In this document: positions 1 to 64,000 of the stretch, one piece after another | How the letters are laid out: each line of letters opens with the position of its first letter | Numbering within the stretch: the stretch's first letter is position 1 | IMG/VR virus record: IMGVR_UViG_3300044640_001495 | Coordinates: 1-64,000 of that record | Direction: 5' to 3' (one strand) | DNA: 64,000 nt | Translations under genes and position numbers: made by a program | Notes under the pieces: generated by a model | What the model was told of the DNA's origin: nothing | What the model saw: the letters and a program-made list of their open reading frames with translations, nothing else | Databases searched by the model: none

Positions 1-126
1 GTATTCTATAATGGTGTTGAGCAGACTAAAGTTTCAGGAACATTTGGCACAGCCAACTATACTAACTCTACAGACAGTTTAGCCATAGGTAATATAAGCG
101 GTGGCAACAACAGTTTTGATGGCAAG

Positions 127-792
127 ATGGCCATGGTTAGAATCAGTAACACGGCCAAGTATGCCGCGGCATTTACTTCCACAGTGACTTATGGTGTTGA
201 ATCAGATACTCGATTGTTCTTGGACTTGGGTTACCCGTTATCTGATACATCTTATTATGAGTTGAATGGTGTATCGGTAGTCACTAACACTCTGACCACT
301 ATCTATATTTCCAAGTCAGCGTATCCTAATTTAGATAAACAAGTTCGAGTAGGCAATACCGTAACAAATACTAGCGATTCCACAACTTGCATAGTCACCG
401 CACCAGTGTTCACAGCAGATCCTAGTAACTGGGGAGTAGATGTTTCACCTGGATGGGGCGGCGTGGCCACAGTAAACTTCACTGGTGCTAGACATACTAT
501 CGTCAACAACGGTACAACTGTGAGTGAAGAGTTCCCGAACACATTCACTGGATTAGTACATCCTTATAATGGCGGCACGCTAGGCCTTACTATGTGTCTT
601 GCAAATGATCCTAGATTTGCCGAGTCAGCGGCTATACCAATCGGTGCTAGAATAACCAGCAACATAGCAGGCTTTGGTATTAGAACTGTAACGGCCATCG
701 TGGTCTCGGGCGGCGACAGATTTATATCATACGATCCTACAGGATTGACCGGTGTTACCAGCACTTCACATGTGTTTAACTTCTATTGGTAA
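127..792 (+). CDS. C-terminal part of a virion/tail-fibre-like protein (LamG-type region); gene begins upstream of the window
   Basis: Thr/Ser/Gly-rich beta-type ORF. The upstream frame is open to the window edge, so the true start lies outside the window. Confidence 0.5.
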   Translation: MAMVRISNTAKYAAAFTSTVTYGVESDTRLFLDLGYPLSDTSYYELNGVSVVTNTLTTIYISKSAYPNLDKQVRVGNTVTNTSDSTTCIVTAPVFTADPSNWGVDVSPGWGGVATVNFTGARHTIVNNGTTVSEEFPNTFTGLVHPYNGGTLGLTMCLANDPRFAESAAIPIGARITSNIAGFGIRTVTAIVVSGGDRFISYDPTGLTGVTSTSHVFNFYW

Positions 793-795
793 TTG

Positions 796-1230
796 ATGTT
801 TGAACACCGGAGGCTGGCAGTTGACGCAGGGCTGGCAGAACAGATACAACATCAGCGTGGTTTGGACTATAGACGCAGGTACGGAGCAGGCTGGCAGAGT
901 ATAGGGTATACTGGTCAGCCTTTTCCATGGTTTGAATCAACATATAGGGCAGTTGAAGCAGAAGCGGGTAGTATAGACACATGGTGGTTTAATGCGAACC
1001 TACAGGGCGAAGGCACAGGTTGGCATAGTCACAGTCAGTGGGCACGAGTAGGTGTGCTGTATGTACAAGTTCCCGCGGGTCTTATAGAGTTTAAGCAGGG
1101 CGAAGCATACTGGACAGAATCACCCCAAGCAGGAGATTTACTAGTATTTCCCGGGGCATTAGAGCATAGAGTAAGGCCCAACACTAGCGAGCAGGTTAGA
1201 ATCAGCGTGGCGTTCAACTTTAAACGGTAA
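796..1230 (+). CDS. 2OG-Fe(II) oxygenase superfamily protein (TIGR02466-like)
   Basis: WHSH facial-triad motif, then LLVFPGALEHRV and RISVAFN. Confidence 0.8.
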   Translation: MFEHRRLAVDAGLAEQIQHQRGLDYRRRYGAGWQSIGYTGQPFPWFESTYRAVEAEAGSIDTWWFNANLQGEGTGWHSHSQWARVGVLYVQVPAGLIEFKQGEAYWTESPQAGDLLVFPGALEHRVRPNTSEQVRISVAFNFKR

Positions 1231-1251
1231 ATACTCACAGAGGATATAATA

Positions 1252-1998
1252 ATGGCCGCAAACGGAATATCAACACTATCAACTAAACAGTTAAAGCAAG
1301 AAGCCAAGCTAGGCATCGCACAAACAAGACGACAAGCAGCAGGCGATACTACTGCGCCATACTATAGAGAAAATAACACCTACGATATAGATAATCTGCC
1401 TACTAAGTATTCTGGAAATACATTAGTGAATAATTCTAATCCAGGTGGATTATTGCAAGGGCGTCCATGGATTAACGTTGCAGCTATTACATTTACATCT
1501 GGAGTTTATCATCGCACAGTAACTGGCACAACAAATGCTAATGGCTATTTTGGTACTGATTTTACTCCGGCTAACGATGATCTAACATTTTTCGATACCT
1601 ATGCTGCTACTTCTCAAGGTGTCTATACAAGTTTAAACTTATCCAGCCTACCAGAATATACCAGCATTATGCTGACAGGATACTTCTTAGCACCTACTAC
1701 AGATACCTATACATTCTACACCAGCACCGACGATGCTAGTTATATGTGGATAGGCCCGGATGCTATTACAGGATATACTCATACTAATGCCGTTGTAAAG
1801 AACGGCGGTCTTCACGGTGTTACAGAAGTGAGCGGGACTATAGCAATGACAGCGAACATCTACTATCCTTTCCGTGTTATGTTTGGTAACCTAACAGGAC
1901 CAGGCACAATGACGGTTAGTTGGGCAAGTAGTACACAATCTAAAACATCAAACTGGTCTGGTAAACTGTTCTACAACTCAGCCACTAACGGATTCTAA
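1252..1998 (+). CDS. PA14-domain virion-associated protein
   Basis: GYFLAPTTDTYTFYTSTDDASYMWI is the PA14 DD Ca/carbohydrate-binding signature. Confidence 0.75.
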   Translation: MAANGISTLSTKQLKQEAKLGIAQTRRQAAGDTTAPYYRENNTYDIDNLPTKYSGNTLVNNSNPGGLLQGRPWINVAAITFTSGVYHRTVTGTTNANGYFGTDFTPANDDLTFFDTYAATSQGVYTSLNLSSLPEYTSIMLTGYFLAPTTDTYTFYTSTDDASYMWIGPDAITGYTHTNAVVKNGGLHGVTEVSGTIAMTANIYYPFRVMFGNLTGPGTMTVSWASSTQSKTSNWSGKLFYNSATNGF

Positions 1999-2400
1999 AT
2001 GTACAGAAAATATATCAACATTGTAGAAGCAGCAAACAAAGGCTGTCCTATTGCCACACACGATCTAGAAGTAAATGTCAAGAATAGACAAACAGCTATA
2101 GACAAACACCACTACGGTCCTGCCAATCCTGATGAGCCTGGCAACTATTGGAAAGACGCAGCCAAGCAGTGGGATATAAACGAAAAGACTGCCAAGACAA
2201 TGACCTGTGGTAATTGTGCGGCATTCAACATCACCGATGCAATGTACAAGTGCATACACGACGGAATGGGCGCAGAGGCATACGAAGCAGAGAAAACTCG
2301 CGAAGCAGCTGATCTAGGCTACTGTACTCTACTACACTTTAAATGTGCTGGAACCCGTAGCTGTCAACTTTGGATCACTGGCGGACCTATTGTAAAGTAA
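1999..2400 (+). CDS. Cys-rich hypothetical protein
   Basis: CGNC...C...YC...KC...SC..W pattern; 133 aa ORF abutting its neighbours. Confidence 0.6.
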   Translation: MYRKYINIVEAANKGCPIATHDLEVNVKNRQTAIDKHHYGPANPDEPGNYWKDAAKQWDINEKTAKTMTCGNCAAFNITDAMYKCIHDGMGAEAYEAEKTREAADLGYCTLLHFKCAGTRSCQLWITGGPIVK

Positions 2401-2401
2401 T

Positions 2402-3037
2402 ATGATTACGCTATCCGATAATCAGTTTGATGCAAATGGTTATTGGGACCAGCCCATAGAGAAACTGCTGTACCAACCCACCATAGATGATCTTGATCTA
2501 TTTGACCAGAACGGATACGACCTCACTCCCTTAGAACAACATTTTGCCTACGGCAACAGAGCTAAACCTAAAAAGCACAGAGAACATCTACGAGCCCTTA
2601 AACAGGATTGGTTTATGCAACAGCCTACCACAGAAGGCTCACATCTTAATCATAGCCTACTGTTTGAACGCAAAGGCTACACAGGTGCTGCACTAGAAGA
2701 ATTGGAATACTGGGCTCGTACACTGCCTTTGGTCAACAAGGTGATAGCACTACGTCCTAAATGGGGCTTGGACTTTTCTATGGACTATGCTGACCGTGCG
2801 GGCAATGTCTTTGAAGTACTACACTGGGAATGGGACAGCTTTGTCTACGAAGAAACAGAATATATTCGCAAAATTGTAGAACCTGTGTTGCTGGCCATAG
2901 ACTGGCGTGATGCTGCCCAACAGATCCTAGCACAGAAAGACAAGTGGCATCATCTAGACTTCTTTGCACAGAGTCGTTGGAAGTGTGAGTACTTTGGCAT
3001 CCCAGAGGAGCGATTCAAAATGGTTGCTTGGAACTAA
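2402..3037 (+). CDS. hypothetical protein
   Basis: 211 aa ORF in a tightly packed operon. Confidence 0.6.
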   Translation: MITLSDNQFDANGYWDQPIEKLLYQPTIDDLDLFDQNGYDLTPLEQHFAYGNRAKPKKHREHLRALKQDWFMQQPTTEGSHLNHSLLFERKGYTGAALEELEYWARTLPLVNKVIALRPKWGLDFSMDYADRAGNVFEVLHWEWDSFVYEETEYIRKIVEPVLLAIDWRDAAQQILAQKDKWHHLDFFAQSRWKCEYFGIPEERFKMVAWN

Positions 3038-3061
3038 ATAATAGCACTTATTGGAGTATAC

Positions 3062-3502
3062 ATGAAACAATTTCTATTACTGCTGTTGGCAGTACCTGCA
3101 CTAGCATTTGCACAGGGCAAGATGCCCGCAAAGTCAGCGACCTACGATGCACAGGTTATTAGAGTGAGTGATGGCGATACTATTGTAATCGCCGCTCCCT
3201 TTCTCCCACAGCCACTCAAGCCCGAACTTGCTGTTAGGATCTACGGAGTCGACACGCCAGAAAAAGGACACAGAGCTCAATGTCCACAAGAAGACCAACG
3301 AGCGCAATTGGCGAGTAAATTTACAACTCAAGCCTTACAATCCCACCCAAAGCACCAGGTTATTATCTATGGATGGGATAAGTTTGGTGGCCGTATATTG
3401 GGAGACATCTTGGTAAACGGACAAAGCATTAGACAGGGACTTATCAGCAATGGCTTGGCCCGTGAATACTACGGTGAAGCCAAACAAAGCTGGTGTAATT
3501 AA
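3062..3502 (+). CDS. thermonuclease (staphylococcal nuclease-like) with signal peptide
   Basis: RVSDGDTI, RIYGVDTPE and DKFGGRILG motifs; hydrophobic N-terminus; GGAG RBS. Confidence 0.9.
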   Translation: MKQFLLLLLAVPALAFAQGKMPAKSATYDAQVIRVSDGDTIVIAAPFLPQPLKPELAVRIYGVDTPEKGHRAQCPQEDQRAQLASKFTTQALQSHPKHQVIIYGWDKFGGRILGDILVNGQSIRQGLISNGLAREYYGEAKQSWCN

Positions 3503-3514
3503 TTTAGAACAGAA

Positions 3515-3616
3515 CATCTACCTTAGGAACGCTTGCGTTACTTAGATGTGCCCGGCTGCTGGGCAGAACGTTATGGGAGTCGTGCCCCGGAATGGCGTTC
3601 TAAGTGAGCATTTTTT
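3515..3616 (+). ncRNA. candidate structured intergenic RNA (three hairpins plus possible pseudoknot), family unknown
   Basis: Stems catcta/tagatg (containing aacg-CUUG-cgtt), tgcccgg/ctgggca and agaacgttat/atggcgttct, followed by a T-run. Confidence 0.5.
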
Positions 3617-3655
3617 TACGACCCTAGAATAAATACAGTACAGGAGGACACAACC

Positions 3656-3814
3656 ATGAAACAGCGTAAATTATTAATGAAGCTGTACAAGGCTTGCGTC
3701 GACCATGATACTGAAACAGTTTCCGAACTACGTAAAAAAGAGTTCGCTAAGATACGGAAACACAAGGCCGAAGGTAAGTCATTTACACGCAAATGGACTT
3801 TGGTACAGATTTAA
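3656..3814 (+). CDS. small basic hypothetical protein (52 aa; not in ORF track)
   Basis: AGGAGG RBS, ATG..TAA, MKQRKLLMKLYKACVDHD...; ATAAATA at 3629-3635 upstream. Confidence 0.7.
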   Translation: MKQRKLLMKLYKACVDHDTETVSELRKKEFAKIRKHKAEGKSFTRKWTLVQI

Positions 3815-3859
3815 CACAACTGTAACATTACACACAGCCTAGGGCGATAAATATTAGCT

Positions 3860-4744
3860 ATGCTAAAAACTTATCGCTCTATTTTTATATCCGATGTGCA
3901 TTTAGGTACTAGAGATAGTCAAGCTGATAAGTTAAACAACTTTCTCAAACACAACACCTGCGAAACACTCTATATGGTAGGGGACATACTAGATGTATGG
4001 CGCATACAACAAAACAAATGGCGTTGGAAGCAATCACACACCAATGTTGTAAGACGTATACTTGGACATGCCAAACGTGGCACACGAGTAATCTACGTAG
4101 CAGGCAATCACGATGAATTCTTAAGACCATTAATGCCCTACGGTATTAACTTTGGCAATGTGGAAGTGGTTAATCAATTTGAACATGTTGGGGTAGACGG
4201 CAAACACTATCTAGTCACCCACGGCGACCTGTTTGACGGCATTACCCGACTGGCACCGTGGTTGGCATTCTTAGGTGATAAGGCCTATGACTTTATTCTA
4301 TCTGCCAACAGCAAGTTCAATTGGCTACGACATCGTATGGGTTTTGGCTATTGGAGTTTGAGCAAGTATCTTAAAGCCCGTGTTAAGAAAGCAGTAGACT
4401 TTATATTTCAGTTTGAACGGAATCTAATGGCCTACTGTAAGAAACGCGGCTTTGACGGTGTCATATGCGGACACATACATCACGCAGAGATCAAAGAGAT
4501 AGATGGCATTACGTATATGAATGACGGCGACTGGGTTGAATCGTGTACAGCACTTGTAGAGCACCACGATGGTAAGTGGGAAATCATAACTTGGACTAAG
4601 GAGCGAGACGATGTGGATACTGATACTAATAGCGGTTCACGTGAACAATCCTCAAGACGTTCCGGGAAGAATAGAACTAGCATTCAAAGATCAAGCCAGT
4701 TGCGAGATGACCCTAGCGTCGATGAAGTGGCAGCTAAAGTTTAA
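3860..4744 (+). CDS. plcP: PlcP-like / LpxH-family metallophosphoesterase (putative phospholipase C)
   Basis: SDVHLG, VGDILDVW, GNHD, HGDLFD, GHIH and GDWVESCTA motifs, plus the amphipathic WLAFLGD..YWSLS segment typical of PlcP. Confidence 0.7.
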   Translation: MLKTYRSIFISDVHLGTRDSQADKLNNFLKHNTCETLYMVGDILDVWRIQQNKWRWKQSHTNVVRRILGHAKRGTRVIYVAGNHDEFLRPLMPYGINFGNVEVVNQFEHVGVDGKHYLVTHGDLFDGITRLAPWLAFLGDKAYDFILSANSKFNWLRHRMGFGYWSLSKYLKARVKKAVDFIFQFERNLMAYCKKRGFDGVICGHIHHAEIKEIDGITYMNDGDWVESCTALVEHHDGKWEIITWTKERDDVDTDTNSGSREQSSRRSGKNRTSIQRSSQLRDDPSVDEVAAKV

Positions 4745-4765
4745 TAATTTTAAGGTAGAAGGCAA

Positions 4766-5482
4766 ATGCCAAAAACAATAAGTGATAAAATTACCATAGT
4801 GGTACCCTGTAAGAATGAGGAAAACTACATTGCGCATTTGCTAATGCATCTACGCCAACAATCAATAGGCAACACCAGAATTATCATTGCAGATTGTTCC
4901 ACAGACAAAACACGAGAAGTTATCGAAATAATGAAAGGTGAGTTGAATGTTGAGGTTATCGATGGCGGGCCTGTTAGCTTTGCTAAGAACAACGGAGCTC
5001 GATTGGTTAATACGCCCTACATATTATTCATTGATGCTGATGTGCGCTTCTTTAAAGACACTGTGATTCAAGATGCTGTCAATTTGATTGAGAGTAAGAA
5101 CCTAGATCTCATTGGCCTAAACATCAAATGCTACGACAAGGATCTAAGAGCTAAAGTCGGATTTACTACATTTAATCTAATCAATCATGCATTAAAATTC
5201 TTCTCACCCTTTGCTGTGGGAGCATTCATGCTGACCCGCAGAGATCGTTTTGAAGAGTTTGGGGGATTTCCTGAACAGTTTTCCACAAGCGAAGACTTCT
5301 TCTTATCACGCAAGTATAGCCCTAAAAAGTTTAGAATCATTCGCCATCACTTTGGACAAGATAGCCGTAGGTTTAAGAAGATGGGCTATATGGGCATGGC
5401 CAAGTACCTAGTTAAGAACTTTGTCAATCGCAATAATAAAGCCTACTGGGACAGTTTAGACAGCAGTAGATACTGGAGTTAA
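4766..5482 (+). CDS. glycosyltransferase family 2
   Basis: IVVPCKNEE, IADCSTD, FIDADV (DxD) and SEDFFLSR motifs. Confidence 0.9.
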   Translation: MPKTISDKITIVVPCKNEENYIAHLLMHLRQQSIGNTRIIIADCSTDKTREVIEIMKGELNVEVIDGGPVSFAKNNGARLVNTPYILFIDADVRFFKDTVIQDAVNLIESKNLDLIGLNIKCYDKDLRAKVGFTTFNLINHALKFFSPFAVGAFMLTRRDRFEEFGGFPEQFSTSEDFFLSRKYSPKKFRIIRHHFGQDSRRFKKMGYMGMAKYLVKNFVNRNNKAYWDSLDSSRYWS

Positions 5483-6055
5483 AACAAGTTCGTAGAGTTC
5501 ACTCCAATTCTTGACTACAGGGTAAGAACACTTGTGATGCATATTATGCCCGTGTTCAATAAGAACAGATTTCAAACCTAAAGCATGTCCGACATCAGCA
5601 TTGGCAGGTTTATCTTCAATCCACCACAGGCCGCTGTCTTTGTATGGAGCCAATGCAGAATCTTTGTCTGCGCCTGTATCTAGGCAAATAACTGTTTCGA
5701 TAGCATTGCCAAACAACTTACGTAGATTCATTTCACGCAGTTTCTGTGCGTTCTTGTCCAGACTTAGGCTTGTGATAACACGGAATTCGTAGCCGTGTTC
5801 TTCATGTAGTCGTTTAACATAGTGAGCAGCATCTCTAAGTGCAGGAAGGAATCCAATTGCTGCAGATTCGTTAAAAGTCTTTACAACCTTTTTGGCATCT
5901 TTTTCTTCTAGTTCGTTATAGTGGTGATGTAGATAATAGCTTTTCTTGTTATCCGCTGTTAGTGTGTATCCACGTTCTTGCATCCAAACTGAGAACGCCC
6001 ATTCCCAATCTAACAAGACGCCATCGGCATCGGTGAGTATAAGTTTGTTTTTCAT
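5456..6055 (-). CDS. HAD-family 5'(3')-deoxyribonucleotidase-like phosphatase
   Basis: LTDADGVLLDW (DxDG), ITS and IEDKPAN motifs. Confidence 0.8.
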   Translation of the reverse strand: MKNKLILTDADGVLLDWEWAFSVWMQERGYTLTADNKKSYYLHHHYNELEEKDAKKVVKTFNESAAIGFLPALRDAAHYVKRLHEEHGYEFRVITSLSLDKNAQKLREMNLRKLFGNAIETVICLDTGADKDSALAPYKDSGLWWIEDKPANADVGHALGLKSVLIEHGHNMHHKCSYPVVKNWSELYELVLTPVSTAV

Positions 6056-6060
6056 ACTGT

Positions 6061-6089
6061 ATTATAACATACTTTAACCCTTGTGTCAA
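6061..6089 (-). promoter_or_regulatory. sigma70-type promoter
   Basis: TTGACA-N17-TATAAT on the minus strand just upstream of the HAD gene. Confidence 0.85.
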
Positions 6090-6104
6090 CGGGCTAAGTA
6101 AAAT

Positions 6105-6809
6105 ATGAATATAATAATCGCAACCTTGGTAATGGTTCAAATTACCATAGCCTGTGTCACTCTATACCTACATAGAAGTCAAGCACACAGAGCAGTACAA
6201 TTTCACCCAATCCTGGCACATCTAATGCGCTTTTGGCTATGGTTATCAACCGGTATGGTGACCAAACAATGGGTAGCCATCCATCGCAAACATCACCAGA
6301 AGAGTGATCAAGAGGGCGATCCGCATAGTCCCCAAATATACGGAATTTGGCGTGTGCTATTTGGCGGAGCATTCTTATATCACAAGGCTAGCAAAGATAC
6401 CGCAATGATCGATCAGTTGAGCACAGGCACACCTAATGACTGGATCGAGCGTAAACTTTATACCCCGCACAGCCGCTTAGGGATTCTTTTAATGTTGGTC
6501 ATAGACCTTGTTCTTTTTGGCCCTATAGGTTTAGTGGTGTGGGGTATTCAAATGATTTGGATTCCAATATGGGCAGCTGGAGTTATCAACGGACTCAGCC
6601 ATTGGTGGGGATATCGAAATGTTGAAACCAACGACACTTCGAAGAATTTAATACCCTGGGCTTTCTGGATAGGCGGCGAGGAGCTACACAACGGGCATCA
6701 TGCAGACGGAGCCAATGCTAAGTTTAGTCAACGTTGGTGGGAGTTCGATATTGGCTGGATGTATATCTGTATACTGCGGTTCTTTAAATTAGCAACAGTT
6801 AGAGCATAA
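6105..6809 (+). CDS. membrane acyl-CoA/acyl-lipid (delta-9 type) fatty acid desaturase
   Basis: Three His boxes HRSQAH, HRKHH and ELHNGHH, with transmembrane segments. Confidence 0.92.
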   Translation: MNIIIATLVMVQITIACVTLYLHRSQAHRAVQFHPILAHLMRFWLWLSTGMVTKQWVAIHRKHHQKSDQEGDPHSPQIYGIWRVLFGGAFLYHKASKDTAMIDQLSTGTPNDWIERKLYTPHSRLGILLMLVIDLVLFGPIGLVVWGIQMIWIPIWAAGVINGLSHWWGYRNVETNDTSKNLIPWAFWIGGEELHNGHHADGANAKFSQRWWEFDIGWMYICILRFFKLATVRA

Positions 6810-6840
6810 AGAAAAAGCACCCGAAGGTGCTTTTCTTTTT
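6810..6840. terminator. bidirectional intrinsic terminator
   Basis: aaaagcacc-CGAA-ggtgctttt with A and T tracts, between convergent genes. Confidence 0.85.
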
Positions 6841-6873
6841 ACCACTATATATTTTTGCTCTATGAGCGTAATA

Positions 6874-7146
6874 TTATTTCTTTACGCCTGCATTAACAAA
6901 TGCGTACATTTTTTCGGCGGTCTCTAATACTTTATCTAAACCTGGAAACTCTGGCATTTGAACTGTGCTAACAATTTGACCAGTCTTCTCATCACGAGTA
7001 GCTGTCATTTCCCAACCTGCAAACTTAGATTGAAAGTCGTCTTGCACTAGGCTTTTAGCCATGCCCAAGATATCTGTACGGATTTCATAACCGTTTTTAT
7101 TGAATTTAACTTCTGGTAGCTTTGGTGCTGTAAAAATTTCTGACAT
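6874..7146 (-). CDS. hypothetical protein (start moved to MSEIFTAP)
   Basis: AGGAG RBS before the ATG at 7146. Confidence 0.65.
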   Translation of the reverse strand: MSEIFTAPKLPEVKFNKNGYEIRTDILGMAKSLVQDDFQSKFAGWEMTATRDEKTGQIVSTVQMPEFPGLDKVLETAEKMYAFVNAGVKK

Positions 7147-7236
7147 AATAATCTCCTGTGTGTTAATGTCTGTTGCTAACAACTACTTCTTTTTCGCTGT
7201 TAGTTTATTATATATGCCTAGAGACAAAAAAGCAAC

Positions 7237-7812
7237 TTATTTTCTGAACTTTTTTACTCGTTCCTTGATAAGGGTTACCACTTCATCACTAAGCACTACT
7301 TCGTAGTGGTTGTATTGGACTTCCACTAGTTCCATATCCTTATGATGTTTCTGGCTAGCAATGGTCACAACCCCGTCATTGGGCTCGTGCATAAAAGGAC
7401 TTTGTCCTTTTACAGTCACAATGTTAGTCCACGGGTGCTGTATTTTAATACGGCTAGCTTGCTTCATAACCCACGAACTAGGACCAATGTCTCGCATTAG
7501 TCTGCTAAAAGGCAAAAAGTATTGAGCATAGTCCGCTACTTCGGCGCCCCCATACGGAGTACTAAGTGTAATAGCACCGTTAACAGATTCCGGAATACAG
7601 TTGGCTAAGTGTAGGCTGTAGATACCACCTAGACTGTGTGCAACAAATACTAGATCTTTATAATCTTTTAGTGTTGCCTGCATGTCTTTTAGGTTGTTTT
7701 CGAACCCGTTACGACTGTCGTAATTGATATCGATACCTTGACCTAATTTACTTCTGATATAATTGAAGCTTTCGCTGGTGGCATTAGCACCGTGTATGTA
7801 CACCAAGTTCAT
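7237..7812 (-). CDS. alpha/beta hydrolase (esterase/lipase-like)
   Basis: YIHG oxyanion region, AHSLGG nucleophile elbow, NDGVV Asp and NHYEV His. Confidence 0.85.
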   Translation of the reverse strand: MNLVYIHGANATSESFNYIRSKLGQGIDINYDSRNGFENNLKDMQATLKDYKDLVFVAHSLGGIYSLHLANCIPESVNGAITLSTPYGGAEVADYAQYFLPFSRLMRDIGPSSWVMKQASRIKIQHPWTNIVTVKGQSPFMHEPNDGVVTIASQKHHKDMELVEVQYNHYEVVLSDEVVTLIKERVKKFRK

Positions 7813-7830
7813 GCCAATATTTATCGGAAT

Positions 7831-7953
7831 TTATTTGGCTAACATTATGTCTCTAGCTTCTTTGTGCATGCCTGCACGAGCCATTGCCGCAGCGGCGCGA
7901 GCCTGTCCAATACTTAGGCCGATTTCGTATAATGCGTTTAAAAATGATTTCAT
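7831..7953 (-). CDS. small Ala-rich hypothetical protein (40 aa)
   Basis: MKSFLNALYEIGLSIGQARAAAAMARAG...; ATGA overlap with the upstream ORF. Confidence 0.55.
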   Translation of the reverse strand: MKSFLNALYEIGLSIGQARAAAAMARAGMHKEARDIMLAK

Positions 7954-8126
7954 AGATAGCTTTCCTTTTGAGAATTGAATTGTCGGATGTAGTTTTCCAA
8001 CTGTGCGGCATCGGTAATGCCTTTGGTGCTTAGATAAGCGTCTAAGCGGCTTTGGTAATTGGATCCTGGGAACATTTCTGCTAATCGTTCCAATATAGCC
8101 AGCATCCTGCTTGATAAGTATTTCAT
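7950..8126 (-). CDS. small protein resembling DUF3563 (58 aa; not in ORF track)
   Basis: MKYLSSRMLAILERLAEMFPGSNYQSRLDAYLSTKGITDAAQLENYIRQF; GAGAG RBS; translational coupling to the next ORF. Confidence 0.55.
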   Translation of the reverse strand: MKYLSSRMLAILERLAEMFPGSNYQSRLDAYLSTKGITDAAQLENYIRQFNSQKESYL

Positions 8127-8257
8127 ATTGTTCTCTCTGTGTTGTAGTACTCATGGTTTCTACTGAGTTATTTATCCAGCTCTTGTGCAATCGCGCATTT
8201 TTCAGTACAATGTTATAATTGTTTAAAATGAGTTAAATACATGATAGGAAACAATTT

Positions 8258-8545
8258 ATGAAACTTCGTACCAGATCAATTCTGCAGGAACTCAATGAAA
8301 TTGCCGAAGTACGCAATACGGATTCGTTGATCGAAAGCCGTGCCACCAACATCATTAATTCCGCTATTAATCTGTTGGAAAGCATACACAAGCATTATGA
8401 CGCTGAAAGTGCTGACGAATTAGAGCGTCGATTGATCAATGCTATCAAAGGACAAGATCCCAGTAAATTTACCCGCGGTGTACGAAGATTGGCAGAATCG
8501 CGTAAGGCCAAAAGAAAACTAGAAGAATCTAACAACAATGAATAA
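8258..8545 (+). CDS. hypothetical phage protein
   Basis: 95 aa ORF after a TAAATA motif. Confidence 0.65.
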   Translation: MKLRTRSILQELNEIAEVRNTDSLIESRATNIINSAINLLESIHKHYDAESADELERRLINAIKGQDPSKFTRGVRRLAESRKAKRKLEESNNNE

Positions 8546-9347
8546 GCTATTTGAAGGCGGTAATGTATTCAAGGACGCCGATAAAAAATCACTAACGCAA
8601 CGCATCGCCACAGGCGACGTTGAGTCGACGGTCCTGTATATCGAAAAGATCACAGGCCTGGACTTTACCAAAGAAAAACACGCAGATGACAAAAAACCGG
8701 TGAAATGGTTGGGCACCACAGGCCGCAAAGAAGATCCAGATGGCACCTTTGAGCGCAACAGTTCCGGGGATCTAGATCTTTCAGTGGATGCCAATGAAGT
8801 AGACAAAAGAGCCTTTGCCGACAAATTGATAGCACAGTTTGGCAAAGAAAATGTCAAGCTCAGCGGAGATAATGTGCATTGGAAAACTCCTATCAACGGT
8901 GATGCTGCCAATGGGTTTGTGCAAGCTGACTTTATGTTTTCCGCAAATCCCAAGTTTCAACAAGGTAGCATGATCGGTGGACAGGGTGAGTACCGTGGAG
9001 AGCACCGCCACATTGTATTGAGTTCAATTGCCCGTGCTAGAGGCATGAAGTACAGTCCCAAACATGGTTTACTAAACGCTACCACAGACGAACTGTTACC
9101 TGACGGCAACGATTGGAATGTGATCAGCAAGCAGCTATTGGGACAATCAGCCACGGTCAAAGACATTCGTTCTGTGGACACCATTCTCAATTATATCAAG
9201 AAACTGCCCAACTACGAAGAGCTAGTTGCAGGTGCTAGAGAAACACTAGGCAAACAAGGAATCGAATTGCCGAAGAACGAAGCCTTTGAAAGCTATCAAC
9301 CTGGAACAATAGGTTGGATGCGCAGAATGATAAACATTACAAAATGA
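8538..9347 (+). CDS. putative Pol-beta-superfamily nucleotidyltransferase-like protein
   Basis: LGTTG...SSGDLDLSVD and VQADFM (third acidic residue) pattern. Confidence 0.5.
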   Translation: MNKLFEGGNVFKDADKKSLTQRIATGDVESTVLYIEKITGLDFTKEKHADDKKPVKWLGTTGRKEDPDGTFERNSSGDLDLSVDANEVDKRAFADKLIAQFGKENVKLSGDNVHWKTPINGDAANGFVQADFMFSANPKFQQGSMIGGQGEYRGEHRHIVLSSIARARGMKYSPKHGLLNATTDELLPDGNDWNVISKQLLGQSATVKDIRSVDTILNYIKKLPNYEELVAGARETLGKQGIELPKNEAFESYQPGTIGWMRRMINITK

Positions 9348-10444
9348 GAGCATTTGAATTCCTAATTGAAGACGAAGCGGCTCCTGCACCCAAGAAAGTG
9401 GGCCGTGAGTTTAATCACCTAGAAGATCTAGTGTTCACAGAGGCCAATGGTGCTGTCAAAGCCATACAGATCCTAAAAGATTTAGCCAGTCCAGAAACCA
9501 GTATTACCATTAAGTGGGACGGCAACCCCACAGTCTATTGGGGACGTGAAGAAGATGGCACCTTCCGCATGGTAGGCAAGAACAACTGGGGACGTGAAGA
9601 AGGCAAAAGCTCTAACCCAGAAGAATTAAAACAGTTTATCATGAGTCGTGGCAAAGGTGAAGACTGGCGTCCTAAATTTGCCAGTGATATGGCCGCACTG
9701 TGGCCCATATTTGAAAAGGCAACACCTGCAGAATTCCGTGGCTATGTTTATGGAGATATTCTATTCCATCCAGGTAAACCCTATAAAGGTGGCGATGGTA
9801 AAATATCATTCACTCCTAATCAAACCACTTATTCCGTGACAGGCAGCAGTGAAGTTGGCCGTCAGTTGGCCAAGGCCAAAGTGGCAGTGGCAGCACACAA
9901 ACTGTTCAGTTACTTTGGAGACAAGAGTGGTGAAGACTTCAATGACGTTGAGCAGTTCAGTGGTAACCCTGAACTCAAGGTGTTTGGACTCACCAGTGTG
10001 AGTTACAGACCTGCTGTGGGAGCAGATAATCTCAGCAAGATAGAAGCATTGGCCAAAAATCAGCGGGCAATAAACAACCTGTTGGCTCCTGTAGCAGGCA
10101 TGGGCTATCTGCAGAGTGAGATCTATACCTTTGTGAACACTCAATCAAAGGCCAAGCAATTGGACAACATCAACACAGAAGCGTTCATGTCTTTTGTGCA
10201 AAAAACTCCTGCTAAAGCTGCCAAGATCACAGCACACAGCGAACAACATCCAGGAGTTATGGACAAGTTGTTTGAACTGGTGCGTGAAATCATGGCAGCC
10301 AAAGATGAAGTAATACGTGAGTTAGACGCTGCCGGAGGTGACATTACAGCCACAACAGGTGGCAAGCCCGGCGGGGAAGGCTATGTTGCTGGTGGTTCAA
10401 AGTTGGTACCTAGAGACCGCTGGACTCCTTTTAGAGCCGACTAA
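9344..10444 (+). CDS. ligase-like (KxDG) nucleotidyltransferase, DUF6267-like
   Basis: HLED..., TIKWDGNP motif I, YVYGDILF and GGEGYV; ATGA overlap places the start at 9344. Confidence 0.55.
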   Translation: MRAFEFLIEDEAAPAPKKVGREFNHLEDLVFTEANGAVKAIQILKDLASPETSITIKWDGNPTVYWGREEDGTFRMVGKNNWGREEGKSSNPEELKQFIMSRGKGEDWRPKFASDMAALWPIFEKATPAEFRGYVYGDILFHPGKPYKGGDGKISFTPNQTTYSVTGSSEVGRQLAKAKVAVAAHKLFSYFGDKSGEDFNDVEQFSGNPELKVFGLTSVSYRPAVGADNLSKIEALAKNQRAINNLLAPVAGMGYLQSEIYTFVNTQSKAKQLDNINTEAFMSFVQKTPAKAAKITAHSEQHPGVMDKLFELVREIMAAKDEVIRELDAAGGDITATTGGKPGGEGYVAGGSKLVPRDRWTPFRAD

Positions 10445-10478
10445 AATCAGCCGTATCGGCGTGATTTTTTCAATCCAA

Positions 10479-10486
10479 TATAAATA
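10479..10486 (+). promoter_or_regulatory. T4-like late promoter TATAAATA
   Basis: Exact TATAAATA. Related (A/C/T)TAAATA motifs precede many structural-type genes (3629, 3847, 11416, 12305, 15262, 17297, 24653, 31542, 45792). Confidence 0.65.
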
Positions 10487-10558
10487 CTGTATAAGAATCA
10501 AGGTGATTCTTATATATTGCCGGTCCCGGAGCGGGATCATTGATAAGGAGAAAACATC

Positions 10559-10924
10559 ATGGCAGAAACAACAAGAGTAAACCCCACAGCAGTAGCATTG
10601 GGCACACTACAATCTACACTACAACTAAAACTGTTTAAGTGTGTTTTGAATAACAGCGGCGATGCAACAGCACGTAACGCAGCAACTATGTCACTATTGA
10701 CAGATGAAATCGGCACTACCGGTGCATTGATGCAAGGCAAGGCCAACGGTCTTGAGCTAGCATTTATCGGTGACGGTCACGCTCTTGACGTTGACACAGT
10801 TGCAATCCGTTTAGGCCGTATCATTGCAGCAGGTTCACGTACATCTTCTGGTGTTTGGACATTTACAGGCGGTGGTACATTGACTGTAACTAACCCAACA
10901 ACTTTTGTTGGTCTACAGACCTAA
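10559..10924 (+). CDS. putative small virion structural protein
   Basis: Late promoter, AAGGAG RBS, Ala/Thr/Gly-rich, followed by a terminator. Confidence 0.55.
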   Translation: MAETTRVNPTAVALGTLQSTLQLKLFKCVLNNSGDATARNAATMSLLTDEIGTTGALMQGKANGLELAFIGDGHALDVDTVAIRLGRIIAAGSRTSSGVWTFTGGGTLTVTNPTTFVGLQT

Positions 10925-10953
10925 TTAGTTAATTCTCAGGGATGGGAAGCACT

Positions 10954-10976
10954 AAAGCACCTTCGGGTGCTTTTTT
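10954..10976 (+). terminator. intrinsic terminator
   Basis: aaagcacc-TTCG-ggtgcttttttg. Confidence 0.85.
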
Positions 10977-11014
10977 GTTGGCTGGTCAATCGTAGGCGTA
11001 AATAGTAGCACATT

Positions 11015-11419
11015 ATGGCACGCTATCAAGTTATTACTCTCGTAGACATCACTAGAACTCACGCTAGTAGATATGAAACTGATCAATTGAAATTAGGACA
11101 ACAGGCCAACTTCAACGCTCTTCAACAGGCAATTGGCCTGCGTTCTAATTTTTCCTTTCTGTCCGACCCCAGTCAACAGTCCGGACAGTTGCCAAGAGAC
11201 CTAGAAGGTAAGGCTACTTATTGGACTTGGAACTTTGATACAGAACGTGATAGTGTTTTTCTCAAAGGTCAAGACCCAGTTGGCCTGTTAATTGACGATA
11301 TCAATGGGGTTCCTATAACCAATCAACTAAATAATTCAGTTGATATAGATCCAGCAGCATTTATTAGTAAAGGTGATCGTGCAAATATTTGGATATACGA
11401 AATCACACAAGCGGGATAA
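11015..11419 (+). CDS. hypothetical protein
   Basis: 134 aa ORF after a TAAATA motif. Confidence 0.65.
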   Translation: MARYQVITLVDITRTHASRYETDQLKLGQQANFNALQQAIGLRSNFSFLSDPSQQSGQLPRDLEGKATYWTWNFDTERDSVFLKGQDPVGLLIDDINGVPITNQLNNSVDIDPAAFISKGDRANIWIYEITQAG

Positions 11420-11515
11420 ATACAATTTAACAGGCAAAACCATTAGGCATTTCGGAACACTTAGGCACATGGCTCGGAGCGAGCACTTGACTTAACATAA
11501 AAGGAAACAGCCATA

Positions 11516-11821
11516 ATGGCCACAACCGTAGAACGACTTGGTGTAGTAGAGACCAAGGTAGCAAACCTAGACGAAAAATTAGACGAGATCAAGGTTGATG
11601 TCAAAGACATGCACGACTGTCTAGACAAGACTCGCGACAGTGTCATGGCCAAATTAGATGACATGTACGGAGCAAGCTGTGAACAACATAGTCAATTGGC
11701 CAGTAAAATTACAGAATTAGAACGTTTCAAACAAAAATGGATCTATATGACAGCAGGCGGCATAGCAGTGTTGGGCTTTTTATCCGGCCACTCTGCAACA
11801 TTTGCCAGCTTGTTCAAGTGA
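11516..11821 (+). CDS. coiled-coil protein with C-terminal TM helix (XhlA/holin-like)
   Basis: Heptad repeats followed by WIYMTAGGIAVLGFLSG. Confidence 0.55.
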   Translation: MATTVERLGVVETKVANLDEKLDEIKVDVKDMHDCLDKTRDSVMAKLDDMYGASCEQHSQLASKITELERFKQKWIYMTAGGIAVLGFLSGHSATFASLFK

Positions 11822-11863
11822 CAGGTTGAATACAATTAAATAAGGGCCATAGGTCCTTTTTTT

Positions 11864-12304
11864 ATGACTAACATTTCTAAACGCTTAGAGCAAGTAGTTA
11901 GTTCTGCACAACAAAGATTAATTGAAAAACATCAAATTCTCCCAGTTAAAGTCGCAGAAGGAATCCTTGTGGGCGATGTACTCATTGTCAGCGAAGGCAT
12001 TGTCAAACACCTTAGATATAATGACACCTGGCTTTACAAAGACATTTACCTAAATGCAGCAGCCATACGATTGGCCAATATGTTGGCTGTAAACAAACTG
12101 TCAATTCACGCTGATAAGCTGCATAGGGCAGATCAGGAGTACGGCCGCTGGTACCATGACAGTCAAATGCTTCGTGCTCAATATCAAAAAGCACAGCTCA
12201 AACATGATCACAACCGTGCAGACATGTTATGGGCTAGATACTGTGAAAGCAGAGATCGAGCTATAAATGCCAAAAACATTGTGCAGCGATTGACCTGCAT
12301 ATGA
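11864..12304 (+). CDS. hypothetical protein
   Basis: 146 aa ORF. Confidence 0.6.
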   Translation: MTNISKRLEQVVSSAQQRLIEKHQILPVKVAEGILVGDVLIVSEGIVKHLRYNDTWLYKDIYLNAAAIRLANMLAVNKLSIHADKLHRADQEYGRWYHDSQMLRAQYQKAQLKHDHNRADMLWARYCESRDRAINAKNIVQRLTCI

Positions 12305-12337
12305 ATAAATATACTATCATTCTGGACCTTAACTAAT

Positions 12338-13879
12338 ATGAAAACAACAGACCTTTTTGCATTCAATAGATCATCTAAAAGACTAAATGAATCGTTGTCT
12401 AAAACTTTTGGGCGTAAACTAAACTTAGAAACATTCAGTGTTGAACAGCTGGAAGATGCACGTAATAAACTACGCACACAGATCTACACGGCCCGTAGCA
12501 GTTCTAACTTCAACGAAACGGTGGAAAACGATGCTCTAACACAGGCACAGTTCATGCACGATGCTATTGTTGCAGAACTTGCAGAGCGTGATGAGCCTAT
12601 TGTTGACAACACACAACTAGAAGAAGCACAAGCGTTCTATGTAATGCTCTTGGGACCACGTTCTGGCCAACGTGATCCATACCACGGTCCTTTTAATAGT
12701 CCAGACGAAGCACAGGCATGGATTGACACTGAATCACCTAATCCGGAAGATTACGAAGTAGGCGATTTCCCTGCTGGACAATTTGGACAATATGATAATG
12801 GCCAACCAGTACAAGAAGGTATGACGGAAGGTGGCAACTTTGACGAACAAGCGGTAGTAGATCTTCTTAAGAAATTCGACGAAGATATGAATGAAATTGG
12901 CGGCTACGGTGATCCCGACTATGATAAAATTATGGCGGCTCTAAGCAAGGGTGATATTGAGTCTGCCATCGATGAAATTTGGAATTCTTATTCCGATCAA
13001 GATGGCGGCGAACTTCGCAATATAGATTCGTATATTCAAGATCTAGAATCCGAAATTAGTTATGTTGTACAAGGATCAGACGACGAAGGCGGCGACACCG
13101 ATGATGCATATGCCCTAGCATCAGCAGGTCATGGTGGCGATGAAGACTATGGAACTTTTAATCAAGGCGAAAGTCTACAGAATGAAGCGTATATTAATAA
13201 TGCAGAAGATGCAATTAATTTACTAGCGGCAATTAGAGCACAATCTAAAATGGCAGAACGTGGTGGCGGCGAACCAGTCCGCCCTAATCAACTGGTCAAT
13301 GACCTTTGGGATGTCATGCAATGGATTGAAGCCAACATGAAAGAATCAATTGAAACAGAATCAAAAAATACAGGAGATAATATGCGTAATCTAAGAGAAG
13401 GTGAAATCCAGCAAGCGTCTGCGATTGTCACAGCAAAGACAATGGTTGACAGAGTTGGCCGTTGGATCGAGGAACTTTCTGGTATGGAGAACGATACTCT
13501 ATTACAGTTAGGCGATTCTATCCGTGACGAAATGGGACAAGAGCAGGCCAAGCAGTTTATATCTGCATCAGCTCCGGCTATCCAATCGGCACTAGAAAAT
13601 CTCAAAGCTACTCGCGAGGCCCTAGCTTCCAGCGTGAGAGCACTTACTGGCGAAGAACAAAGTGCTGAAATGCTAGGCGGCGAGCCAGGTGCAGACATGG
13701 CAGCTCCTGCAGAACCAGACGCCATGAATGCCGAGCCAGGAATGGATATGGGCGACGAAGTTGCAGGTGACGACTTTGATGCAGCTGAACCAGCAGCAGG
13801 GGGCCTAGGTGATGCAGGACGTGAACAGCGTGAAAGCATTGATCGTCAAAGCCGTTTGATGAAAGTATTGGCAGGATGA
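12338..13879 (+). CDS. acidic prohead core/scaffold-like protein
   Basis: Very Glu/Asp-rich, helical, many (L/I)xE sites, late promoter at 12305. Confidence 0.5.
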   Translation: MKTTDLFAFNRSSKRLNESLSKTFGRKLNLETFSVEQLEDARNKLRTQIYTARSSSNFNETVENDALTQAQFMHDAIVAELAERDEPIVDNTQLEEAQAFYVMLLGPRSGQRDPYHGPFNSPDEAQAWIDTESPNPEDYEVGDFPAGQFGQYDNGQPVQEGMTEGGNFDEQAVVDLLKKFDEDMNEIGGYGDPDYDKIMAALSKGDIESAIDEIWNSYSDQDGGELRNIDSYIQDLESEISYVVQGSDDEGGDTDDAYALASAGHGGDEDYGTFNQGESLQNEAYINNAEDAINLLAAIRAQSKMAERGGGEPVRPNQLVNDLWDVMQWIEANMKESIETESKNTGDNMRNLREGEIQQASAIVTAKTMVDRVGRWIEELSGMENDTLLQLGDSIRDEMGQEQAKQFISASAPAIQSALENLKATREALASSVRALTGEEQSAEMLGGEPGADMAAPAEPDAMNAEPGMDMGDEVAGDDFDAAEPAAGGLGDAGREQRESIDRQSRLMKVLAG

Positions 13880-14154
13880 AATTTTTTGACATCACCAACG
13901 AGGGCGACTTCTTAAAAATTAGAGAACTTGCCCCAACGGTTGCTCCTGGCACCCCTGGAGCGCCGTTAGGTGCTGCACCAGCAGCAGGTCCTGCACCTAC
14001 TGCTGCTCCTGCTCAAGATCCGCAGATGCAACAAAAGATGATGGCACAGCAGGCGTTGGATCGCGCCAATCAAAAAAAACAAATTCAAGATCAAATAAAA
14101 TCAAAGCAAGAAGAACTTGCTGAATTACAAAAACAGTTGGCGGCTATAAAATGA
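13876..14154 (+). CDS. hypothetical protein (Pro/Ala linker plus coiled coil)
   Basis: ATGA overlap; N-terminus MKFFDITNE. Confidence 0.6.
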   Translation: MKFFDITNEGDFLKIRELAPTVAPGTPGAPLGAAPAAGPAPTAAPAQDPQMQQKMMAQQALDRANQKKQIQDQIKSKQEELAELQKQLAAIK

Positions 14155-14537
14155 GATTTTTTGAATTTAGCGGCGATGATGAAGGTGATCGATTCGTTAT
14201 GGTTCTTCGTAATTACATTGGTCGTGCCGCCAGTAAGAAGGCGCCTGCTAAATTAAATTGGAATGGACTCAACAAAGTTCTAGCCACAAATGGATTTGAA
14301 CTAACAGCAGACTACGAAACATTCAAGGCCATGTACGATTCAATACCAACTATTCAGCAGATGGTTAAGAATTTTAACGCTGACGGCATTGAACTAAACG
14401 TACCAGGTGCACCAGACGAAGAGCCAAAAGGTGACGGAACCAAATCCCCAGAAGATAGTCAAACAGCAGTAGACCAAACAGCAGCATCAGCAGCGGCCGG
14501 ACAATTGGCACAATCACAAGCAACACCCCAGACTTGA
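14151..14537 (+). CDS. hypothetical protein
   Basis: ATGA overlap; N-terminus MRFFEF. Confidence 0.6.
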   Translation: MRFFEFSGDDEGDRFVMVLRNYIGRAASKKAPAKLNWNGLNKVLATNGFELTADYETFKAMYDSIPTIQQMVKNFNADGIELNVPGAPDEEPKGDGTKSPEDSQTAVDQTAASAAAGQLAQSQATPQT

Positions 14538-14562
14538 CGTCCCCGTAGTTTTCCTGTAATAT
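14534..14562 (+). promoter_or_regulatory. sigma70-type promoter
   Basis: TTGACG-N17-TAATAT just upstream of the exonuclease gene. Confidence 0.6.
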
Positions 14563-14569
14563 ATACAGT

Positions 14570-15265
14570 ATGACTATATCTCCACCTCCCTTTGTAGAAA
14601 AATTTCAATATAAGCCCTGTCAACAGGTCAACGATCCAATTACTCGCAAGCGAGTATATCTTACTCCGGACGGCGAAAGCCTTCCATCAGTGACCACTAT
14701 ACTTGGTGCTACTAAAGACATGACCCATTTGAATGAATGGCGTGATAGAATTGGGCATGCCAAGGCACAACAAATTACCACAGAAGCCGCAGGTGTAGGC
14801 ACAGCCATGCACGGCAATCTAGAACGTTTTGTGTGCGGCATGCAACGTCAACCTGGAAATAATCCTGTACACATACAGGCCAATAAAATGGCTGATGTGA
14901 TTATTGAAAACGGACTAAGCAAGGTAAACGAAATATGGGCCATGGAACAGAGCCTGTACTTTCCCGGTCTATTCTCGGGCACCACTGACCTAGTGGGCAT
15001 ACACGAAGGCGAGCCTGCGGTAATGGATTACAAGCAGACCAACAAGCCCAAGAAAGCAGAGTGGGTGGAAGATTACTATCTACAACTGATGGCCTATATA
15101 CTAGCACATAATGAAGTCTACGGCACAGATATTCGCAAGGGTGTTATCTTTATGTGCAGTCGTGCTTTTGAATATCAACAGTTTACTCTAGAGCCTGCAG
15201 ACTTCAACAAATGGCAGGACGCTTGGTTAAACAAGGTAGAGGAATACTACAGTCTAGGAAGATAA
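14570..15265 (+). CDS. PD-(D/E)XK exonuclease (Cas4/MGME1-like phage exonuclease)
   Basis: LPSVTTIL, GTAMH, E..L...FSGTTD, MDYKQT and YLQLMAY motifs. Confidence 0.85.
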   Translation: MTISPPPFVEKFQYKPCQQVNDPITRKRVYLTPDGESLPSVTTILGATKDMTHLNEWRDRIGHAKAQQITTEAAGVGTAMHGNLERFVCGMQRQPGNNPVHIQANKMADVIIENGLSKVNEIWAMEQSLYFPGLFSGTTDLVGIHEGEPAVMDYKQTNKPKKAEWVEDYYLQLMAYILAHNEVYGTDIRKGVIFMCSRAFEYQQFTLEPADFNKWQDAWLNKVEEYYSLGR

Positions 15266-15291
15266 ATACTCTATAACGGGAATTTACTACT

Positions 15292-16884
15292 ATGGCTGTT
15301 GTCCAGATATCAAAAATCCAGGTCAGAAGAGGCCTTAAAAATGCAGGAATCGGTGTTCCTCAACTGAGCGCGGCAGAATTTGCATGGGCAGTAGATTCCC
15401 AGGAACTGTTCATAGGTAACGGCAGCGTGGCTGACGGTGCCCCTTATGTTGGCAATACCAAAGTGCTCACCGAGCATGATAACATATTAGAACTTGCAGC
15501 CAGTTATAGATTCAGTGAATCTGAACCTTCTATAGCGCAAAGTGTTGCCAGGTCACTTCAGACCAAATTAGATGAATATGTCAGTGTGTTGGATTTTGGA
15601 GCCATACCGGATGGCAGCACAGACTGTGTGCCATTTTTTCAAAATGCCTTGAATGAATTGTTTAGAAACATAGATCCTAGATTCAAAAAAACTCTGCTGA
15701 TCCCCAACGGCACATATTTTTTCAGCAGCAACTTAAAAATTCCTAGCACGGCAAAGATACAAGGCGAAACCAGAGACGGTGCTATTCTGCAGATAGGCAA
15801 CAACAGTATTTTATTTGTCACAGCTAACGGTCAAGAAGTTGCAGAATTCACCAGTGGCAATAGACCAACCGATGTCAATATCAGTAATTTAACAATTGAT
15901 CACAATCAAGGTCAAACGGTATTAACCGGAGTAGCAGATAGTGCGTTCACCAATGTAAAATGGACCAGCGGCTATGTGTTGGGAGACCCTATCGTTGGTG
16001 ATATTCAAAACTCCAATCCATCATTGTACTGGGAAAACAGTCTTGATGGTACTAAAGTAACCAACATCACGCTCAAAGACTGTGTGTGGCAATCAACTCC
16101 GTTGGCCGTGAGATCTGATCAGATTACCATAGATTCCAGTGCTCCGCCAAGTTTTGATACCAGCGTGAAATTTGACGGCTGTAGATTTTTTGTCTGCAAC
16201 ACCGCAATAGTGATTAACGGTGTACCCGGCCAAGGAAACCTATGGCGTGTCTTTGACTGTGAGTTTGAAGAAATTGCCGCACACGCCTTTATATCTGACA
16301 ATGGTACAGGCACAGTTATACAACGTTCCAGATTCATCAACTGCGGCAACAACACCAACAACGCAGCCACGCCAACATCCAGTATCGTCAAGTTTGGAGA
16401 GAAAAATGGCAATACTGTGATTGACAGCACCAGCAACAGACATCAAGCAGCAGGATTCACCGCAGTGAGTACTAGACCTGCAATAACAGAAGTTGAAAAC
16501 GCCTCCAGGGTCAGTTTGATAGATATGAATTATGAAATAATCTATCTATCAGACGGTTTTAAACCACTGTCAGTATTTGCAGCATTCAACAGATATACCT
16601 ACATAGATTATGTTTTACAGTTAGGCGATCATTCACGAGCAGGACAAATAGTGGTAATGGTCACTGAGTCAGTAGGCGAATTTACATTCTCCGACAACTA
16701 CGTGTATTCATCACCCAGTTCATCTACACCAGAGGGGATTCTTATGACAGATTTTGTTTTTAATGTAGAATTAAAAGACAACGATGGCGACAGTGGAATT
16801 GAAACACTGTTGTTGTCATATCGAAATCCGCTGTCTTCCGGTCAAACTGGAACGATATCATATTCAATATCGTACGGTGTTTGA
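15292..16884 (+). CDS. tail/baseplate protein with N-terminal tropism-type domain and pectate-lyase-like beta-helix
   Basis: QISKIQVRRG...ELFIGNG N-terminus; VSVLDFGAIPDGSTDC...LLIPNGTYF beta-helix entry. Confidence 0.7.
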   Translation: MAVVQISKIQVRRGLKNAGIGVPQLSAAEFAWAVDSQELFIGNGSVADGAPYVGNTKVLTEHDNILELAASYRFSESEPSIAQSVARSLQTKLDEYVSVLDFGAIPDGSTDCVPFFQNALNELFRNIDPRFKKTLLIPNGTYFFSSNLKIPSTAKIQGETRDGAILQIGNNSILFVTANGQEVAEFTSGNRPTDVNISNLTIDHNQGQTVLTGVADSAFTNVKWTSGYVLGDPIVGDIQNSNPSLYWENSLDGTKVTNITLKDCVWQSTPLAVRSDQITIDSSAPPSFDTSVKFDGCRFFVCNTAIVINGVPGQGNLWRVFDCEFEEIAAHAFISDNGTGTVIQRSRFINCGNNTNNAATPTSSIVKFGEKNGNTVIDSTSNRHQAAGFTAVSTRPAITEVENASRVSLIDMNYEIIYLSDGFKPLSVFAAFNRYTYIDYVLQLGDHSRAGQIVVMVTESVGEFTFSDNYVYSSPSSSTPEGILMTDFVFNVELKDNDGDSGIETLLLSYRNPLSSGQTGTISYSISYGV

Positions 16885-17311
16885 TCTTTACGGAAACGAA
16901 AGATTATTTAAATGGAAGCAGTTCAGAGATAGTTTAGAAGTCAGCGCCACTCCATTAAGTGATGTTGCTGAACTCTGGAGCCATGCTCCGTTTGTCAATC
17001 CTTTCTTAGACCCCCAACAACCAAACACTTGGCCTGACCCTTGGCATTTGGTTATCGACGGCAAGCTAGATGATCTTGCTATTTGTCTCGGCATGCTGTA
17101 TACTATTAAATTAACACAGCGGTTTATGGATACCGTTTGTGAGATACATAAGTCTATGCTCCCCAAAGATCACGATTCAAAATTCTTTCTAGTAGCAGAT
17201 AACGCTGTGTTAAACTACGAACCAAGGATAGCTCATGATCTTAATGTGTTACAAGAAATCAAAACCGACATCGTGTGGTCCAGTTCGGCATTACCAATAA
17301 ATATCAAATAA
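16877..17311 (+). CDS. hypothetical protein (probable GTG start)
   Basis: GTG overlaps the end of the upstream gene; 144 aa. Confidence 0.55.
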   Translation: MFDLYGNERLFKWKQFRDSLEVSATPLSDVAELWSHAPFVNPFLDPQQPNTWPDPWHLVIDGKLDDLAICLGMLYTIKLTQRFMDTVCEIHKSMLPKDHDSKFFLVADNAVLNYEPRIAHDLNVLQEIKTDIVWSSSALPINIK

Positions 17312-17324
17312 AGTAGAGACATAG

Positions 17325-19658
17325 ATGGAAATAACAGTAATCAAAAGAAATGGTGATCGAGAGCCACTCACCATTGAGAAATGGCAGGCACAGGTGGCAA
17401 AAGTATGTAGCGGTATTGCAGATGTTAGCCAAAGCATGATCGAGATCAAAGCACAGCCACATTTTTATGACGGCATAACCACAAGAGAAGTAGATGAAAT
17501 CACTCTAAGAGCCATTGTGGATCTCATAGACGTTGAAAACAATCCCGACGTTGGTCATACCAATTATCAGTATGTAGCAGGCAAACAGCGAGTTAGCATG
17601 TTGCGTAAAGATGTTTACGGTAGCTACACTCCCCCTAGTCTATATGAAATAGTCAAGACAAATGTGGCCACCGGTCTGTACACGCCAGACCTACTTGTGT
17701 GGTACACAGAAGATGACTGGAACAAGATGAATGACATGTTGGATCATGAAAAGGATGAAACATATTCATATGCTGCCATTGAGCAATTGATAGAAAAGTA
17801 TCTAGTTAAAAATCGTAGTACAAAACAAACATACGAAACTCCACAAATTAGATATATGGTTGCAGCCGCTACTGTTTTTCATAAAGAAGAACCTAATGCA
17901 TCACGTATGCGTTATATCAAGGAATACTACAATGCAGCCTCCGATGGTCTATTTACTCTTGCTACTCCTGTCCTTGCTGGTCTCGGTACCCCTACTAAAC
18001 AATTCAGTTCGTGCGTACTTATTCGCAGTGATGATGACTTGGATAGTATTTTTGCTTCAGGTGAAATGATGGCCAAGTATGCCAGCAAACGTGCAGGCAT
18101 TGGTTTAGAAATTGGACGACTACGTCCATTAGGCAGTCCCATCCGTGGTGGTGAGATTATGCACACAGGTATGATACCCTTCTTGAAGAAGTGGTTTGGT
18201 GACCTGCGTAGTTGCAGTCAAGGAGGTATTCGTAATGCAAGTGCTACTGTTTTTTATCCTATTTGGCATCATCAGTTTGATGATCTTATTGTTCTTAAGA
18301 ACAACCAAGGAACAGAAGAAACCCGAGTCCGTCATATGGATTATGGGGTTGTGCTTAGTGCCTTCTTCTGGAGACGATTCAAAAACAAAGAAGACATAAC
18401 CTTCTTTGATCCCAACGAAGTACCTGACCTATACGAAGCGTTTTACAAAGACACTGAGTTGTTTGAAGAACTCTATGTCAAGTACGAAAAACAAAAAGGC
18501 CTCCGTAAGAAAACGATGAGTGCCGAAGAAGTGTTCAAGAGTGGTATACTAAAAGAGCGCACAGACACGGGTCGAATATATCTCGTATTCATTGATAATG
18601 TCATGAACCAAGGACCTTTTGATCCTGAGTACCATACGATTTATCAAAGTAACTTGTGCTGTGAGATCCTATTACCCACACGTTCATTTAAGCGATTAGA
18701 CGACGATAGTGGACGCATAGCGTTATGTACACTGGGATCTATCAACTGGGGATCGTTCCGCAATCCAGAGGATATGCGTAGAGCCTGTAGGATTCTACAG
18801 CGTAGCCTGTGTAACATTCTTGACTATCAAGATTTCTTGTCGATACAGAGTAAACTTAGTAACGACGAGATACAACCACTAGGTATTGGTGTTACAAATC
18901 TTGCCTACTGGCATGCCAAGCGTGGACTCAAGTATGGCGAGAAAGATGCACTACAGGATGTTAAAACCTGGATGGAGCACCAAGCGTTCTACTTAACAGA
19001 AGCCACAGTTGAATTAGCCAAAGAACGTGGCCCGTGTACAGAGAGTCATAAAACTAGATATGGACAAGGCGTCTTTCCCTGGGAACTTCGTGCCAAGGGT
19101 GTTAATGAACTGGCAGACTTCGCTCCTGAACTTGATTGGGAAACACTACGTGGTAATATGAAGCAGTACGGTGTGCGTAATGCCACATTGATGGCCATTG
19201 CCCCTGTTGAAAGTTCAAGTGTTGTTATTAACTCAACCAATGGCATTGAAATGCCCATGAGCCTAATATCAGTTAAAGAATCAAAGGCAGGATCATTTGT
19301 ACAGGTTGTTCCTGAATACCATAAACTAAAAAACAAATATCAAATGATGTGGGAACAGAAAGACTGTGATGGCTATTTGAAAACAGCCGCAGTTCTTGCT
19401 GCCTATGTTGATCAATCAATTTCAACTAACACATTCTACAATCCAGCACACTGGGCAGATCGTAAAGTGCCTACTACATTGATTGCTAAAAATTTGATGC
19501 AGGCGCACATGTGGGGATTGAAAACATTCTACTACAGCCTGATTAATAAGGCAGGTAGCAAAGCAATGGCCGAAGCAACTCCCGAAGTACACTACAACGG
19601 GTTCCATAACGAAAGAGAAGTAATCGAAGACGAAGACTGCGAGGCATGTAAATTATGA
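17325..19658 (+). CDS. nrdA: ribonucleoside-diphosphate reductase class Ia alpha subunit with ATP cone
   Basis: VIKRNG ATP cone, QFSSC, SNLCCEI, TFYYS and C-terminal CEACKL. Confidence 0.97.
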   Translation: MEITVIKRNGDREPLTIEKWQAQVAKVCSGIADVSQSMIEIKAQPHFYDGITTREVDEITLRAIVDLIDVENNPDVGHTNYQYVAGKQRVSMLRKDVYGSYTPPSLYEIVKTNVATGLYTPDLLVWYTEDDWNKMNDMLDHEKDETYSYAAIEQLIEKYLVKNRSTKQTYETPQIRYMVAAATVFHKEEPNASRMRYIKEYYNAASDGLFTLATPVLAGLGTPTKQFSSCVLIRSDDDLDSIFASGEMMAKYASKRAGIGLEIGRLRPLGSPIRGGEIMHTGMIPFLKKWFGDLRSCSQGGIRNASATVFYPIWHHQFDDLIVLKNNQGTEETRVRHMDYGVVLSAFFWRRFKNKEDITFFDPNEVPDLYEAFYKDTELFEELYVKYEKQKGLRKKTMSAEEVFKSGILKERTDTGRIYLVFIDNVMNQGPFDPEYHTIYQSNLCCEILLPTRSFKRLDDDSGRIALCTLGSINWGSFRNPEDMRRACRILQRSLCNILDYQDFLSIQSKLSNDEIQPLGIGVTNLAYWHAKRGLKYGEKDALQDVKTWMEHQAFYLTEATVELAKERGPCTESHKTRYGQGVFPWELRAKGVNELADFAPELDWETLRGNMKQYGVRNATLMAIAPVESSSVVINSTNGIEMPMSLISVKESKAGSFVQVVPEYHKLKNKYQMMWEQKDCDGYLKTAAVLAAYVDQSISTNTFYNPAHWADRKVPTTLIAKNLMQAHMWGLKTFYYSLINKAGSKAMAEATPEVHYNGFHNEREVIEDEDCEACKL

Positions 19659-20755
19659 GCAAACAACAATATAACCTAACCACAAAAACAGACTATCTCA
19701 ATCGCAAGATGTTTCTGGATCCAGCAGGGCCAGTGACCATTCAACGCTTTGAAGAAGTAAAATATAAAAAGATTGCAGACTTTGATTCAACTGCCCGAGG
19801 ATTCTTTTGGCAACCAGAAGAGATTAGTTTGACTAAAGATTCGAACGATTTTAAAGATGCCAGCGATGCTGTCAAACATATCTTCACTAGCAACCTACTT
19901 CGTCAAACAGCACTGGATAGTTTGCAAGGTCGTGGACCAACACAGGTATTTACTCCGGTGTGTAGTCTCCCTGAAGTAGAAGCACTTATGTACAACTGGG
20001 GATTCTTTGAAACAAATATTCACAGTAAGAGTTACAGCCATATTATTCGTAACATTTACAATGTACCCAAGGATGTGTTCAACACCATCCATGACACTCG
20101 AGAAATTGTAGACATGGCCAGTTCGGTAGGCAACTACTATGACAAGCTACACGTTATTAACTGCCGTAAAGAACTTGGACAAGAGGTTACTGAGAAAGAA
20201 CACGTTAAGGCTGTTTGGTTGGCACTACATGCCAGCTATGCGCTAGAAGCGTTCCGCTTTATGGTTAGCTTTGCCACCAGCTTGGCCATGGTAGAGAATA
20301 AAATCTTTATGGGTAATGGCAACATCATTCAATTGATCTTGCAAGATGAACTCTTACACAAAGGGTGGACTGCTTATATGATCAATCAAGTGGTCAAAGA
20401 GGATGCTCGATTTGTCGAAGCTCGAGAAGAATGCCATGCAGAAGTGTATCAACTTTACATGGATGTTATTCGTGAAGAAAAAGAATGGGCCACCTATTTG
20501 TTCAAGTTAGGTCCTGTTATTGGACTCAATGCCAACATCCTAAAAGATTTTGTAGATTATACCGCAGTGGGCGCATTAAAAGATATTGGTATCAAGTATC
20601 TTCAGGCCGCACCAAAATCAACTCCAATTCCGTGGTTCAACAAGCACACAGATACCAGCAAGAAACAAAGTGCTCTACAAGAAACAGAAAGCACAAACTA
20701 TGTTATCGGCGTCATGGGAGAAAATATTGACTATGCTGAATTGCCGGCTATATAA
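19655..20755 (+). CDS. nrdB: ribonucleoside-diphosphate reductase class Ia beta subunit
   Basis: FWQPEEISL, ETNIHSKSY, LEAFRF and DELLH di-iron motifs; QETESTNY tail. Confidence 0.97.
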   Translation: MSKQQYNLTTKTDYLNRKMFLDPAGPVTIQRFEEVKYKKIADFDSTARGFFWQPEEISLTKDSNDFKDASDAVKHIFTSNLLRQTALDSLQGRGPTQVFTPVCSLPEVEALMYNWGFFETNIHSKSYSHIIRNIYNVPKDVFNTIHDTREIVDMASSVGNYYDKLHVINCRKELGQEVTEKEHVKAVWLALHASYALEAFRFMVSFATSLAMVENKIFMGNGNIIQLILQDELLHKGWTAYMINQVVKEDARFVEAREECHAEVYQLYMDVIREEKEWATYLFKLGPVIGLNANILKDFVDYTAVGALKDIGIKYLQAAPKSTPIPWFNKHTDTSKKQSALQETESTNYVIGVMGENIDYAELPAI

Positions 20756-20775
20756 TACAGTTAAAAGGACACATC

Positions 20776-21024
20776 ATGGAAGTAATAGTTTGGAGCAAGT
20801 ACCATTGCCCTTATTGTGATCAAGCAAAAGCATTGTTGACACAGCAAGGTGTTAAATTTGAAGAACGTAAAATTGGTGACGGTTACACTCGAGAAGAATT
20901 GTTAGAAGCTGTACCAACTGCTAGAACAGTACCACAAATTATCATCAATGGTAATGTAATTGGTGGCTTTACAGAATTAAGAAAATATATCGATGAAACT
21001 GGTTTCAACGGTAGCGGATACTAA
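20776..21024 (+). CDS. grxC: glutaredoxin
   Basis: CPYC, TVPQI and IGGFTEL motifs. Confidence 0.92.
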   Translation: MEVIVWSKYHCPYCDQAKALLTQQGVKFEERKIGDGYTREELLEAVPTARTVPQIIINGNVIGGFTELRKYIDETGFNGSGY

Positions 21025-21038
21025 TTAGGAAAATATAA

Positions 21039-21356
21039 ATGTTATTTAATAAACAAAAATTTGCAGCAGGTGATATCATCTCAGTTAAATTGATTACTGG
21101 AGAAGAAGTCATGGGCAAATTTGTGGAAGACACAATGGGAACTATCACTCTAGATCGTCCTTTAATGTTGGCCATGACACAGAAAGGACCAGCAATGTCT
21201 CCAGTACTGATGACAGTTCATCCGGATGCCAAGTTGACATTTAATTCAAGTGCAATCATCACCATGGCAGAAACAGATCCGGAAGTTGGCAAGCAGTATG
21301 TATTCCAGACCACAGGCATTCAGCCAGTAAGTGCTGGTAGTATTATCAAAGGTTAA
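21039..21356 (+). CDS. conserved phage hypothetical protein (possible Sm-like beta-barrel)
   Basis: IISVKLITGEEVMGK pattern. Confidence 0.5.
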   Translation: MLFNKQKFAAGDIISVKLITGEEVMGKFVEDTMGTITLDRPLMLAMTQKGPAMSPVLMTVHPDAKLTFNSSAIITMAETDPEVGKQYVFQTTGIQPVSAGSIIKG

Positions 21357-21359
21357 TCT

Positions 21360-21740
21360 ATGGCCGCAGGAGACCCAATTGATTACAGTAGTTACTATGC
21401 CGATATTGCTACAGCATTAGGAACAATTGCAACGAATTCAACTGATATTAAGAATTCGTTGGCCATAATTGCTGCCCAAACAACTACCTTAGCTAGTACA
21501 TTAGGGGAAATCGAAGGTCATCAGCAAAAATTGCGTGAGCTTGGCGAAGGCCCTGGTATCCATATTATTGGGCCTTATGAATTAGTGCAATTCATCACCT
21601 CATATAGAAGTCTAATTGAAGAAGGCAAACTGCTGAGTTTTCGTGATAAACAGCCGTCGGACAAAGAAGTTAGCAAAGCACTAAATGATCTTGGCAACTA
21701 TATAGCAAAGATCAAACAGAATATTCCCAAGGATTTTTAA
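21360..21740 (+). CDS. hypothetical protein
   Basis: 126 aa ORF. Confidence 0.6.
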   Translation: MAAGDPIDYSSYYADIATALGTIATNSTDIKNSLAIIAAQTTTLASTLGEIEGHQQKLRELGEGPGIHIIGPYELVQFITSYRSLIEEGKLLSFRDKQPSDKEVSKALNDLGNYIAKIKQNIPKDF

Positions 21741-21741
21741 T

Positions 21742-22704
21742 ATGCCAGGAGTATCGAGACAAGGCGCCGATATTGCCGGCGGAACAATCGCAGCAGGTTC
21801 TTCTAATGTTTTTGTAAATGGTTCACCAATTGCAAGACTAGGAGATGCAGTAGCAGGTCACGGTCGTGGTTCGCATAGTAGCCCTACAATGGCTGGATCT
21901 AGTAGTACAGTATATGCTAACGGCATTCTAATATGTAGAGAAGGTGATGCGGCAACCTGTGGCCATCCTGCTACTGGCAGCGGAAATGTGTTCTCCGGAA
22001 CATTTGCATCCTTTGTAGTCCCTCCTGTAGTAATTGCTCCAGCAACACAAGCAGCCATTAACAGACAAACAAGTGCATATGTGGCTAATCCCGGTGCTTA
22101 CAATGTTGCATCTAACGACCAGGTTAAACAAAACTTTCCGGGTACTCCACAAGGAGCAGACGGTGAGAGTTTAATTGACACTGATGTGGTACTAGCCAGT
22201 GACATTCCTTCATTGCTGTCGCAGAATCTCGACGAAGCCGGCAAGGGGATTTGGGAAGAGACAGGAATGGGCGGCCGCGCCAGTAATTCTAGGATCACTG
22301 GTATATGGAAAGAACTTGGATATCCACAGACTGGTGCTTGGCTTACTGACCAAACTGCTTGGTGTATGGGTTATGTAAATTGGGTGTTGAAACGATGCGG
22401 CTACAGATTTGTGCAAACTGCCTGGGCTTTTGATATTAGGGATAAAGCTGCTGCATATAAAGCCGTTAAGATCCCACTTAATCAAGGACAGCCTGGAGAC
22501 ATAGCTTTATGGAGTTATGGTCATGTGAATTTTATCTATACTGCCAGTAGCGGAACATACTCTTTTGTTGGTGGTAATCAAAGCACTAAAGCAAAAAATG
22601 TTAATAATCCCTCGAGCGGGTCTGTGACAAGATCTTGGCCAAGCGGGTATCGAACACCCGGCGACAATTCCTTAATTGGAATATTTAGACCTGTTAAGGA
22701 ATAG
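21742..22704 (+). CDS. PAAR-domain spike tip fused to a CHAP/NlpC-P60-like peptidoglycan hydrolase domain
   Basis: PIARLGD...GH and CREGDAATCGH PAAR motifs; TAWCMGYVNW (Cys) and GHVNF (His) catalytic dyad. Confidence 0.8.
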   Translation: MPGVSRQGADIAGGTIAAGSSNVFVNGSPIARLGDAVAGHGRGSHSSPTMAGSSSTVYANGILICREGDAATCGHPATGSGNVFSGTFASFVVPPVVIAPATQAAINRQTSAYVANPGAYNVASNDQVKQNFPGTPQGADGESLIDTDVVLASDIPSLLSQNLDEAGKGIWEETGMGGRASNSRITGIWKELGYPQTGAWLTDQTAWCMGYVNWVLKRCGYRFVQTAWAFDIRDKAAAYKAVKIPLNQGQPGDIALWSYGHVNFIYTASSGTYSFVGGNQSTKAKNVNNPSSGSVTRSWPSGYRTPGDNSLIGIFRPVKE

Positions 22705-22705
22705 C

Positions 22706-23116
22706 ATGAAAAAATTCTTATGGAAAATATTAGGTTTCCTTAGTTTGGGAATGGCCTATGTTGGATTAGTTACACCAGGTATCCCCTACTCAATCTTTGT
22801 GGTGTTTGCGGCCTATTGCTTTGCCAAAGGTAGTCCCAAGATGCATGCCTGGATTTACAATCACAAACTGTTTGGACCGTTCCTTACTAACTGGGGTGAA
22901 AAGCGTGTGTTCCCACAGAAGATGAAATACTTCATGTTGTTCATGATGACAACCAGTTTGATCACCATGTGGTTGACAGCAGTCCCAGTTCGTGGTATAA
23001 TATACACAGCAGTGTTTATGATGCTGGTGGCCATATGGGCTTGGAGATTCCCCAGCTCAGTTGAAGAATATGACAACAGAAAAGCACAAGGTAAAAAAAT
23101 TGGATGGATTAAATGA
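22706..23116 (+). CDS. DUF454/YbaN-family inner membrane protein
   Basis: GLVTPGIP..F...AAYCFAKGSP..H.W...H..FGP..NW motif. Confidence 0.8.
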   Translation: MKKFLWKILGFLSLGMAYVGLVTPGIPYSIFVVFAAYCFAKGSPKMHAWIYNHKLFGPFLTNWGEKRVFPQKMKYFMLFMMTTSLITMWLTAVPVRGIIYTAVFMMLVAIWAWRFPSSVEEYDNRKAQGKKIGWIK

Positions 23117-23763
23117 CACCTACCTATAAGGTCACTCCACTGTTTGGCGTGCCTTTGTACCAGACCAACATTGGGTCATTGGATAAAGGCATGCGCGAAT
23201 TCATTGAAAATCAAGAATATGAACGCATGGCCGCCGACAACGGTGACTATACAGTGAACAAGTATATTTTAGATACTCCAGAACTTGCTCCGTTGAAAGC
23301 TAAAATTATGAAAGCGGCAGATAATTTTATCTACACAGTCTTAGACGTAAAACGCAACATGGATTTTCGCATGGAGAACAGTTGGGTGAATCGTCATTAC
23401 ACAGGCGACTACTCTGGACAACACTATCATGGCAACAGCCTTATCAGTGGTGTTTATTACATAGACACAGGCGTTGATACTGGTGCATTTGTATGTCACA
23501 AAGACAAGGGCAACTATAACCTATGGACCGAAACTGTGAGAGTGGACTTCAATTATCAAGACCACGGTAACGATGCCAAGCTGAATTTCTTCAATGCCGA
23601 TGCTTGGGGTTTGTATCCTGCCAAAAATGACCTAATCATGTTCCCATCCATGATGACTCATTCGGTTGAGGAAAATCAATCGTCAAAGATACGATACAGT
23701 TTGGCCTTTAACCTATTCCCCCGAGGCACAGCCGGTGGTGTAATCAATACCCTAACTGTTTAA
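23113..23763 (+). CDS. 2OG-Fe(II) oxygenase (TIGR02466-like)
   Basis: LFGVPLY, SWVN, HYHGNSLISGVYY, MFPSMMTHSV and RYSLAFN. Confidence 0.85.
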   Translation: MTPTYKVTPLFGVPLYQTNIGSLDKGMREFIENQEYERMAADNGDYTVNKYILDTPELAPLKAKIMKAADNFIYTVLDVKRNMDFRMENSWVNRHYTGDYSGQHYHGNSLISGVYYIDTGVDTGAFVCHKDKGNYNLWTETVRVDFNYQDHGNDAKLNFFNADAWGLYPAKNDLIMFPSMMTHSVEENQSSKIRYSLAFNLFPRGTAGGVINTLTV

Positions 23764-24411
23764 ATGCAACATAGAATAACGCCATTGTTTGCAATACCTT
23801 TGTTTCAAACACATCTAGGCAATCTCAATATCATTACCAAAACTTGGTTAAAAAATCTTGAGTATCCTTATCAACGAACCGGCCACGATGGCACTGACGA
23901 AGATCTCGATGAGGGATCAAAAGGCATGTACATTCTAGACAAACCTCAACTCAAGAATTTGCGTAAACAGATAACAGACGCAATTGATTATTTTGTGCAT
24001 CAATCGTTGGGCGTCGACGATGGTATAAAATTTGATATATCAACCAGCTGGGCCAATCGATATCTAAATGATGAACTTGTGATTAAACATAATCATAAAA
24101 ATTCTATGATCAGTGGAGTCTACTATATAGAAACAACAGCCACCACTGCTCCAATTGTGTTTGAACAGGCATGGTCGCATGTGAACCTGTTTCACTCAAC
24201 AACAACGCCCACGTTTAAAAAAACTCATGTGAACGAGTATAACTCAAGCACACATACCATTTATCCGAGAACTGGAGATCTCTTGTTGTTCCCTTCCCAT
24301 CTAGAACATACAGTTCCCGCAAGTGATTCAACAGACACTAGATACAGTCTAGCATTTAATTGTTTTGCTAGAGGACATATGGGATTTGGAACTGGACAAA
24401 TAACACTATGA
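23764..24411 (+). CDS. 2OG-Fe(II) oxygenase (TIGR02466-like), tandem paralog
   Basis: HNHKNSMISGVYY, LFPSHLEHTV and RYSLAFN. Confidence 0.85.
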   Translation: MQHRITPLFAIPLFQTHLGNLNIITKTWLKNLEYPYQRTGHDGTDEDLDEGSKGMYILDKPQLKNLRKQITDAIDYFVHQSLGVDDGIKFDISTSWANRYLNDELVIKHNHKNSMISGVYYIETTATTAPIVFEQAWSHVNLFHSTTTPTFKKTHVNEYNSSTHTIYPRTGDLLLFPSHLEHTVPASDSTDTRYSLAFNCFARGHMGFGTGQITL

Positions 24412-24656
24412 AAAAAATAACACTAGACCAATTGGTAGAAATTGCCGCAGAAGTAGAAGCTGGCGATCCCGCAGATTGGGGTAAACTTGCTGTTGGGCAA
24501 GAACAGGCATTTAGAATGATTGGCACAAGTATACTTGACATGTTTGACAAAGAAGTGTATACTGATGATGACAAACTGATAATGTTGGCAACTATTACTA
24601 AACTAACAGTTGAAAACATGTTGCTTAATCTAAAGATTATGGATAAAAGTTCATAA
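24408..24656 (+). CDS. hypothetical protein
   Basis: 82 aa ORF with ATGA overlap. Confidence 0.6.
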
Positions 24657-24703
24657 ATAACTCACACAGACAGCATAAATTTACAAACAAGGAAAATAGT
24701 AAA

Positions 24704-24907
24704 ATGGTAACAGGAAAAGTAAAATGGTTTAACGACGCCAAAGGTTTTGGATTCATTACTCCGGACGATGGTGGCGCAGACTTATTTGCTCACTTTTCAC
24801 AGATTAATTCGAGTGGCTTCAAGAGCCTACAAGAAGGACAAAGTGTAAGGTTTGAAGTGACTCAGGGTCAAAAAGGCGAGCAGGCTAGTAATATTCAAGC
24901 TGCCTAA
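24704..24907 (+). CDS. cspA: cold-shock protein
   Basis: [17 protein letters not shown] (RNP1) and LFAHFS (RNP2). Confidence 0.95.
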
Positions 24908-24910
24908 AAA

Positions 24911-25270
24911 ATTGTTGTAGAAGTCTTAAAGTAAGGCATTCTGGACGCGGGTTCGACTCCCGCCAGGTCCACCATAAAGGAGATTAGTATGGATAACGAA
25001 TATAGTGCTCTAGTTGGCTTTATTGTTGTTATCGTAGTATTTGCTCTAGTCCTTTTATGATGGGCCTGCCATGGTTTCGACAGGGTGAGATAGGATAAAG
25101 ATCAACACGTGGGGTCACGTAAAATACAAAAAACGTAAATGCAAACGCAGATACATTCGACTTCAGCGCAATGAGCTTCACTGGAAACACTGTTTCCGGC
25201 AAAAGCAAAGTTGCTCTAGCTGCCTAAAAAACAGCGGTCCGAGGTAGTTATACCTTGTCATCCAAAATAG
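24911..25270 (+). ncRNA. ssrA: circularly permuted (two-piece) tmRNA
   Basis: Acceptor piece ...GGACGCGGGTTCGACTCCCGCCAGGTCCACCA ends at 24974. The coding piece starts GGGCCTG at 25062 and pairs with CAGGTCC, including G3-U70. Tag ORF 25141-25227 encodes ANADTFDFSAMSFTGNTVSGKSKVALAA*. Outer boundaries are approximate. Confidence 0.9.
24989..25060 (+). CDS. 23-aa hydrophobic peptide encoded in the tmRNA intervening segment
   Basis: AAGGAG RBS directly after CCA; MDNEYSALVGFIVVIVVFALVLL*; stop ends 1 nt before the tmRNA 5' end. Confidence 0.55.
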   Translation: MDNEYSALVGFIVVIVVFALVLL

Positions 25271-25271
25271 C

Positions 25272-25298
25272 AGAACCCGCTTCGGCGGGTTTCTTTTT
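25272..25298 (+). terminator. intrinsic terminator after tmRNA
   Basis: agaacccgc-TTCG-gcgggtttcttttt. Confidence 0.88.
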
Positions 25299-25328
25299 GG
25301 CAATATTTCCAAATTATCGTCTCGAAGT

Positions 25329-25371
25329 TGTGCGTGTACGCACATGTTTTGTTTGAAAGTTCACGTATAAT
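25329..25371 (+). promoter_or_regulatory. putative activator-dependent promoter with CRP-family-like palindrome at -41.5
   Basis: TGTGCG-TGTA-CGCACA at 25329-25344, TATAAT at 25366-25371, no consensus -35. Confidence 0.5.
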
Positions 25372-25403
25372 GGTAGGATCATATTATTTAAAAAGGAAAA
25401 ATT

Positions 25404-26300
25404 ATGACAACAACAATTACAATCAAAGACAAACCGATTAACGCAACCTATCAAAATGTTACAGGCCTAACAGGCGGAACCGGAACAGGTGCTGCTTTTG
25501 ATGTTACTAAAACAGACGGAGTATACTCTGTTGTTCTAGACAGTCTAGTAGCCAGTGCAGGATCGGGATACCTTGCTGGTGACACAATCACTCTTGCTGG
25601 TACGGCACTAGGCGGAGCGGCAGCTAACAACTTGATCGTTACTGTTGCTACAGTTGGCACTGCTGGTAAAATTGCTACGTTCGGTGTAGTAGGTACAGGT
25701 CGTGCTGGCGACGGCACAGTTGATATTACAGTTGATGTTACCGGTACTACAGGTATTGACACTTACACAATGGGAGGCGCAAGCACAGAGTTCACAACAA
25801 CTAAAACTGCTAGTAAAGTAACCTTGGCAAGTACCTTGATATCTAACATGGAATTTAATCTTGCTGATCACGAGCGTGTTGTATTCACAGACAAAGCTAT
25901 TGCCTATGATGCCGCAGGTCGTGCAGGTGATGTATACTCATTACTAGCAGCCGCACTTGGTACTGCTGATGTTACTAACGCATACAAAGGCATTGGCATT
26001 GATCTAGCCGACAAAGGTTGGACCAACAAACAATTGGCAGAAGCCCTATTAAACACAGACGTTTACAAAACAGACGCAGGTGGGGTTGGCAATGAAACTT
26101 TCATCAAGCACGTTTACAAAAACGTATTTGGCACTGATGCTGCATTGACACAGGTTACAGACTACACAGTATGGATGACTAACAATAACCTGTCACAAGC
26201 TGATGTTTTGGTTGCCGCAAGTGAGTTAGCAGCTTTTGAAACAACTATTGGGTTGGTCGGTTTAGCCACAACCGGCATTGAATATACTCCTGTTGTATAA
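25404..26300 (+). CDS. surface-protein-like ORF with DUF4214-like C-terminal domain
   Basis: Thr/Gly/Ala-rich beta region, then YSLLAAALG...NETFIKHVYKNVFG...LSQADVL. Confidence 0.65.
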   Translation: MTTTITIKDKPINATYQNVTGLTGGTGTGAAFDVTKTDGVYSVVLDSLVASAGSGYLAGDTITLAGTALGGAAANNLIVTVATVGTAGKIATFGVVGTGRAGDGTVDITVDVTGTTGIDTYTMGGASTEFTTTKTASKVTLASTLISNMEFNLADHERVVFTDKAIAYDAAGRAGDVYSLLAAALGTADVTNAYKGIGIDLADKGWTNKQLAEALLNTDVYKTDAGGVGNETFIKHVYKNVFGTDAALTQVTDYTVWMTNNNLSQADVLVAASELAAFETTIGLVGLATTGIEYTPVV

Positions 26301-26318
26301 TTAATTACACGCCAAGAC

Positions 26319-26342
26319 AGGCTCTTCGGAGCCTTTTCTTTA
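26319..26342 (+). terminator. intrinsic terminator
   Basis: aggctc-TTCG-gagccttttctt. Confidence 0.8.
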
Positions 26343-26398
26343 TTAATTTTTTCTATTAGCGTCATTAAAATAATTATTGAAAAAACTATTAAAATTGC

Positions 26399-26427
26399 TT
26401 GACCTATAGGTTAAATAAACGTACAAT
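26399..26427 (+). promoter_or_regulatory. sigma70-type promoter
   Basis: TTGACC-N17-TACAAT upstream of ahpC. Confidence 0.7.
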
Positions 26428-26475
26428 ATAATATCAGTACAAACACTGAGTTTTTATCACACACAAGGAGAAGAT

Positions 26476-27015
26476 ATGAAAACAGTCGGACACAAATTAG
26501 AAAAATTCACAGTCACCGGCGTCAAGCCAGGACAACCAGAAGACGCTTTCTTTGACATTACAGAGAAGTCATTTGAAGGCAAGTGGAAAGTAATCGTTTA
26601 CTATCCAAAAGACTTTACATTTGTATGCCCAACAGAAATCGTAGCCTACGACAAATTGACAGGCGACTTTGCTGATCGTGATGCTGTATTGCTCACAGGT
26701 TCGACAGACAACGAGTTCTGTAAAGTTAGCTGGCAAACAGCTCACGCTGATTTGAAGAAGATCACACACAATCAGTTTGCCGACACACAACGTGGTGAGT
26801 TGAGCTTGATTGAACAGTTGGGCGTATTCTATGCACCTGCTGGTGCCGCACTTCGCGCAACATTCATTGTTGATCCAGACAACGTTATTCAACACGTTAC
26901 TGTCAACAACTTGAACGTTGGTCGTAGCCCAGAAGAAACTCTGCGTGTGTTGGATGCGCTACAAACCGGTGAGCTTTGCGCTTGTAACCGTACAGTTGGC
27001 GGCGAAACACTTTAA
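26476..27015 (+). CDS. ahpC: peroxiredoxin AhpC
   Basis: YYPKDFTFVCPTE peroxidatic Cys, GRSPEE and LCAC resolving Cys. Confidence 0.95.
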   Translation: MKTVGHKLEKFTVTGVKPGQPEDAFFDITEKSFEGKWKVIVYYPKDFTFVCPTEIVAYDKLTGDFADRDAVLLTGSTDNEFCKVSWQTAHADLKKITHNQFADTQRGELSLIEQLGVFYAPAGAALRATFIVDPDNVIQHVTVNNLNVGRSPEETLRVLDALQTGELCACNRTVGGETL

Positions 27016-27215
27016 TGGAAACTAGGACAAGGACCTTGGTCAAGACCATCATCTATAGGATTTGGGTCTTATGCTCAACCTATGTGATGTTGTTGGTAAC
27101 AGGACAAAGTTTAACACAGGCCCTTGTTCCTACAATCATTATAAATTGTGTCTGGATGACATCATACTATTTGTATGATAGACTTTGGGCACGTATTAAA
27201 TGGGGACGAAAATGA
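27015..27215 (+). CDS. DUF2061-like small membrane protein
   Basis: ET..RTLVKTIIYRI...YYLYDRLW.RIKWG signature. Confidence 0.7.
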   Translation: METRTRTLVKTIIYRIWVLCSTYVMLLVTGQSLTQALVPTIIINCVWMTSYYLYDRLWARIKWGRK

Positions 27216-27718
27216 GTTTTATTGAAACAGTAAAAGGCGCATTGCCAGACTACGCAAAAGACACCAAGTTAAATATTGACGCTGTGTTTGTGCGTAGTAC
27301 ATTGGATGCTGATGTTGCTATGGGTTGTGCCGTGGCCGCACTCGCCGCAACTGGCAACGGTAAGGTGTTAAGCATATTGTTAGCAGATGCGCCAGTACAC
27401 GCAGAGTCAGCAATGACAGCGGCGAGCATTATGGCACAGAACAACGTCTGGTATCCCTACGTTGAGATGGCCGATGATCCTGCTCTAAAAGGCCTGCCAG
27501 CACAGTTACGCATGAATGCCATTGCCAGTCACGGTGGAACAACCAAGAGCAACTTTGAGGCATTTAGTTTGGCCGCAAGTATTGTAGGCAAGTGCCACTT
27601 CTGTGTTAAGGCACATTACGAAACGCTCAAGCAAGAAGGCTACACTGTAGAACAGCTTCGTGATATTGGCCGCATTGCCAGTGTGATGAATTCGGTGGCA
27701 AAAGTGTTAAACAGCTAA
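27212..27718 (+). CDS. ahpD: alkyl hydroperoxide reductase AhpD
   Basis: LPDYAKD.KLN, MAQNNVWY and SIVGKCHFCVKAH (CxxC-H). Confidence 0.93.
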   Translation: MSFIETVKGALPDYAKDTKLNIDAVFVRSTLDADVAMGCAVAALAATGNGKVLSILLADAPVHAESAMTAASIMAQNNVWYPYVEMADDPALKGLPAQLRMNAIASHGGTTKSNFEAFSLAASIVGKCHFCVKAHYETLKQEGYTVEQLRDIGRIASVMNSVAKVLNS

Positions 27719-27723
27719 ACTAG

Positions 27724-27752
27724 TTGACAAGAGTTAGCGATTACTGTATTAT
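27724..27752 (+). promoter_or_regulatory. sigma70-type promoter overlapping a terminator-like hairpin
   Basis: TTGACA-N17-TATTAT; 11-bp inverted repeat 27736-27746/27755-27765 followed by a T-run. Confidence 0.65.
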
Positions 27753-27782
27753 AGCAGTAATCGCTTTTCTTTTGGAGAAATT

Positions 27783-28202
27783 ATGTTAGAGTGTTTGATT
27801 GTAGGTGATAGTATAGCAGTGGGCACACACATGTTTGCCAAAGAATGTACTCTTGTAGGCAAGGGAGGAATCAATACTTGGCAGTGGAATCGTGATTATC
27901 TAAAAAATGATTTAACCGCCAATACCGTTATTATAAGTTTAGGAAGTAATGATCATAAACATATACATACAGAAGCAGAGTTGTTAAAGATGCGTGACAA
28001 AATAAAAGGCAAACGTGTGTTTTGGATTTTGCCAGCTGGCAATCTTAAAGCAAGTCAAGTTAATATAAACTATATTCAACTAACAATAAAAGAAATTGCT
28101 AACAAATACGGCGATACTGTGTTGCCAATTACCAAATTGCAACCAGACGGCATACATCCAAGTTGGGCTGGATATAAACAACTAGCAGAACAGATAAAAT
28201 AA
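27783..28202 (+). CDS. SGNH/GDSL hydrolase-like protein
   Basis: VGDSIAVG, ISLGSND and DGIHP motifs. Confidence 0.8.
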   Translation: MLECLIVGDSIAVGTHMFAKECTLVGKGGINTWQWNRDYLKNDLTANTVIISLGSNDHKHIHTEAELLKMRDKIKGKRVFWILPAGNLKASQVNINYIQLTIKEIANKYGDTVLPITKLQPDGIHPSWAGYKQLAEQIK

Positions 28203-28246
28203 AATCTGTCGAACACAATACAGCTAAGTAAAACACAAGGAATATC

Positions 28247-28615
28247 ATGATTATAGAAATTAAACTAGGGCCAGATTTAACATTGGCATTTGAAGAGCCG
28301 GCAAATGATATGGGAATCGGCATTACTGCCAGTATCACTGCCATGCCAGTGCTTGACGATATAGCCAACCAGCTCTATTTCAAAGTAGATACCGGACCAA
28401 AACTTCGGTGTCGGACCGGCAACGGCAATTATCCCGAAGACATGCCAAACAGGAACAAAGCTGACAATCACGTCAGTTGGAGACTGGCGCAACACGAAGC
28501 TCGTTTATGGCAAATTGGTGGACAACCTTATCTAGGAATTGATCATCCAGACTACCAATATGAAATTGCCTTGACTGCAGAGCAGAGTGAGATATTCAGC
28601 AAGAGGTTTCCATAA
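28247..28615 (+). CDS. hypothetical protein
   Basis: 122 aa ORF with AAGGA RBS. Confidence 0.55.
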   Translation: MIIEIKLGPDLTLAFEEPANDMGIGITASITAMPVLDDIANQLYFKVDTGPKLRCRTGNGNYPEDMPNRNKADNHVSWRLAQHEARLWQIGGQPYLGIDHPDYQYEIALTAEQSEIFSKRFP

Positions 28616-28651
28616 GGCGTTATTCTTTGCAATAAATTGAATTGTAGGCAG

Positions 28652-28680
28652 TTGACAACCTCTAAACTAGATGCTATACT
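28652..28680 (+). promoter_or_regulatory. sigma70-type promoter
   Basis: TTGACA-N17-TATACT. Confidence 0.8.
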
Positions 28681-28713
28681 AGTCGTATAGTTTAACAAGT
28701 TTGGAGGTTTCTT

Positions 28714-29109
28714 TTGACAATGCATCTAGAAGGTCCGTGGCTTAGTACCACTGGCAAACCCAAAGGCAAGCAAAAGTTTGCATCAGCAGAACACGCAAGA
28801 AAGGCCCGTGAATTGAACGAATCGTGGAAAGAACTACAGAAGAAATGGGCTGTAGAGATTGAAGATAAGAAACGAACTCGTGGGCTGGCGGCAGAATCTT
28901 TGAGCAAATCATACTCACTGAAGATTCCTGAGGGCCGCAATACCACTGCACATATCAAAAGTGTGGATACCGGCGGCAATGCTGTGTTAAAAGCCAGTCC
29001 AATCTACACTGGAACCAAAGTCAAAGGCATTGCGACAATGCACAAGAGCAACGCTGTGCCTGTGTTCAGTGATGAAGAAGCACAAGATATCTCCAAAATG
29101 CGTCGATAA
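28714..29109 (+). CDS. conserved T4-like phage hypothetical protein
   Basis: GIATMHKSNAVPVFS..EA.DI..MRR C-terminal motif. Confidence 0.7.
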   Translation: MTMHLEGPWLSTTGKPKGKQKFASAEHARKARELNESWKELQKKWAVEIEDKKRTRGLAAESLSKSYSLKIPEGRNTTAHIKSVDTGGNAVLKASPIYTGTKVKGIATMHKSNAVPVFSDEEAQDISKMRR

Positions 29110-29204
29110 TCACCAGTTTCTCGGGAGATAACGCAAGTATGAGGTATATATTAAACGTTTCGCAAAGAAACTAAGATAGTTGGTTAGATGAAAATGTCAA
29201 AAGC

Positions 29205-29392
29205 ATGGAAGTTTAGCCCGCGGGTCTTGGCCAATGAGAAACCCGTATTTTCGGGATGCCAAGGGTCGCCAAAGGTACTAAGAGTTATGAACTTAGTGGC
29301 TAATGGAGACAACTACACGAAAGTAGGGTTCTTTCAGAGCCTCGTGAAGTTAACTCCCTTTATGTAATGTAATCTGAACTTTGGATTACACC
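29205..29392 (+). promoter_or_regulatory. structured 5' leader, possible ydaO/c-di-AMP-riboswitch-like variant
   Basis: Stems cccg/cggg, gcc..actaag/cttagt..ggc, ctac/gtag and tgtaatc/gattaca; 3' segment GAGCCTCGTGAAGTTAACTCC; lies upstream of a cell wall hydrolase. Confidence 0.4.
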
Positions 29393-29409
29393 AAGTCAAA
29401 GGAGGACTT

Positions 29410-29955
29410 ATGGAAAAATTTATTAGATTTACCACCTATGTTATAGGTTTAATTGTAGTATGCCTATTGGTGCAGAATGTAACTTTTGCCAAAATGGAAA
29501 AGCTACGTGAGGGTCAGATGTTATCATCGCCCGACATTGTGTCAATTAAAACTAGAGAACGACAACTAGAATGCCTAGCGATGAATATCTATCGCGAAGC
29601 AGGACACGAAAACTTTGAAGGCAAAGTAGCAGTGGCACAGGTCACCATGAACAGGGCGTCTCATCCCTCGTTCCCAAAAGATGTCTGTGCAGTTGTTTTT
29701 CAAAAGTCAGTAGTGATAGACAGAGTCATTTGCCAATTCTCATGGTATTGTGACACTGCGCACAAAGCTAGACCTATTAACCAATCGGCTTACAACGAAA
29801 GTATGGCTGTGGCTAAAAAGGTATTATTGGAAGGTTTCAGACTTGACGTAATGAAAGAAGCATTGTATTATCATGCTAACTATGTCAATCCGCAATGGAA
29901 TCTAGAAAAAATTGGAACAATCGGCAATCATATCTTTTACAGAGGAAAGAAATAA
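29410..29955 (+). CDS. sleB: cell wall hydrolase (SleB / Hydrolase_2) with N-terminal membrane anchor
   Basis: CLAMNIYREAG, AVAQVTMNR, CQFSWYC, LYYHANYVNP.W and IGNHIFY. Confidence 0.9.
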   Translation: MEKFIRFTTYVIGLIVVCLLVQNVTFAKMEKLREGQMLSSPDIVSIKTRERQLECLAMNIYREAGHENFEGKVAVAQVTMNRASHPSFPKDVCAVVFQKSVVIDRVICQFSWYCDTAHKARPINQSAYNESMAVAKKVLLEGFRLDVMKEALYYHANYVNPQWNLEKIGTIGNHIFYRGKK

Positions 29956-29956
29956 A

Positions 29957-30292
29957 ATGGTAGACTTCAACAAATTTAATCCGCTGCCTCATTTTGAAAA
30001 TCTTCAAGAGTTCAAAACCTGGGCTACCGCCAAAGTCAGCCACATTTCGGCAGAGACATTTGGTTGGCTAGCAGTCATTGTACTACACGCTGCCACTGTT
30101 CCTAGTCTGTTCGCTGTAATGAGTGGGTTAACTGACAAGATGCCCGCAGTGGATCTTGTGTTGTTATGCTGGGGCGGCCTAACCCTGTTATTTGTCAAAG
30201 CCACAGTGCAAAAAGACATGCTCAACGTAGTCACTATTGGATTTGGATTTATTGTCCAAGCAGTAATGATGGCGCTAATCTTCTTCAAATAA
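29957..30292 (+). CDS. small multi-pass membrane protein
   Basis: Three hydrophobic helices; start moved to MVDFNKF. Confidence 0.65.
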   Translation: MVDFNKFNPLPHFENLQEFKTWATAKVSHISAETFGWLAVIVLHAATVPSLFAVMSGLTDKMPAVDLVLLCWGGLTLLFVKATVQKDMLNVVTIGFGFIVQAVMMALIFFK

Positions 30293-30309
30293 ATTGGTTA
30301 AGCACCCGG

Positions 30310-30338
30310 TTGACATTGAGCAGCCGTGGTGCTATACT
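30310..30338 (+). promoter_or_regulatory. sigma70-type promoter
   Basis: TTGACA-N17-TATACT. Confidence 0.8.
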
Positions 30339-30372
30339 TATTATATCGTTAACACACACAGAAAGGTACACG

Positions 30373-30852
30373 ATGAAAAAGGCAATTCTAGTAGGCTTAC
30401 TTGCAACAGCTATTACAGGCTGTTCGTCAATGAAAGATATTCCAGAGCGCAAGACATTTGCTCAACCTGGTTGGTATCAAAGTTGCGCACAGGAAGGCGT
30501 TAAAGGTTGGTTCTGGTGGAGTGAAGATTATGTCTATGCCTGCGGTGCAGGAGACAGTAATTACGCTCAGGCAGCAGAAGAACAAATGGATGCGATTGCA
30601 ATGAACAACTTTGCAAAACGTATCAATGGTACAGTTAATAGCGAAACATCTATTGACATTGTCAACGACAAGAAAACAACTCGTACCAAGATTACCTACA
30701 AGGTAGAAGACACCGCCATCCGCCGTCATGTGAAAAGTGAACGCGGACACTTTACTATGGCCGGAAAACATTATACTTTTGTTCGTCTTGAGATGAAGAA
30801 GGCTACATTCGATCAATTGATCGCTGAAGCTCAGACCAAGCGAGCTCAATAA
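30373..30852 (+). CDS. lipoprotein (LPP20-like)
   Basis: MKKAILVGLLATAITG-C lipobox. Confidence 0.7.
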   Translation: MKKAILVGLLATAITGCSSMKDIPERKTFAQPGWYQSCAQEGVKGWFWWSEDYVYACGAGDSNYAQAAEEQMDAIAMNNFAKRINGTVNSETSIDIVNDKKTTRTKITYKVEDTAIRRHVKSERGHFTMAGKHYTFVRLEMKKATFDQLIAEAQTKRAQ

Positions 30853-31187
30853 TGAAGGCTCTGGTCATTACAGTAGTTCCTGCACTGGCATTATTGGCGC
30901 TAACAGGCTGCGGATCTGCATCAAAAGTTGTTGCTCAGAAACCGCAGTACTGTCATACTAGTCAAACTATTACTACTCATAACAAAGAAACAGTAGATAG
31001 CAAGACTGTGTTAGAATGCACAGACGACGATATCAAACGAATTACCACGGCAAGGTTAGGTATGTCAACTAACTGCGGTGAATTTACTTATTGGATGCAG
31101 ATTGGAGGAAGAGATGTTCAACGCAAAGGCGTCAGTTGTCAAAAAATGGATGGTGGCTGGGAAATTGTTAATACTGGTCGTAACTAG
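30852..31187 (+). CDS. Cys-containing lipoprotein
   Basis: LALLALTG-C lipobox; four further Cys. Confidence 0.65.
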   Translation: MKALVITVVPALALLALTGCGSASKVVAQKPQYCHTSQTITTHNKETVDSKTVLECTDDDIKRITTARLGMSTNCGEFTYWMQIGGRDVQRKGVSCQKMDGGWEIVNTGRN

Positions 31188-31545
31188 TCCAGCATTGGCT
31201 AATGACATCAGTAATCCTAGATTTTTCGAATATCGCTCAGGTTCGTTTATTAATGAAGTTGCGCAAATATCTTTTGGATGGTTCAAAACTTTGGACAATG
31301 ATCAAAAAGATTCTTACACCCAGGCGCTGTATCATGCCGTGATGTTTGCCGAAAATGGACAGGCTGTTGAATGGTACAAACGTGATGCTAGTGGTGTTGC
31401 AGTGCCTGTGATGACATGGCCCACTGGATCGGGATATTGTAGGAGGATGCATGTGCAGGCCATAGCTTATGGTGTGCAGAGAACATTGAGTAGCACAGCC
31501 TGTTTCTCAAATGCGAGCAGTAATTGGCGTTGGATAAGGGAATAA
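31150..31545 (+). CDS. RT0821/Lpp0805 (17-kDa surface antigen)-like exported protein; start uncertain
   Basis: Signal peptide, then WY....SG..VP..T....GYCR.......TAC...W motif. Confidence 0.6.
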   Translation: MVAGKLLILVVTSPALANDISNPRFFEYRSGSFINEVAQISFGWFKTLDNDQKDSYTQALYHAVMFAENGQAVEWYKRDASGVAVPVMTWPTGSGYCRRMHVQAIAYGVQRTLSSTACFSNASSNWRWIRE

Positions 31546-31554
31546 ATATTACAC

Positions 31555-32949
31555 ATGAAAATAAATCTCAGCGATAAAATTATTGCCTGGCTGGCCCTGT
31601 TCAGCGGGTTAACCATTTCTGCAGTGGCCATTTGGTACAGCGTAGCGGGTCTCGTTAGCATTTTCGCAGCCGCTGCTATCCCTATTATTGTTATGGGTGT
31701 AGTGCTAGAAGTCAGCAAATTAATTGCCACTGTATGGTTAAAAATCAATTGGGATAGAGCCCCTATTTACATTAGAAGTTATCTCATAGTTGCCATTGCC
31801 ATCCTTATGGTAATTACCTCCATGGGCATCTTTGGTTTTCTATCAAAGGCACACAGTGATCAAACATTAGTGTCCGGAGATGTTCAGAGCAAAATTGCTA
31901 TCTATGACGAAAAAATAAAAACTGAACGCGAAAACATCGAAGCTGGTCGCAAGGCCCTGAAACAAATGGATGCCACCATTGATGAAACCATTGCTCGCAG
32001 TAAAACTGATCAAGGGGCTGTCAATGCCAATACCATGCGTCAACGCCAGGCCAAAGAAAGAGCCCAGATAAATTCTGACATAACTAAATCGCAAAAGGCC
32101 ATTGCCACTCTTAATGAAGAACGTGCTCCAATTGCGGCCGAAATACGCAAGGTTGAAGCTGAAGTTGGTCCCATCAAATACATAGCTGCCTTTGTGTATG
32201 GCAGCAATCCCGATGCCAACCTATTAGAAAAAGCGGTGACTTGGGTAATTATTATCATTGTTTCAGTATTTGATCCTTTGGCAGTGATACTGCTGTTGGC
32301 CAGCCAATATAGTTTTCAATGGTTTCGCAGAGCCGAAGAAGACCACAAGGAATCTCTAGAAAATTCCATACCAACAGATAACAAAGATGGTCCTCCAACC
32401 AATGAAGAAATTACTCCAAGATCAGAACCTTTTATACCACCAGCCACAAATTTATGGCCGTTTCCCGCAGCCGCATATATACAAACAACACACACAGCAC
32501 CTGTCGTAGATTCTTTCACAACACAGCCGACCGCACTAGGAGGTGATATAACGGCGTCTGAGGAACTGCATGAAGAGGATGACGACTACGACGAAAATGA
32601 CACAGTTGAGATTAGAGAAGCCAAGCGAAATTGGAAACACGATCATCCGGACGATTCTTTGAAAAGACACAGACGTCTTTTAGAAAATGGTTTGATTGAT
32701 CGTCTTCCTTGGGAAGAGTACCTAAAAGCTGCCCCCGACTTTACAGACAATGAAGCCGCAGAAGAAGCAGCGAAATGGGCTCTAGAACAAGTTGAAGAAA
32801 CTAAAAAAAAAGATAACAGCATGGATGGAACGGGAACAGGGTCAACAGATTCGCAAGATTCAGGAAAGCTAGTGGGCTATATTCAAAATGCCGAGCAGAA
32901 TGAATCTACGATCTGGCAAAAGGTCAAACAAGTCAAAGGACAAGGATGA
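31555..32949 (+). CDS. membrane-anchored coiled-coil protein
   Basis: Three N-terminal TM helices, long coiled coil, TM helix with FDPLAV, acidic tail. Confidence 0.7.
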   Translation: MKINLSDKIIAWLALFSGLTISAVAIWYSVAGLVSIFAAAAIPIIVMGVVLEVSKLIATVWLKINWDRAPIYIRSYLIVAIAILMVITSMGIFGFLSKAHSDQTLVSGDVQSKIAIYDEKIKTERENIEAGRKALKQMDATIDETIARSKTDQGAVNANTMRQRQAKERAQINSDITKSQKAIATLNEERAPIAAEIRKVEAEVGPIKYIAAFVYGSNPDANLLEKAVTWVIIIIVSVFDPLAVILLLASQYSFQWFRRAEEDHKESLENSIPTDNKDGPPTNEEITPRSEPFIPPATNLWPFPAAAYIQTTHTAPVVDSFTTQPTALGGDITASEELHEEDDDYDENDTVEIREAKRNWKHDHPDDSLKRHRRLLENGLIDRLPWEEYLKAAPDFTDNEAAEEAAKWALEQVEETKKKDNSMDGTGTGSTDSQDSGKLVGYIQNAEQNESTIWQKVKQVKGQG

Positions 32950-33329
32950 CAGCCAAGGTAGTTGTAGTCACTGCTCCTGACGATGTATTGATTGATGGTT
33001 TTAGATTGTTGTTGGTAGATCTCAATGCTGAACAGACCAAAATCATTTCAGATAGTTTGTTGAATCTAAAATCACAGCATGATATCATTACCTATCTTTG
33101 GTCATCTGATCACGACACGGATTGGCTGCTGGACAAAAAATCCAAGAGCGATCTCATCATATTCAACGCAGATAGCGCAAACAGTCTTGTTATAGGATAC
33201 ATCTGCGCTCAAAAAAATTCACACTACTTTGGCAACCTAAGAAATTTATCACGTGCTAATGCAAAGGCTATATATGCTAGTGAGGATTGTGAATCTTTAC
33301 TTAACCTAACCATAAACAATTATGAATAA
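32946..33329 (+). CDS. hypothetical protein
   Basis: 127 aa ORF with ATGA overlap. Confidence 0.6.
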   Translation: MTAKVVVVTAPDDVLIDGFRLLLVDLNAEQTKIISDSLLNLKSQHDIITYLWSSDHDTDWLLDKKSKSDLIIFNADSANSLVIGYICAQKNSHYFGNLRNLSRANAKAIYASEDCESLLNLTINNYE

Positions 33330-33558
33330 ATCAAGAGTTACTCTAGGGAGAACCGTAGTTCTCAAAGAAGGCGAAAATATCAATCAGGCTCTCCGCCGAT
33401 TCAAAAAGAAAGTCGAAGAAAGTGGTATTCTCGATGAACTGAGACAAAAAGAGTTTTACGAAAAACCCACAACCATGCGCAAACGCCTCAAAGGTGCAGC
33501 AGTGGCTAGATGGCGCAAGAAACTGCGTGAAAACGAATTACCTAAAAAAATGTTTTAA
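33322..33558 (+). CDS. rpsU: 30S ribosomal protein bS21
   Basis: VLKEGENINQALRRFKKKVEESGILDELRQKEFYEKPTTMRKR. Confidence 0.92.
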   Translation: MNKSRVTLGRTVVLKEGENINQALRRFKKKVEESGILDELRQKEFYEKPTTMRKRLKGAAVARWRKKLRENELPKKMF

Positions 33559-33562
33559 TCTA

Positions 33563-33591
33563 TTGACATTCTGTCAGAAAGGTAGTATAAT
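33563..33591 (+). promoter_or_regulatory. sigma70-type promoter
   Basis: TTGACA-N17-TATAAT. Confidence 0.88.
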
Positions 33592-33597
33592 AACTGT

Positions 33598-34179
33598 ATG
33601 AACACAGATATTATGATCGACTTGGAGACGCTAGACGTTCTCCCCACAGCAACAATCTTAACCATTGGTGCAGTTAAATTTGATCCATTTGGTGATGATG
33701 TAAACGAAAAAAAATGTGAGAAATTTTATGTCCGTGTTGATGTTGATAGTTGTGATCGGATTGGTGCTACGGTTTCGCAGGCTACCTTAGATTGGTGGGC
33801 TTCACAATCACAGGAAGCTCAGAACGAAGCATTTGATCCTGCAAACAGAGTCTCTATTGAAGAAGCAATGACACAACTGTACAAGTTTTGTTGGGGCGGC
33901 AAAAGAGTATGGAGTCACGGTGCTGGCTTTGATGTTACTATTCTAGAATGGTATTTTCGTAAGATCGGCAAAGCTATTCCTTGGAGCTTCTGGGAAGTTC
34001 GCGACACTCGCACAATTTTCGATGTAGGTATCAATCCCAACCGTCCTCCAGTGCTAAAACATCATGCTCTCGAAGATGCGTGGAATCAAGCAGTAGGTGT
34101 GCAAAATGTCTACAAAGCTCTGCGGACCAGTACAATGAGCGACGGTAACTATATCGCACCATTTGCAAATCAAAGGTAA
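33598..34179 (+). CDS. DEDDh 3'-5' exonuclease (Rv2179c/DUF5051-like)
   Basis: IMIDLETL, WSHGAGFD, RDTRT and HHALEDA motifs. Confidence 0.85.
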   Translation: MNTDIMIDLETLDVLPTATILTIGAVKFDPFGDDVNEKKCEKFYVRVDVDSCDRIGATVSQATLDWWASQSQEAQNEAFDPANRVSIEEAMTQLYKFCWGGKRVWSHGAGFDVTILEWYFRKIGKAIPWSFWEVRDTRTIFDVGINPNRPPVLKHHALEDAWNQAVGVQNVYKALRTSTMSDGNYIAPFANQR

Positions 34180-34182
34180 TAT

Positions 34183-34467
34183 ATGGACAGTCAAACCAAA
34201 GAAGTAATGGACATTCTCCAAGAAGAATGTGCTGAAGTAATTCAAGCGGTAAGTAAAATCAGCCGCTTCGGACTAGACAATTTTAAACCAGGAAAACCTA
34301 AAACCAATAGGCAACATCTGGAAGAAGAGCTAGGCGATATGATAACCATGATTGATATCTTGCACAACATGGATATTGTAAGCTGGACAAATATCGACCG
34401 TGCAGCTGAAGCTAAACGTGAAAAACTAAAAAAATGGTCAAATATTCAGAATTTAGAGAATATTTGA
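34183..34467 (+). CDS. MazG-like NTP pyrophosphohydrolase
   Basis: LQEECAEVIQA...LEEELGD motif. Confidence 0.8.
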   Translation: MDSQTKEVMDILQEECAEVIQAVSKISRFGLDNFKPGKPKTNRQHLEEELGDMITMIDILHNMDIVSWTNIDRAAEAKREKLKKWSNIQNLENI

Positions 34468-34555
34468 TATAAATAAAATCGTAAGCTGCACCAAAGCGGG
34501 CGGTTTATAGAGCATAGTGCTCACAATCTAGATCTTACTTTAAAAGGAGATAATT

Positions 34556-36457
34556 ATGTCTAAGATCATCGGTATCGATTTAGGTACCACAAACTCATGT
34601 GTAGCTGTTATTGAAAACGGCATCCCCAAAGTAATTGAAAATGCAGAAGGTGCTAGAACAACACCTTCAATCGTTGCCTACGGCAAAGATGAAATTCTCG
34701 TAGGTGCTTCAGCAAAACGTCAATCAGTTACTAACCCCAAAAATACAATCTATGCTTCAAAGCGTTTGATTGGACGCAAGTTTAAAGAGGAAGCTGTTCA
34801 AAAGGACATCAACCTTATGCCCTACGAAATCATGGAAGCCAAGAATGGCGATGCATGGGTTCGTGCTAATGGTCAAGAGTTGGCGCCTCCACAAATCTCA
34901 GCAGAAGTTTTGCGTAAGATGAAAAAGACAGCGGAGGATTATCTAGGTCATGAAGTTACTCAAGCAGTTATCACAGTTCCTGCGTACTTTAACGACAGCC
35001 AAAGACAAGCTACTAAAGACGCTGGACAAATCGCAGGCCTGGAGGTACTCCGTATTATTAACGAGCCTACTGCGGCAGCTCTTGCTTATGGCGTTGATAA
35101 AGCTGATAAAAGAGATAGGAAAATTGCTGTTTACGATCTTGGTGGCGGTACATTCGATGTTTCGATCATCGAAATAGCCAACGTAGATGGAGACAAGCAG
35201 ATCGAAGTATTGAGCACAAACGGCGATACATTCCTTGGCGGTGAAGACTTTGACCAACGTATTATGGATTACTTGGTTGAAGAATTCCGCAAGGATCAAG
35301 GTGTTGATCTAACCAAAGATGTACTTGCTCTACAGCGTTTAAAAGAATCTGCTGAGAAGGCAAAAATTGAATTGTCTAGCTCTGCAAGCACAAGTGTTAA
35401 TTTGCCATACATCACAGCAGACGCAAGTGGCCCTAAGCACATGAATATCACTATTAGCCGTAGCAAGTTAGAACAGCTTGTTGACGAGTTAATCACTCGC
35501 TCAATTGAGCCATGTAAAGTTGCCATGAAAGATGCAGGTGTCACAGCCGCTGACATCGATGAAGTTATTCTTGTTGGTGGTATGACACGTATGCCAAAGG
35601 TACAAGAAGCCGTTGAAAAATTATTTGGCAAGGCACCACGTAAGGATGTTAATCCAGACGAAGCTGTTGCCGCAGGTGCCGCAGTACAAGGTGCTGTTCT
35701 CGGTGGCGATCGTACTGATGTGTTGTTGCTAGATGTGACTCCACTGAGTTTGGGTATTGAAACAATGGGCGGTGTGTTTGCAAAGGTTATTCAAAAGAAC
35801 ACAACCATTCCGACTAAGGGACAGCAGACATTCTCAACAGCAGAAGACAATCAACCTGCGGTGACTATCAAGGTATTCCAAGGTGAGCGTGATCTAGTAC
35901 AATACAACAAATTGCTAGGTGAATTCAATCTTGAAGGTATTCAACCGCAACGTCGTGGACAGCCGCAAATCGAAGTTACATTTGATATTGATGCTAACGG
36001 TATCATGAATATCTCGGCCAAGGACAAGAGCACAGGCAAAGAAAACAAGATCACTATTAAATCAGATAGCGGTCTAAGCAAAGAAGAAATTGAACGCATG
36101 GTACGTGAAGCTGAAGAAAATGCAGAGAGTGATCAAAAAGCTCGAACATTAATTGATGCTCGCAACCAAGCTGAAGCAACTGTACATGAAGTTAAAAAAG
36201 ATCTTGAAGAATTTAAAGATGAATTAACTGATACAGAAAAGACAGAAATCGAGACAGCAGTTAAATCAGTCGAAGACGCTATGAAAGAAGATGACGCTGA
36301 TAAAATTAAAGCTGAACTCGAAAAAGTTTTTCCGGCAATGAAAACATTGTTGGAGAAAAAGCAGGCCAAGGAACAGGCAGCTCAGGCGCCTCAACCAGAA
36401 GCCAAAGCAGATGACAATGTGGTAGACGCTACGTTTACAGAAACTAAGTCTAGCTAA
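34556..36457 (+). CDS. dnaK: Hsp70 chaperone DnaK
   Basis: [26 protein letters not shown] and VTFDIDANG motifs. Confidence 0.98.
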
Positions 36458-36513
36458 TTGTCTTGGGGGCACCTTCGGGGTCCCCATTGTTCTTACTTTA
36501 TAAGGAGACTATT

Positions 36514-36960
36514 ATGAACAATAACGCATTACAAAGAATTGAAGCTATTAATAGAGCACTGATTGGTTTTGACACCATGTTCGACCAAATGGAACGTAGA
36601 TTTTCCAACAGTGTGTCCAACAACTATCCTCCGCACAATATACTCAAGACTGGTGAGAATCAGTATGAGATTCAAATTGCTGTGACAGGATTTGAAAAAT
36701 CGGAAATTTCCGTAACTGTAGAAGCTAATGTGCTTACAGTAAAAGGCGAAGGAGCAGAATCTGTTCGCCATGAGAATCCGGAAATTGTTTACTTGCATCG
36801 TGGTCTAGCCACCCGCGACTTTGTTCGTGAGTTTCCACTTGCTGAACACATGGAAGTTGCAGGTGCAGAAATCCGCAATGGCATGCTGATTGTGAAATTG
36901 ATCCGCAATATTCCCGAGTCTGAAAAGCCACGTGTGATTGACATTGTGGAAGTTAAATAA
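36514..36960 (+). CDS. ibpA: small heat-shock protein (Hsp20/IbpA-like)
   Basis: NYPPHNI, AVTGF, YLHRGLA.R.F and NGML motifs; AAGGAG RBS places the start at 36514. Confidence 0.9.
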   Translation: MNNNALQRIEAINRALIGFDTMFDQMERRFSNSVSNNYPPHNILKTGENQYEIQIAVTGFEKSEISVTVEANVLTVKGEGAESVRHENPEIVYLHRGLATRDFVREFPLAEHMEVAGAEIRNGMLIVKLIRNIPESEKPRVIDIVEVK

Positions 36961-37001
36961 TCAATCAATGGGGGAGAAATCCCCCAGTTGGAGAAATAAA
37001 A

Positions 37002-37304
37002 ATGACCACTGAAATTCAAATAGAAGAAAAAATTATAACAAGTTTACAGCCACCTAAAATGTGGAAAGTAATCGTGCTCAACGATGAAAAGACTCCTATG
37101 GAGTTTGTGATAGAATTGTTAACTGACATATTTAAACACAGTGTAAGTGCAGCCAAAGATATCACTCTGGAAATACATAATTCTGGCAGTGCTGTGGCAG
37201 GAGTCTACACTCATGAGATTGCCGAGACCAAAGGCATAGAATCAACTCAACTGGCTCGAAGTAATGGGTTTCCATTGCGCATCACACTAGAACAAGAAGA
37301 ATGA
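37002..37304 (+). CDS. clpS: ClpS N-end-rule adaptor
   Basis: PKMWKVIVLNDEKTPMEFV, EIHNSG.AVAG.Y..EIAETK and FPLR. Confidence 0.92.
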   Translation: MTTEIQIEEKIITSLQPPKMWKVIVLNDEKTPMEFVIELLTDIFKHSVSAAKDITLEIHNSGSAVAGVYTHEIAETKGIESTQLARSNGFPLRITLEQEE

Positions 37305-37561
37305 CCTTTGACGATGTGCGATTAATCAAACATCAATTTACAGGGGCACGTAGATTCGGTTATTGGGTTCATTTTAGAGATCAGCGTCCCAGTTCTCAAG
37401 CCAGTGGCAAGTCCGGCAAACTAAGTATAATACGATTTGTAGAATCAGCTTTTGGTCCATTGGGAACACGTTGGCAGTATCAAAGATTCAATGTCAACGA
37501 TTATATTCTCAAGCTCAACAGTGAACAGGATCTTGTGATGCTGATACTACGTTTCAGATAA
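37301..37561 (+). CDS. hypothetical protein (member of the short paralog family)
   Basis: C-terminal LNSEQDLVMLILRF. Confidence 0.6.
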   Translation: MTFDDVRLIKHQFTGARRFGYWVHFRDQRPSSQASGKSGKLSIIRFVESAFGPLGTRWQYQRFNVNDYILKLNSEQDLVMLILRFR

Positions 37562-37574
37562 TTACGGAGTCATA

Positions 37575-38126
37575 ATGAGCCTAAGAGAATTAACCAAAGA
37601 CAATCACACCAATGCAGAAAGACAGGAGTTTGTAAAAATACTGTTTTCAGGAACCATAGATCCCAAACTGTACGCTACATATCTCTACAATCAATTTCCT
37701 ATGTATGAGCTGTTAGAAGTATGTGCCATGCCGCATGGACTGCTGTCTGACATGCCAGGAATCTTACGGGCCAAGGCCATTAGAGCTGACTTTGAGGAAT
37801 TATGGGGATCAGACGAAGAAGATAGACCCAAAATGTGTGCAGTGGTAAAAGAGTATATGGATCATATTATGAAAATTAAAGATGATCCTAAATTGCTAAT
37901 GGCACACCTTTATGTACGACACATGGGCGATCTAGCTGGCGGACAAATGATTGCCAAAAAGGTGCCCGGGGCTGGCAAGTACTATCAATTTGAAGATGCC
38001 GATAGTCTAAAAGCAGCAGTTCGTTTAAAAATCGACGACAGCATGGCCGACGAAGCAAAAGTCTGTTTTGATTTTGCTACACAATTTTTTAAAGAGATGA
38101 TGGAAATTGCAAACATCAACAAGTAA
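37575..38126 (+). CDS. hemO: heme oxygenase
   Basis: LRELTKDNH.NAE (proximal His) and AHLYVRHMGDLAGGQ. Confidence 0.92.
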   Translation: MSLRELTKDNHTNAERQEFVKILFSGTIDPKLYATYLYNQFPMYELLEVCAMPHGLLSDMPGILRAKAIRADFEELWGSDEEDRPKMCAVVKEYMDHIMKIKDDPKLLMAHLYVRHMGDLAGGQMIAKKVPGAGKYYQFEDADSLKAAVRLKIDDSMADEAKVCFDFATQFFKEMMEIANINK

Positions 38127-38799
38127 AGTCTGGCAAACACTCATTGAAGTGCAAGAGCTGTTTATTGAACAGTTCAACAAAACCGGAAAGGAAGTATATG
38201 AAACGGGTATGGATCGCTTCAACAGCCCTGGTTGGGTTAATCGTGTTTGGACCAGTAGCAGTTATCGTAGGGCTCACGTTGATGTTGTGGATGCTAGAGA
38301 AACCAAAGGACTCTGGATGATGCACTGTTGCATCTTCCCGCATACACATAATCCTGCACCGATCTTTGGATTCGATGTAATTGCAGGCAAGAACAAGATC
38401 ACCGGGTGTTTCTATGATTACTCAGCTGCCGGCGATAAAGAACATGCTATGATGGATTGGTTTGCAGAAGAAGCACAAAAGCTAGAGTGGAATAAAACTC
38501 GCAAACTGCCAGATTGGGCAGAACGTATCTTTAGCCCTAGTATGGTAGCTGCTGGGAACGTTAGCGATGAAGAAGAACTAGCACAGATTATTGCCATGGC
38601 AAAAGAGGGCATACAGCACTATTTGAGCACGGTAGCAGAAACCAATAATACAGCTAACGATACTACAGAGGCACAGAACTACTACTGCGAAAATCAAAAG
38701 CAGAACCCGCATACACCACGTGTAATGGTTAGTTTAGGGCTTTCAGAAGAGGACGTTAAACATTTTATTCAAGAATGCCTGTTCCCTGAAATCAGCTAA
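38107..38799 (+). CDS. pcyX: ferredoxin-dependent bilin reductase, PcyX/PcyA type
   Basis: HVDVV (Asp where PcyA has Glu76), MMHCCIFP, PIFGFDV, LPDWA..IFS and QNPHT. Confidence 0.8.
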   Translation: MQTSTSKVWQTLIEVQELFIEQFNKTGKEVYETGMDRFNSPGWVNRVWTSSSYRRAHVDVVDARETKGLWMMHCCIFPHTHNPAPIFGFDVIAGKNKITGCFYDYSAAGDKEHAMMDWFAEEAQKLEWNKTRKLPDWAERIFSPSMVAAGNVSDEEELAQIIAMAKEGIQHYLSTVAETNNTANDTTEAQNYYCENQKQNPHTPRVMVSLGLSEEDVKHFIQECLFPEIS

Positions 38800-38808
38800 A
38801 TATTAGCT

Positions 38809-40233
38809 ATGAGAGCATTTGAAATAATTACAGAATCAGAAGGCGGGATTATCCGTCGTGCCCAAGAGGTTAGTCAGGGCAAAACTATCACGTTTGCTAA
38901 AGATGGTAAAAAAATTAACCTAGTTAGCACAACAGTTATTCCTGAAACTGAATTGAGATATGAAGTTCAAACTGATCTCGAACAAGGTTTAAAAGATGCT
39001 CTTGCAGCACTGGGCAATCCCACAGTATATTATTACAGTAAAGTGCAGGGAAAATCCGGAGCAGCATTAATTACCCTATGGGAAGACGAAAACAAGAAAT
39101 CAATTGCGTTCGTTAAATTTACTAATACAAAAAAAGCCGGAGCATTTCCAATTGCATGGACAAATGCAGATTTTGGAAGAGATACTGGCTACACACAAAC
39201 TGATAATAAAATTGCAGAACGTGCGCAGTTTGATATTAAACCCAACAAGTTGTTTGCTACAGACATTGATATTCCTGTTGCAACACTGCCTAAGCAGATT
39301 AAACAAAAAGAAGATCTATCTCCAGAGATTAATCAACAGATTAGTCAACTGTTGACAAATGTACTAACCAACTCAACAACTCCAGTTCCGGGTGCTGATC
39401 AATATATGACAACCTATGAAGTTGATCTTGGTGAAAGTGCAGCACCAATTGCACTAGTCACCGGTAATTTTGTCACCGGTAGTTATAGAGAAGCTGAAGC
39501 AGCATTATTAACTCCTATTGGGCTAACTTGGAACGGTATTAAATCTGTACTGTTTCCAGGCGGTGGATCAAATTTATTATACGACAGTTATCTAAGACTG
39601 AACAAAACTACTTCTTTAAAAGTAAGTAGCAAAGATAAAAAAGGTGGTGCTGCTGCCGCAGTCACAGGGCTATTAAAAGATATTCAAGAAAATCCAGAAC
39701 GTTTTTCAGAAGTCACAGACAAGCCCAACTATCAAGAGATTTTAAAAATTATTAACGTAATTGCATCTAACTCTGCAATTACAGGTCCATTAGAATTAGC
39801 AGTAAAATTTGGCTTTATTGACAGTACTGATGCGGCCAATGTCCAACAGAATTTAGGCCAGGCAATTAAATATAATCCGCAACTACCGTGGGCAACTACT
39901 CCCGGAGTACAGTCGGCATTTAAAAGAAAAGGTGCAAAGTTTGAAGACCCTGCATATGATATGGGATATCACGCATTGGCAGGTATCGCTGAACTAGTAG
40001 CAGATCATTTGAACAAGATGCCAGGTATGAGCGATTTCTTTAAAGCCGTACTTGAGAGATCAACAATGATCCAGGTAAAATCTAGAATTGCCAAAGGTAG
40101 TGGTGGCGCATTCTTTAACTCTTTCCAGGTCATTTATCCGCCAGTGTTCGACGGCATTATCAAAGTGGTCGCTGGCAACAACTACATGTCTACTCGTAGA
40201 CCAGTTGGCAAAATTAGTTTTAAAATCCCCTAA
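38809..40233 (+). CDS. large hypothetical protein, possibly capsid-internal; possible PD-(D/E)XK-like core
   Basis: MRAFEIITE N-terminus; YDSYL...KVSSK segment. Confidence 0.55.
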   Translation: MRAFEIITESEGGIIRRAQEVSQGKTITFAKDGKKINLVSTTVIPETELRYEVQTDLEQGLKDALAALGNPTVYYYSKVQGKSGAALITLWEDENKKSIAFVKFTNTKKAGAFPIAWTNADFGRDTGYTQTDNKIAERAQFDIKPNKLFATDIDIPVATLPKQIKQKEDLSPEINQQISQLLTNVLTNSTTPVPGADQYMTTYEVDLGESAAPIALVTGNFVTGSYREAEAALLTPIGLTWNGIKSVLFPGGGSNLLYDSYLRLNKTTSLKVSSKDKKGGAAAAVTGLLKDIQENPERFSEVTDKPNYQEILKIINVIASNSAITGPLELAVKFGFIDSTDAANVQQNLGQAIKYNPQLPWATTPGVQSAFKRKGAKFEDPAYDMGYHALAGIAELVADHLNKMPGMSDFFKAVLERSTMIQVKSRIAKGSGGAFFNSFQVIYPPVFDGIIKVVAGNNYMSTRRPVGKISFKIP

Positions 40234-40304
40234 GTAAACTAGTATTTTAATATAATCGGTTTTTGCTCTAAATATACATAACAAGTATAACCGGGAGCGA
40301 ATCG

Positions 40305-40787
40305 ATGGTTAAGTTTATAATAGCCACCATATTAATGGCTACAGCATCAGTAGTCAATGGTGCAGAATTACAACACAATTTTAATAGTCCATCCTTTTCA
40401 GGGATTGGATATAGTTCTCACGTTCTAACACTCTATCAATTAGAGACACAGGCCAGAGACAAAAATAAAGCAGCAGCTGATGCTCTTAAAGCAAAGGCAG
40501 AGAGTGATGCATTAAACACTCCGCAGGCTAAGTTTCAAGCAAACTTAGAAAGTCGTATCTATTCACAGTTGGCCAAGCAGATTACAGATAGTTTGTTTGG
40601 TGTTAACGGTGTTCCAGTGTGTACTGCTAACAGTGCAGGTAATTGCGGACAAATGGAAGTTGCCGGTAATAACATCACCTGGAAAGTAGAAGGTACATTT
40701 ATTATTGTTAGAATTGAAAATGTATTAGATCCAAGACAATTTACAGAAATGAAGGTGCCAAGTGGCACATTTGGATTTGGAGGATAA
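40305..40787 (+). CDS. csgF: curli assembly protein CsgF-like
   Basis: Signal peptide then AELQHNFNSPSFSG.G...Q motif; LESRIYSQLAKQI..SLFG. Confidence 0.8.
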   Translation: MVKFIIATILMATASVVNGAELQHNFNSPSFSGIGYSSHVLTLYQLETQARDKNKAAADALKAKAESDALNTPQAKFQANLESRIYSQLAKQITDSLFGVNGVPVCTANSAGNCGQMEVAGNNITWKVEGTFIIVRIENVLDPRQFTEMKVPSGTFGFGG

Positions 40788-40790
40788 TAC

Positions 40791-42026
40791 ATGAAACAAA
40801 CACTATTATCCCTGGCCGTTGTAGCAGTATTGAGTGGGTGCGCATCAAGTTCGGCTATCAAAGAAAAAATAACTGGAAACCAGTTTGACGAACCGAAAGT
40901 CGAGTCTAGTAAATTTCTAAAGAAAGACTCTAATAAATTACAACCACCAGAAGGCGGACCGTTAACAGTGGCAGTGTATGGATTTAGAGATCTAACAGGG
41001 CAACGTAAAAGCCAGCCACTGATTGCGTCATTAAGTTCAGCTGTTACACAAGGTGCTGAAAACTATCTAATCAAGGCCCTACAGGATGTAGGTGATCAAC
41101 GCTGGTTCACAGTACTAGAACGTGTTGGCCTAGAGAACTTGATCAAAGAACGTCAAATGATTCGTCAAATGCGTGAGCAATACCAAGGCCGTGATGCCAA
41201 GATGTTGCCCCCAATGATGTTTGCCGGGATCATCATGGAAGGTGGCATTGTTGGCTACGATAGCAATACACTAACAGGCGGTAGTGGAGTAAGACTGTTT
41301 GGTATTGGGGCAAGCACACAATACCAATCAGACACTGTGACAGTTACCTTAAGAACAGTGAGCGTGTCTACAGGCGAAATTTTAACAACTGTGACAGTAA
41401 CTAAAACAGTGTTAAGTTATATGGACAAAGTGACATTATTGCGATTTGTTGGAGATGGCACAACTTTAGGTGCAAATGCAAATGCATTAGAGGGTGAGAT
41501 CGGCGGCAGCATAAATGAAAGTATCAACAAGGCAATCGACGTAGCTGTACAGGCAGCAGTGATTCAAACTATTAATGAAGGTGCTCGTAAAGGACACTGG
41601 GCATTTAAAAGCAATAAAGTAAGTTCTCCGGTTGCCGTTATTCCGGCGATACCTGCACCAGTAGTAATACCTGCACCAGTAGTAATACCTGCACCAGTAG
41701 TAATATCAGTACCAGTAGTAGAGGAGAAGAAAGATGTCGTGGTTCAATCACAAGCCAAACCCGAAACCAAAACCGAAGCCGTATCCAGTGCCCCCGCAGA
41801 AATAAAGAAAGAAGTTGTACCGGTTGAAAAACTTTCAGGTGAGATGATTTTAAAGGAAGCTTCTTACATTTATAAAGAGCCCGACCTAACAAGTCAAAAA
41901 ACTTGGCAGTTTAAGAAAGGTGCTTTAGTTACAATTATAGGACAAGAGGGTGATTGGGTAGCAGTCAGTGACTCACAAAAACGAAAAGGATTTGTTAATA
42001 AGGATGTACTGGTTAACAAACCTTAA
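40791..42026 (+). CDS. csgG: curli secretion channel CsgG-like lipoprotein with C-terminal Pro/Val linker and SH3-like domain
   Basis: LSG-C lipobox; VAVYGFRDLTGQRK, SSAVTQGA, LERVGLENLIKERQMIR, EGGIVGYD and VTVTLRTVSV.TGEI. Confidence 0.9.
   Translation: MKQTLLSLAVVAVLSGCASSSAIKEKITGNQFDEPKVESSKFLKKDSNKLQPPEGGPLTVAVYGFRDLTGQRKSQPLIASLSSAVTQGAENYLIKALQDVGDQRWFTVLERVGLENLIKERQMIRQMREQYQGRDAKMLPPMMFAGIIMEGGIVGYDSNTLTGGSGVRLFGIGASTQYQSDTVTVTLRTVSVSTGEILTTVTVTKTVLSYMDKVTLLRFVGDGTTLGANANALEGEIGGSINESINKAIDVAVQAAVIQTINEGARKGHWAFKSNKVSSPVAVIPAIPAPVVIPAPVVIPAPVVISVPVVEEKKDVVVQSQAKPETKTEAVSSAPAEIKKEVVPVEKLSGEMILKEASYIYKEPDLTSQKTWQFKKGALVTIIGQEGDWVAVSDSQKRKGFVNKDVLVNKP
41649..41720 (+). repeat. 18-bp coding tandem repeat (IPAPVV x3 plus one degenerate unit)
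   Basis: atacctgcaccagtagta x3, then atatcagtaccagtagta. Confidence 0.9.
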
Positions 42027-42029
42027 TGG

Positions 42030-42077
42030 TGTTGGAATTTTAACATGTTGAAATTTTAACATGTTGAAATTTTAACA
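42030..42077 (+). repeat. three tandem 16-bp quasi-palindromes TGTT-N8-AACA
   Basis: tgttggaattttaaca, tgttgaaattttaaca, tgttgaaattttaaca in the csgG-curlin intergenic region. Confidence 0.92.
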
Positions 42078-42220
42078 GCGGCATTTAATTTCTAGAGTAC
42101 AGAGATTAAATAAAATTACAAGAAGTAAGTCTACGGAGAGGAGTAGATTAGAGAAGTGGTATAATTATAGGTCAATGACCAGGAACTTGTCAGCAAACAA
42201 TAAACTGACATTTTAAAAAA

Positions 42221-43036
42221 ATGAAACAAACAATGACAGGCGGTTGTGGGTTGTCGAGAAAATTACTCACAGTGATGCTGATGAGCTTTGCCACCATAAG
42301 TGGTGCTCAGACAGCAACAGGTCCTAACAAGGTTTATATCGAACAAGTGGGTAGTAGCAATACTATCACAATTGAACAAGTTGGCGGGACTAACAATGTT
42401 GGCGGCGTTACTACAACTGTAGCAACGACAGTAGCAGGAACAGGTATTACTACACTGACTCCAGACGCACCGAGTGCTACTAACTATGGAACTATTACCG
42501 GAAGCACAAACATAGTTGACATTACACAAACAGGAAATGCTAACAGTAGCCAATACAATATTCGTGGAAGTAATAACAGCTACACTACTAATATGTTAGG
42601 CAATGGTAATCAAACTAGATTAACTATTGGCAATACCAACAACGCTACAAACAGCCAAAACGTTATTACAGAACAAATTATCGGTAATAACAATATGATT
42701 CTACAAGATCTAGTTGGTAGCAATATTACTACTAACACAGTTTTGGATGGAGATAATAACCAAGTTACTAGTAGTTTGTTAAGCAGCAGAGGTAGTGTAT
42801 CAAATGTAGCTAATGGAAACGCTAACGTGTTCAACATCCAGCAATTAGATGCAGCGGGTGCTAACGGACATGTTCTTGCTATGATGACCACAGGCGACTA
42901 CAACAGCATCACCACACAGCAACAAGGCACCAACGATACCACAGTTAATATACAAACACAGGGTAGCAACAACACTATCACAGTTCGTACAAGTAGTTCA
43001 GCTATTGTATCTCCAGCCACAGCGATTGCGAGATAA
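42221..43036 (+). CDS. curlin-repeat protein (CsgA/CsgB-like)
   Basis: Signal peptide; repeated x-Q-x-G-x-x-N units (IEQVGSSN, ITQTGNAN, QQQGTND, QTQGSNN); Asn/Thr/Gly-rich. Confidence 0.8.
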   Translation: MKQTMTGGCGLSRKLLTVMLMSFATISGAQTATGPNKVYIEQVGSSNTITIEQVGGTNNVGGVTTTVATTVAGTGITTLTPDAPSATNYGTITGSTNIVDITQTGNANSSQYNIRGSNNSYTTNMLGNGNQTRLTIGNTNNATNSQNVITEQIIGNNNMILQDLVGSNITTNTVLDGDNNQVTSSLLSSRGSVSNVANGNANVFNIQQLDAAGANGHVLAMMTTGDYNSITTQQQGTNDTTVNIQTQGSNNTITVRTSSSAIVSPATAIAR

Positions 43037-43038
43037 TT

Positions 43039-44133
43039 ATGCGTGTCTTGTTGTTAGCCCTACTGCTAACAGTGGCCAGCCCTTCTTGGGCTGGCATTGG
43101 CACGGTTTCAGAAAACAAAGGCACAGCCTGTGAAGTTGAACGCAATAAGAAAAAGATGTCAGGAGTTAAGGGTGCTGAAATTGAAAGCATGGACACTTAT
43201 ACAACCGGTGCTTGTGTAAGTAATATAACATTCAAAGATGATACCAAAGTCAAAGTTACAGAAAACAGCAGATTGCTTATCGACGATTTTGTTTTCGATC
43301 CTAAGAAATCAGATGCAGGCAAGCTCGCGCTCAAAGTTGGTATGGGCACTGTCCGATACGCTAGCGGACAAATTGCTAAAAATAATCCGCAACAGGTAAA
43401 CATCAAAACTCCAACAGCTACAGTAGCAGTGCGTGGCACTGATTTCACTATGACTGTGGATGAAACTGGGCAAAGTCTTATCATGCTGGTTCCTAGTTGT
43501 AAAGACGAAAAAGACGTTAAACAATTTGAACTAGATGAACAACGATGTAAGGTTGGCAGTATCACAGTGACTACAGGCATTGGATCAGTGACCTTAGACA
43601 AGGCATTCGAAGCTACCTATGTCACCAGTGCTTCAATGATGCCAACTTCCCCAGTTATTGTCAATACCGTTGAAGGCAAGATAGGTAATAACTTAATCAT
43701 TGTTAAGCCTCAAGAAGTCTTGCAGGCAATTAAAGATGCCGGCAGATCAAAACGTGATACTGAATTAGAAGAACTCGAGGCAGACGCCCAACGACAAATA
43801 GCTATGCGTGTTGAAAAAGCCAACGAAAAAAGCGACCCTGTACTATTGCCAGATACATTTTCTGATGGTAAGAAAGGATGTAATCCAAGTACTACTGTTT
43901 GCGTGGCATGGGAAAAGAACGACTCTCCTGATATACAAAGTAAAGGCAAAGGTACAGCCTATAGAAGTAATACAGATCATTATGCTGAAGTTAAAACCAC
44001 AGGCTATGATTCAAACACATTTGTGTCTATAAGCCACAATGATCAATATGCGTTTACGTTTGTTGGTAGCGGAGATCCAGGCGGTAATGTAGTAAACATT
44101 GTACAAAAGACTGGAGTGTTAAGACGTCCATGA
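43039..44133 (+). CDS. FecR-domain exported protein
   Basis: Signal peptide; ITFKDDTKVKVTENSRLLIDDF, GTVRYASG and IKTPTATVAVRGTDF. Confidence 0.85.
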   Translation: MRVLLLALLLTVASPSWAGIGTVSENKGTACEVERNKKKMSGVKGAEIESMDTYTTGACVSNITFKDDTKVKVTENSRLLIDDFVFDPKKSDAGKLALKVGMGTVRYASGQIAKNNPQQVNIKTPTATVAVRGTDFTMTVDETGQSLIMLVPSCKDEKDVKQFELDEQRCKVGSITVTTGIGSVTLDKAFEATYVTSASMMPTSPVIVNTVEGKIGNNLIIVKPQEVLQAIKDAGRSKRDTELEELEADAQRQIAMRVEKANEKSDPVLLPDTFSDGKKGCNPSTTVCVAWEKNDSPDIQSKGKGTAYRSNTDHYAEVKTTGYDSNTFVSISHNDQYAFTFVGSGDPGGNVVNIVQKTGVLRRP

Positions 44134-45785
44134 AACGAATAATTTTTTTATTGTTATTATTCTGCTCTAACGCATTTGGCGCCCTAACAGATATAAAGTT
44201 TGGACGATACCAAATTGCAGACAGCCAATGGAATGTCAGTGCCTGTTTGAATACAACAACCTGCCAAATTTACAGTAAGCAACCTGGTACTATGTACAAA
44301 ATACCATGGTTCAATGGAACTTGGAGTTGGCAGTCAGGACAGTATGTACAATTTGGGTTGACAGGGAATGCCAGCTATCCCTACGAAGGCAAAGTTTACA
44401 ACAGCAACGGCACACTAGCTGGTACTATAGGCACAGGTAAAATTGTCAACATGGGTCCAGATTATTTCTTCTTTGTAGGCAATGACAACAATACAGGACA
44501 GCTATTCAGTGGCAGCTCGGGTATGTCAACTACCAGCGGAGTATCGTGGACTGGCGCACTTAATCCGACTATACAACAGGCCGATACATACGCTAACGCC
44601 ACGTATTCTACAGTACCGTTAAGTTCAGGGCAGACTGCTACATCTACTCCTAGTAATGCGGCGCCGCCGCCACCTGCGCCTACCGCAATTTACAATAACA
44701 GTTCTGGTGTGTATGTTACCAGAGCAATACCAACTAGCAATAATAGTCCAAGCAATGAAGGTCCTACTAATGCGTTTGATAACAATCCCTATACCAAGTA
44801 CTTAAACTTCGATAAACAAAATGCTGGAGTTACTATCCAATTAAATGCTGGGCGAGTTGTTACTAGTTTTAAATTAACTACAGCTAATGATGCTGTAGAG
44901 CGAGATCCAACAAGTTATAAACTCTACGGATCAAATGACGGATCAACATGGACATTAATTCAACAAGGCGCACTATCTTTGTCCGATAATAGATTTAGTG
45001 TTAGTAGCGATATCGCAGTAACTAACTCTACGGCCTATGTTTATTATTTTATGATATTCCCTTCTATTAAAAACAATGCTGGTAATAGCGTACAAATTGC
45101 AGAGATTACCTATTTCTATGATGCTAATAGTACAACCACAAGTACAGCAACTAGCAATACTATTGTTGATCCAACAACCGCCGCCGCAAATACGTTATGT
45201 TGCGGTGGATCAGCAGCCGCATTTAATGCTAACACAACAAACACGGCTAAAGTTTTAACATTCGTTAATAGAACAACTGCCGATAGCCAAGTACACATAG
45301 AACAGATCGGCACACAAAACGTAGTTGAAGTAAATCAAAGCGGGACTAAAAATAATTATGTCGAATATTACGGCAATGGTCTAAGCAATGATATTAATAT
45401 CGCACAAACAGGAAATGCTACAACACAGGCAAATTATGTTGACTTGAGAGTTGTGGGTAATTTTAACTTAGTAGATCTACAACAGACCAGTACTGGTGGT
45501 ACTAAAGGAATATTTGCTGATGTCAGCGGCAATAACAATAGTTTGCTGGTACAACAAAAAGACGGCGGCAGTCACTATGCTGAAATCACACTAAGTGGCG
45601 GTAATAAGAATGTCGACGTACTGCAACAAGGCAGCGCCAGTCATATGGCCAAAGTTAATCTAAGCGGTACACCTACTGATCTAAGTCTAACACAAAGTGG
45701 CAGTACTCAAAACTACTATTCAATCACTCACAACTGCACCACTGTAGGCGGTTGTGCTAAAATTACTGTGACACAGGGACAATAA
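44130..45785 (+). CDS. exported protein with discoidin/F5-8-like domain and C-terminal curlin repeats
   Basis: EGPTNAFDNNPYTKYL...RDPTSYKLYGSNDGSTW discoidin-like segment; C-terminal IEQIGTQN, NQSGTKNN, AQTGNAT and LQQGSASH repeats. Confidence 0.72.
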   Translation: MKRIIFLLLLFCSNAFGALTDIKFGRYQIADSQWNVSACLNTTTCQIYSKQPGTMYKIPWFNGTWSWQSGQYVQFGLTGNASYPYEGKVYNSNGTLAGTIGTGKIVNMGPDYFFFVGNDNNTGQLFSGSSGMSTTSGVSWTGALNPTIQQADTYANATYSTVPLSSGQTATSTPSNAAPPPPAPTAIYNNSSGVYVTRAIPTSNNSPSNEGPTNAFDNNPYTKYLNFDKQNAGVTIQLNAGRVVTSFKLTTANDAVERDPTSYKLYGSNDGSTWTLIQQGALSLSDNRFSVSSDIAVTNSTAYVYYFMIFPSIKNNAGNSVQIAEITYFYDANSTTTSTATSNTIVDPTTAAANTLCCGGSAAAFNANTTNTAKVLTFVNRTTADSQVHIEQIGTQNVVEVNQSGTKNNYVEYYGNGLSNDINIAQTGNATTQANYVDLRVVGNFNLVDLQQTSTGGTKGIFADVSGNNNSLLVQQKDGGSHYAEITLSGGNKNVDVLQQGSASHMAKVNLSGTPTDLSLTQSGSTQNYYSITHNCTTVGGCAKITVTQGQ

Positions 45786-45802
45786 AACAGCATAAATATT
45801 TC

Positions 45803-47845
45803 ATGCTGAAAAAAATCCTAACTAGTCCTTGGACTGCCCTATTAACATTGGCACTTATTGTAAGTATAAGAATCGCCGATCCTGTCTTTGTAGAAAGTGT
45901 AAGACTACGCTACTTTGACACACTGATTACTAATAAAACTCCAACTGCCAATAACATCTATACGGTAAACATAGATGAAGCAGCATTGGACAAATATGGC
46001 CAGTGGCCTTTACCAAGGGCAGAGTATGCAAAAATTATTAAAGATCTTTATGATCGTGGTGCTGGCCTTGTTGTGCTCAATGTTATCATGGCTGAGCCTG
46101 ATCGCACTGGTGGCGATGCTGTTCTCGCAACGGCCCTAAAACAATATCCAGTTGTAATGGGCAGCGTACCATCACAAAAAACTAAGAACTCTCCTCGCAA
46201 TCCAGGTAGTGCTGTACTAGGTCCAGAGTGGCAGGATCAAATTGTACAATACCCGGGACTTATTGCCAATGTACCTCAGTTAGAAAATGCAGCAGCAGGC
46301 ATTGGTATCGTTAGTACACTGCCAGAAGTAGACGGTGTTAATCGACGACTGCCCCTAGTTGTATCCGTTGATGGTAAATTATATCCCAGTATGTCTATGG
46401 AAGCACTTAGAGTCGCAGCTGGTGATTCAACCTTCCAAGTCAAGCTCAATGAAAATGGTGTTGAGAAAATGCGCATACCCAAGTTTGGTCCTATTACAAC
46501 AGATGCGTTAGGTCGTGTATGGATCGATTGGAGTCAAGAAAACCAACAGGCGAGTCTTTTGGACTTGCCCAAAAACTTTAATGGTGCTATAGTTATAGTA
46601 GGTCCAACAGCCGCAGGCATTGCTAATCCTTTGCCTACAGCTAAAGGTGCAGTGTGGCCGCAGGATGTACAAGCGGCAGCAATGGCAACTATGATCAACG
46701 GAGTGGTAATTCAACGTCCCGACTATGCCGACGGAGTTGAAATCCTAGCATTACTAGTATTCGGCATATTGTTAATTTTCTTATCGAGGTGGACTTATGT
46801 TGGAATTGGTTCTGCTGTGGTTATTGTTGGTGCCGTCGTTCCTGGTACTATGTACGCTTTCAGTAATTGGCTCATCCTATCAGATGCGACTGCAATCACG
46901 TTTGGGCTTGTTATCGTTGCTCTTCATACTTATGGCGTTAAATTTGTAAGCGAGTTCTTACAGAAGCAGGCCATAAAGAAACAGTTTGCGGGTTATTGCT
47001 CTAAAGAAGTTGTAGAGCTACTACAAAAAGATCCAGACTTAATCAAGCGTGGTGTACGCAAAGATGTATCAGTTATGTTCAGTGACCTGCGTGGCTTTAC
47101 TCCTATTGGTGAACACTATGGTGATGATGTAGGCGGACTAGGCAAGTATATGAACGGCTACATGGATGCTATCAGTCGTCCTATCATGAACAACAACGGC
47201 ATGATATTAAAGTATGTAGGTGATGCGAGTATGCACATACATGGTGCTCCTATCGAAGACACCAATCATGCTAGAACTATTGTTGCTGTTGGCCTAGAGA
47301 TGCTGGATGCTGTTGACGAATACACAAAACTGATGGAAGCACAAGGATTACCACCTGCCGCAATGGGTTGGGGTTGCAATACTGGTATTGGCTTTATTGG
47401 CGAGATGGGATCAACTGACAGACACGGTTATGACATCTTAGGTGATATGGTGTCAACCGCGGCACGACTAGAAGCACGTTGTAAGGCCTATGGTGTACTA
47501 TGTATTATTGGTGCTGAAACATACAATCGTACCAAAGACGACTTCTTTTATCTAATGATAGATAACTTACAGCCTAAAGGAAAAACTGTGGCAGACTTGA
47601 TCTATACAGTATTACGTACTAAGGGTGCAGACTACACTAGAGATAAGATAGCACACGAAGTGATGCATGACTTGTACCGACAGAAAAAGTTTGACGAAGC
47701 TGCCGCTATGTGTGCAAAGCTAAAGGGCAACTTTGGTGGACAAATGGACAAGTACTACAAAATCTGGATCGAGCGTTGCGACTTTATGAAACTGCAAGAT
47801 CTAGGCGACAACTGGAACGGCGAGTTTGTTGCTCACGAGAAGTAA
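45803..47845 (+). CDS. CHASE2 sensor plus class III adenylate/guanylate cyclase
   Basis: VNIDEAALDKYGQWP.PR and EVDGVNRRLPL CHASE2 motifs; three TM helices; VMFSDLRGFT, LKYVGD and GDMVSTAARLE. Confidence 0.92.
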   Translation: MLKKILTSPWTALLTLALIVSIRIADPVFVESVRLRYFDTLITNKTPTANNIYTVNIDEAALDKYGQWPLPRAEYAKIIKDLYDRGAGLVVLNVIMAEPDRTGGDAVLATALKQYPVVMGSVPSQKTKNSPRNPGSAVLGPEWQDQIVQYPGLIANVPQLENAAAGIGIVSTLPEVDGVNRRLPLVVSVDGKLYPSMSMEALRVAAGDSTFQVKLNENGVEKMRIPKFGPITTDALGRVWIDWSQENQQASLLDLPKNFNGAIVIVGPTAAGIANPLPTAKGAVWPQDVQAAAMATMINGVVIQRPDYADGVEILALLVFGILLIFLSRWTYVGIGSAVVIVGAVVPGTMYAFSNWLILSDATAITFGLVIVALHTYGVKFVSEFLQKQAIKKQFAGYCSKEVVELLQKDPDLIKRGVRKDVSVMFSDLRGFTPIGEHYGDDVGGLGKYMNGYMDAISRPIMNNNGMILKYVGDASMHIHGAPIEDTNHARTIVAVGLEMLDAVDEYTKLMEAQGLPPAAMGWGCNTGIGFIGEMGSTDRHGYDILGDMVSTAARLEARCKAYGVLCIIGAETYNRTKDDFFYLMIDNLQPKGKTVADLIYTVLRTKGADYTRDKIAHEVMHDLYRQKKFDEAAAMCAKLKGNFGGQMDKYYKIWIERCDFMKLQDLGDNWNGEFVAHEK

Positions 47846-47847
47846 TC

Positions 47848-48330
47848 TTATCTAACTATCATAGCAAAAGTAAACATCACCGTAGGGACCGCTATTGCCA
47901 TAAAACTTGTACCTATAAGTACTCTGTCTATCATGTCAGACTGTGCTTGTATTTTGGCATTTTTTATGTCTGCTTCTAGTTTAGCACGTTCTTTATACAT
48001 ACGCACACGCTCGGCCATCATCTCGTCCCAAACATCTTTGTTACCTGACCATATCAACATTTCTTTCAATTCTTTTTCAGTGTCACGCAAGGCCTTGCTC
48101 TGCATGGCAATCTGAACTGACATGGCTCTAATCTGACCGTCTGTGAGAATCTTTTTGCTAGTTTGTGCCTCTACATTAGCACTGTGAATCTTATCGCTGT
48201 TTTCAAAGAACTTGGCAAACTGTCCATAGAGACTGTTGACATCTTTGCCCAGAGCAATGGCCTTTTTAATATAGCTCACTGACTGTTGTGCGGCCGTGAA
48301 GGCAATACCAAGTGTGATAGGATCAATCAT
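47848..48330 (-). CDS. hypothetical protein with C-terminal TM helix
   Basis: MIDPIT..IAF..A....IKKAI..GKDV N-terminus, coiled coil, hydrophobic C-terminus. Confidence 0.65.
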   Translation of the reverse strand: MIDPITLGIAFTAAQQSVSYIKKAIALGKDVNSLYGQFAKFFENSDKIHSANVEAQTSKKILTDGQIRAMSVQIAMQSKALRDTEKELKEMLIWSGNKDVWDEMMAERVRMYKERAKLEADIKNAKIQAQSDMIDRVLIGTSFMAIAVPTVMFTFAMIVR

Positions 48331-48485
48331 GTTTTCTTGGGTGCCTTATCTTTAGGTGGAGGTTTAGACCATTCCAGGCATACCACTTTGCGATTGTATA
48401 CATCGCCAGTCCATGTCCATTTGACACACCGAGGCTCGTTTGATAACATGCCTGCTAGTAATAGCGAGGCAATTGCATTTACCAT
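48327..48485 (-). CDS. small exported Cys/Trp protein (52 aa; not in ORF track)
   Basis: GGAG RBS; MVNAIASLLLAGMLSNEPRCVKWTWTGDVYNRKVVCLEW...; ATGA overlap. Confidence 0.6.
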   Translation of the reverse strand: MVNAIASLLLAGMLSNEPRCVKWTWTGDVYNRKVVCLEWSKPPPKDKAPKKT

Positions 48486-48503
48486 AATCGCTCCTCCTAC
48501 AAA

Positions 48504-48836
48504 TTAACTTTCGCCTGCTGCGGCTGACTTATCGTCCTCAGATTTCTTTTTAGATTGTGTAATCTTGTTAATTTCTGTTTCTGCTTCTACACGTTCAAAC
48601 TCAATTGTCTTGCCTCGTAGGTGTAATACTGTATTGACCTTTTGATTTAGTCGAATCAAATCGTTGTCCAACATACGTATACGATCGATTAGGGCGATAA
48701 GAACGGTGTTAGCTTCGCTGATAACGGGCTTGACTTCTTTCGTGGCCCATTCCCAAACATACTTGATGATAAAGCCCATTCCCACTGCCATGACAATTGG
48801 AAAACCATATTTGTTTACAAGTTCAACTATATCCAT
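48504..48836 (-). CDS. N-terminal TM plus coiled-coil protein (YvrJ/holin-like)
   Basis: KYGFPIVMAVGMGFII, then LIALIDRIRMLDNDLIRL. Confidence 0.65.
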   Translation of the reverse strand: MDIVELVNKYGFPIVMAVGMGFIIKYVWEWATKEVKPVISEANTVLIALIDRIRMLDNDLIRLNQKVNTVLHLRGKTIEFERVEAETEINKITQSKKKSEDDKSAAAGES

Positions 48837-48977
48837 TTATTTTACCTCCTTCCAGATTCCCCAAGGGTCCCAGATTTTCTTTTCTTTTTCTGCGGGCTCG
48901 TAATAATACCAAACTGCTACTGATGCTAGAACTAAAACCTCTAGCATCCAAAACACTAGAAATGCTTCAAACAACAT
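48837..48977 (-). CDS. small single-TM protein (46 aa; not in ORF track)
   Basis: AGGAG RBS; MLFEAFLVFWMLEVLVLASVAVWYYY... Confidence 0.55.
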   Translation of the reverse strand: MLFEAFLVFWMLEVLVLASVAVWYYYEPAEKEKKIWDPWGIWKEVK

Positions 48978-48997
48978 AGTTCGCTCCTATTTGTTGA

Positions 48998-49144
48998 TTA
49001 AACTGTTAACCCAAATATCAATCCTATTACGAATCCTACTAGTCCTGCCTTAACAAGATCAATATCATGCCACAACGGTTGATTTTTTAAATATTCTCTA
49101 GTATGTTCAGGCAAACTGTCATACCAGTTAGTCCACTTGTCCAT
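48998..49144 (-). CDS. small C-terminal TM protein (48 aa; not in ORF track)
   Basis: MDKWTNWYDSLPEHTREYLKNQPLWHD...GFVIGLIFG. Confidence 0.55.
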   Translation of the reverse strand: MDKWTNWYDSLPEHTREYLKNQPLWHDIDLVKAGLVGFVIGLIFGLTV

Positions 49145-49322
49145 TTTCACCGTCCTTTAAAAATTTTACCAACGGGTCTACTTTTTTAAGATAGCATCTT
49201 CCGTCAATGTTAACTAGCTGGAAATAGTCTCCGCCTTTCCATCCTAGCTTATCTACGTTAAGTTCGTTATCCAATATTATTCCATTTGGACTTAGATCCC
49301 ACGAATAGTCAAAATGCAACAT
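49128..49322 (-). CDS. small hypothetical protein (64 aa)
   Basis: MLHFDYSWDL...; start moved to the ATG at 49322. Confidence 0.55.
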   Translation of the reverse strand: MLHFDYSWDLSPNGIILDNELNVDKLGWKGGDYFQLVNIDGRCYLKKVDPLVKFLKDGENGQVD

Positions 49323-49552
49323 CAATCTCTCCTCGCCCACTCTGCTGGCCATTTTGGGTTTGTAGCCTTTTGCTCGCGCACCATTCGAAACCATTCTTTC
49401 CTTACTGCTAGATCATGTTTCATACGATCTAATTTAGAGTCTGAATTATCGCTATAAAATATATAATAGAATGCTATGCCAAATCCAAAACTTAATAAAA
49501 AATATGCGATCAGTTTTAGATCTAGAACGAAATTAATCTCTACGAGCATCAT
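49322..49552 (-). CDS. small membrane protein
   Basis: One hydrophobic helix; start uncertain. Confidence 0.5.
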   Translation of the reverse strand: MMLVEINFVLDLKLIAYFLLSFGFGIAFYYIFYSDNSDSKLDRMKHDLAVRKEWFRMVREQKATNPKWPAEWARRD

Positions 49553-49814
49553 TCTTTCCATCGGCTCGGGCAATACGATCTGCATCAGGCCGTAGACCTA
49601 GTGCATTGGATACAATAGTATCAATACGTATTACATCGTGATTCATGGTTTTGACACGATTGTCTAGAGCAATAATAATGCCCTTCATGCCGTTGATAGA
49701 GCCAAGTACGCCCTGTAGCAATAGCTTAATGGTTAAGTATACAAAATACCCACCTGCTAGTGCAGCGGCTACTGGCATGCCCAGATCGCCTATAATCTTG
49801 AAAATGTCGCCCAT
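49533..49814 (-). CDS. N-terminal TM plus coiled-coil protein (paralog of 48504..48836)
   Basis: DLGMPVAAALAGGYFVY, then IIALDNRVKTMNHDVIRI. Confidence 0.65.
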   Translation of the reverse strand: MGDIFKIIGDLGMPVAAALAGGYFVYLTIKLLLQGVLGSINGMKGIIIALDNRVKTMNHDVIRIDTIVSNALGLRPDADRIARADGKNDARRD

Positions 49815-49848
49815 CGGTTCGCTCCCGGTTATATGAGTATTTAACCGA

Positions 49849-49877
49849 TTGACAGGGTTTTAAACTGATGCTATAAT
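49849..49877 (+). promoter_or_regulatory. sigma70-type promoter
   Basis: TTGACA-N17-TATAAT. Confidence 0.88.
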
Positions 49878-49901
49878 ATATGTACATTATCGGAAAATAC
49901 C

Positions 49902-50753
49902 ATGAAAATTAAATTGGTTTCAGACCTGCACTTAGAGTTCTCGGACATTATGATCCCTAACGATGCTGATTACGATCTACTAATTTTGAGCGGCGATATT
50001 ATGGTTGCCCAAGATCTCCACGACCATCAGGACGAAAATGTTAGAACTGCGGCCATGCTTGAAATGTTAGGCAGCAGACAGCTTAAGGCTCAGCGATTCC
50101 GTGATTTCTTAAAGCGTTGTAGTTTTCAATTTCCGCATGTGATTTATGTTGCAGGTAATCACGAGTTCTACCACGGTAAATTCTTTGCCAGCATTGATCA
50201 TCTGCGTGAAGAATGTGCCAAGTATCCCAATATCTATTTCTTGGAAAATGACACCAAGGTAATCAACGACATTGTGTTTATGGGTGCAACACTTTGGACT
50301 GACTGCAACAAGCATGACCCATTTACACTTCATGCGCTTGCGGACATGATGAACGATTTTAGAATTATTCGACATGATCAATCCGGCTACCGAGCTCTCA
50401 AGCCTGCTGACATTGCAGATCGTCATCGCAAAACACTGCAATATTTTAAGACTGTAATGGACGGCTATCCTCAAGAGCAAAAGTTTGTTGTGGTAGGACA
50501 TCACACTCCTAGCCATATGAGTTGTCATCCGCAGTATGCACATGACTACATCATGAACGGTGGCTATCACAGCGACCTAAGTGATTTTATTCTTGATCAT
50601 CCACAGATTAAACTTTGGACTCACGGACATACTCATCATCCGTTTGATTATGTGTTAGGCAGTACTCGTGTAGTTTGTAATCCTAGGGGGTACGAAAGCG
50701 ATGGCTATACTGAAGATACTGGCTGGAATCCCAACATTGTATTGGAAGTTTAA
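49902..50753 (+). CDS. calcineurin-like metallophosphoesterase
   Basis: SDLHLE, LSGD, AGNHE, VVVGHH and HGHTH motifs. Confidence 0.88.
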   Translation: MKIKLVSDLHLEFSDIMIPNDADYDLLILSGDIMVAQDLHDHQDENVRTAAMLEMLGSRQLKAQRFRDFLKRCSFQFPHVIYVAGNHEFYHGKFFASIDHLREECAKYPNIYFLENDTKVINDIVFMGATLWTDCNKHDPFTLHALADMMNDFRIIRHDQSGYRALKPADIADRHRKTLQYFKTVMDGYPQEQKFVVVGHHTPSHMSCHPQYAHDYIMNGGYHSDLSDFILDHPQIKLWTHGHTHHPFDYVLGSTRVVCNPRGYESDGYTEDTGWNPNIVLEV

Positions 50754-51031
50754 TGTACGCCTATTCAGAAGAATGGAAGAAGTTTAAGCCACCTGATGAT
50801 GTTCTGGAACAATGTCATCAGGTGCTTATCACAGACGTTGATTGCGAGCAAGCAGGAGAGCCTTTCTGGAAAATCAAAAAATGGTGTCTAGCACATTGTA
50901 AAAGTTATGTTTGGTTTGACGTCACTGATGTCAGCGATGTAGGTTATCAGTGGGATGAAATTGCTGCCTACTGGTTCCATGACGAAAAGGATGCAGTAAT
51001 GTTTACACTAAAATACAAGAGCGGAAAATGA
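50753..51031 (+). CDS. short paralog-family protein
   Basis: C-terminal WFHDEKDAVMFTLKY. Confidence 0.65.
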   Translation: MYAYSEEWKKFKPPDDVLEQCHQVLITDVDCEQAGEPFWKIKKWCLAHCKSYVWFDVTDVSDVGYQWDEIAAYWFHDEKDAVMFTLKYKSGK

Positions 51032-51210
51032 ACACTAGACTTAAAGAACTTAAACAATGTGCAGGTATAGATTTTAATCCTGATCAAGAAGGGTTAGATC
51101 TGTTTGCGCAACTGATCATAGAACGGTGTGTAGAATCCTTTCACCAGACTCGAATGGCTGAAACTACACTGGAACAACATTTTAGACGTGCAATAGGATT
51201 AGAAGAATGA
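51028..51210 (+). CDS. hypothetical protein
   Basis: 60 aa, ATGA overlaps. Confidence 0.55.
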   Translation: MNTRLKELKQCAGIDFNPDQEGLDLFAQLIIERCVESFHQTRMAETTLEQHFRRAIGLEE

Positions 51211-51443
51211 GTGGTACACCTGCAGACAAAAGCCCGGGCATAACAGGCTTTATTGAAATCTTTGAAGGCCGTCTTCAGAAAATGAAGCTACACCTTAAAG
51301 AAGAATTGGGCAAGGCCAAACACGATAGGGATCGTAAGAGTATACGCAGGATTATTGCTGATTCTCGTAAACTAAACAAGACACTAAAAGAAATGCGTAA
51401 TGCTACAACCAAACTATGTCCACATTGCGGAGAGAAACTATGA
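51207..51443 (+). CDS. coiled-coil protein with C-terminal zinc-ribbon half-site
   Basis: LCPHCGEKL. Confidence 0.6.
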   Translation: MSGTPADKSPGITGFIEIFEGRLQKMKLHLKEELGKAKHDRDRKSIRRIIADSRKLNKTLKEMRNATTKLCPHCGEKL

Positions 51444-51760
51444 CACACGAACAACTGATTAAAACTCTCAGGGGTATTCAATTTATTGTTATCAATACCT
51501 GCTATGGTGGATTTGGACTCAGCGGCCGTGCTGAAAAAGAATACAAACAGATGGCAGGTATAACTGATCCAAAATGGTACGGACGAGAGATTCCTAGAGA
51601 CGATCCTTATCTTGTAAAGATTGTGAGAGACCTAGGCATGGCAGCAAACGGAGACCACGCCAATCTAAAAATTGTTGAGGTACCTGGTGATGTTGAATGG
51701 GAAATTGCGGAATATGACGGCAACGAATGGGTGGCTGAAAAACACAGGACCTGGTCGTGA
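51440..51760 (+). CDS. conserved phage hypothetical protein
   Basis: IVIN.CYGGFGLS...RDDP.LVKIV..LG..ANG...L.IVE.P....W.I.EYDG.EW. Confidence 0.7.
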   Translation: MTHEQLIKTLRGIQFIVINTCYGGFGLSGRAEKEYKQMAGITDPKWYGREIPRDDPYLVKIVRDLGMAANGDHANLKIVEVPGDVEWEIAEYDGNEWVAEKHRTWS

Positions 51761-52026
51761 AAGTCAGTGTGCATCATTGGAGGTTTGAAGATGGTAAAAC
51801 TTCCCCTAATGCCGGGCATCCTATTAAAGAATTGATTTTAGATCCTCCTCCTCGCGGTTGGTACTGTTGGGTATATCCCGAGGATGATCGAGCATTTGAA
51901 GAATGGATGAAGAGAGTCTGTCCGACTGCGGATATGTGTCATCGTTTTAACAGCGGCGATCCTATGTGGACCATCTACATTAAAGAAGACGTTGAGGCAA
52001 CTGTATTCCAGTTGATGTGGATGTGA
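51757..52026 (+). CDS. short paralog-family protein
   Basis: C-terminal IKEDVEATVFQLMW. Confidence 0.6.
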   Translation: MKVSVHHWRFEDGKTSPNAGHPIKELILDPPPRGWYCWVYPEDDRAFEEWMKRVCPTADMCHRFNSGDPMWTIYIKEDVEATVFQLMWM

Positions 52027-52247
52027 TTTCAAAAGAACGCTACAAGGAATTTGAACAGCATTGGATTATGGAATTCATGCGTAATCCTCACTATCGACTT
52101 GGGCAGGCGTTCTTGAATTATTTTCCAGAGATTGGTAAAATCTATCTCAATGATGGAGATCGCGGGCACAACGAAGAATACCGTCTTTGGAATACTCGAG
52201 ACCTAAAAGAAGCTAACACCATTATACAAAAGTGGTTAAATGAGTAA
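52017..52247 (+). CDS. hypothetical protein
   Basis: YRLGQAF.NYF motif. Confidence 0.6.
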   Translation: MDVISKERYKEFEQHWIMEFMRNPHYRLGQAFLNYFPEIGKIYLNDGDRGHNEEYRLWNTRDLKEANTIIQKWLNE

Positions 52248-52551
52248 GCCAATTGTGATGACTCCTGGTCAATGGACCAGTGTGCTCGAGCGTATTAAAC
52301 AACGTGAAAAGCCCTCTGTGTATCTTTCACGAACAAAGATGAAAGATGTCTTAGGTTTCACACTACGTGATCATAGAGAATACGTAAAGGATACGGAATA
52401 TGTTAGACCTCCAGAGGGCGGTGAATGGTGGCCGGTAGTAGAGTTAGGATGGTATGAAGGCAAAAAATCACAGCATACTGTTCGATTGGATTTTTATGAT
52501 GATCAAAAACGCACAATGTTCCTGTTAAAATATGGTAATGGCCAAGACTAG
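52240..52551 (+). CDS. short paralog-family protein
   Basis: C-terminal LDFYDDQKRTMFLLKY. Confidence 0.62.
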   Translation: MSKPIVMTPGQWTSVLERIKQREKPSVYLSRTKMKDVLGFTLRDHREYVKDTEYVRPPEGGEWWPVVELGWYEGKKSQHTVRLDFYDDQKRTMFLLKYGNGQD

Positions 52552-52783
52552 AGTAGGTACAATTAATGAAGTTCTCAGCACTAGGGCTAGAGCTGTGTTT
52601 CCCTATAGAGTAAACTTCAATCAGATAACTGTTGCCCAGGTTGAAGAAATGGCTGTGTGGTGTATAAACAACTGTAAAGAACTATGGCGTGAAGAGCACT
52701 ATCATGCCTTGTACTTTCAGTTTACAGATGAACGTGATGCCATGATGTTCATGCTGAAATTTGGGGGCAGAGGCAATGTCTAA
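52538..52783 (+). CDS. short paralog-family protein
   Basis: C-terminal FQFTDERDAMMFMLKF. Confidence 0.62.
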   Translation: MAKTRVGTINEVLSTRARAVFPYRVNFNQITVAQVEEMAVWCINNCKELWREEHYHALYFQFTDERDAMMFMLKFGGRGNV

Positions 52784-53138
52784 AATGAAATTCAAATGGG
52801 AAACTGATCAGTGGGGGCATGAATACATTTTTCTTGGCGACCGACCCACTAAGACTATATATCAGTATATGATAATAGATGATCGTGTAGAAGAAACCAA
52901 AGAAATCATAGTATATACATTTACAATGGGAGATGTAGAAGACCCAGACCTATATGCTGCCCAACCGCTTTGGGACTGGCAACAGAGCGAACAAGGCAAA
53001 TGGATAATGGAACATGCAGTCGAAACTCCTGTATGGCATAGAATGGTAGATCACTTTGATCGTGGTTACAAGTATCAAGTCCGTGCCAAATTACAGGGTG
53101 CCAGGCTAACAGAATGGTTGTTGAGACACGGTAAATGA
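52776..53138 (+). CDS. hypothetical protein
   Basis: VEDPDLYAAQPLWDW...G.W.ME motif; ends LTEWLLRHG. Confidence 0.62.
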   Translation: MSKMKFKWETDQWGHEYIFLGDRPTKTIYQYMIIDDRVEETKEIIVYTFTMGDVEDPDLYAAQPLWDWQQSEQGKWIMEHAVETPVWHRMVDHFDRGYKYQVRAKLQGARLTEWLLRHGK

Positions 53139-53392
53139 TAGATCCGGATCCAACTCCAACTATTATGAGGGCTCAACGGGCAGAAGAACATCTCAAAGTA
53201 GACGATAAGCTAATGACACTATTAGGTACCTATCATGCTATAGTGTTACGAGATGATGACTTTGCAGAAAAACTCACATGGTGTTTAGAGAATTGTCAAA
53301 ACAAATTCCGTGATCTTGCACACCCAACCGGTCGTGCTTGGTATTTTCAAAATGAACAGGATGCAACTATGTTTGCAATGAAATGGGCATGA
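53135..53392 (+). CDS. short paralog-family protein
   Basis: C-terminal WYFQNEQDATMFAMKW. Confidence 0.62.
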   Translation: MIDPDPTPTIMRAQRAEEHLKVDDKLMTLLGTYHAIVLRDDDFAEKLTWCLENCQNKFRDLAHPTGRAWYFQNEQDATMFAMKWA

Positions 53393-53646
53393 CACTAGAA
53401 GAAGAAATTGCCAATAAGGCCGCTAGTGAAATGGCTAGAGAAATAGATCGAGAGGTACTTTGGGGTCTGTTTGAAGGCATTGGTTGGACTCGATTTAAAA
53501 TCAGTCGACTAACGGACAACAATCATGCCATAGATATCACCAATTGGTTATCGGATAATTGTAAGGGCCAGTTTGAACGAAACGGTGCAGAATTTCTTTT
53601 TGAAGATTCCAAAGATGCTGTACTCTTTATGTTGCGTTGGGGTTGA
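53383..53646 (+). CDS. short paralog-family protein
   Basis: C-terminal FLFEDSKDAVLFMLRW. Confidence 0.62.
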   Translation: MGMTLEEEIANKAASEMAREIDREVLWGLFEGIGWTRFKISRLTDNNHAIDITNWLSDNCKGQFERNGAEFLFEDSKDAVLFMLRWG

Positions 53647-53671
53647 CTTGTGAGCAGTATGGTGTTATAAT
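53643..53671 (+). promoter_or_regulatory. sigma70-type promoter
   Basis: TTGACT-N17-TATAAT. Confidence 0.8.
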
Positions 53672-53700
53672 ATACATATCGTTAATTACTAGGAGTTGGC

Positions 53701-53928
53701 ATGTTATATCAATTGGTACTAATTACTAATCTGGGTGCTATTACACCGTTGGTGTCTTACAACGATCTCACTGCTTGCCTGCAACAACGTGCGATGATGT
53801 CAAAATCAGCACAGTACTCAGCAGAGTGTTTGCCCACTCAGAGTCCCGAAGAACTTAAAAAACAGATACAATCGCAATTTAAAATGATGAACGAACTTCT
53901 GCAAGAACTACAGAGAACACAAAAATGA
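53701..53928 (+). CDS. hypothetical protein
   Basis: 75 aa ORF with GGAG RBS. Confidence 0.55.
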   Translation: MLYQLVLITNLGAITPLVSYNDLTACLQQRAMMSKSAQYSAECLPTQSPEELKKQIQSQFKMMNELLQELQRTQK

Positions 53929-54329
53929 AAATAGGTTTCAGTTTTGGACGATGTATTCGAGACATTGTCAATGGTGAAGTGAGTTATGACGATGTTGCTT
54001 GGATCATTTCGGGTACTGCACTTCGCGATATAGAAACCGTTAAATTCTGCATTCAAGATTATATGTATCGTCATGATTATCTAGAAGGACTAGACGAAGA
54101 GCAGTGTATGGAAGTAGGCATGCGATTGTACAACGAAGGCAAGGTGTTTCAACCTCGTCTACAAGATATTCGTGCTTTTCGTATTCCCGAAGGCGCAATT
54201 TGGGCCGACCTATTCCCTACTAACATGGCCAATAACCATGCAGCCAAAACAGCATGGGAAGCCTACAGATTCATGCTACATATGACTGTACAAGTTCCAG
54301 AGGATGTAAAAGAAAATTGGAAAGGATAA
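53925..54329 (+). CDS. hypothetical protein
   Basis: MKIGFSFGRCIRDIV.GEV motif. Confidence 0.6.
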   Translation: MKIGFSFGRCIRDIVNGEVSYDDVAWIISGTALRDIETVKFCIQDYMYRHDYLEGLDEEQCMEVGMRLYNEGKVFQPRLQDIRAFRIPEGAIWADLFPTNMANNHAAKTAWEAYRFMLHMTVQVPEDVKENWKG

Positions 54330-54332
54330 AAC

Positions 54333-54524
54333 ATGACAATAATCAAAGAAGGCAGTAAATGGGATGGCGGCAACGGTAAGATTTTTAGGGTAATACAGAT
54401 TGTGGAAGTAGAAAATCATACTTGGATTCACTACATCAATGATCATTTGCCAGAAAGCAAAAATAGAGAATACAGTTGTTATCGAGAAAGTTTTTTATCT
54501 AGATTTAGACCACTACCAGAATGA
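54333..54524 (+). CDS. hypothetical protein
   Basis: 63 aa ORF. Confidence 0.55.
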   Translation: MTIIKEGSKWDGGNGKIFRVIQIVEVENHTWIHYINDHLPESKNREYSCYRESFLSRFRPLPE

Positions 54525-54799
54525 TACACATAAATTTTAGTATAGATAATCCGTGGCGTCGATCAAGATTTTACTATCTTAGCAACATCAACGGACAGCT
54601 TACTGAAAATAAATGCTGGGAGATAGAACAGTATCTATCAGGCGGTCTAGTTGAGTTTGAATTTAACTTTACTGTTAGACAAGACCATGCAGGATTTGAA
54701 TTATCTTTGGGCCTGCTAGGCTATAACATTCATTTTAATTTTTACGATCGACGACATTGGGACAACGAAACAAACACTTGGAAAACATATGAAAATTAA
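54521..54799 (+). CDS. hypothetical protein
   Basis: 92 aa ORF with ATGA overlap. Confidence 0.55.
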   Translation: MIHINFSIDNPWRRSRFYYLSNINGQLTENKCWEIEQYLSGGLVEFEFNFTVRQDHAGFELSLGLLGYNIHFNFYDRRHWDNETNTWKTYEN

Positions 54800-54956
54800 A
54801 TTTGATAAAAACACAATGCCAGATGAACTCTACAATTCACTCCTACAACATTTTGTAAATGAAGCTGTAGGACTCGGAGTCAATGTAAACAAGTTTACAG
54901 AATTTAACAATTGGGTCGTTGAGTGTGAAGTAGACGCAAAAGAGGCGGTACATTAA
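54789..54956 (+). CDS. small hypothetical protein (55 aa; not in ORF track)
   Basis: MKIKFDKNTMPDELYNSLLQHFVNEA...; fills the gap in the operon. Confidence 0.55.
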   Translation: MKIKFDKNTMPDELYNSLLQHFVNEAVGLGVNVNKFTEFNNWVVECEVDAKEAVH

Positions 54957-54958
54957 TT

Positions 54959-55180
54959 ATGAAAACATTTGATACATTTGAACAAGTAGCGGACATGGGT
55001 GCCTGTGTTAAGCGTCCTATTGTTGTTCATGCTAAAAAAATTGATGAGGAATTTCGTGTTAACACACTGGAAGGCAATTACAAACAGGGCAAGCCCGGTG
55101 ACTACCTAATGCGTGGCATTGATGGCGAGTTGTATATTTGTGATGGCCCTATTTTTGAACGCTCATACGATTTCGTCTAA
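54959..55180 (+). CDS. PGDYG-like small protein
   Basis: TLEG...GKPGDYLMRGIDGELY.C...IF..SY. Confidence 0.7.
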   Translation: MKTFDTFEQVADMGACVKRPIVVHAKKIDEEFRVNTLEGNYKQGKPGDYLMRGIDGELYICDGPIFERSYDFV

Positions 55181-55186
55181 TACAGT

Positions 55187-55648
55187 ATGACTAAAAAGAT
55201 CTATTATGAAAAACTTGGAAGACGTTATGTCCCTGTGGCAGAGTATGATAATGACCTGTTGGATAGCTTTACAAAAGGTACTCACTTGGTTATGTCTTAC
55301 CCCGGAGGGCAGTCTCGCTGTTTTAATATTGATCCTAACTATGCTGCCATGATTGCGGCAGGCCGTGTGGCTGAAGATGCCATCTGTCGAGCCATATCCA
55401 AAGCCAGCGAAATGAAGCCACAGAGAACTCCTATTACTCCCGGACAAAAGAAAGCCTGGGAGAAGCTAGCCAAAGAGTTTGGAGATGAATTATGTCCGTT
55501 GACCTATGGTAGTTACAGAGATCATGCGGAAGCTGGTGTTAAGGCCATGCAAGAGGAAGCAGACAAACTGATGCAACACGAAAGTGTACGCAAAGCCTAC
55601 GATCACTTTCAATTGATGTGCGAACTTACCAAGGAAAAAAATGAATGA
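55187..55648 (+). CDS. hypothetical protein
   Basis: 153 aa ORF. Confidence 0.62.
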   Translation: MTKKIYYEKLGRRYVPVAEYDNDLLDSFTKGTHLVMSYPGGQSRCFNIDPNYAAMIAAGRVAEDAICRAISKASEMKPQRTPITPGQKKAWEKLAKEFGDELCPLTYGSYRDHAEAGVKAMQEEADKLMQHESVRKAYDHFQLMCELTKEKNE

Positions 55649-55826
55649 TCCTATAAAAGAACGAATGATAGAACTAATGGAACCCATTGATCGTCAGATC
55701 ATGATGTGTGACGACAGACATGATCAGCTCATGTTGGCCTGCGCCATGCTGACCACAGTAAAAGATCTGTTTGATCTGCATATTGGCGAAGATGGCCGTA
55801 AGCAGATGTTTAAGGATTTTGTATAA
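55641..55826 (+). CDS. hypothetical protein
   Basis: 61 aa ORF. Confidence 0.55.
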   Translation: MNDPIKERMIELMEPIDRQIMMCDDRHDQLMLACAMLTTVKDLFDLHIGEDGRKQMFKDFV

Positions 55827-56047
55827 TGTATAAAACTATGTATAAAGAAGTCGAAGTAGATGTTGATTTAAGTGACTTTGACACCGATGATCTAATTGAA
55901 GAATTGGAGTCACGTGGCTCAGGTGTTATGAACTACGGTGATGGGACAGATGTACTACGAGCGATCTATGAAAAACGTAGACTAGGACAAGATTATCAAA
56001 CAGAATTAGATCAACTTATTTGGTTAGGATTGGGCAAAGTTGTATGA
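55826..56047 (+). CDS. hypothetical protein
   Basis: 73 aa acidic ORF. Confidence 0.55.
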   Translation: MYKTMYKEVEVDVDLSDFDTDDLIEELESRGSGVMNYGDGTDVLRAIYEKRRLGQDYQTELDQLIWLGLGKVV

Positions 56048-56424
56048 CTGAAATACAGCTGATTATACTGCTTTTGGCTCTCTTTGGCATTAAACATTTT
56101 ATATGTGATTTTCTACTGCAATTTCCCTATATGCTAGAACAAAAGGGCATCTACGGTGCAGAGGGTGGGGTACATCACGCCACTATGCACGGAGTTTGGA
56201 CTTGGGTTATTTTGTTGCCATTTTTAGGCACAATGGCAGTTTTTGCCGCACTATTTGACATGGTAGCACACTATCATATCGATTGGGCAAAACAACAGTT
56301 GAATCAAGGGCTGACTCCTGCAGATCGCACATTTTGGGTTTGGTTTGGGCTAGATCAAGCTCTCCATTATTTGACCTATATCGTTATTATTGGCTGGGCT
56401 GTAGGTGTATTCTCTATTAACTGA
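56044..56424 (+). CDS. DUF3307-family membrane protein
   Basis: KHFICDF.LQ...M...KG, H...H, HY.ID..K and GLDQ.LH. Confidence 0.8.
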   Translation: MTEIQLIILLLALFGIKHFICDFLLQFPYMLEQKGIYGAEGGVHHATMHGVWTWVILLPFLGTMAVFAALFDMVAHYHIDWAKQQLNQGLTPADRTFWVWFGLDQALHYLTYIVIIGWAVGVFSIN

Positions 56425-56471
56425 TAGTATAATTACTAGATATGATAAGTAATAGTACGCAAGGGGCAGCA

Positions 56472-57029
56472 GTGAAAAAAATAGACGAATTTAACGCCAG
56501 CGATCGTATTGGCATAAAATTACTGGAAAATTCGGTTCATTTTCTAACCGGCGAAATTACCGAAGAAAACGTCAACGAATGCATCAAATGGTTGGTCTAC
56601 GAAAATCTAGAAGCTAAAGAAAAAGTTCTTACTCTGTATGTTAATTCATCGGGCGGAGATCTTTACCAGGCATTTGCTCTCATTGACATCATGCGAAACA
56701 GCAAACACATTGTTCGCACTGTGGGTATAGGCAGTGTTATGAGTGCTGCATTTTTGATTTTTACCAGTGGCGATCATGGAGAAAGACACATTGCAGCCAA
56801 CACAGGTATTATGTGTCATCAATTCTCCGGCGGAACTGACGCCAAGTTTCACGACCTAAAAGCAGAAATGAAAGAGAATGAGATGTTAAACAAGAAGATG
56901 GTTGACATACTTAAGAACGCAACCGGATTAGCCCCATCAAGAATTAAAACAAAACTGTTGCCAGCCAGTGATGTTTATCTAACAGCACAAGAAGCCATCG
57001 AACTCGGCATTGCCGATCATTTAATATAA
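56472..57029 (+). CDS. clpP: ClpP-like ATP-dependent protease proteolytic subunit
   Basis: LYVNSSGG, GSVMSAAF (Ser), MCHQF (His) and DVYLTAQEAIELGIAD. Confidence 0.88.
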   Translation: MKKIDEFNASDRIGIKLLENSVHFLTGEITEENVNECIKWLVYENLEAKEKVLTLYVNSSGGDLYQAFALIDIMRNSKHIVRTVGIGSVMSAAFLIFTSGDHGERHIAANTGIMCHQFSGGTDAKFHDLKAEMKENEMLNKKMVDILKNATGLAPSRIKTKLLPASDVYLTAQEAIELGIADHLI

Positions 57030-57039
57030 AAGGTCAAAT

Positions 57040-57294
57040 ATGGAAGTCGTAAGCATTAACAGCAGACGCAAAGAACAGATTCAAGAAGAAGAGCAAAAAA
57101 AAGCCATGCTGGAGGTGGTTGACTTTATCAGGCAGTCAATTGACCAAGGTGTCATAAAAGAATTCGTTGCCTGCTCAATTGACAATAGTGGAGAGTGCCA
57201 GATACATGTGGCTGCAATGGACCTGCCCGGCAGCGTGGGTCTTTTTGAAATTGGCAAACACATTCTAATCAGCGGCGAATCAACATTTGATTAA
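57040..57294 (+). CDS. hypothetical protein
   Basis: 84 aa ORF. Confidence 0.6.
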   Translation: MEVVSINSRRKEQIQEEEQKKAMLEVVDFIRQSIDQGVIKEFVACSIDNSGECQIHVAAMDLPGSVGLFEIGKHILISGESTFD

Positions 57295-57332
57295 ATGTGG
57301 CAAAAAAGCCACATAATGTGACCGTATTTCTA

Positions 57333-57447
57333 TTGACACATAAATAAAAAGACAATATAATACATACAGTTGGTTAGGAAGGCGTCAAAATTTATTTTGC
57401 CTAAAATGCAAATAAAGGTTGACACAGAGACTAAATAACTGTATAAT
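57333..57447 (+). promoter_or_regulatory. tandem sigma70-type promoters upstream of the tRNA region
   Basis: TTGACA-N17-TATAAT at 57333-57361 and again at 57419-57447. Confidence 0.85.
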
Positions 57448-57504
57448 TAAAACATAGACAGCAAGGTGTTGTCTATAAAAGGAAAAGAAAGGAAAAGAAA
57501 GCAA

Positions 57505-57648
57505 ATGAAACTCAGATCATCTTTTAGTCATTTTAATTCGATACCTAAGCAGGTAGGCGTGATGGCCTCTTGCTGGTTAGCGATTAATAGTCTATCATAT
57601 GATCGTACACCAGAGCTAGAGCCGGGGTCCGTGGAGATGTTAGTGTAA
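57505..57648 (+). CDS. putative leader peptide (47 aa)
   Basis: ATG after a purine-rich tract; overlaps the antiterminator strand of a terminator. Confidence 0.4.
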   Translation: MKLRSSFSHFNSIPKQVGVMASCWLAINSLSYDRTPELEPGSVEMLV

Positions 57649-57676
57649 ACTCAAAATACACTTAAACTTCAAAGGA

Positions 57677-57704
57677 CCCTAGGATTAAAACCCTGGGGTT
57701 TTTT
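57677..57704 (+). terminator. intrinsic terminator with competing antiterminator
   Basis: ccctagg-attaaaac-cctgggg-tttttt; ggggtcc (57624-57630) can pair with ggaccct (57674-57680). Confidence 0.7.
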
Positions 57705-57721
57705 GTTTTCCGCAAGGAAAA

Positions 57722-57883
57722 ATGGAATTAGAGATAGATAAAAACTACGAAGTTGAACATAGCGAGAATTTTGTGCTAACGGCAGAACAGACAAGGAAAC
57801 TTATCTGGCAAAAGTTTGCAAGAAATAACATGCTAGATCAACTAGAAGAGCGAGAAAGGCAGTTTCAAAAACTTGCTGAATAA
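57722..57883 (+). CDS. small hypothetical protein (53 aa; not in ORF track)
   Basis: AAGGA RBS; MELEIDKNYEVEHSENF... Confidence 0.5.
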   Translation: MELEIDKNYEVEHSENFVLTAEQTRKLIWQKFARNNMLDQLEERERQFQKLAE

Positions 57884-58124
57884 CGCAAAAGTGCAATAGA
57901 TTACGGGAACGAGGCCCGGGCAGCGCACTCAAAACATGCTGCGAACGGGCGGACTAGTGGATGGCTTATCCTTGTGTGGATAAAAAAATACTAGTTATAT
58001 TAAAGCGTACTCCAAAACTAGAATGTTTAGGGGACAAGGCCACGAGCCGAGTACGTTTTAATATACACTCTTCATTCACCTTTGAACGGTGTCTAAAAGC
58101 ATAGCGGAGAGTGTAAACAATTTT

Positions 58125-58213
58125 GGACGAGTGCGCTGAATTGGTTGAAGGCAACGGACTGTAAATCCGCCACATAAGAAACATTGTAGGTTCGACTCCT
58201 ACCTCGTCCACCA
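58125..58213 (+). tRNA. tRNA-Tyr(GTA)
   Basis: Acceptor ggacgag/ctcgtcc, loop CT-GTA-AA, long variable arm, CCA. Confidence 0.9.
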
Positions 58214-58222
58214 AACGAATGG

Positions 58223-58251
58223 TTGACTTTTTTTTGGATTGGTGTTATACT
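58223..58251 (+). promoter_or_regulatory. sigma70-type promoter
   Basis: TTGACT-N17-TATACT. Confidence 0.75.
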
Positions 58252-58281
58252 ATTAATACTGTGAACTTAAAAGGAAATCAA

Positions 58282-58476
58282 ATGCAATCGTATCGTGTTT
58301 ATGTTGAAGTGGGTTCGTATGCAGGTGAAGGTACCAGCGGTGCTTTTCAAACTGAGAGCCTTCGACAATTTGAAACTGTAGTAAATGCCCAGACATCCGG
58401 AGATGCTGTGCGTATAGCAGAAGCCCAATATGGTGGCCAAGAACGGTGCCGTGTCACGTTCCGCGGCGTTGCTTAA
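58282..58476 (+). CDS. small hypothetical protein within the tRNA array
   Basis: AAGGA RBS; own promoter; 64 aa. Confidence 0.6.
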   Translation: MQSYRVYVEVGSYAGEGTSGAFQTESLRQFETVVNAQTSGDAVRIAEAQYGGQERCRVTFRGVA

Positions 58477-58484
58477 CAATTTTA

Positions 58485-58559
58485 GGTCTGTTCGTATAGA
58501 GGTTATTACTGCGGATTGTCTATCCGCTTACGGGGGTTCGATTCCCCCACAGACCGCCA
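58485..58559 (+). tRNA. tRNA-Asp(GTC)
   Basis: gcgga-TT GTC TA-tccgc; T-loop TTCGATT; CCA. Confidence 0.92.
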
Positions 58560-58566
58560 AGTTTAT

Positions 58567-58643
58567 TCCTCGGTAGCACAGTTGGTAGTTGCGCGGCACT
58601 GTTAATGCCGATGTCGGAAGTTCGAGCCTTCCCCGGGGAGCCA
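58567..58643 (+). tRNA. tRNA-Asn(GTT)
   Basis: cggca-CT GTT AA-tgccg; CCA. Confidence 0.92.
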
Positions 58644-58648
58644 ATAAT

Positions 58649-58724
58649 GTATCCTTAGCTCAATTGGCAGAGCGCTGGTCTCCAAAACCAGAGGTTCGCG
58701 GTTCGAGGCCGTGAGGGTACGCCA
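58649..58724 (+). tRNA. tRNA-Trp(CCA)
   Basis: ctggt-CT CCA AA-accag; CCA. Confidence 0.92.
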
Positions 58725-58732
58725 AGTTTTAT

Positions 58733-58807
58733 GGACCGTTCGTCTATCGGTTAGGACACTAGGTTTTCATCCTGGTAAGAGGGGTTCGACTCCCCTACGG
58801 TCTTCCA
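58733..58807 (+). tRNA. tRNA-Glu(TTC)
   Basis: ctagg-TT TTC AT-cctgg; CCA. Confidence 0.92.
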
Positions 58808-58814
58808 AATTTAT

Positions 58815-58892
58815 GTGGCGGTGGCAGAGAGGCCCATTGCAACGGATTGCAAATCCGTAAAATCGTGAGTTCAAATCTCACCCGCCACTCCA
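58815..58892 (+). tRNA. tRNA-Cys(GCA)
   Basis: acgga-TT GCA AA-tccgt; U73; CCA. Confidence 0.9.
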
Positions 58893-58942
58893 AACATGGC
58901 TCCACTCGTTCGACATAGTCGATGCTGTGGAGTTTTTCTTTT

Positions 58943-59023
58943 GCCCCGGTAGACAAATTGGCAAAGTCGTCTCTCTCAAAAAGAGAAATTTAAATGCGGG
59001 TTCAACTCCCGCCCGGGGTACCA
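58943..59023 (+). tRNA. tRNA-Leu(CAA)
   Basis: tctct-CT CAA AA-agaga; small variable arm; CCA. Confidence 0.88.
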
Positions 59024-59028
59024 ATCAT

Positions 59029-59118
59029 GGAAGTATGGCTGAGCATGGCTTAAGGCAGCAGTCTTGAAAACTGAAGGCTCGAAAGGGTCCGTGGGTTCGA
59101 ATCCTACTACTTCCGCCA
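59029..59118 (+). tRNA. tRNA-Ser(TGA)
   Basis: cagt-CT TGA AA-actg; long variable arm; G73; CCA. Confidence 0.9.
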
Positions 59119-59240
59119 ACTATGGACGAATCATTTGAGCAGTGTTAGATGCACACGGGTTACCTTTCCTAACCGCCAAGTGGCGTACCCCTGCCGAATG
59201 ACCTGGGCGTGGCAGTGATAATGATTCGTCCGCCTAATAC

Positions 59241-59315
59241 AGCCTATTAGCTCAGTGGTAGAGCACCGTCTTGATAAGGCGGGGGTCCTTGGATCGTTCC
59301 CAAGATAGGCTACCA
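59241..59315 (+). tRNA. tRNA-Ile(GAT) with non-canonical T-loop ATCGTTC
   Basis: ccgtc-TT GAT AA-ggcgg; acceptor agcctat/ataggct; CCA. Confidence 0.88.
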
Positions 59316-59337
59316 ATTTTTTAAAAGGAGATCTGTC

Positions 59338-59382
59338 ATGACTAGTGACAAGAGTGATAAGATAACGGGGGTGAAACTTTAA
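59338..59382 (+). CDS. 14-aa mini-ORF overlapping the 5' end of tRNA-Lys
   Basis: AAGGAG RBS; MTSDKSDKITGVKL*. Confidence 0.35.
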   Translation: MTSDKSDKITGVKL

Positions 59383-59440
59383 GGTGAAGTAACTGGCTTT
59401 TAACCAGTAAAACTCGGATCGTTCCCGAGCACCCCTACCA
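59367..59440 (+). tRNA. tRNA-Lys(TTT) with non-canonical T-loop ATCGTTC
   Basis: actgg-CT TTT AA-ccagt; CCA. Confidence 0.85.
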
Positions 59441-59521
59441 TATAAAAACACATTAGGCCTGGTCATAGACCATCGCGGGTATAGTGCCTTCCGTGCCGCG
59501 GACTTGAGTGTGTTTTTATAT

Positions 59522-59597
59522 GGTAATATAGCATAGTGGCTAATGCAGTTGCTTCATACGCAGCCTATCGTTGGTTCGAGTCCAACTATTACCACCA
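59522..59597 (+). tRNA. tRNA with CAT anticodon (elongator Met or lysidine-Ile2)
   Basis: gttgc-TT CAT AC-gcagc; paired G1-C72, so not initiator-like; CCA. Confidence 0.88.
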
Positions 59598-59603
59598 AGT
59601 TGT

Positions 59604-59677
59604 TGGGGGTTAGTTAAATGGTATAACCGCGGATTTTGATTCCGCTATTAAAGGTTCGATTCCTTTACCCTCTGCCA
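59604..59677 (+). tRNA. tRNA-Gln(TTG)
   Basis: gcgga-TT TTG AT-tccgc; U1-U72 mismatch; CCA. Confidence 0.88.
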
Positions 59678-59685
59678 AAAAATAA

Positions 59686-59760
59686 CGGTCCTTAGTTCAA
59701 TGGATAGAATGCTTGGCTTCGAACCAAGCGGTGTGGGTTCGATTCCTGCAGGACCGGCCA
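59686..59760 (+). tRNA. tRNA-Arg(TCG)
   Basis: cttgg-CT TCG AA-ccaag; CCA. Confidence 0.9.
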
Positions 59761-59761
59761 A

Positions 59762-60436
59762 CTAGATAATAGTAGATAGTTCAGCAGGAGTTAACTTAGG
59801 TGGCTCTGGAAAAGGACGTGGATCAGAAAACCCAACTGTTGTTGGTCCGTTGTTTACCGTTTCTCTTACTCGAGAGTCATTGGGTTGGCCAACAGATAGA
59901 AACACAATGGGCCATTCATTTTCTGCAAGACCTAAAATCTTGTGAGCTTGGTCTTCGAAAAAGCATGATGTAAAGGCAGTACGATATCCTAGAGATTCTG
60001 CTTGTATCATAGAAAAACTAGCAGCAATCATTGTATCTTTTTCAGAACGTGTTCGAACAGTATATTGTGTTTTAGGATCAGCAGATCTAGAAGATACATT
60101 TATTCCTTGTTCACGTACTGTAGTACCATTAGAAACAAGACCTAGGTCAAAGTTGTCTAAGATAGGAACTCCTATCCATGCTAACAGTAAAGGTGATTGG
60201 GCTGTTAGTAAATGTTTACGAATTGGCATGTTAATGAAACTGTCTAAGAACAGTTTATTTTTTAATTCAAGAGCTTTGTGGCTTTGAGTTAATGCAATAA
60301 CACGCCAAGGATATGCACGTTGCTTACTAGGGGCTGAACAACCAGCTGTTAGTATTGAGTCAATATGCTCTTGAGGTATAGCGTCATTAGTAAATGCTCG
60401 CTGTGTTCGTCGATTTAAAAAGATGTCTAACATCAA
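59762..60436 (-). CDS. nitroreductase-family flavoprotein inserted antisense in the tRNA array
   Basis: NRRTQRAF, I..IL.AG..APS...AYPW, MIQAESLGYRTAF and FLSVG. Confidence 0.8.
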   Translation of the reverse strand: MMLDIFLNRRTQRAFTNDAIPQEHIDSILTAGCSAPSKQRAYPWRVIALTQSHKALELKNKLFLDSFINMPIRKHLLTAQSPLLLAWIGVPILDNFDLGLVSNGTTVREQGINVSSRSADPKTQYTVRTRSEKDTMIAASFSMIQAESLGYRTAFTSCFFEDQAHKILGLAENEWPIVFLSVGQPNDSRVRETVNNGPTTVGFSDPRPFPEPPKLTPAELSTII

Positions 60437-60447
60437 GTATTTATTTT

Positions 60448-60521
60448 ATCGCTGTAGTGAAAAGATATCACAAGACCCTGCGAAGGTCTAAGTCCACGTT
60501 CAACTCGTGGCAGCGATACCA
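60448..60521 (+). tRNA. tRNA-Arg(GCG)
   Basis: agacc-CT GCG AA-ggtct; acceptor atcgctg/cagcgat; D-loop lacks GG; CCA. Confidence 0.82.
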
Positions 60522-60591
60522 AAATTAGTAAAATTCTATTACGTAAGATCCAAGCAAAGTGCAAGGATTGGCCATAACAAGGAGATATAAA

Positions 60592-60798
60592 ATGAAACCT
60601 ATTACTTTTAAAAATCGTTTAAACAACGAACGAGTAGTCTGTGAAGATTCTCGTCAAACTCAGAATATAGATGGCGTTGAGTATCTCTTGGTTCATCGCC
60701 CTGACAATCAACGACAGTTCCTTATGCGTAAGGATGTGTTAGAAAAAGTTAATGGTGTTGGTAGTGTAGTGGCTGCACGGCTGTCTGTGAAACAGTAA
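60592..60798 (+). CDS. small hypothetical protein whose C-terminus is read through tRNA-His
   Basis: AAGGAG RBS; MKPITFKNRLNNERVVCED...; stop lies inside the tRNA. Confidence 0.6.
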   Translation: MKPITFKNRLNNERVVCEDSRQTQNIDGVEYLLVHRPDNQRQFLMRKDVLEKVNGVGSVVAARLSVKQ

Positions 60799-60827
60799 GA
60801 GAGAGTTCGATTCTCCCCTTCACCCCA
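60754..60827 (+). tRNA. tRNA-His(GTG), atypical (two U-U pairs in acceptor stem)
   Basis: gctgt-CT GTG AA-acagt; G-1/C73; CCA. Confidence 0.72.
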
Positions 60828-60829
60828 AT

Positions 60830-60905
60830 GCCGCTTTAGCTGATGTGGTCATAGCACCGGTTTGAAGAACCGAGGAACTAGGTTCGATCCCTAGAGGCGG
60901 CACCA
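60830..60905 (+). tRNA. tRNA-Phe(GAA)
   Basis: cggt-TT GAA GA-accg; CCA. Confidence 0.88.
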
Positions 60906-60911
60906 AGATAT

Positions 60912-60995
60912 GTGAGCGTGGTGGAATGGTATACACAGCAGACTTAAAATCTGCCGCCTTCGGGATTGAGGGTTCAAGTCCCTCCGCTCATACCA
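60912..60995 (+). tRNA. tRNA-Leu(TAA)
   Basis: gcaga-CT TAA AA-tctgc; variable arm; CCA. Confidence 0.92.
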
Positions 60996-61002
60996 AATAA
61001 AT

Positions 61003-61094
61003 GCCAGCGAGACTTGGTAGTCAGAGAGGTTTTATAAACCTTTTAGCGCCAGATTAGCGTTCTTGAGAGGGTTCGATTCCCTCCGCTGGTACCA
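61003..61094 (+). tRNA. tRNA-Ile(TAT) with long variable arm
   Basis: gaggt-TT TAT AA-acctt; variable arm agcgc-cagatta-gcgtt; acceptor gccagcg/cgctggt; A73; CCA. Confidence 0.8.
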
Positions 61095-61124
61095 AATTAT
61101 TTTATAAGTTTTTTCATAAAGTTG

Positions 61125-61153
61125 TTGACACACAGGTGATTAGACTATATAAT
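61125..61153 (+). promoter_or_regulatory. sigma70-type promoter inside the tRNA array
   Basis: TTGACA-N17-TATAAT. Confidence 0.85.
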
Positions 61154-61175
61154 GTATATTATTAGTTAGAAATTT

Positions 61176-61259
61176 GCGCAAGTGGTGGAATGGTATACAC
61201 GCTGGTCTTAGAAGCCAGTGCCGAAAGGATTGAGAGTTCGAGTCTCTCCTTGCGCACCA
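61176..61259 (+). tRNA. tRNA-Leu(TAG)
   Basis: ctggt-CT TAG AA-gccag; variable arm; CCA. Confidence 0.92.
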
Positions 61260-61266
61260 TAGTTTA

Positions 61267-61342
61267 GGGTTCTTAGCTCAGTTGGTAGAGCGTCTGCCTT
61301 ACACGCAGAATGTCGTCAGTTCGACCCTGGCAGAACCCACCA
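61267..61342 (+). tRNA. tRNA-Val(TAC)
   Basis: tctgc-CT TAC AC-gcaga; CCA. Confidence 0.93.
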
Positions 61343-61350
61343 AGCAACAC

Positions 61351-61438
61351 GGAGCATTGGCCGACCGGTTAAGGCAACAGATTGCTAATCTGTCATTCAG
61401 TAATGGGTGAGTAGGTTCGATTCCTACATGCTCCGCCA
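61351..61438 (+). tRNA. tRNA-Ser(GCT)
   Basis: acaga-TT GCT AA-tctgt; long variable arm; CCA. Confidence 0.92.
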
Positions 61439-61441
61439 TAA

Positions 61442-61641
61442 CGTTCCGAGTGTCTTCGGATAGTGTGACCCACACGATGAGAAGTAGTGTGACAACTACG
61501 GGTGGTAGTCTTTAAACCCAAAGGCCGCTAGCAATGCGAGAACGGTCCCTGTCGGGAAGCGGGTGGAAGGTACGAGTGAGGGGTATGATAGCGTCATATC
61601 TTTCTGTACTATAATTACCGCCGGGGGATGCAGAGCAACCA
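61442..61641 (+). ncRNA. candidate ~200-nt structured RNA of unknown family in the tRNA array
   Basis: At least seven short stems, GC-richer than flanks, no ORF of 60 aa or more, ends in ACCA. Confidence 0.55.
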
Positions 61642-61662
61642 GATTTTAATAAAGGAAATACA

Positions 61663-61875
61663 ATGAAACCAGGTCCAAATTATAGAATGAGTGCTTTGAC
61701 TAAAGCAAGTCTAGCAATGAGTAGAGTTCTAGATCCGCACAAACGAGGTGAATGGAAACGTGCTATGATTGATGCTGAACTATGTGCTGCCGTGGTGCCA
61801 AAACGTGAACCACGCAAACAGGGAGGTGGTAATTTTACCACTCATGCATCCGGAACAGTATCCAGTGGAGGCTAA
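61663..61875 (+). CDS. small basic hypothetical protein
   Basis: AAGGA RBS; 70 aa. Confidence 0.6.
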   Translation: MKPGPNYRMSALTKASLAMSRVLDPHKRGEWKRAMIDAELCAAVVPKREPRKQGGGNFTTHASGTVSSGG

Positions 61876-61876
61876 C

Positions 61877-62026
61877 ATGCAAGTTCGAGTTAAAGAAAAT
61901 GCAGATCAGGTTGGTAAGTGTGGTTGCGGTCGTTCGCCTACTGGTAAGTGCATCGGTTGGCACGGACTAACCGAACAAGCATTTAAAGAAAAACTTCAAG
62001 AGTATAAACTCAACGAAGGTAAGTAA
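61877..62026 (+). CDS. CDGSH-like Fe-S / zinc-finger small protein
   Basis: GGAGG RBS; CGCGRSPTGKCIGWHG. Confidence 0.65.
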   Translation: MQVRVKENADQVGKCGCGRSPTGKCIGWHGLTEQAFKEKLQEYKLNEGK

Positions 62027-62032
62027 AATATT

Positions 62033-62107
62033 GGGCTGTTGGTATAGATGGGAACACAGTAGCTTTGCAAGCTTCAATCCCCGGTTCGATCCCGGGACGG
62101 TCCACCA
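62033..62107 (+). tRNA. tRNA-Ala(TGC)
   Basis: G3-U70 in gggctgt/acggtcc; TT TGC AA loop; CCA. Confidence 0.88.
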
Positions 62108-62124
62108 AGTTTTAAGTAAGTATT

Positions 62125-62198
62125 GCCCCTTTAGTATAATGGTATTACACCTGTTTTGTAATCAGGTTACGGCAGTTCGATTCTGTCAAGGGGCACCA
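62125..62198 (+). tRNA. tRNA-Thr(TGT)
   Basis: cctg(t)-TT TGT AA-(t)cagg; CCA. Confidence 0.9.
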
Positions 62199-62212
62199 TT
62201 TTTTAGGTACAT

Positions 62213-62830
62213 ATGAAATTTGCATATTTTAATCCAACTGTGATGGCTGTGGCCGATGTGCCGGCGGATGTATTCACCAATTTGAAAAGTCTAGTAGATA
62301 CTGCACATACCAAGACAGAACTCAATGATGAGGGTAATCCTGCTATTAGCATACGTGGCGGACAGCAGATTCAACTCTTGCCAAATCAATTCAATCTAGA
62401 CACAGGGCATATCAAACGCTATGTAGAAGCGCAGTGCCAGGAATACATGGATGCGCAGATCAAACAAAGCGGTCGCAACGATCTGTCAGCATTTCAACCC
62501 ATGTTGGTTTCAGCATGGACTATACGTCAGACTGCAGGCGACTATCAGGCCATGCACAATCATGAAGCACATATCAGCGGCAACATCTACATTGATGTTC
62601 CTGATCTTGATCTCACAGACAACATATCGGATGCTGTGATTGAGTTTAGATTGCCGGTGGTAAGAAACCCTGCACATTTTGTTTTTGTAGATCAATGGCG
62701 GTTTACCCCAAATCCCATGAAGATGATCATATTTCCCAGCTATATTCCACACACTGTGTATCCGTGGAAAGGCAAGGGCCACAGAACAATTTTGGCTTGG
62801 GATGTGAAATTAGTGGCAAAAAAGACTTGA
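62213..62830 (+). CDS. 2OG-Fe(II) oxygenase (TIGR02466-like)
   Basis: SAWT...GDYQAMHNH..ISGNIY, IFPSYIPHTVYP and RTILAWD. Confidence 0.82.
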   Translation: MKFAYFNPTVMAVADVPADVFTNLKSLVDTAHTKTELNDEGNPAISIRGGQQIQLLPNQFNLDTGHIKRYVEAQCQEYMDAQIKQSGRNDLSAFQPMLVSAWTIRQTAGDYQAMHNHEAHISGNIYIDVPDLDLTDNISDAVIEFRLPVVRNPAHFVFVDQWRFTPNPMKMIIFPSYIPHTVYPWKGKGHRTILAWDVKLVAKKT

Positions 62831-62855
62831 CATTTAGTCTAAAGAGTGCTATAAT
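62827..62855 (+). promoter_or_regulatory. sigma70-type promoter
   Basis: TTGACA-N17-TATAAT. Confidence 0.88.
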
Positions 62856-62862
62856 AGTTTTG

Positions 62863-63120
62863 TTGTGTAGCAATACATGACCGGTAAAGCGAAGGGTAGA
62901 TGAGAATAGACACAAAGGTGTGAGCTTCATGCTTACTCCAAACTTACAACCATCTGAACAATGGCCGTGTTTATGTGATCCGATCCCTAATAGAATGTCA
63001 TTTGTTAATCGGAAATATATGGACCTCTGTGTATTGTATTTTGCACATTGTCAACGAAGACTACAACTCTTCATTGTATATTGTCCGGTCTATTACTTGA
63101 CCTTTCGTTGACCCGTTATT
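62863..63120 (+). ncRNA. candidate structured RNA / long 5' leader upstream of the rpoZ-like gene
   Basis: Long-range pairings cgaagggt/acctttcg, aatagac/gtctatt and acacaaaggt/acctctgtgt, plus local hairpins. Confidence 0.45.
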
Positions 63121-63138
63121 TTTAACCTAAAGGAATAT

Positions 63139-63387
63139 ATGAACAAACAACTTTCATCAGAAGACGCAGTGGCAGCATACGGCGATAGATTTGAAATGGT
63201 ATTGGCTGCAAGTCAACGAGCTCGAGAGTTGAAAAACGGTCATGCTCCTAGAGTTGATAAAGGTAGTCATGGATTTATTGTTACTGCTCTAAACGAAATC
63301 GAACAGGGCAAGTATACTAGACTTGATTTTTTAAAAACTGTTAAAACAAAGAAGAAAGGACAACGTGATGAACATTTCCCTACGTAA
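63139..63387 (+). CDS. rpoZ: RNA polymerase omega subunit-like protein
   Basis: EDAV...GDRFEMVLAASQRARELKNG..P.V......IVTALNEIEQG. Confidence 0.8.
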   Translation: MNKQLSSEDAVAAYGDRFEMVLAASQRARELKNGHAPRVDKGSHGFIVTALNEIEQGKYTRLDFLKTVKTKKKGQRDEHFPT

Positions 63388-63940
63388 GGCAAACGCAGTT
63401 CAGAATTCGATCAATGAAGCAATCAAGGGTATTAAGATTGATACCAGCATTGAGATCAACGAGTTCCAGAACGCACAAGATGAGATTCAAAAGGCCAATA
63501 ACCTTTTGATCACAAATGATGGTCGCCGACAAAAGCTGTTGTTGGCCTTGTACAACATTCGCGGACTGGTTGGTACAGCCAACGCAAATTGCGGAATTGA
63601 CCTGTCATTGGCCAAGGCTGCGTTCATTGACAAGCGTGTCACACAGTTGACTGAAATAGCCACATTGAATCCAGTGAGTGACTTGGCTGTGGTCAACGGC
63701 AAGTTGGACAAGATCCGCAGCCGCAAAGAAGAAAGCCGTGCAAGTTTGTACGGCCGTGACGACACGGTATCTACCAGTGTTGTTGGACGAGATCAAATTG
63801 ATCAAGCCAAGGCAGAGATCCAAAATCTCAAGAAGCAGAAACAAAAACTCAATGATGAAGTTCTTGAGTTAAATATCAAAACTGAAATTCCACTCAGTGA
63901 TGATGTTGTAGCAACACTGCAAGCTGAAGGCTTGATCTAA
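63368..63940 (+). CDS. coiled-coil hypothetical protein
   Basis: 190 aa helical ORF with AAAGGA RBS. Confidence 0.65.
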   Translation: MNISLRKANAVQNSINEAIKGIKIDTSIEINEFQNAQDEIQKANNLLITNDGRRQKLLLALYNIRGLVGTANANCGIDLSLAKAAFIDKRVTQLTEIATLNPVSDLAVVNGKLDKIRSRKEESRASLYGRDDTVSTSVVGRDQIDQAKAEIQNLKKQKQKLNDEVLELNIKTEIPLSDDVVATLQAEGLI

Positions 63941-64000
63941 CAGACCCCGGGCGCCCTTGCCCGTTATACAAAGGGGGTGGGGCAGTCACCATAAAGAGTG

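What the first reader, a model, noticed from the sequence alone, without database searches (positions are those of the whole stretch)
3515..3616. Compact GC-rich three-hairpin RNA with possible pseudoknot between a nuclease gene and a small late ORF
Seen: stems 3515-3520/3543-3548 (enclosing aacg-CUUG-cgtt), 3549-3555/3559-3565 and 3565-3574/3592-3601. CUUAG (3522-3526) is complementary to CUAAG (3600-3604), and a T7 tract follows. This is more structure than a plain terminator needs in AT-rich DNA. I could not match it to a hammerhead, twister, pistol, hatchet or HDV consensus. Inference: an sRNA, ribozyme or riboswitch of unknown class.
Basis: partly seen in the sequence, partly recalled or inferred. 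Interest (0 to 1): 0.6.

Follow-up and report, generated by a model that had tools for sequence, protein, structure and literature searches.

The report
New pseudoknotted RNA of jumbo phages
The flagged 100 bases are one member of a large, previously uncatalogued family of folded RNAs, present once per genome in a group of about 350-kb freshwater phages; its shape is proven by evolution but its job is still open.

Summary
The three hairpins exist at 3514-3601. Alone they fold no better than shuffled sequence (z = -0.8), and no Rfam 15 family matches. However, more than 170 distinct homologues were recovered from IMG/VR, metagenome and mis-binned MAG contigs. About 88-91% of stem positions pair, against 66-79% in shuffles and about 40% with slid partners, and 20-26 pairs carry compensatory double changes.

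The real one joins the invariant P2 loop GCUGCU (3555-3560) to the tail AGU(G)AGC (3603-3609). One of its pairs switches C-G to G-C in 31 distinct members, with one exception.

The invariant parts are the loop CCUUAGGA, the loop GGCUGCU and the tail AAGUGAGC. P1a and the tip of P3 are variable or optional.

The element is on the sense strand and occurs once per contig, including in every near-complete genome tested. It starts a few bases after an upstream stop codon and is often followed directly by a promoter-like site. Its neighbouring genes vary, so a classical riboswitch or a plain terminator is unlikely.

My best reading (about 0.35) is a 3'-UTR RNA domain that is retained or released as a stable RNA and acts through its invariant loops. 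A ribozyme remains possible.

The parts
3062..3502 (+). Upstream gene: secreted SNase-like nuclease, 146 aa. Its stop codon TAA is at 3500-3502, 11 nt before P1.
   Evidence: Pfam PF00565, E = 1.4e-9; phrog_452 endonuclease.
3505..3513 (+). Purine-rich 5' flank (UAGAACAGA) holding a stop triplet. The family consensus is UAAGAA.
   Evidence: A or G dominate positions -7 to -1 before P1. A stop triplet lies within 12 nt 5' of P1 in 72 of 88 members, against 43% background.
3514..3519 (+). P1, 5' strand (ACAUCU). It pairs with 3544-3549.
   Evidence: All 6 pairs show double changes and 77.7% of cells pair in A4; 5 of 6 pairs show double changes in A2.
3520..3528 (+). Invariant asymmetric loop A-CCUUAGG-A. 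In minimal members it is the terminal loop of P1.
   Evidence: Identical in all members found by protein-anchored, unbiased loci. It is a hairpin loop in L407, L412 and L414. The only variant found is CCUCAGG, in 7 members of one clade.
3528..3539 (+). P1a, an optional apical hairpin (AACG-CUUG-CGUU).
   Evidence: Variable in sequence and length, and absent in L407, L412 and L414.
3544..3549 (+). P1, 3' strand (AGAUGU). It abuts P2 with no linker.
3550..3564 (+). P2 hairpin: GCCC 3550-3553 with GGGC 3561-3564, and the invariant 7-nt loop GGCUGCU 3554-3560.
   Evidence: 99% of cells pair. Three of four pairs switch between G-C, C-G and A-U. RNAalifold recovers it on the MAFFT alignment.
3565..3601 (+). 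P3 hairpin. Outer stem 3565-3574 with 3592-3601, inner stem GGG 3575-3577 with CCC 3586-3588, loop AGUCGUGC 3578-3585, bulge GGA 3589-3591. This is the subtype A tip.
   Evidence: All 10 outer pairs and all 3 inner pairs show double changes. The tip falls into at least five exchangeable subtypes.
3602..3609 (+). Invariant 3' tail AAGUGAGC. Bases 3603-3605 and 3607-3609 pair with the P2 loop 3560-3555 to form the pseudoknot; G3606 is bulged.
   Evidence: The pair 3556:3608 is C-G in 68, G-C in 31 and other in 1 of 100 aligned members. In the whole viral collection, loop C-to-G variants carry tail GUGACC in 31 of 32 distinct members, and no genuine member has a wild-type loop with a mutated tail G. 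L110 carries AGCAGC, a perfect complement of GCUGCU.
3610..3617 (+). A followed by a U7 tract. In the family this is an A/U-rich, G-free stretch of about 6 nt.
   Evidence: Position frequencies. A U run of 4 or more occurs in only 44 of 135 members.
3629..3658 (+). ATAAATA word (3629-3635, like a T4 late promoter), SD AGGAGG (3642-3647) and ATG (3656) of the 52-aa ORF 3656-3814.
   Evidence: Read from the sequence. ATAAATA or TATAAAT lies 0-19 nt after the element in 25 of 133 relatives, against 1.2% background.

Best explanation
SHOWN. Bases 3514-3609 encode, on the + (sense) strand, one member of a phage-specific family of 80-120-nt structured RNAs.
- It has three contiguous hairpins (P1, P2, P3) with no linkers, locked by an H-type pseudoknot between the P2 loop GCUGCU and the 3' tail AGU(G)AGC.
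- Three segments are essentially invariant: CCUUAGGA (the P1 loop or bulge), GGCUGCU and AAGUGAGC.
- P1a and the tip of P3 are optional or exchangeable.
- There is one copy per genome. It sits in an accessory-gene island, begins a few bases after the stop codon of whatever gene lies upstream, and is often followed at once by a promoter-like site.

INFERRED (about 0.35). The element is made as the 3'-terminal domain of the upstream gene's transcript, because no promoter of its own is conserved. The compact pseudoknotted fold next to the A/U-rich tract defines or protects that 3' end. A discrete stable RNA of about 100 nt would then persist, and it would act through its exposed invariant loop CCUUAGGA, which contains an SD-like UAGGA and is a CCUNAGG quasi-palindrome, by binding a protein or another RNA. 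It is not a sensor for the gene that follows it.
For: Structure:
- In A2 (MAFFT, 42 sequences) 90.7% of cells pair, against 79.4% shuffled and 32-44% slid. 20 pairs have double changes, and 0 of 500 shuffles reach this.
- In A3 and A4 (100 sequences each) 88-89% pair, against 66% shuffled. 26 pairs have double changes.
- RNAalifold independently recovers P2 and P3.

Strand: 150 G-U pairs against 25 A-C in the stems.

Pseudoknot.

Copy number:
- One hit in each of 100 loci, in two separate sets.
- One hit in the window's own 353-kb genome.
- Present in 9 of 10 large related records, including all 6 that are at least 90% complete.

3'-UTR position:
- In 49 of 91 members the upstream stop codon ends within -3 to +10 nt of P1.
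- The upstream sequence beyond about -12 is not conserved.
- A sigma70-like site lies within 45 nt downstream in 33 of 133 members, against 3% background.
- ATAAATA lies downstream in 25 of 133, against 1.2%.
- In 19 loci the promoter and SD of the 87-aa gene start 10-20 nt after the tail.
- A canonical terminator follows the element in L082, L124 and L101.

Neighbours: flanking gene families are many and varied. The flanking genes are co-oriented with the element, 110 of 117 upstream and 100 of 119 downstream.
Against: - There are no expression data.
- In about 15 loci a BPL_N/GATase-like gene starts 15-16 nt after the tail with no room for a promoter. There the element lies inside an mRNA leader.
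- A U run of 4 or more follows the tail in only 44 of 135 members, so termination at the element cannot be universal.
- No partner protein or target RNA was identified.
- A structure that merely protects a 3' end would not need 23 invariant unpaired bases or single-copy status. Those features fit a ribozyme or an aptamer equally well.
Confidence: 0.35

Rival explanations
1. A new class of small self-cleaving, or otherwise catalytic, RNA that processes the polycistronic transcript at the border of the accessory-gene island.
For: - Compact size, a pseudoknot, about 23 invariant unpaired nucleotides, and optional or exchangeable peripheral stems.
- Strand-specific and co-oriented with the flanking genes, but with no fixed gene partner. 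This profile is typical of twister, pistol and hatchet (established knowledge).
- No known family matches.
Against: - No match to any Rfam ribozyme model in eleven diverse members at E up to 10.
- Known small ribozymes are usually multi-copy or patchy. This element is single-copy and present in every near-complete genome tested.
- No candidate cleavage site can be named from the sequence.
Confidence: 0.17
2. A translation-initiation element. The folded domain recruits or positions ribosomes, for instance through the SD-like UAGGA in its invariant loop as in the split RBS of T4 genes 38 and 25, for the SD-less gene that starts just after the tail.
For: - An ORF of 40 aa or more starts within 30 nt of the tail in 49 of 133 loci, and 47 of those lack an SD.
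- Among ATG-start ORFs of 80 aa or more, SD frequency is 3 of 34 just after the element against 273 of 723 elsewhere.
- The GATase-like genes start at a fixed 15-16 nt from the tail.
- The linker is A/U-rich and G-free.
Against: - In at least 40% of loci a promoter-like site lies between the element and the next start, so the element is not on that mRNA.
- In the window the next ORF is 46 nt away and has its own AGGAGG.
- SD-less starts are common in these phages anyway, about 62% by a crude count.
- Some of the close 'starts' are miscalled first ATGs.
Confidence: 0.12
3. A riboswitch-like or protein-operated cis-regulator, or a put/EAR-type antiterminator, acting on transcription or translation of the downstream genes up to the DNA polymerase module.
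For: - An aptamer-like architecture whose pseudoknot 3' strand abuts a U-rich tract.
- In 74 of 120 pattern-found contigs the element lies 0.4-5 kb upstream of the family-B DNA polymerase on the same strand.
Against: - The immediate downstream gene is not constant.
- The 87-aa gene and polB have their own promoter after the element.
- In the window's genome polB (139336-141996) is 135 kb away.
- No conserved alternative (terminator or anti-terminator) pairing was seen.
- No Rfam riboswitch or EAR match.
Confidence: 0.1
4. A plain intrinsic terminator or generic stabilising stem-loops at the end of the nuclease gene.
For: - The position directly after a stop codon, and the U7 tract in the window.
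- A/U-rich 3' flanks across the family.
- Promoters often follow the element.
Against: - The consensus scan finds no + strand terminator here.
- P3 ends 9 nt before the U tract.
- The U tract is not conserved.
- Three relatives carry a separate canonical terminator after the element.
- A generic terminator would not be single-copy, nor keep 23 invariant unpaired bases and a covarying pseudoknot over more than 170 distinct sequences.
Confidence: 0.05
5. A single-stranded-DNA structure, such as an origin or primosome-type signal near the replication genes, rather than an RNA.
For: - One copy per genome.
- Frequent proximity to polB.
- CCTTAGG fits the DNA palindrome CCTNAGG.
- Covariation alone cannot tell RNA from ssDNA.
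Against: - It always has the orientation of the surrounding genes.
- The G-U to A-C ratio is 6:1, as expected for the sense transcript.
- It is not near polB in the window's genome.
- Cumulative GC skew shows no turning point at 3.5 kb.
Confidence: 0.04

Closest known systems
H-type (hairpin-loop to 3'-tail) pseudoknot aptamers with an embedded hairpin, e.g. preQ1-II, preQ1-III and SAM-II riboswitches
   Same: A hairpin loop pairs with a 3' tail. An extra hairpin (here P3) is inserted between the two pseudoknot strands. Unpaired nucleotides are invariant, and the pseudoknot 3' strand lies next to the start region of the following gene in some loci.
   Different: There is no sequence or model match and no constant downstream gene. 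The element often lies upstream of the next promoter. There is an additional P1 domain carrying CCUUAGGA.
Pistol and other small self-cleaving ribozymes found by comparative genomics in phage and metagenome DNA
   Same: Size of 50-120 nt, a 6-bp loop pseudoknot, a few invariant nucleotides, variable peripheral stems, and no fixed gene association.
   Different: The order of helices differs. In pistol the pseudoknot partner lies before P3, whereas here it lies after P3. Rfam models do not match. The element is a single-copy core feature. Catalysis is untested.
Phage T4 gene 32 mRNA leader pseudoknot and the split ribosome-binding sites of T4 genes 38 and 25
   Same: A T4-like phage background (family-B polymerase phrog_262, ATAAATA words). 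A pseudoknot is followed by an unstructured A/U-rich stretch that runs into a start codon.
   Different: The T4 elements are about 30 nt long and tied to one gene. This one is about 100 nt, has three hairpins, and precedes many unrelated genes or a promoter.
Processive antitermination RNAs (HK022 put, Bacillus EAR)
   Same: Single or few copies, cis-encoded, acting whatever the next gene is, located ahead of long gene sets. EAR also contains a pseudoknot.
   Different: Those RNAs sit just downstream of a promoter. Here no promoter precedes the element, and one often follows it. There is no Rfam match.
Candidate structured RNAs (csRNAs) predicted from IMG/VR by Fremin, Bhatt and Kyrpides 2023 (PMC10690425)
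   Same: The same data source (IMG/VR) and the same kind of evidence (covariation). Their 10,006 predictions may well include this motif.
   Different: I could not check this, because no supplementary files are held. The paper's text describes tRNA-like, terminator, GP20 and GP32 classes, not this architecture.

Membership tests
Any Rfam 15 family (4227 models) | cmscan score at or above the family's gathering threshold | tested here: not met
   Nothing at 3400-3750 at gathering threshold. At E up to 10 there are only two chance-level hits, 6A at 17 bits and OppA at 8 bits. Ten diverse relatives gave no hit on the element at E up to 10.
Intrinsic (Rho-independent) terminator | A G+C-rich hairpin followed within 0-2 nt by a U tract | tested here: not met
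   No + strand terminator in the consensus scan. P3 ends at 3601 and the U7 run starts at 3611. Only the pseudoknot helix abuts the U tract.
Intrinsic (Rho-independent) terminator | The U tract is conserved across homologues | tested here: not met
   A U run of 4 or more in 44 of 135 members. Three relatives carry a separate canonical terminator 10 nt after the element.
Riboswitch | Conserved aptamer-like fold with invariant unpaired nucleotides | tested here: met
   and the invariant blocks.
Riboswitch | Lies in the 5' leader of a recurrent, functionally coherent set of genes | tested here: not met
   Dozens of unrelated flanking gene families. A promoter-like site lies between the element and the next gene in many loci.
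Riboswitch | Binds a small-molecule ligand, with a structural switch | not testable with these tools
   Needs in-line probing or ITC.
Small self-cleaving ribozymes (hammerhead, twister, twister-sister, pistol, hatchet, HDV-like) | Match to the class consensus or covariance model | tested here: not met
   The helix order also differs from the pistol and HDV topologies (my own comparison from memory, which is a lead and not a test).
Small self-cleaving ribozymes (any, including a new class) | Site-specific self-cleavage | not testable with these tools
   Needs in-vitro transcription and cleavage assays.
tRNA / tmRNA / tRNA-like | Cloverleaf or tmRNA recognised by ARAGORN or Rfam | tested here: not met
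   ARAGORN finds nothing at 3300-3900. The window's real tRNAs and tmRNA lie elsewhere.
Trans-acting sRNA gene | Own promoter and terminator giving a discrete transcript | tested here: inconclusive
   No conserved promoter upstream. The 3' U-rich tract is only partly conserved.
Repeated intergenic element (REP, PeSL, attC-like) | Several copies per genome | tested here: not met
   One copy in the 353-kb genome by blastn, nhmmer and the covariance model. One per contig in 100 of 100 loci, twice.

The most novel reading that the evidence does not exclude
The family is a new functional class of RNA: a self-cleaving ribozyme, a ligand-binding aptamer, or a ribosome- or polymerase-binding RNA. It would be a single-copy core component of a widespread lineage of about 350-kb freshwater jumbo phages, with CCUUAGGA, GGCUGCU and AAGUGAGC forming its active or binding site.
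Probability: 0.3. Interest if true: 0.85.

Novelty: new variant of a known kind. Interest (0 to 1): 0.62.

Why it matters
Few structured RNAs of large phages are understood beyond tRNAs, tmRNA and introns. This is an orphan RNA with unusually clean evidence. It has more than 170 distinct sequences, covariation in every helix, a pseudoknot proven by a C-G to G-C switch, about 23 invariant unpaired bases, and exactly one copy in every near-complete genome of an abundant freshwater jumbo-phage lineage.

That profile is the one that has preceded the discovery of new ribozyme and riboswitch classes. The family is small enough (a minimal form of about 80 nt) for direct biochemistry and structure determination. 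Even if it turns out to be a 3'-end or stability module, it would be a sequence-specific one of a sort not described for phages. It also marks the border of a hypervariable accessory-gene island, which is useful for annotating these genomes.

Tried and rejected
1. Single-sequence thermodynamics gave z = -0.8 on the + strand and -0.86 on the - strand. This is not informative.
2. Rfam at gathering threshold and at E up to 10, on the window and on ten relatives, gave no family. ARAGORN found nothing.
3. The GenBank phage collection by blastn gave no match.
4. I looked for extra copies in the window's own genome by blastn, nhmmer, an HMM, the covariance model and regular expressions, and found none.
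6. A closing helix P0 between the A-rich 5' flank and the U-rich 3' flank was tested. Real pairs are no better than permuted pairs (z = -0.2). This test is insensitive for low-complexity flanks, and mean duplex energy is only -1.5 kcal/mol.
7. Variants at loop C3559 or tail G3604 were sought to decide whether AAG pairs with the P2 loop or with CUU of the invariant loop. No genuine variants exist in IMG/VR, so this is undecided.
8. Palindrome covariation in CCUNAGG was sought. Only a central U-to-C change was found, in one clade. Two of those chance rows came from human-gut metagenome assemblies (microbial contigs); they did not match the model and I did not pursue them.
9. Bacterial and archaeal genomes: 58 pattern hits, of which only 3 score with the model. 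The two clear ones (L302, L332) are contigs of this same phage group binned into Bacteroidota MAGs.
10. GC skew as a sign of an origin showed no signal at the element.
I therefore laid no reads and made no further attempt.
12. The supplement of PMC10690425 is not held.
13. The BPL_N/GATase-like gene that often follows the element is absent from the window's genome.

Full report
**What is in the window**

The window is the first 64 kb of a single 353,123-bp virus record with GC 0.41. It is a jumbo phage with 24 tRNA genes, a permuted tmRNA, ribonucleotide reductase, Hsp70 and other auxiliary genes.

The finding lies between a secreted SNase-like nuclease gene (3062-3502) and a 52-aa ORF (3656-3814). 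A metallophosphoesterase gene and a glycosyltransferase gene follow.

- CATCTA 3515-3520 pairs with TAGATG 3543-3548, around AACG-CTTG-CGTT.
- There is a GC-rich middle hairpin.
- AGAACGTTAT 3565-3574 pairs with ATGGCGTTCT 3592-3601.
- CTTAG 3522-3526 is complementary to CTAAG 3600-3604.
- A T7 run lies at 3611-3617.

**Is it more than chance?**

Judged alone, no. The MFE of 3503-3625 is -35 kcal/mol against -32.1 ± 3.6 for dinucleotide shuffles, z = -0.80. The opposite strand is similar. No Rfam 15 family matches at gathering threshold or at E up to 10, ARAGORN finds nothing, and the simple scan sees no + strand terminator. By the first criterion, covarying homologues, it passes decisively.

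**Homologues**

Loci were first anchored on the two flanking proteins, which makes them unbiased with respect to the element. In them, nhmmer found the element in 36 and then 46 loci. It was always on the gene strand, and it stood next to different genes.

That gave 132 distinct sequences of 93-121 nt. Later scans added about 45 more.

In 596 Gb of bacterial and archaeal genomes only 3 of 58 pattern hits score with the covariance model. The two clear ones carry this phage group's DNA polymerase at 75% identity, so they are phage contigs binned into MAGs. The family is therefore phage-specific as far as these collections show.

**Secondary structure**

On a plain MAFFT alignment of 42 subtype-A members (A2), the structure I derived from the window gives:
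- 90.7% paired cells, against 79.4% after shuffling partners and 32-44% with partners slid by 1-3 columns;
- 20 pairs with changes on both sides;
- 0 of 500 shuffles reaching any of the five measures.

RNAalifold on the same alignment recovers P2 and P3 on its own.

I built a covariance model, R1, from A2. Two sets of 100 distinct sequences covering all subtypes were aligned to it. These alignments lean towards the model's structure. They give:
- 88-89% paired, against 66% shuffled and about 37% slid;
- 26 pairs with double changes.

In the stems there are 150 G-U pairs against 25 A-C. The folded strand is therefore the + strand, which is the sense transcript.

**Anatomy in window coordinates**

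| Part | Coordinates | Notes |
|---|---|---|
| P1 | 3514-3519 with 3544-3549 | |
| Invariant loop A-CCUUAGG-A | 3520-3528 | Asymmetric loop |
| P1a | 3528-3539 | Optional. Absent in L407, L412 and L414, where CCUUAGGA becomes a hairpin loop |
| P2 | 3550-3553 with 3561-3564 | Invariant 7-nt loop GGCUGCU |
| P3 | 3565-3574 with 3592-3601, plus 3575-3577 with 3586-3588 | The tip falls into at least five exchangeable subtypes |
| Invariant tail AAGUGAGC | 3602-3609 | |

The three hairpins follow each other without linkers.

**The pseudoknot**

Instead the P2 loop 5'-GCUGCU (3555-3560) can pair with 5'-AGU-G-AGC (3603-3609), leaving one bulged G. Two unbiased members pointed to this:
- L124 has loop GGGUGCU together with tail GUGACC.
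- L110 has tail AGCAGC, which is a perfect complement of the loop.

I then searched the whole viral collection for each half-change.
- Loop C-to-D variants gave 32 genuine distinct members, all C-to-G. Of these, 31 carry the compensating tail GUGACC and one does not.
- A wild-type loop with a mutated tail G gave no genuine member.

The compensated variants occur with subtype A, B and C tips. On alignment A4 the pair reads C-G 68, G-C 31, other 1.

The other five pseudoknot pairs never vary. As a result I cannot decide whether the tail's AAG pairs with the loop's GCU, as in my model, or with CUU of the invariant P1 loop.

**Copy number and position**

The element is single-copy:
- One copy in the window's own genome by blastn, nhmmer and the covariance model.
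- One per contig in 100 of 100 loci, twice.
- Present in 9 of 10 large related records, including all six that are at least 90% complete. One genome has a second, degenerate copy.

On the 5' side:
- The upstream ORF's stop codon ends within -3 to +10 nt of P1 in 49 of 91 analysable loci.
- A stop triplet lies within 12 nt of P1 in 82% of members, against 43% background.
- Nothing further upstream is conserved, so there is no promoter of its own.

On the 3' side:
- The first six bases are A/U-rich and G-free.
- A U run of 4 or more occurs in only a third of members.

What follows the element varies (133 loci with enough downstream sequence):
- A sigma70-like promoter within 45 nt in 33 of 133, against 3% background. 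One search shows the promoter and SD of the 87-aa gene right after the tail.
- An ATAAATA word in 25 of 133, against 1.2% background. The window's is at 3629-3635.
- A canonical terminator in three loci.
- An ORF without an SD within 30 nt in about 47 loci. This includes a BPL_N/GATase-like gene at a fixed 15-16 nt.

Flanking gene families are numerous. In 74 of 120 pattern-found contigs a family-B DNA polymerase lies 0.4-5 kb downstream, with accessory genes inserted in between. In the window's genome that polymerase is 135 kb away. The element thus travels with a hypervariable accessory-gene island.

**Interpretation**

It is established that this is a conserved, pseudoknotted, sense-strand RNA fold under strong selection, unique in each genome, and absent from Rfam.

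The following readings are disfavoured:
- A plain terminator: the U tract is not conserved, some loci have a separate terminator, and the element is single-copy with invariant loops.
- A classical riboswitch: there is no recurrent gene, and a promoter often lies downstream of the element.
- A repeat element.
- A tRNA-like gene.

My best reading, at about 0.35, is this. The element is the 3'-terminal domain of the upstream transcript, and it persists or is released as a stable RNA of about 100 nt. That RNA acts through its exposed invariant loop. The loop contains an SD-like UAGGA and the quasi-palindrome CCUNAGG.

The rivals and their weights are:
- a new self-cleaving ribozyme, 0.17;
- a ribosome-positioning element for the SD-less genes that follow it, 0.12;
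- a riboswitch, operator or antiterminator, 0.10;
- a plain terminator, 0.05;
- an ssDNA signal, 0.04.

**Novelty**

No curated family matches. A 2023 catalogue of 10,006 candidate structured RNAs from IMG/VR (PMC10690425) may already list the motif, but its supplement is not held. I found no description of this architecture or of a function for it.

Noticed in passing
window 24880-25227 and 58125-62195: The phage carries a permuted (two-piece type) tmRNA and a cluster of 24 tRNA genes (Rfam).
   Followed up: no
window 34556-36457, 40791-42026, 45803-47845, 17325-20755: Unusual auxiliary genes for a phage: a full-length Hsp70/DnaK (E = 2e-257), a CsgG-like curli secretion channel with an SH3 domain, a CHASE2 sensor fused to an adenylate/guanylate cyclase, and class I ribonucleotide reductase.
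   Followed up: no
window 3629-3658: ATAAATA (like a T4 late promoter), then AGGAGG, then the ATG of the 52-aa ORF. The same word is 16-fold enriched just after the element in relatives, often only 2-7 nt before an ATG, which would give leaderless or near-leaderless mRNAs.
   Followed up: partly
L164, L173, L194, L209, L221 and others, 56-72 nt after the element: The 87-aa gene (phrog_639/12534) ahead of the DNA polymerase is always preceded by TTGACA or TTGCTT, 17 nt, TGTATAAT, and a strong AGGAG. The TTGCTT forms resemble T4 MotA-box middle promoters.
   Followed up: no
L411:1497-1583 (G006:C1:76937-77019): One complete genome (352,754 bp, direct terminal repeats) holds a second, divergent copy. 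It has CCUUAAA in place of CCUUAGG but keeps an intact GGCUGCU loop and AAGUGAGC tail.
   Followed up: partly
L112:5541-6170, L043:1011-1658 and about 13 others: A BPL_N / class-I glutamine-amidotransferase-like gene of about 210 aa starts 15-16 nt after the element with no Shine-Dalgarno sequence. It is absent from the window's genome.
   Followed up: partly
L302 (Lishizhenia MAG contig) and L332 (Haliscomenobacter MAG, 183-kb contig): These contigs in Bacteroidota MAGs carry the element together with this phage group's 87-aa gene and DNA polymerase (75% identity). They are therefore phage contigs binned with bacteria. The promoters and SD sequences look proteobacterial, and the tmRNA is of the beta-proteobacterial type.
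   Followed up: partly
L420, L421, L423-L427: In one clade the invariant loop reads CCUCAGG. There, CCUC can pair with a downstream GAGG, extending P1 to about 9 bp.
   Followed up: no
L472:4004-4085: A weak model hit (19.7 bits) in a metagenome contig with a GGCUGCU loop, a CCGGGAAU tip and an AAGUGAGC tail but no CCUUAGG. It may be a distant relative.
   Followed up: no

Follow-up and report, generated by a model that had tools for sequence, protein, structure and literature searches.

A phage operon apparently under phosphate-starvation control and predicted to renovate host membrane lipids, with a GT2 glycosyltransferase in the Agt slot

PlcP-mediated lipid renovation is a major bacterial response to phosphorus scarcity, in which a PlcP-type metallophosphoesterase gene is directly followed by that of a glycosyltransferase, usually the GT4 enzyme Agt, as in Sinorhizobium meliloti (SMc00171), Phaeobacter MED193, SAR11 HTCC7211, P. 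aeruginosa and Methylosinus OB3b (PMC4796936; PMC9239053; PMC9804370). PlcP followed by glycosyltransferases other than Agt has already been described in bacteria (PMC4796936), and a cyanobacterial beta-monoglucosyldiacylglycerol synthase and Mesorhizobium Pgt (Devers 2011, as cited in PMC4796936) represent the GT2/GT21 enzymes that act on diacylglycerol (DAG). PlcP shares its fold, metal-binding motifs and lid insertion with LpxH, the UDP-2,3-diacylglucosamine diphosphatase of lipid A synthesis. In phages, cyanophage pstS and phoA are reported to be under the control of host PhoB (Zeng & Chisholm 2012), and lipid desaturases have been described in cyanophages (PMC5776448). In contrast, we found no paper in the literature searched that describes PlcP-mediated lipid renovation as a phage function. 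Phage copies of the gene are deposited or listed as LpxH or LPS biosynthesis (PMC9611531).

Here, we examined a window comprising the first 64 kb (64,000 nucleotides) of a 353,123-bp IMG/VR phage record (IMGVR_UViG_3300044640_001495), which recurs in at least 23 lake-water runs. A first-pass annotation had proposed that a PlcP-like phospholipase C, a GT2 glycosyltransferase and a fatty acid desaturase constitute one phage lipid-remodeling module that may free membrane phosphate for DNA synthesis, replace phospholipid with glycolipid and adjust fluidity. The observation itself is confirmed, as all three genes are real and intact at 3860-4744(+), 4766-5482(+) and 6105-6809(+). Two details require correction. 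The ~600-bp interval between the GT2 and the desaturase is not empty, but is filled by a convergent minus-strand gene (5456-6055) that overlaps the GT2 3′ end by 27 nt; and the amphipathic insert regarded as part of the PlcP signature is the lid insertion that true LpxH also possesses, since the PlcP profile aligns over it to solved LpxH 5k8k, and is therefore not diagnostic of PlcP. The interpretation is partly supported: the assignment to PlcP, the operon with a glycosyltransferase and the link to phosphate starvation are supported, the last by a Pho-box-like promoter that sister phages also place in front of pstS, whereas inclusion of the desaturase in a single module is not supported. A megablast of 3000-8000 against deposited phages found nothing, nor did a tblastn of the desaturase.

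The 294-aa metallophosphoesterase (3860-4744) matches Pfam Metallophos at 46.7 bits and carries the calcineurin-like motif set (DxH, GD, GNHD, H, GHxH), with D12, H14, G41-D42, G82-N83-H84-D85, H121, H205 and H207 invariant in the family alignment, together with a low-complexity, disordered C-terminal tail of about 45 aa typical of the phage clade. It is 50-59% identical to members of bacterial PlcP operons, and no GTDB species genome holds a relative closer than 59% identity. Source annotations call it LpxH, and the closest solved structures by profile are LpxH (62.8 bits), although a single-sequence search of the PDB returned no match. A true LpxH working on lipid A precursors is nonetheless very unlikely. 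The protein scores 46.1 and 35.2 bits against the curated LpxH equivalog models NF003743 and TIGR01854, whose cut-offs are 134 and 190 bits, and five beta/gamma-proteobacterial genomes hold both a true LpxH (228-333 bits) and a PlcP-like paralogue (38-55 bits) that is 52-56% identical to the window protein. In a phylogeny, the comparison that the first-pass annotation had itself named as a check, a fully supported (100) long branch separates the six LpxH rows from the 78 PlcP-like rows, and the 39 phage rows form a clade with support of 100 nested among the bacterial PlcP-like rows. This PlcP clade is anchored by synteny and the literature, as the tree included no experimentally characterized PlcP (SMc00171, MED193_17359, PB7211_983 or PA3219).

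The genomic company of the bacterial relatives points to DAG. About 55 of 80 bacterial plcP loci are followed by a GT4 Agt-like gene and others by BtaA/DUF3419 or a GT28 MGDG-synthase-like gene, contexts also described in PMC4796936 and PMC9239053. The view of the first-pass annotation that a GT2 partner is unusual is correct for bacteria, where 0 of 80 loci have it. Among these phages, however, GT2 is the commoner partner. Hundreds of lake phages carry the same cassette; at least 585 viral contigs carry the phage PlcP gene, and of 80 viral loci examined, 57 have the GT2 and 19 a GT4 directly downstream, 3 have a GT4 about 1 kb away, and 1 ends at the contig edge, such that a glycosyltransferase follows in 79 of 79 evaluable loci. 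About a quarter of sister phages (22 of 79 loci) carry the orthodox GT4 Agt-like partner (Glyco_transf_4 and Glycos_transf_1). The operon junction at 4745-4765 (TAAnAATTTTAAGGTAGAAGGnnn), which carries the ribosome-binding site of the downstream gene, and the first codons (M-x-K-T-I) are the same whether a GT2 or a GT4 follows. The partner changed at least 4 and most parsimoniously 8 times, and a single GT4 clade is rejected (p-AU 0.015). In the reverse direction, 78 of 80 GT2 loci have PlcP directly upstream and the other 2 are cut by the contig end. A 93-kb contig (L002) bearing a porin, TctC and a transporter was initially considered the bacterial source of the PlcP-GT2 pair; it shares six genes with this phage genome and is a related jumbo phage.

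The partner in the window (4766-5482) is a 238-aa GT2 that lacks the GT-B fold and GT4 domains of Agt. It matches Glycos_transf_2 (PF00535) at 67.1 bits, with D90-x-D92 and E176-D177 invariant, has no transmembrane segment and ends in a basic amphipathic C-terminus. Its structural model (pLDDT 90.6) adopts a predicted GT-A fold, whose matches include the Nostoc beta-monoglucosyldiacylglycerol synthase (TM 0.69) and carotenoid and dolichol-linked glycosyltransferases. With the Nostoc enzyme of 468 aa it shares only about 20% identity, without membrane-spanning segments, and the homology is no closer than to many other GT2 enzymes. The acceptor is not fixed by homology, as PDB profile, Foldseek, Swiss-Prot model and ESM Atlas searches all returned generic GT2 or GT-A hits. 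It remains possible, although unlikely, that the GT2 is merely co-transcribed with a PlcP-like esterase and glycosylates a polyprenyl phosphate, LPS or another envelope acceptor, for example for surface modification or superinfection exclusion. Consistent with this alternative are a weak PHROG hit to GtrB-like O-antigen conversion (27 bits), fold matches to the dolichol- and undecaprenol-linked enzymes AglE, AglI and RfbN, profile matches to GtrB, DPMS and ArnC, and the nearest bacterial relatives (at most 35% identity in 401 genomes), which pair with a DedA/VTT-LssY_C membrane protein and not with plcP. Against it, the GT2 occupies the same slot as the Agt-type GT4, the two replace each other repeatedly, the GT2 lies directly behind PlcP in 79 of 79 evaluable viral loci, and it lacks the transmembrane helices typical of GtrB and DPMS.

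Upstream of the operon, Pho-box-like direct repeats with an 11-bp period (3810-3837, +) comprise TTTAAC (3810-3815, one mismatch), TGTAAC (3821-3826, perfect) and ACACAG (3832-3837, degenerate). The first half-site is overlapped by the stop codon of a 52-aa ORF of unknown function (3656-3814, +) without a Pfam match, which is often conserved just upstream of the phage PlcP gene, its 3′ end coding KAEGKxFTxKWTLVQI recurring in roughly 20 of the 63 distinct upstream regions. A -10-like element, TAAATA (3848-3853, +), lies 6 nt before the ATG. Across loci, the exact pattern TGT[AC]A[CT]-N5-TGT[AC]A[CT] occurs in 40 of 63 distinct phage upstream regions, against 0.03% of shuffles, and 17 more have one perfect half-site. 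The first half-site lies 28 or 38-39 nt from TAAATA, which in turn lies 4-8 nt before the start codon with no Shine-Dalgarno sequence, from which a leaderless or near-leaderless plcP mRNA is inferred from sequence alone. This family-level geometry matches that expected of a PhoB-dependent promoter, namely two or more 7-bp direct repeats at an 11-bp period, about 10 bp upstream of a -10 element and replacing the -35, in an element shared with pstS. The half-site here is mostly TGTAAT/TGTAAC rather than the E. coli TGTCAT, although canonical TGTCAC/TGTCAT versions occur in L002 and in the loci numbered L026, L052, L057, L074 and L082.

In 740 kb of sequence, 54 of 81 hits of the repeat lie right upstream of PlcP and most of the rest upstream of neighboring genes, including a phage PstS (391.9 bits, cut-off 339), whereas only 2 hits occur in 677 kb of desaturase loci. 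In pelagiphage Mosig, whose genome announcement does not discuss the gene, the homologue sits next to a pstS-like gene. Only 3 of 80 bacterial plcP loci match the strict pattern. In the 353-kb genome of the window, the strict two-half-site pattern occurs at chance level (12 hits against 7-10 in shuffles) and misses the window's own variant; the composite pattern (at most one mismatch, plus TAAATA at family spacing) occurs only here, with five shuffles giving 0, 0, 0, 1 and 0. Metatranscriptome contigs touch the genes, although this RNA evidence is thin and could be DNA carry-over.

The desaturase (6105-6809, +) belongs to a separate, independently mobile cassette. Its 234 aa score 408.9 bits on NCBIfam DesA_fam (NF049918, cut-off 400), with the His boxes HRSQAH, HRKHH and HNGHH aligning with bacterial DesA, to the catalytic part of which it is 51-62% identical. 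It covers model positions 9-240 of 385 and lacks the ~150-aa C-terminal domain of bacterial DesA (~385-395 aa), a short form that is the rule among the top database hits (224-237 aa). Like the cyanophage lipid desaturases, it is a phage-encoded membrane desaturase with three His boxes, but it occurs in freshwater phages and has a fixed set of neighbors. Of 80 viral desaturase loci, 69 have the HAD-like phosphatase-fold gene (5456-6055, -; motif I DADGVL; phrog_420), 78 have orf102 (6874-7182, -; unknown function) and 55 have a small lipase/esterase-like alpha/beta hydrolase (7237-7812, -) with the nucleophile elbow HSLGG (S60) and invariant D146 (NDGVV) and H169. A perfect sigma-70 promoter (6061-6089, -; TTGACA-17-TATAAT with TG, 12 of 12 positions) precedes the HAD-like gene, and a bidirectional intrinsic terminator (6813-6834) separates the desaturase from the convergent orf102. 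The HAD-like gene was considered as the missing head-group phosphatase, but it travels with the desaturase rather than with PlcP and its family matches are below threshold; orf102 was considered as an electron donor for the desaturase, but it has no Cys or His and no family match.

The single co-regulated module is unlikely. In its favor, the genes lie within 3 kb of each other in the window, a desaturase lies within 5 kb of PlcP in 20 of 80 PlcP loci, the neighbors include a lipase-like hydrolase, and a Lake Baikal viral transcript table lists lpxH, SCD and a lipase together (PMC9611531). However, the genes form separate transcription units with opposite-strand genes, their own promoter and a terminator between them, the desaturase has no Pho box, and it keeps its own neighbors with or without PlcP, which lies within the flank in only 13 of 80 desaturase loci. 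In a complete 359.6-kb sister genome the two genes lie 65 kb apart. The desaturase probably acts on acyl chains of existing lipids, outside Pho control, and any adjustment of fluidity remains inference.

Collectively, we favor, with moderate confidence, the interpretation that 3810-5482 is a phage version of PlcP-Agt lipid renovation, with GT2 in the Agt slot. In this view, under host phosphate starvation, host PhoB would bind the Pho-box-like repeats and drive a probably leaderless transcript, whose first product, a peripheral-membrane and predicted Mn-dependent phospholipase C, would cleave host glycerophospholipids into DAG and a phospho-head group, making membrane phosphorus available for synthesis of the 353-kb phage genome. 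The second, a soluble, interfacial GT2 that has displaced the canonical GT4 Agt, would glycosylate the DAG to a phosphorus-free glycolipid and keep the membrane intact until lysis; because GT2 enzymes invert and GT4 enzymes retain, the product should be the beta-anomer. What the analysis establishes is the family placement, the gene pairing, the interchangeability of GT2 and GT4, and the promoter motif and its sharing with pstS, while substrates, catalysis, products, PhoB binding and the benefit to the phage are inferred. PlcP releases a phospho-head group rather than free phosphate, and no phosphatase is linked to the operon. An unlikely alternative, which does not exclude the phosphorus-economy reading and could hold together with it, is that the operon serves membrane manipulation rather than phosphorus economy, whereby degrading phospholipid and changing the surface lipid would aid lysis timing, block superinfection, or reduce grazing or antimicrobial sensitivity of the infected cell. 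Lipid-remodeled bacteria have altered membrane proteomes and altered predator and phage interactions (PMC9457565; PMC9804370), the cassette occurs in phages of very different sizes, and the window genome has phoH but lacks pstS. Against this, the Pho-box-like promoter shared with phage pstS ties expression to phosphate starvation, and the habitat is lake water; lakes are commonly P-limited. As with the cyanophage pstS and phoA genes, a phage gene sits behind a Pho-box-like repeat, and sister phages place pstS next to plcP behind the same repeat; in contrast to those genes, the proposed function is to release phosphorus already bound in the host membrane rather than to take it up, in freshwater phages of heterotrophs.

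More tentatively, and rated slightly less likely than not, phages of phosphorus-poor lakes may carry PhoB-controlled islands (pstS, plcP, a glycosyltransferase and a coiled-coil protein of unknown function) that would strip phosphorus from the host's own membrane during infection. Within them, the phage-specific 238-aa GT2 would be a new family of DAG beta-glycosyltransferase that has repeatedly displaced the GT4 Agt, and the whole a widespread viral route of lipid-phosphorus recycling currently hidden under the annotation "LpxH / cell-wall glycosyltransferase." If phages switch on this pathway through the host Pho regulon, a share of membrane phosphorus in lakes is routed into virions, and viral auxiliary-gene inventories would then misassign an abundant gene, found in at least 585 IMG/VR contigs and thousands of metagenome proteins at 75% identity or more. 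The natural GT2/GT4 swap behind one junction offers a ready-made experiment in non-orthologous displacement and a candidate new glycolipid synthase, and the Pho-box set gives a handle on host PhoB specificity and on host assignment.

The window is the first 64 kb of a 353,123-bp IMG/VR virus record judged 98% complete. It has 41% G+C and carries 23 tRNA genes, a class Ia ribonucleotide reductase and a DnaK homologue, and is thus part of a jumbo phage. The tRNA genes form a block at 58125-62198 that includes a tRNA-Ile with anticodon TAT, and the phage-encoded DnaK (Hsp70; 34556-36457) is 64-66% identical to bacterial DnaK found in phage-labelled records. ARAGORN further calls a permuted tmRNA-like gene with a 27-residue tag peptide at 24882-25318. 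Ahead of the genes considered here lies a protein with PA14 and GLEYA carbohydrate-binding domains (1252-1998; 76 and 48 bits), which is unusual in a phage, and nearby, at 3062-3502, a staphylococcal-nuclease homologue that often travels near the PlcP cassette. The same stretch recurs almost unchanged in at least 23 lake-water metagenome runs.

The three genes named by the first-pass annotation are all present as intact open reading frames, and its observation thus holds. Positions 3860-4744 encode a 294-aa calcineurin-like metallophosphoesterase, 4766-5482 a 238-aa GT2 glycosyltransferase, and 6105-6809 a 234-aa membrane desaturase with His boxes HRSQAH, HRKHH and HNGHH. The 622 bp between the GT2 and the desaturase are not empty, but are filled by a minus-strand gene (5456-6055) that has a HAD motif I (DADGVL) and overlaps the end of the GT2 gene. 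Downstream, on the minus strand, lie a 102-aa ORF (orf102; 6874-7182) and a 191-aa lipase-like alpha/beta hydrolase (7237-7812).

Several lines of evidence distinguish the metallophosphoesterase from LpxH, the name under which most of its relatives are deposited. The two LpxH equivalog models of NCBIfam give 46 and 35 bits, against cut-offs of 134 and 190. A single-sequence search of all PDB chains finds no LpxH; only a family profile reaches it, at 62.8 bits, and because that alignment runs across the lid insertion, the amphipathic insert that had been counted among the marks of the PlcP family is common to both families. The nearest genomes in a library of 185,579 species are alpha-, beta- and gamma-proteobacteria at 50-59% identity, and in about 55 of these 80 bacterial loci the gene is directly followed by a GT4 Agt-like glycosyltransferase. 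Where it is not, BtaA (DUF3419, betaine-lipid synthesis) or a GT28 MGDG-synthase-like gene was found. These are the plcP neighborhoods described for marine bacteria and methanotrophs (PMC4796936, PMC9239053). Five of these genomes also hold a true LpxH elsewhere (228-333 bits), while their PlcP-like paralogue scores 38-55 bits, the same range as the phage protein. In a maximum-likelihood tree, a fully supported long branch separates E. coli and five other LpxH rows from all 78 PlcP-like rows, although the PlcP clade is anchored by synteny and literature rather than by an experimentally characterized reference sequence.

The phage proteins constitute a clade of their own. At least 585 IMG/VR contigs encode a relative at 75-100% identity, and the protein database holds thousands more, mostly named LpxH, whereas no representative outside this cluster exceeds 57% identity. 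The 39 phage rows sampled form a 100* clade nested among bacterial PlcP-like rows. The contigs range from a T4-like phage with homing endonucleases to jumbo phages of 345-367 kb. One 93-kb ENA contig (L002) looked bacterial, but shares six genes with this phage genome and is a related jumbo phage; across positions 1-16882, it carries host-like envelope and transport genes around its PlcP-GT2 pair, namely, a Porin_4 porin, a TctC-like binding protein, a sodium:dicarboxylate symporter, an Asp/Glu racemase, rubrerythrin and rubredoxin.

The position behind PlcP is occupied by one of two types of glycosyltransferase. Of 80 viral loci, 57 have the window-type GT2 and 19 a GT4 directly behind PlcP, three have the GT4 about 1 kb away, and one ends at the contig edge; no locus has both types. 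Collapsed at 97% identity, these amount to 35 GT2 and 19 GT4 clusters. The stop-to-start junction (TAAnAATTTTAAGGTAGAAGGnnnATG) and the first codons (M-x-K-T-I) are conserved whichever gene follows, and the replacement therefore happened inside one operon frame. On a careful tree the partner type changes eight times; starred branches force at least four changes, no bootstrap tree has a single change, and an AU test rejects one GT4 clade (p = 0.015). In the reverse direction, of 80 viral loci found with the GT2, 78 have PlcP directly upstream and the other two are cut by the contig start.

In bacteria, by contrast, none of the 80 plcP loci has this GT2, and the best relative in 401 sampled Pseudomonadota genomes is 35% identical. 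There it belongs to a conserved operon, seen in five Pseudomonadota genomes, in which a GT2 of about 245 aa (31-35% identical to the phage GT2) is followed by a membrane protein with a DedA/VTT domain and an LssY_C domain; to our knowledge, no function has been described for this pair. The phage GT2 keeps its DxD and ED motifs, has no transmembrane segment, and is confidently predicted to fold into a GT-A domain (pLDDT 90.6). Its structural neighbors are mostly lipid- or polyprenol-linked GT2 enzymes, including the Nostoc beta-monoglucosyldiacylglycerol synthase at TM 0.69, but none is close enough to fix the acceptor. If the GT2 does glycosylate diacylglycerol, the beta-anomer of the product is expected, as for a GT2 in general. 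Thus, while the pairing of the genes and the exchange of partners are shown by the loci and the tree, functional equivalence of the GT2 with Agt is inferred from the shared slot and not from homology, as the binding of PhoB to the repeats described next is inferred from their sequence and arrangement alone.

Alignment of the upstream regions exposed a direct repeat, TGT[AC]A[CT]-N5-TGT[AC]A[CT], with an 11-bp period, which is the architecture of the Pho box (E. coli consensus CTGTCAT-N4-CTGTCAT). The exact pattern occurs within 100 nt in 40 of 63 distinct upstream regions, against 0.03% of shuffles, and another 17 have one perfect half-site; several loci carry canonical TGTCAC/TGTCAT half-sites. 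The first half-site lies 28 nt, or one helical turn more, from a TAAATA element, which in turn lies 4-8 nt before the ATG with no Shine-Dalgarno sequence, the geometry of a PhoB-type promoter, predicted to give a leaderless or near-leaderless mRNA. Across 740 kb of PlcP loci there are 81 matches, of which 54 lie right upstream of PlcP. Most of the remaining 27 lie right upstream of two neighboring genes, one encoding a bona fide PstS (NF008171, 391.9 bits, cut-off 339) and the other a 148-232-aa coiled-coil protein of unknown function (MRLEDLAARL...). The latter sits right after the glycosyltransferase in several sister phages (e.g., related loci L058:6710-7366, L052:4198-4845 and L038:6713-7159), and its own Pho-box-like repeat makes it a candidate new member of the phage Pho islands; it is absent from the stretch of the window studied (3000-8000). 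In 677 kb of desaturase loci there are two matches, one of them in front of a PlcP.

The window itself has TTTAAC (3810-3815), TGTAAC (3821-3826), a degenerate third repeat and TAAATA (3848-3853), a composite site that occurs once in the whole 353-kb genome. It differs from the perfect tandem of a sister phage by one base, where the stop codon of a conserved 52-aa ORF (3656-3814) overlaps the first half-site. This small ORF has a strong ribosome-binding site and no family match, and its C-terminal coding sequence is conserved upstream of PlcP in roughly 20 distinct phage loci. Both the PlcP-like gene and the HAD-like gene have, at 3848-3859 (plus strand) and 6061-6089 (minus strand), respectively, a -10 element ending about 6 nt before the start codon with no Shine-Dalgarno sequence, which suggests leaderless transcripts and may be a clue to the host. 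A parallel in the marine environment is the Pelagibacter phage Mosig, whose homologue sits next to a pstS-like gene; the intergenic region between the two (3851-4000 of the Mosig locus, L175) holds several TTTAAC/CTTAAC repeats and TAAATA 5 nt before the ATG, echoing the freshwater promoter layout with a different half-site.

The desaturase, which had been assigned to the same lipid-remodeling module, belongs to another cassette. It reaches the DesA family cut-off but covers only model positions 9-240 of 385, being 51-62% identical to the catalytic part of bacterial DesA and stopping where those proteins continue for about 150 residues. This short form is the rule: the top 120 database hits are 224-237 aa long, and 586 IMG/VR stretches encode a relative. 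In 80 such loci, its neighbors are orf102 (78), the HAD-like gene (69) and the lipase-like hydrolase (55), whereas PlcP is within the flank in 13. The hydrolase has an invariant S60-D146-H169 triad, in HSLGG and NDGVV contexts, and weak lipase and thioesterase matches. A perfect sigma-70 promoter serves the HAD-like gene, a bidirectional terminator closes the desaturase gene, and in a complete 359.6-kb sister genome the desaturase lies 65 kb from PlcP. Phage desaturases are already known from cyanophages and freshwater pelagimyophages (PMC5776448, PMC7029224).

Evidence of expression is limited to two freshwater metatranscriptome assemblies that contain contigs on this stretch, of which one 206-nt contig is identical to the GT2 end and divergent ones lie on PlcP and the desaturase; carry-over of DNA cannot be excluded as their source.

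Taken as a whole, the interpretation offered by the first-pass annotation is supported in part: its PlcP assignment and its proposed link to phosphate hold and are strengthened, while the desaturase should be split off from the module. Although the pathway is known in bacteria, its phage form, the displacement by a GT2 and the Pho-box islands are not described in the literature that could be searched. Within this phage form of the pathway, the GT2 is best read as a non-orthologous replacement of Agt.

What the first reader, a model, noticed from the sequence alone, without database searches (positions are those of the whole stretch)
24911..25270. Phage-encoded circularly permuted two-piece tmRNA with an unusually long 28-residue tag
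Seen: the 3' acceptor/T-arm piece ending CCA (24974) lies upstream of the 5' piece (GGGCCTG, 25062). The two form an Ala acceptor stem with G3-U70, and attctg/cagggt gives the next helix. The resume codon GCA at 25141 encodes ANADTFDFSAMSFTGNTVSGKSKVALAA*. Established: permuted tmRNAs occur in Alphaproteobacteria and some cyanobacterial and betaproteobacterial lineages. Typical tags are about 10 residues, and C-terminal LAA is the ClpX degron. Inference: the long tag may carry extra adaptor or protease-routing information, possibly for the phage's own ClpP. Standard annotation often misses permuted genes.
Basis: partly seen in the sequence, partly recalled or inferred. Interest (0 to 1): 0.85.

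Follow-up and report, generated by a model that had tools for sequence, protein, structure and literature searches.

The report
Jumbo-phage two-piece tmRNA, long tag
A 353-kb freshwater phage carries a genuine circularly permuted ribosome-rescue RNA (tmRNA) whose 28-residue tag is one of a conserved class of long phage tags, and the spacer that is normally discarded holds a tiny protein-coding gene.

Summary
Rfam scores it 120.5 bits (tmRNA_permuted) and 102 bits (beta_tmRNA). The window is the start of a 353-kb IMG/VR phage contig.

Phage two-piece tmRNAs are already known, so the kind is not new. Three things go beyond what I found described:

1. **The long tag is a class.** 44 of 92 distinct tag-coding sequences in related viral contigs encode 22-33 residues. 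They read as a conserved prefix (ANA[D/N]TF[D/E][F/Y]...) placed before a canonical short tag (..NDxxFALAA). The frame is always kept, indels come in threes, and third codon positions vary most.

2. **The intervening segment is a swappable cassette.** 35 of 76 distinct versions hold a Shine-Dalgarno plus ATG mini-ORF that fills the segment (4.2 expected). In the window this is a 23-residue hydrophobic peptide at 24989-25060. Its stop codon ends one base before the mature 5' G.

3. **The gene appears to be co-transcribed with an upstream cold-shock gene.**

Processing, alanylation and tagging are not shown; the metatranscriptome contigs are compatible but inconclusive. The "phage ClpP" exists with an intact triad, but it may be a head-maturation protease.

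The parts
24535..24563 (+). Promoter-like site TTGACA-17-TATACT, a candidate start of a csp-ssrA transcript
   Evidence: 11 of 12 consensus matches. No promoter-like or terminator-like site lies between it and the tmRNA. Function is inferred only.
24704..24907 (+). Cold-shock-domain protein gene (67 aa). Its stop codon lies 5 nt before the first tmRNA helix.
   Evidence: Pfam CSD, E 9.3e-31. A CSD gene sits directly upstream in 42 of 71 long-tag loci and 7 of 73 short-tag loci. RNA-library contigs bridge 24524-24974.
24913..24974 (+). Acceptor piece. It holds the P2 3'-side strands (TGTTG 24913-17, CATTCTG 24937-43), the T-arm (24947-63), the acceptor 3' strand (24964-70), discriminator A and the encoded CCA (24972-74). 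The 5' end is not defined.
   Evidence: and P2 covariation. The 32-mer 24943-24974 is identical in more than 120 viral contigs.
24975..25061 (+). Intervening segment (87 nt), removed on maturation. It is a hairpin whose closing stem pairs TAAAGG.GATTAG with CTAGTCCTTTTA, and it ends in TGAT.
   Evidence: Fold of -20 kcal/mol, z -1.67. In the precursor the stem stacks on the acceptor stem. The segment differs among relatives that share the same tag.
24977..24982 (+). Shine-Dalgarno AAGGAG, 6 nt before the ATG of the mini-ORF. It lies within the closing stem.
   Evidence: Sequence. An SD core is present in 24 of 35 ORF-bearing segments and 2 of 41 others.
24989..25060 (+). Mini-ORF of 23 codons, MDNEYSALVGFIVVIVVFALVLL (a hydrophobic, membrane-type peptide). 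Its stop TGA ends 1 nt before the mature 5' G.
   Evidence: Six distinct homologues have indels in threes and synonymous changes at conserved G, F, D, A and L.
25062..25298 (+). Coding piece. It holds the acceptor 5' strand (25062-68), the D-loop-like TGGTTTCGAC, P2 strands (CAGGGTG 25081-87, CAACA 25103-07), a hairpin at 25107-25120 where PK1 would be, the tag frame, a conserved 3' element and the terminator.
   Evidence: RNA-library contig depth is high from 25055 to 25276 and zero beyond 25314.
25141..25227 (+). Tag reading frame, from resume codon GCA to stop TAA: ANADTFDFSAMSFTGNTVSGKSKVALAA*
   Evidence: In 25 distinct family members the variable columns by codon position are 13/12/23 of 33, and all indels are in threes.
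25181..25199 (+). Hairpin inside the tag frame (GGAAAC-ACT-GTTTCC)
   Evidence: Sequence. The alternative forms GGAAAC/GTTTCC and GGTAAC/GTTACT, read from the codon alignment, are compensatory. Some relatives have a different hairpin, ACCG-TTCG-CGGT.
25233..25270 (+). Conserved 3' element (CGAGGTAGTTATACCTTGT...AAAATAGC), possibly a pseudoknot
   Evidence: Conserved across tag classes. The pairing was not resolved.
25273..25298 (+). Intrinsic terminator GAACCCGC-TTCG-GCGGGTTT plus a T-run
   Evidence: Relatives have different but equivalent GC hairpins, mostly with UUCG loops. RNA contig depth ends here.
56442..57029 (+). Not shown to be linked to the tmRNA.
   Evidence: Pfam CLP_protease, E 7.2e-35. 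Ser, His and Asp align with Coxiella ClpP 3q7h. The best PHROG is a head-maturation protease, E 3.2e-27.

Best explanation
This is a functional ssrA gene of a roughly 353-kb freshwater jumbo phage, in the circularly permuted (two-piece) form.

**Inferred transcription and maturation.**
- It is transcribed with the upstream cold-shock gene from a promoter near 24535 and ends at the terminator at 25273-25298.
- Host tRNA-processing enzymes release two RNAs: RNase P cuts at 25061/25062, and 3' maturation trims back to the encoded CCA at 24974.
- The acceptor piece (about 24913-24974) and the coding piece (25062 to about 25298) stay together through P1 and P2.

**Inferred action.**
- Host AlaRS charges the RNA through G3:U70.
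- Host SmpB and EF-Tu deliver it to stalled ribosomes.
- Translation resumes at GCA 25141 and adds 28 residues.

**The tag (pattern shown).** The class consists of a conserved, aromatic-rich prefix (ANADTFDFSAMSFTGNTVSG in the window) placed before the canonical C-terminal degron (..ALAA). My best guess for its effect is a composite degron. It keeps ClpX recognition and adds either spacing or a second recognition element for an adaptor or for a Lon-type protease. That would make phage-tagged chains better or differently routed substrates than host-tagged ones.

**The intervening segment (pattern shown, function inferred).** It is not junk. It is a cassette site flanked by the ultra-conserved halves of the tRNA-like domain. 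In the window it carries a small membrane-type peptide gene. Its ribosome-binding site is buried in the cassette's closing stem, and its stop codon abuts the RNase P site.
For: **Identity.**
- ARAGORN calls tmRNA*, and Rfam gives 120.5 and 102 bits.
- All tRNA-like-domain elements are present in the sequence.
- The P2 proximal helix is canonical in 82 of 82 distinct relatives, with four pair types at two positions. The distal helix switches T-A to C-G, 47 against 32.

**Selection on the tag peptide.**
- 25 distinct family-A sequences keep the frame.
- Variable columns by codon position are 13/12/23, and conserved F, G, T and N residues use synonymous codons.
- 44 of 92 distinct tag sequences are long, and all end in ..LAA-type tails.

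**Expression.**
- Freshwater metatranscriptome contigs cover both pieces at depths of 120-276. Depth over the window's intervening segment is 0.28-2.5 in one run and 0 in the others.
- Depth is zero beyond the terminator and 0-4.6 over the next gene.

**Operon.**
- The csp stop codon lies 5 nt before P2 with no terminator between them.
- The CSD gene is adjacent in 42 of 71 long-tag loci.

**Cassette.**
- 35 of 76 distinct segments have a spanning ORF, against 4.2 +/- 2.1 in shuffles.
- An SD core is found in 24 of 35 ORF-bearing segments and 2 of 41 others.
- There are synonymous changes within the peptide family.
- One cassette ORF matches phrog_13558 at E 1e-12.
- The same tag occurs with three different cassettes.

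**Context.** DnaK, Hsp20, a ClpP-fold protease, a cold-shock protein and 23 tRNAs are in the same window.
Against: - No direct evidence exists for cleavage at 24974 or 25062, for alanylation, or for tagging.
- The gap in RNA contig depth over the intervening segment is at least partly an artefact. Co-occurring relatives carry other cassettes, seen as loose ends at 24974 and 24978. Contigs also have no true ends.
- No SmpB was found among the window ORFs of 150 aa or more. Function therefore depends on the host protein.
- The window type has only a 4-5-bp hairpin where PK1 is expected.
- Part of the tag's conservation coincides with an RNA hairpin that covaries. Not all of the constraint is on the peptide.
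- The mini-ORF's SD is base-paired in the predicted fold. The conserved C-terminal LVLL codons double as the closing stem.
- The host is unknown. The one genome scan found only standard tmRNAs that share the 3' end.
Confidence: 0.8

Rival explanations
1. The extension of the tag frame is a by-product of an RNA element inserted into the mRNA-like domain, such as a helix-5-like hairpin or a partial duplication. It is translated, but the extra residues have no peptide-level role. The effective degron is only the C-terminal ALAA.
For: - A hairpin lies inside the frame at 25181-25199 and shows a compensatory change (GGAAAC/GTTTCC against GGTAAC/GTTACT).
- The Rfam beta model aligns its terminal hairpin to this spot. 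Its tag-end region aligns separately to 25211-25271, which looks non-collinear or duplication-like.
Against: - Residues outside the hairpin (T-F-D-F-S-A-M-S-F) are conserved with synonymous codon variation.
- The divergent families B and C keep a similar prefix pattern without the same hairpin.
- The prefix was kept in frame in all 44 distinct long sequences.
Confidence: 0.15
2. The long tag routes tagged proteins to the phage's own ClpP at 56442-57029.
For: - A ClpP-fold protein is present, with Ser, His and Asp aligned to bacterial ClpP over residues 23-194.
- Other proteostasis genes (DnaK, Hsp20) are nearby.
Against: - ClpP does not read tags. That is done by an unfoldase or adaptor, and neither ClpX nor SspB was found among the window ORFs of 150 aa or more.
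- The best PHROG matches are head-maturation proteases (E 3.2e-27), ahead of ATP-dependent protease families (E 7.4e-14).
- The protease lies 31 kb from the tmRNA.
Confidence: 0.1
3. The gene is a host-derived passenger, an attachment-site remnant, or a decoy that only titrates SmpB. The precedent is the tRNA-like-domain-only tmRNA of mycobacteriophage DS6A. On this reading it does not tag.
For: - Phage-borne tmRNA fragments and a TLD-only inhibitor are on record (PMC4131195, PMC9004378).
- No phage SmpB was seen in the window.
- PK1 is reduced to a hairpin.
Against: - Both pieces are complete, with a full tag frame under purifying selection.
- The gene is kept in most sister phages.
- Both pieces are abundant in RNA libraries.
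- No bacterial species representative holds a permuted gene with this 3' half.
Confidence: 0.05

Closest known systems
Betaproteobacterial two-piece tmRNA (Rfam RF01850; Sharkady and Williams 2004, as cited in PMC9004378)
   Same: - Permuted gene order and tRNA-like domain.
- Inter-piece P2 helix.
- Resume context TAAAT|GCA AAC.
- Tag ending in ALAA.
- It scores above the family's gathering threshold (102 against 84 bits).
   Different: - It is phage-borne.
- The tag is 28 residues rather than about 10.
- The 3' part does not align collinearly with the model.
- The window type has a hairpin where PK1 would be.
- It has no promoter of its own and follows a csp gene.
- Some sister genes score better with the alpha model.
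- No bacterial species representative shares the acceptor half in a permuted gene.
Phage-encoded two-piece tmRNAs, such as OM43 phage Melnitz and the pelagimyophages (PMC9004378)
   Same: - They are aquatic phages with a complete permuted ssrA. That paper found 53 two-piece genes among 133 unique phage tmRNAs, 50 of them from marine or aquatic phages.
- Those phages also carry curli CsgG/CsgF genes, as this window does.
   Different: - Melnitz's gene is of alphaproteobacterial type with a glutamine riboswitch. No riboswitch is detected here.
- The main text and the three held supplementary files, as searched, contain no tag sequences or tag-length analysis. I found no description of a coding intervening segment.
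- No GenBank phage shares this gene at the DNA level.
Long ssrA tags of Mycoplasma (27 aa, adapted to Lon; PMC8403727, citing Gur and Sauer 2008)
   Same: A tag of nearly the same length. The extra part is rich in aromatic and hydrophobic residues. In the long phage tags the FYW fraction of the extension is 0.15.
   Different: - There is no sequence relationship.
- The phage tag keeps the ClpX-type ALAA end, which Mycoplasma tags lack.
- Protease specificity has not been tested here.
tmRNA genes with cargo in the removed segment: a tRNA-Ala gene or a repetitive element in a permuted intervening sequence, and homing-endonuclease genes in tmRNA group I introns (PMC11915505)
   Same: The removed part of a tmRNA gene can carry other genetic material.
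   Different: Here the cargo is a set of Shine-Dalgarno-led small protein genes. Many encode single hydrophobic helices. They occur in about 40% of distinct versions and are swapped between genes with different tags. I found no report of this.

Membership tests
tmRNA, permuted (two-piece) form | tRNA-Ala-like acceptor stem with G3:U70, a discriminator A and a CCA end | tested here: met
   GGGCCTG 25062-68 pairs with CAGGTCC 24964-70, and G25064 pairs with T24968. A 24971 is followed by CCA 24972-74.
tmRNA, permuted (two-piece) form | T-arm with a GGTTCGA-type loop, and a D-loop-like GGTTTCGAC after the acceptor 5' strand | tested here: met
   Stem and loop at 24947-24963, and TGGTTTCGAC at 25072-25081. 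Both are aligned to the covariance models.
tmRNA, permuted (two-piece) form | Gene order: acceptor (3') part, then intervening segment, then coding (5') part | tested here: met
   ARAGORN tmRNA*. RF04321 is matched end to end, positions 1-213, with an insertion at the intervening segment.
tmRNA, permuted (two-piece) form | Inter-piece helix P2 supported by covariation | tested here: met
   The proximal helix is canonical in 82 of 82 sequences, with up to four pair types per position. The distal helix switches T-A to C-G. The middle part of P2 could not be aligned reliably.
tmRNA, permuted (two-piece) form | Tag reading frame that opens with an Ala resume codon in the conserved context and ends with a hydrophobic ..LAA tail and a stop | tested here: met
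   TAAAT|GCA at 25141, and ..VALAA followed by TAA. The frame is conserved with an excess of third-position change.
tmRNA, permuted (two-piece) form | Pseudoknot PK1 between P2 and the resume codon | tested here: inconclusive
   The window type has only the hairpin at 25107-25120. Sister types have longer, PK-like inserts. No pseudoknot modelling was done.
tmRNA, permuted (two-piece) form | Cleavage of the precursor into two RNAs | tested here: inconclusive
   RNA-library contigs cover both pieces and barely cover the intervening segment. One contig starts at 25063. Cassette variation among strains would give the same picture.
tmRNA, permuted (two-piece) form | Alanylation, SmpB-dependent ribosome entry and tagging of non-stop products | not testable with these tools
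   These need biochemistry or genetics. No SmpB was found among the window ORFs of 150 aa or more.
Rfam beta_tmRNA (RF01850) | Score at or above the curated gathering threshold | tested here: met
   102 bits against 84. The tag end and 3' domain align only as a separate weak hit. Some sister genes fit alpha_tmRNA better.
ClpXP ssrA degron | C-terminal ..LAA with a free carboxylate | tested here: met
   The tag ends in VALAA. Degradation itself is not testable here.
ClpP (ATP-dependent Clp protease proteolytic subunit), for the protein at 56442-57029 | ClpP fold with a Ser-His-Asp triad | tested here: met
   Pfam E 7.2e-35. The triad residues align with 3q7h.
ClpP (ATP-dependent Clp protease proteolytic subunit), for the protein at 56442-57029 | Works with a Clp ATPase rather than as a capsid maturation protease | tested here: inconclusive
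   Best PHROG matches are head-maturation proteases (3.2e-27), ahead of ATP-dependent protease families (7.4e-14). No ClpX is in the window.

The most novel reading that the evidence does not exclude
The intervening segment of phage permuted tmRNA genes is a dedicated, recombination-prone niche for micro-protein genes, and this coupling has a function.

The cassette ORF is led by a ribosome-binding site buried in the precursor's closing stem. It then ends in one of two ways. In 19 distinct versions it ends in a stop codon one base before the RNase P cut. In 11 it has no stop before that cut.

Once the precursor is processed, the mini-message would therefore be stop-proximal or stop-less. Its peptide could be a built-in substrate of the same tmRNA, which would yield a membrane peptide fused to the long tag. 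Conversely, ribosomes on the cassette would block formation of the acceptor stem. tmRNA maturation would then report on translation capacity.
Probability: 0.12. Interest if true: 0.85.

Novelty: new variant of a known kind. Interest (0 to 1): 0.6.

Why it matters
Phage tmRNAs have been listed in surveys but hardly analysed. Three points follow from this locus.

- **A phage-specific tag.** A widespread group of freshwater jumbo phages keeps a conserved 20-residue prefix in front of the normal degradation tag. Phages therefore seem to change what happens to rescued nascent chains, rather than simply supplying more rescue capacity. This gives a concrete, testable handle on phage control of host proteostasis: which protease or adaptor reads the prefix.
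- **Overlooked small genes.** The discarded spacer of a structural RNA gene serves as a cassette site for small protein genes, many of them membrane-type. This adds a class of overlooked phage micro-proteins. It also gives an example of genes nested in an RNA-processing substrate.
- **Annotation.** ARAGORN missed the gene in 36 of 80 sister loci, and the 23-codon ORF is too short for gene callers.

Tried and rejected
- **GenBank phages, DNA search with 24600-25400.** It returned only cold-shock gene matches and one 43-nt T-arm hit, so there is no described relative.
- **Host inference from the 32-nt acceptor half in one genome per species.** The 11 hits are nearly all standard one-piece tmRNAs of Saprospiraceae and others that merely share the 3' end. 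ARAGORN called none in the eleventh.
- **Minimum-free-energy co-folding of the two pieces and RNAalifold on 82 relatives.** Only P1, the T-arm and proximal P2 were recovered. The MFE pairs the P2 strand elsewhere, so I relied on covariation counts instead.
- **Processing from metatranscriptomes.** Only assembled contigs were available. The coverage gap over the intervening segment and a contig start at 25063 are compatible with processing, but cassette polymorphism explains them equally well. I rejected this as proof.
- **The 13-nt repeat GCTGCCTAAAAAA** at the end of the csp gene (24897-24909) and at the end of the tag (25216-25228). I considered it as a duplication scar. It is shared only by the closest relatives and degrades to a generic ..GC[CT]TAA elsewhere, so I did not pursue it.
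- **Tag peptide against PDB sequences.** Nothing fell below E = 1.
- **Riboswitch as in phage Melnitz, and a cspA thermoregulator.** No Rfam hit even at E <= 1.
- **Supplement of PMC9004378.** It lists phage tmRNAs without tags, so no comparison of tag lengths was possible.
- **Exact look-up of the 23-residue peptide.** It is not in the protein collection, although longer cassette ORFs are.
Full report

Yes.
- The T-arm is at 24947-24963.
- The acceptor 3' strand is CAGGTCC at 24964-70, then discriminator A, then an encoded CCA ending at 24974.
- The matching 5' strand, GGGCCTG at 25062-68, lies 87 nt downstream. The seven pairs include G3:U70.
- The next helix is CATTCTG 24937-43 with CAGGGTG 25081-87.

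ARAGORN calls a permuted tmRNA at 24882-25318 with the tag ANADTFDFSAMSFTGNTVSGKSKVALAA*. Rfam matches RF04321 tmRNA_permuted end to end at 120.5 bits against a gathering score of 47, E 5.8e-23. It also matches RF01850 beta_tmRNA at 102 bits against 84. The consensus TAAAT|GCA AAC around the resume codon is matched exactly, which fixes the frame.

**2. What genome is this?**

The neighbouring gene at 25404-26300 recovers 80 related viral contigs. One of them, IMGVR_UViG_3300044640_001495 (353,123 bp), has the gene at the same coordinates as the window. The window is therefore the first 64 kb of that contig.

The window contents fit a jumbo phage:
- 23 tRNA genes, and ribonucleotide reductase, DnaK, Hsp20, curli CsgG/CsgF, heme oxygenase plus bilin reductase, PAAR-CHAP and a cell-wall hydrolase
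- a weak virion-protein match
- almost all genes on one strand

Runs that hold the locus are freshwater and lake metatranscriptomes. No GenBank phage shares the locus at the DNA level.

**3. Anatomy of the locus.**

A strong promoter-like site (TTGACA-17-TATACT, 24535-24563) precedes a cold-shock-domain gene (24704-24907; Pfam E 9.3e-31). The stop codon of that gene lies 5 nt before the first tmRNA helix, and no terminator intervenes. The only intrinsic terminator is at 25273-25292 plus a T-run.

RNA-library contigs bridge csp and the acceptor piece (24524-24974). Depth falls to zero beyond 25314. I infer a csp-ssrA transcript.

Sister genes with short tags instead carry their own TTGACA/TATAAT promoter a few bases before the acceptor piece. 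A CSD gene is directly upstream in 42 of 71 long-tag loci but in only 7 of 73 short-tag loci. Relatedness may explain part of this association.

**4. Comparative support for the RNA.**

The 32-nt acceptor half is identical in more than 120 viral contigs. Among 82 distinct relatives:
- the proximal P2 helix is canonical in 82 of 82 at every position, with C-G, T-A, A-T and G-C alternating at one pair and A-T, G-C, C-G and G-T at the next
- the distal helix switches T-A to C-G, 47 against 32

Between P2 and the resume codon the window type has only a short hairpin (25107-25120). Other body types have larger, pseudoknot-like inserts. After the tag come a conserved element at 25233-25270 and terminators that differ in sequence but not in form.

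ARAGORN called no tmRNA in 36 of 80 sister loci. Rfam finds one in 7 of the 12 such loci I tested. The gene is therefore near-universal in this phage group and is under-called.

**5. The long tag is a conserved class.**

Of 92 distinct tag-coding sequences, 44 encode 22-33 residues and 48 encode 8-15. The long tags fall into three families:
- A: ANADTFDFSAMSFTGNTV..
- B: ANANTFEYFQVDFDV..
- C: ANANTTGTVKVTMGKNFRFG..

They read as a prefix placed in front of a whole canonical short tag. Examples are ..RG-AANESRFALAA and ..TAM-NDEQFAIAA, compared with the short tag ANDEQFALAA of sister phages. In the window that canonical part has drifted to ..GKSKVALAA.

Evidence that the prefix is translated and constrained as a peptide, from the 25 distinct family-A sequences:
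- all indels are multiples of three
- variable columns by codon position are 13/12/23 of 33
- invariant residues use several synonymous codons (F as TTT/TTC, G as GGT/GGA/GGC, T as ACT/ACC/ACA, N as AAC/AAT)

One caveat applies. Codons 15-19 form a hairpin (25181-25199) with a compensatory change in relatives, so RNA structure contributes to conservation there. The tag has no significant match to any solved protein.

For scale, the commonest tag length in the 97,179-sequence tmRNA database is 10 aa (PMC11915505). The 27-aa Mycoplasma tag is called unusually long and is thought to be adapted to Lon (PMC8403727).

**6. The intervening segment is a gene cassette.**

Across relatives the segment between CCA and the mature 5' G is highly variable. 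It is exchanged independently of the tag.
- The window's tag occurs with an 87-nt, a 101-nt and a 61-nt segment.
- One 101-nt segment occurs with five different tags.

The segments come in two sorts. The first is a non-coding hairpin, such as TAAAGCATACT...AGTATGCTTTTGAT. The second has a Shine-Dalgarno sequence, an ATG at positions 10-15 and an ORF that fills the segment.

The coding case rests on these counts:
- 35 of 76 distinct segments of 60 nt or more have such an ORF, against 4.2 +/- 2.1 (maximum 10) in dinucleotide shuffles.
- An SD core (AGGA, GGAG or GAGG) occurs in 24 of the 35 and in 2 of the 41 others.
- 19 ORFs end exactly 1 nt before the mature 5' G, and 11 have no stop within the segment.
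- 15 of the 35 peptides contain a strongly hydrophobic 15-residue stretch.
- Every segment of 60 nt or more but one, coding or not, ends in TGAT or TAAT; the exception ends TGAC.

In the window the ORF is 24989-25060, MDNEYSALVGFIVVIVVFALVLL, with AAGGAG 6 nt upstream. Its five distinct homologues differ by whole codons and by synonymous changes at conserved positions.

One cassette ORF in a relative matches a phage protein family (phrog_13558, E 1e-12). Longer cassette ORFs are already in public protein sets as hypothetical proteins, one of them on 34 contigs.

The closing stem of the cassette pairs the SD region with the last codons. In the precursor it stacks on the acceptor stem. Translation and RNA folding or processing should therefore compete.

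I found no report of protein-coding intervening segments. The database paper mentions only a tRNA gene and a repetitive element in such segments (PMC11915505).

**7. How it most likely works.**

What the sequence and the comparisons show:
- a complete permuted tmRNA gene
- a conserved inter-piece helix
- a translated-looking long tag frame
- presence of both pieces in RNA libraries
- a cassette ORF class

What I infer:
- maturation by host RNase P and 3' trimming
- charging by AlaRS
- dependence on host SmpB, since none was found among the window ORFs of 150 aa or more
- addition of 28 residues to stalled chains

For the prefix I favour a composite degron. The ALAA end keeps ClpX recognition. 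The aromatic-rich prefix would add spacing between adaptor and unfoldase sites. From my own knowledge of the E. coli SspB/ClpX work, more spacing improves delivery. Alternatively it adds a determinant for a second protease of the Lon type, as proposed for Mycoplasma. This is a guess with perhaps 40% weight. The by-product rival cannot be excluded.

The protein at 56442-57029 has the fold and the triad. However, ClpP does not read tags, no ClpX is present, and phage-family matches favour head-maturation proteases.

**8. Novelty.**

Phage two-piece tmRNAs are known. One survey counted 53 two-piece genes among 133 unique phage tmRNAs, mostly aquatic (PMC9004378). The tmRNA database lists 79 phage sequences (PMC11915505). 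Huge phages are also noted to carry tmRNAs (PMC7162821).

The gene is therefore a member of a known kind. The variant features are the conserved prefix-plus-tag class, the csp linkage and the coding cassettes. I did not find these described.

I rate the finding "new variant of a known kind" with moderate to high interest.

Noticed in passing
window 58125-62198: A cluster of 23 tRNA genes on the + strand covers most amino acids. Rfam confirms 22 of them. The ARAGORN call tRNA-Ile(tat) at 61003-61094 (92 nt) has no Rfam tRNA match, so it may be unusual or false.
   Followed up: no
window 34556-36960 and 56442-57029: A proteostasis set: a full-length DnaK (Hsp70, E 2e-257) immediately followed by an Hsp20, and a ClpP-fold protease 20 kb further on. 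Huge metagenomic phages of 480-735 kb also encode DnaK homologues.
   Followed up: partly
window 40305-43036: Curli-type secretion genes: CsgF (40305-40787), CsgG with a C-terminal SH3 domain (40791-42026), and a protein with a weak curlin repeat (42221-43036). The same oddity is reported for pelagimyophages and OM43 phage Melnitz, which also carry two-piece tmRNAs (PMC9004378).
   Followed up: no
window 37575-38799: Heme oxygenase followed by a ferredoxin-dependent bilin reductase. This is a pigment-biosynthesis pair in a phage whose tmRNA looks proteobacterial rather than cyanobacterial.
   Followed up: no
window 43039-47845: Signalling-type genes in a row: a FecR-domain protein, a protein with an F5/8 type C (discoidin) domain, and a CHASE2-sensor adenylate/guanylate cyclase of 680 aa.
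   Followed up: no
window 23113-24411: Two tandem 2OG-Fe(II) oxygenase genes (216 and 215 aa) lie just upstream of the csp-ssrA unit.
   Followed up: no
L030/L052/L056, L041/L054 and L086/L091 (intervening segments; sequences): Some non-coding intervening segments in relatives contain T-arm-like hairpins (GTAGGTTCGAGTCCTAC, GTGGTTCGATTCCAC, CGGGTTTGAGTCCCG). These may be tRNA-like mini-elements nested in the removed segment.
   Followed up: no
all related loci; window 25058-25061: Every intervening segment of 60 nt or more but one, coding or not, ends in TGAT or TAAT, which puts a stop triplet at positions -4 to -2 before the mature 5' G; the exception ends TGAC. This could be an RNase P or leader-pairing signal, or a guard against ribosomes entering the tmRNA.
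   Followed up: partly
window 24897-24909 and 25216-25228: The 13-mer GCTGCCTAAAAAA ends both the cold-shock gene and the tag frame. It is shared only among the closest relatives, so it is probably chance or a recent event.
   Followed up: yes
L018, L016, L011, L075, L084, L114 (101-nt intervening segment): A Cys-rich cassette ORF (MKYTALCPSCFNRFSW..KHKCFS) has no stop before the processing site. Read by eye from the sequences, it would run on into the conserved tmRNA 5' end in the unprocessed precursor (..DGACHGFDRVR*). The same cassette occurs with long and short tags.
   Followed up: partly
L127, L133, L143, L163, L167, L176, L182: ARAGORN calls no tmRNA in these sister loci, but Rfam RF04321 scores 99-112 bits. 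Three of them (L143, L176, L182) match the alpha_tmRNA model and not the beta model at gathering threshold.
   Followed up: partly
window 21742-22704: A PAAR-motif protein fused to a CHAP peptidoglycan hydrolase domain, likely a tail-tip or puncturing-device lysin.
   Followed up: no
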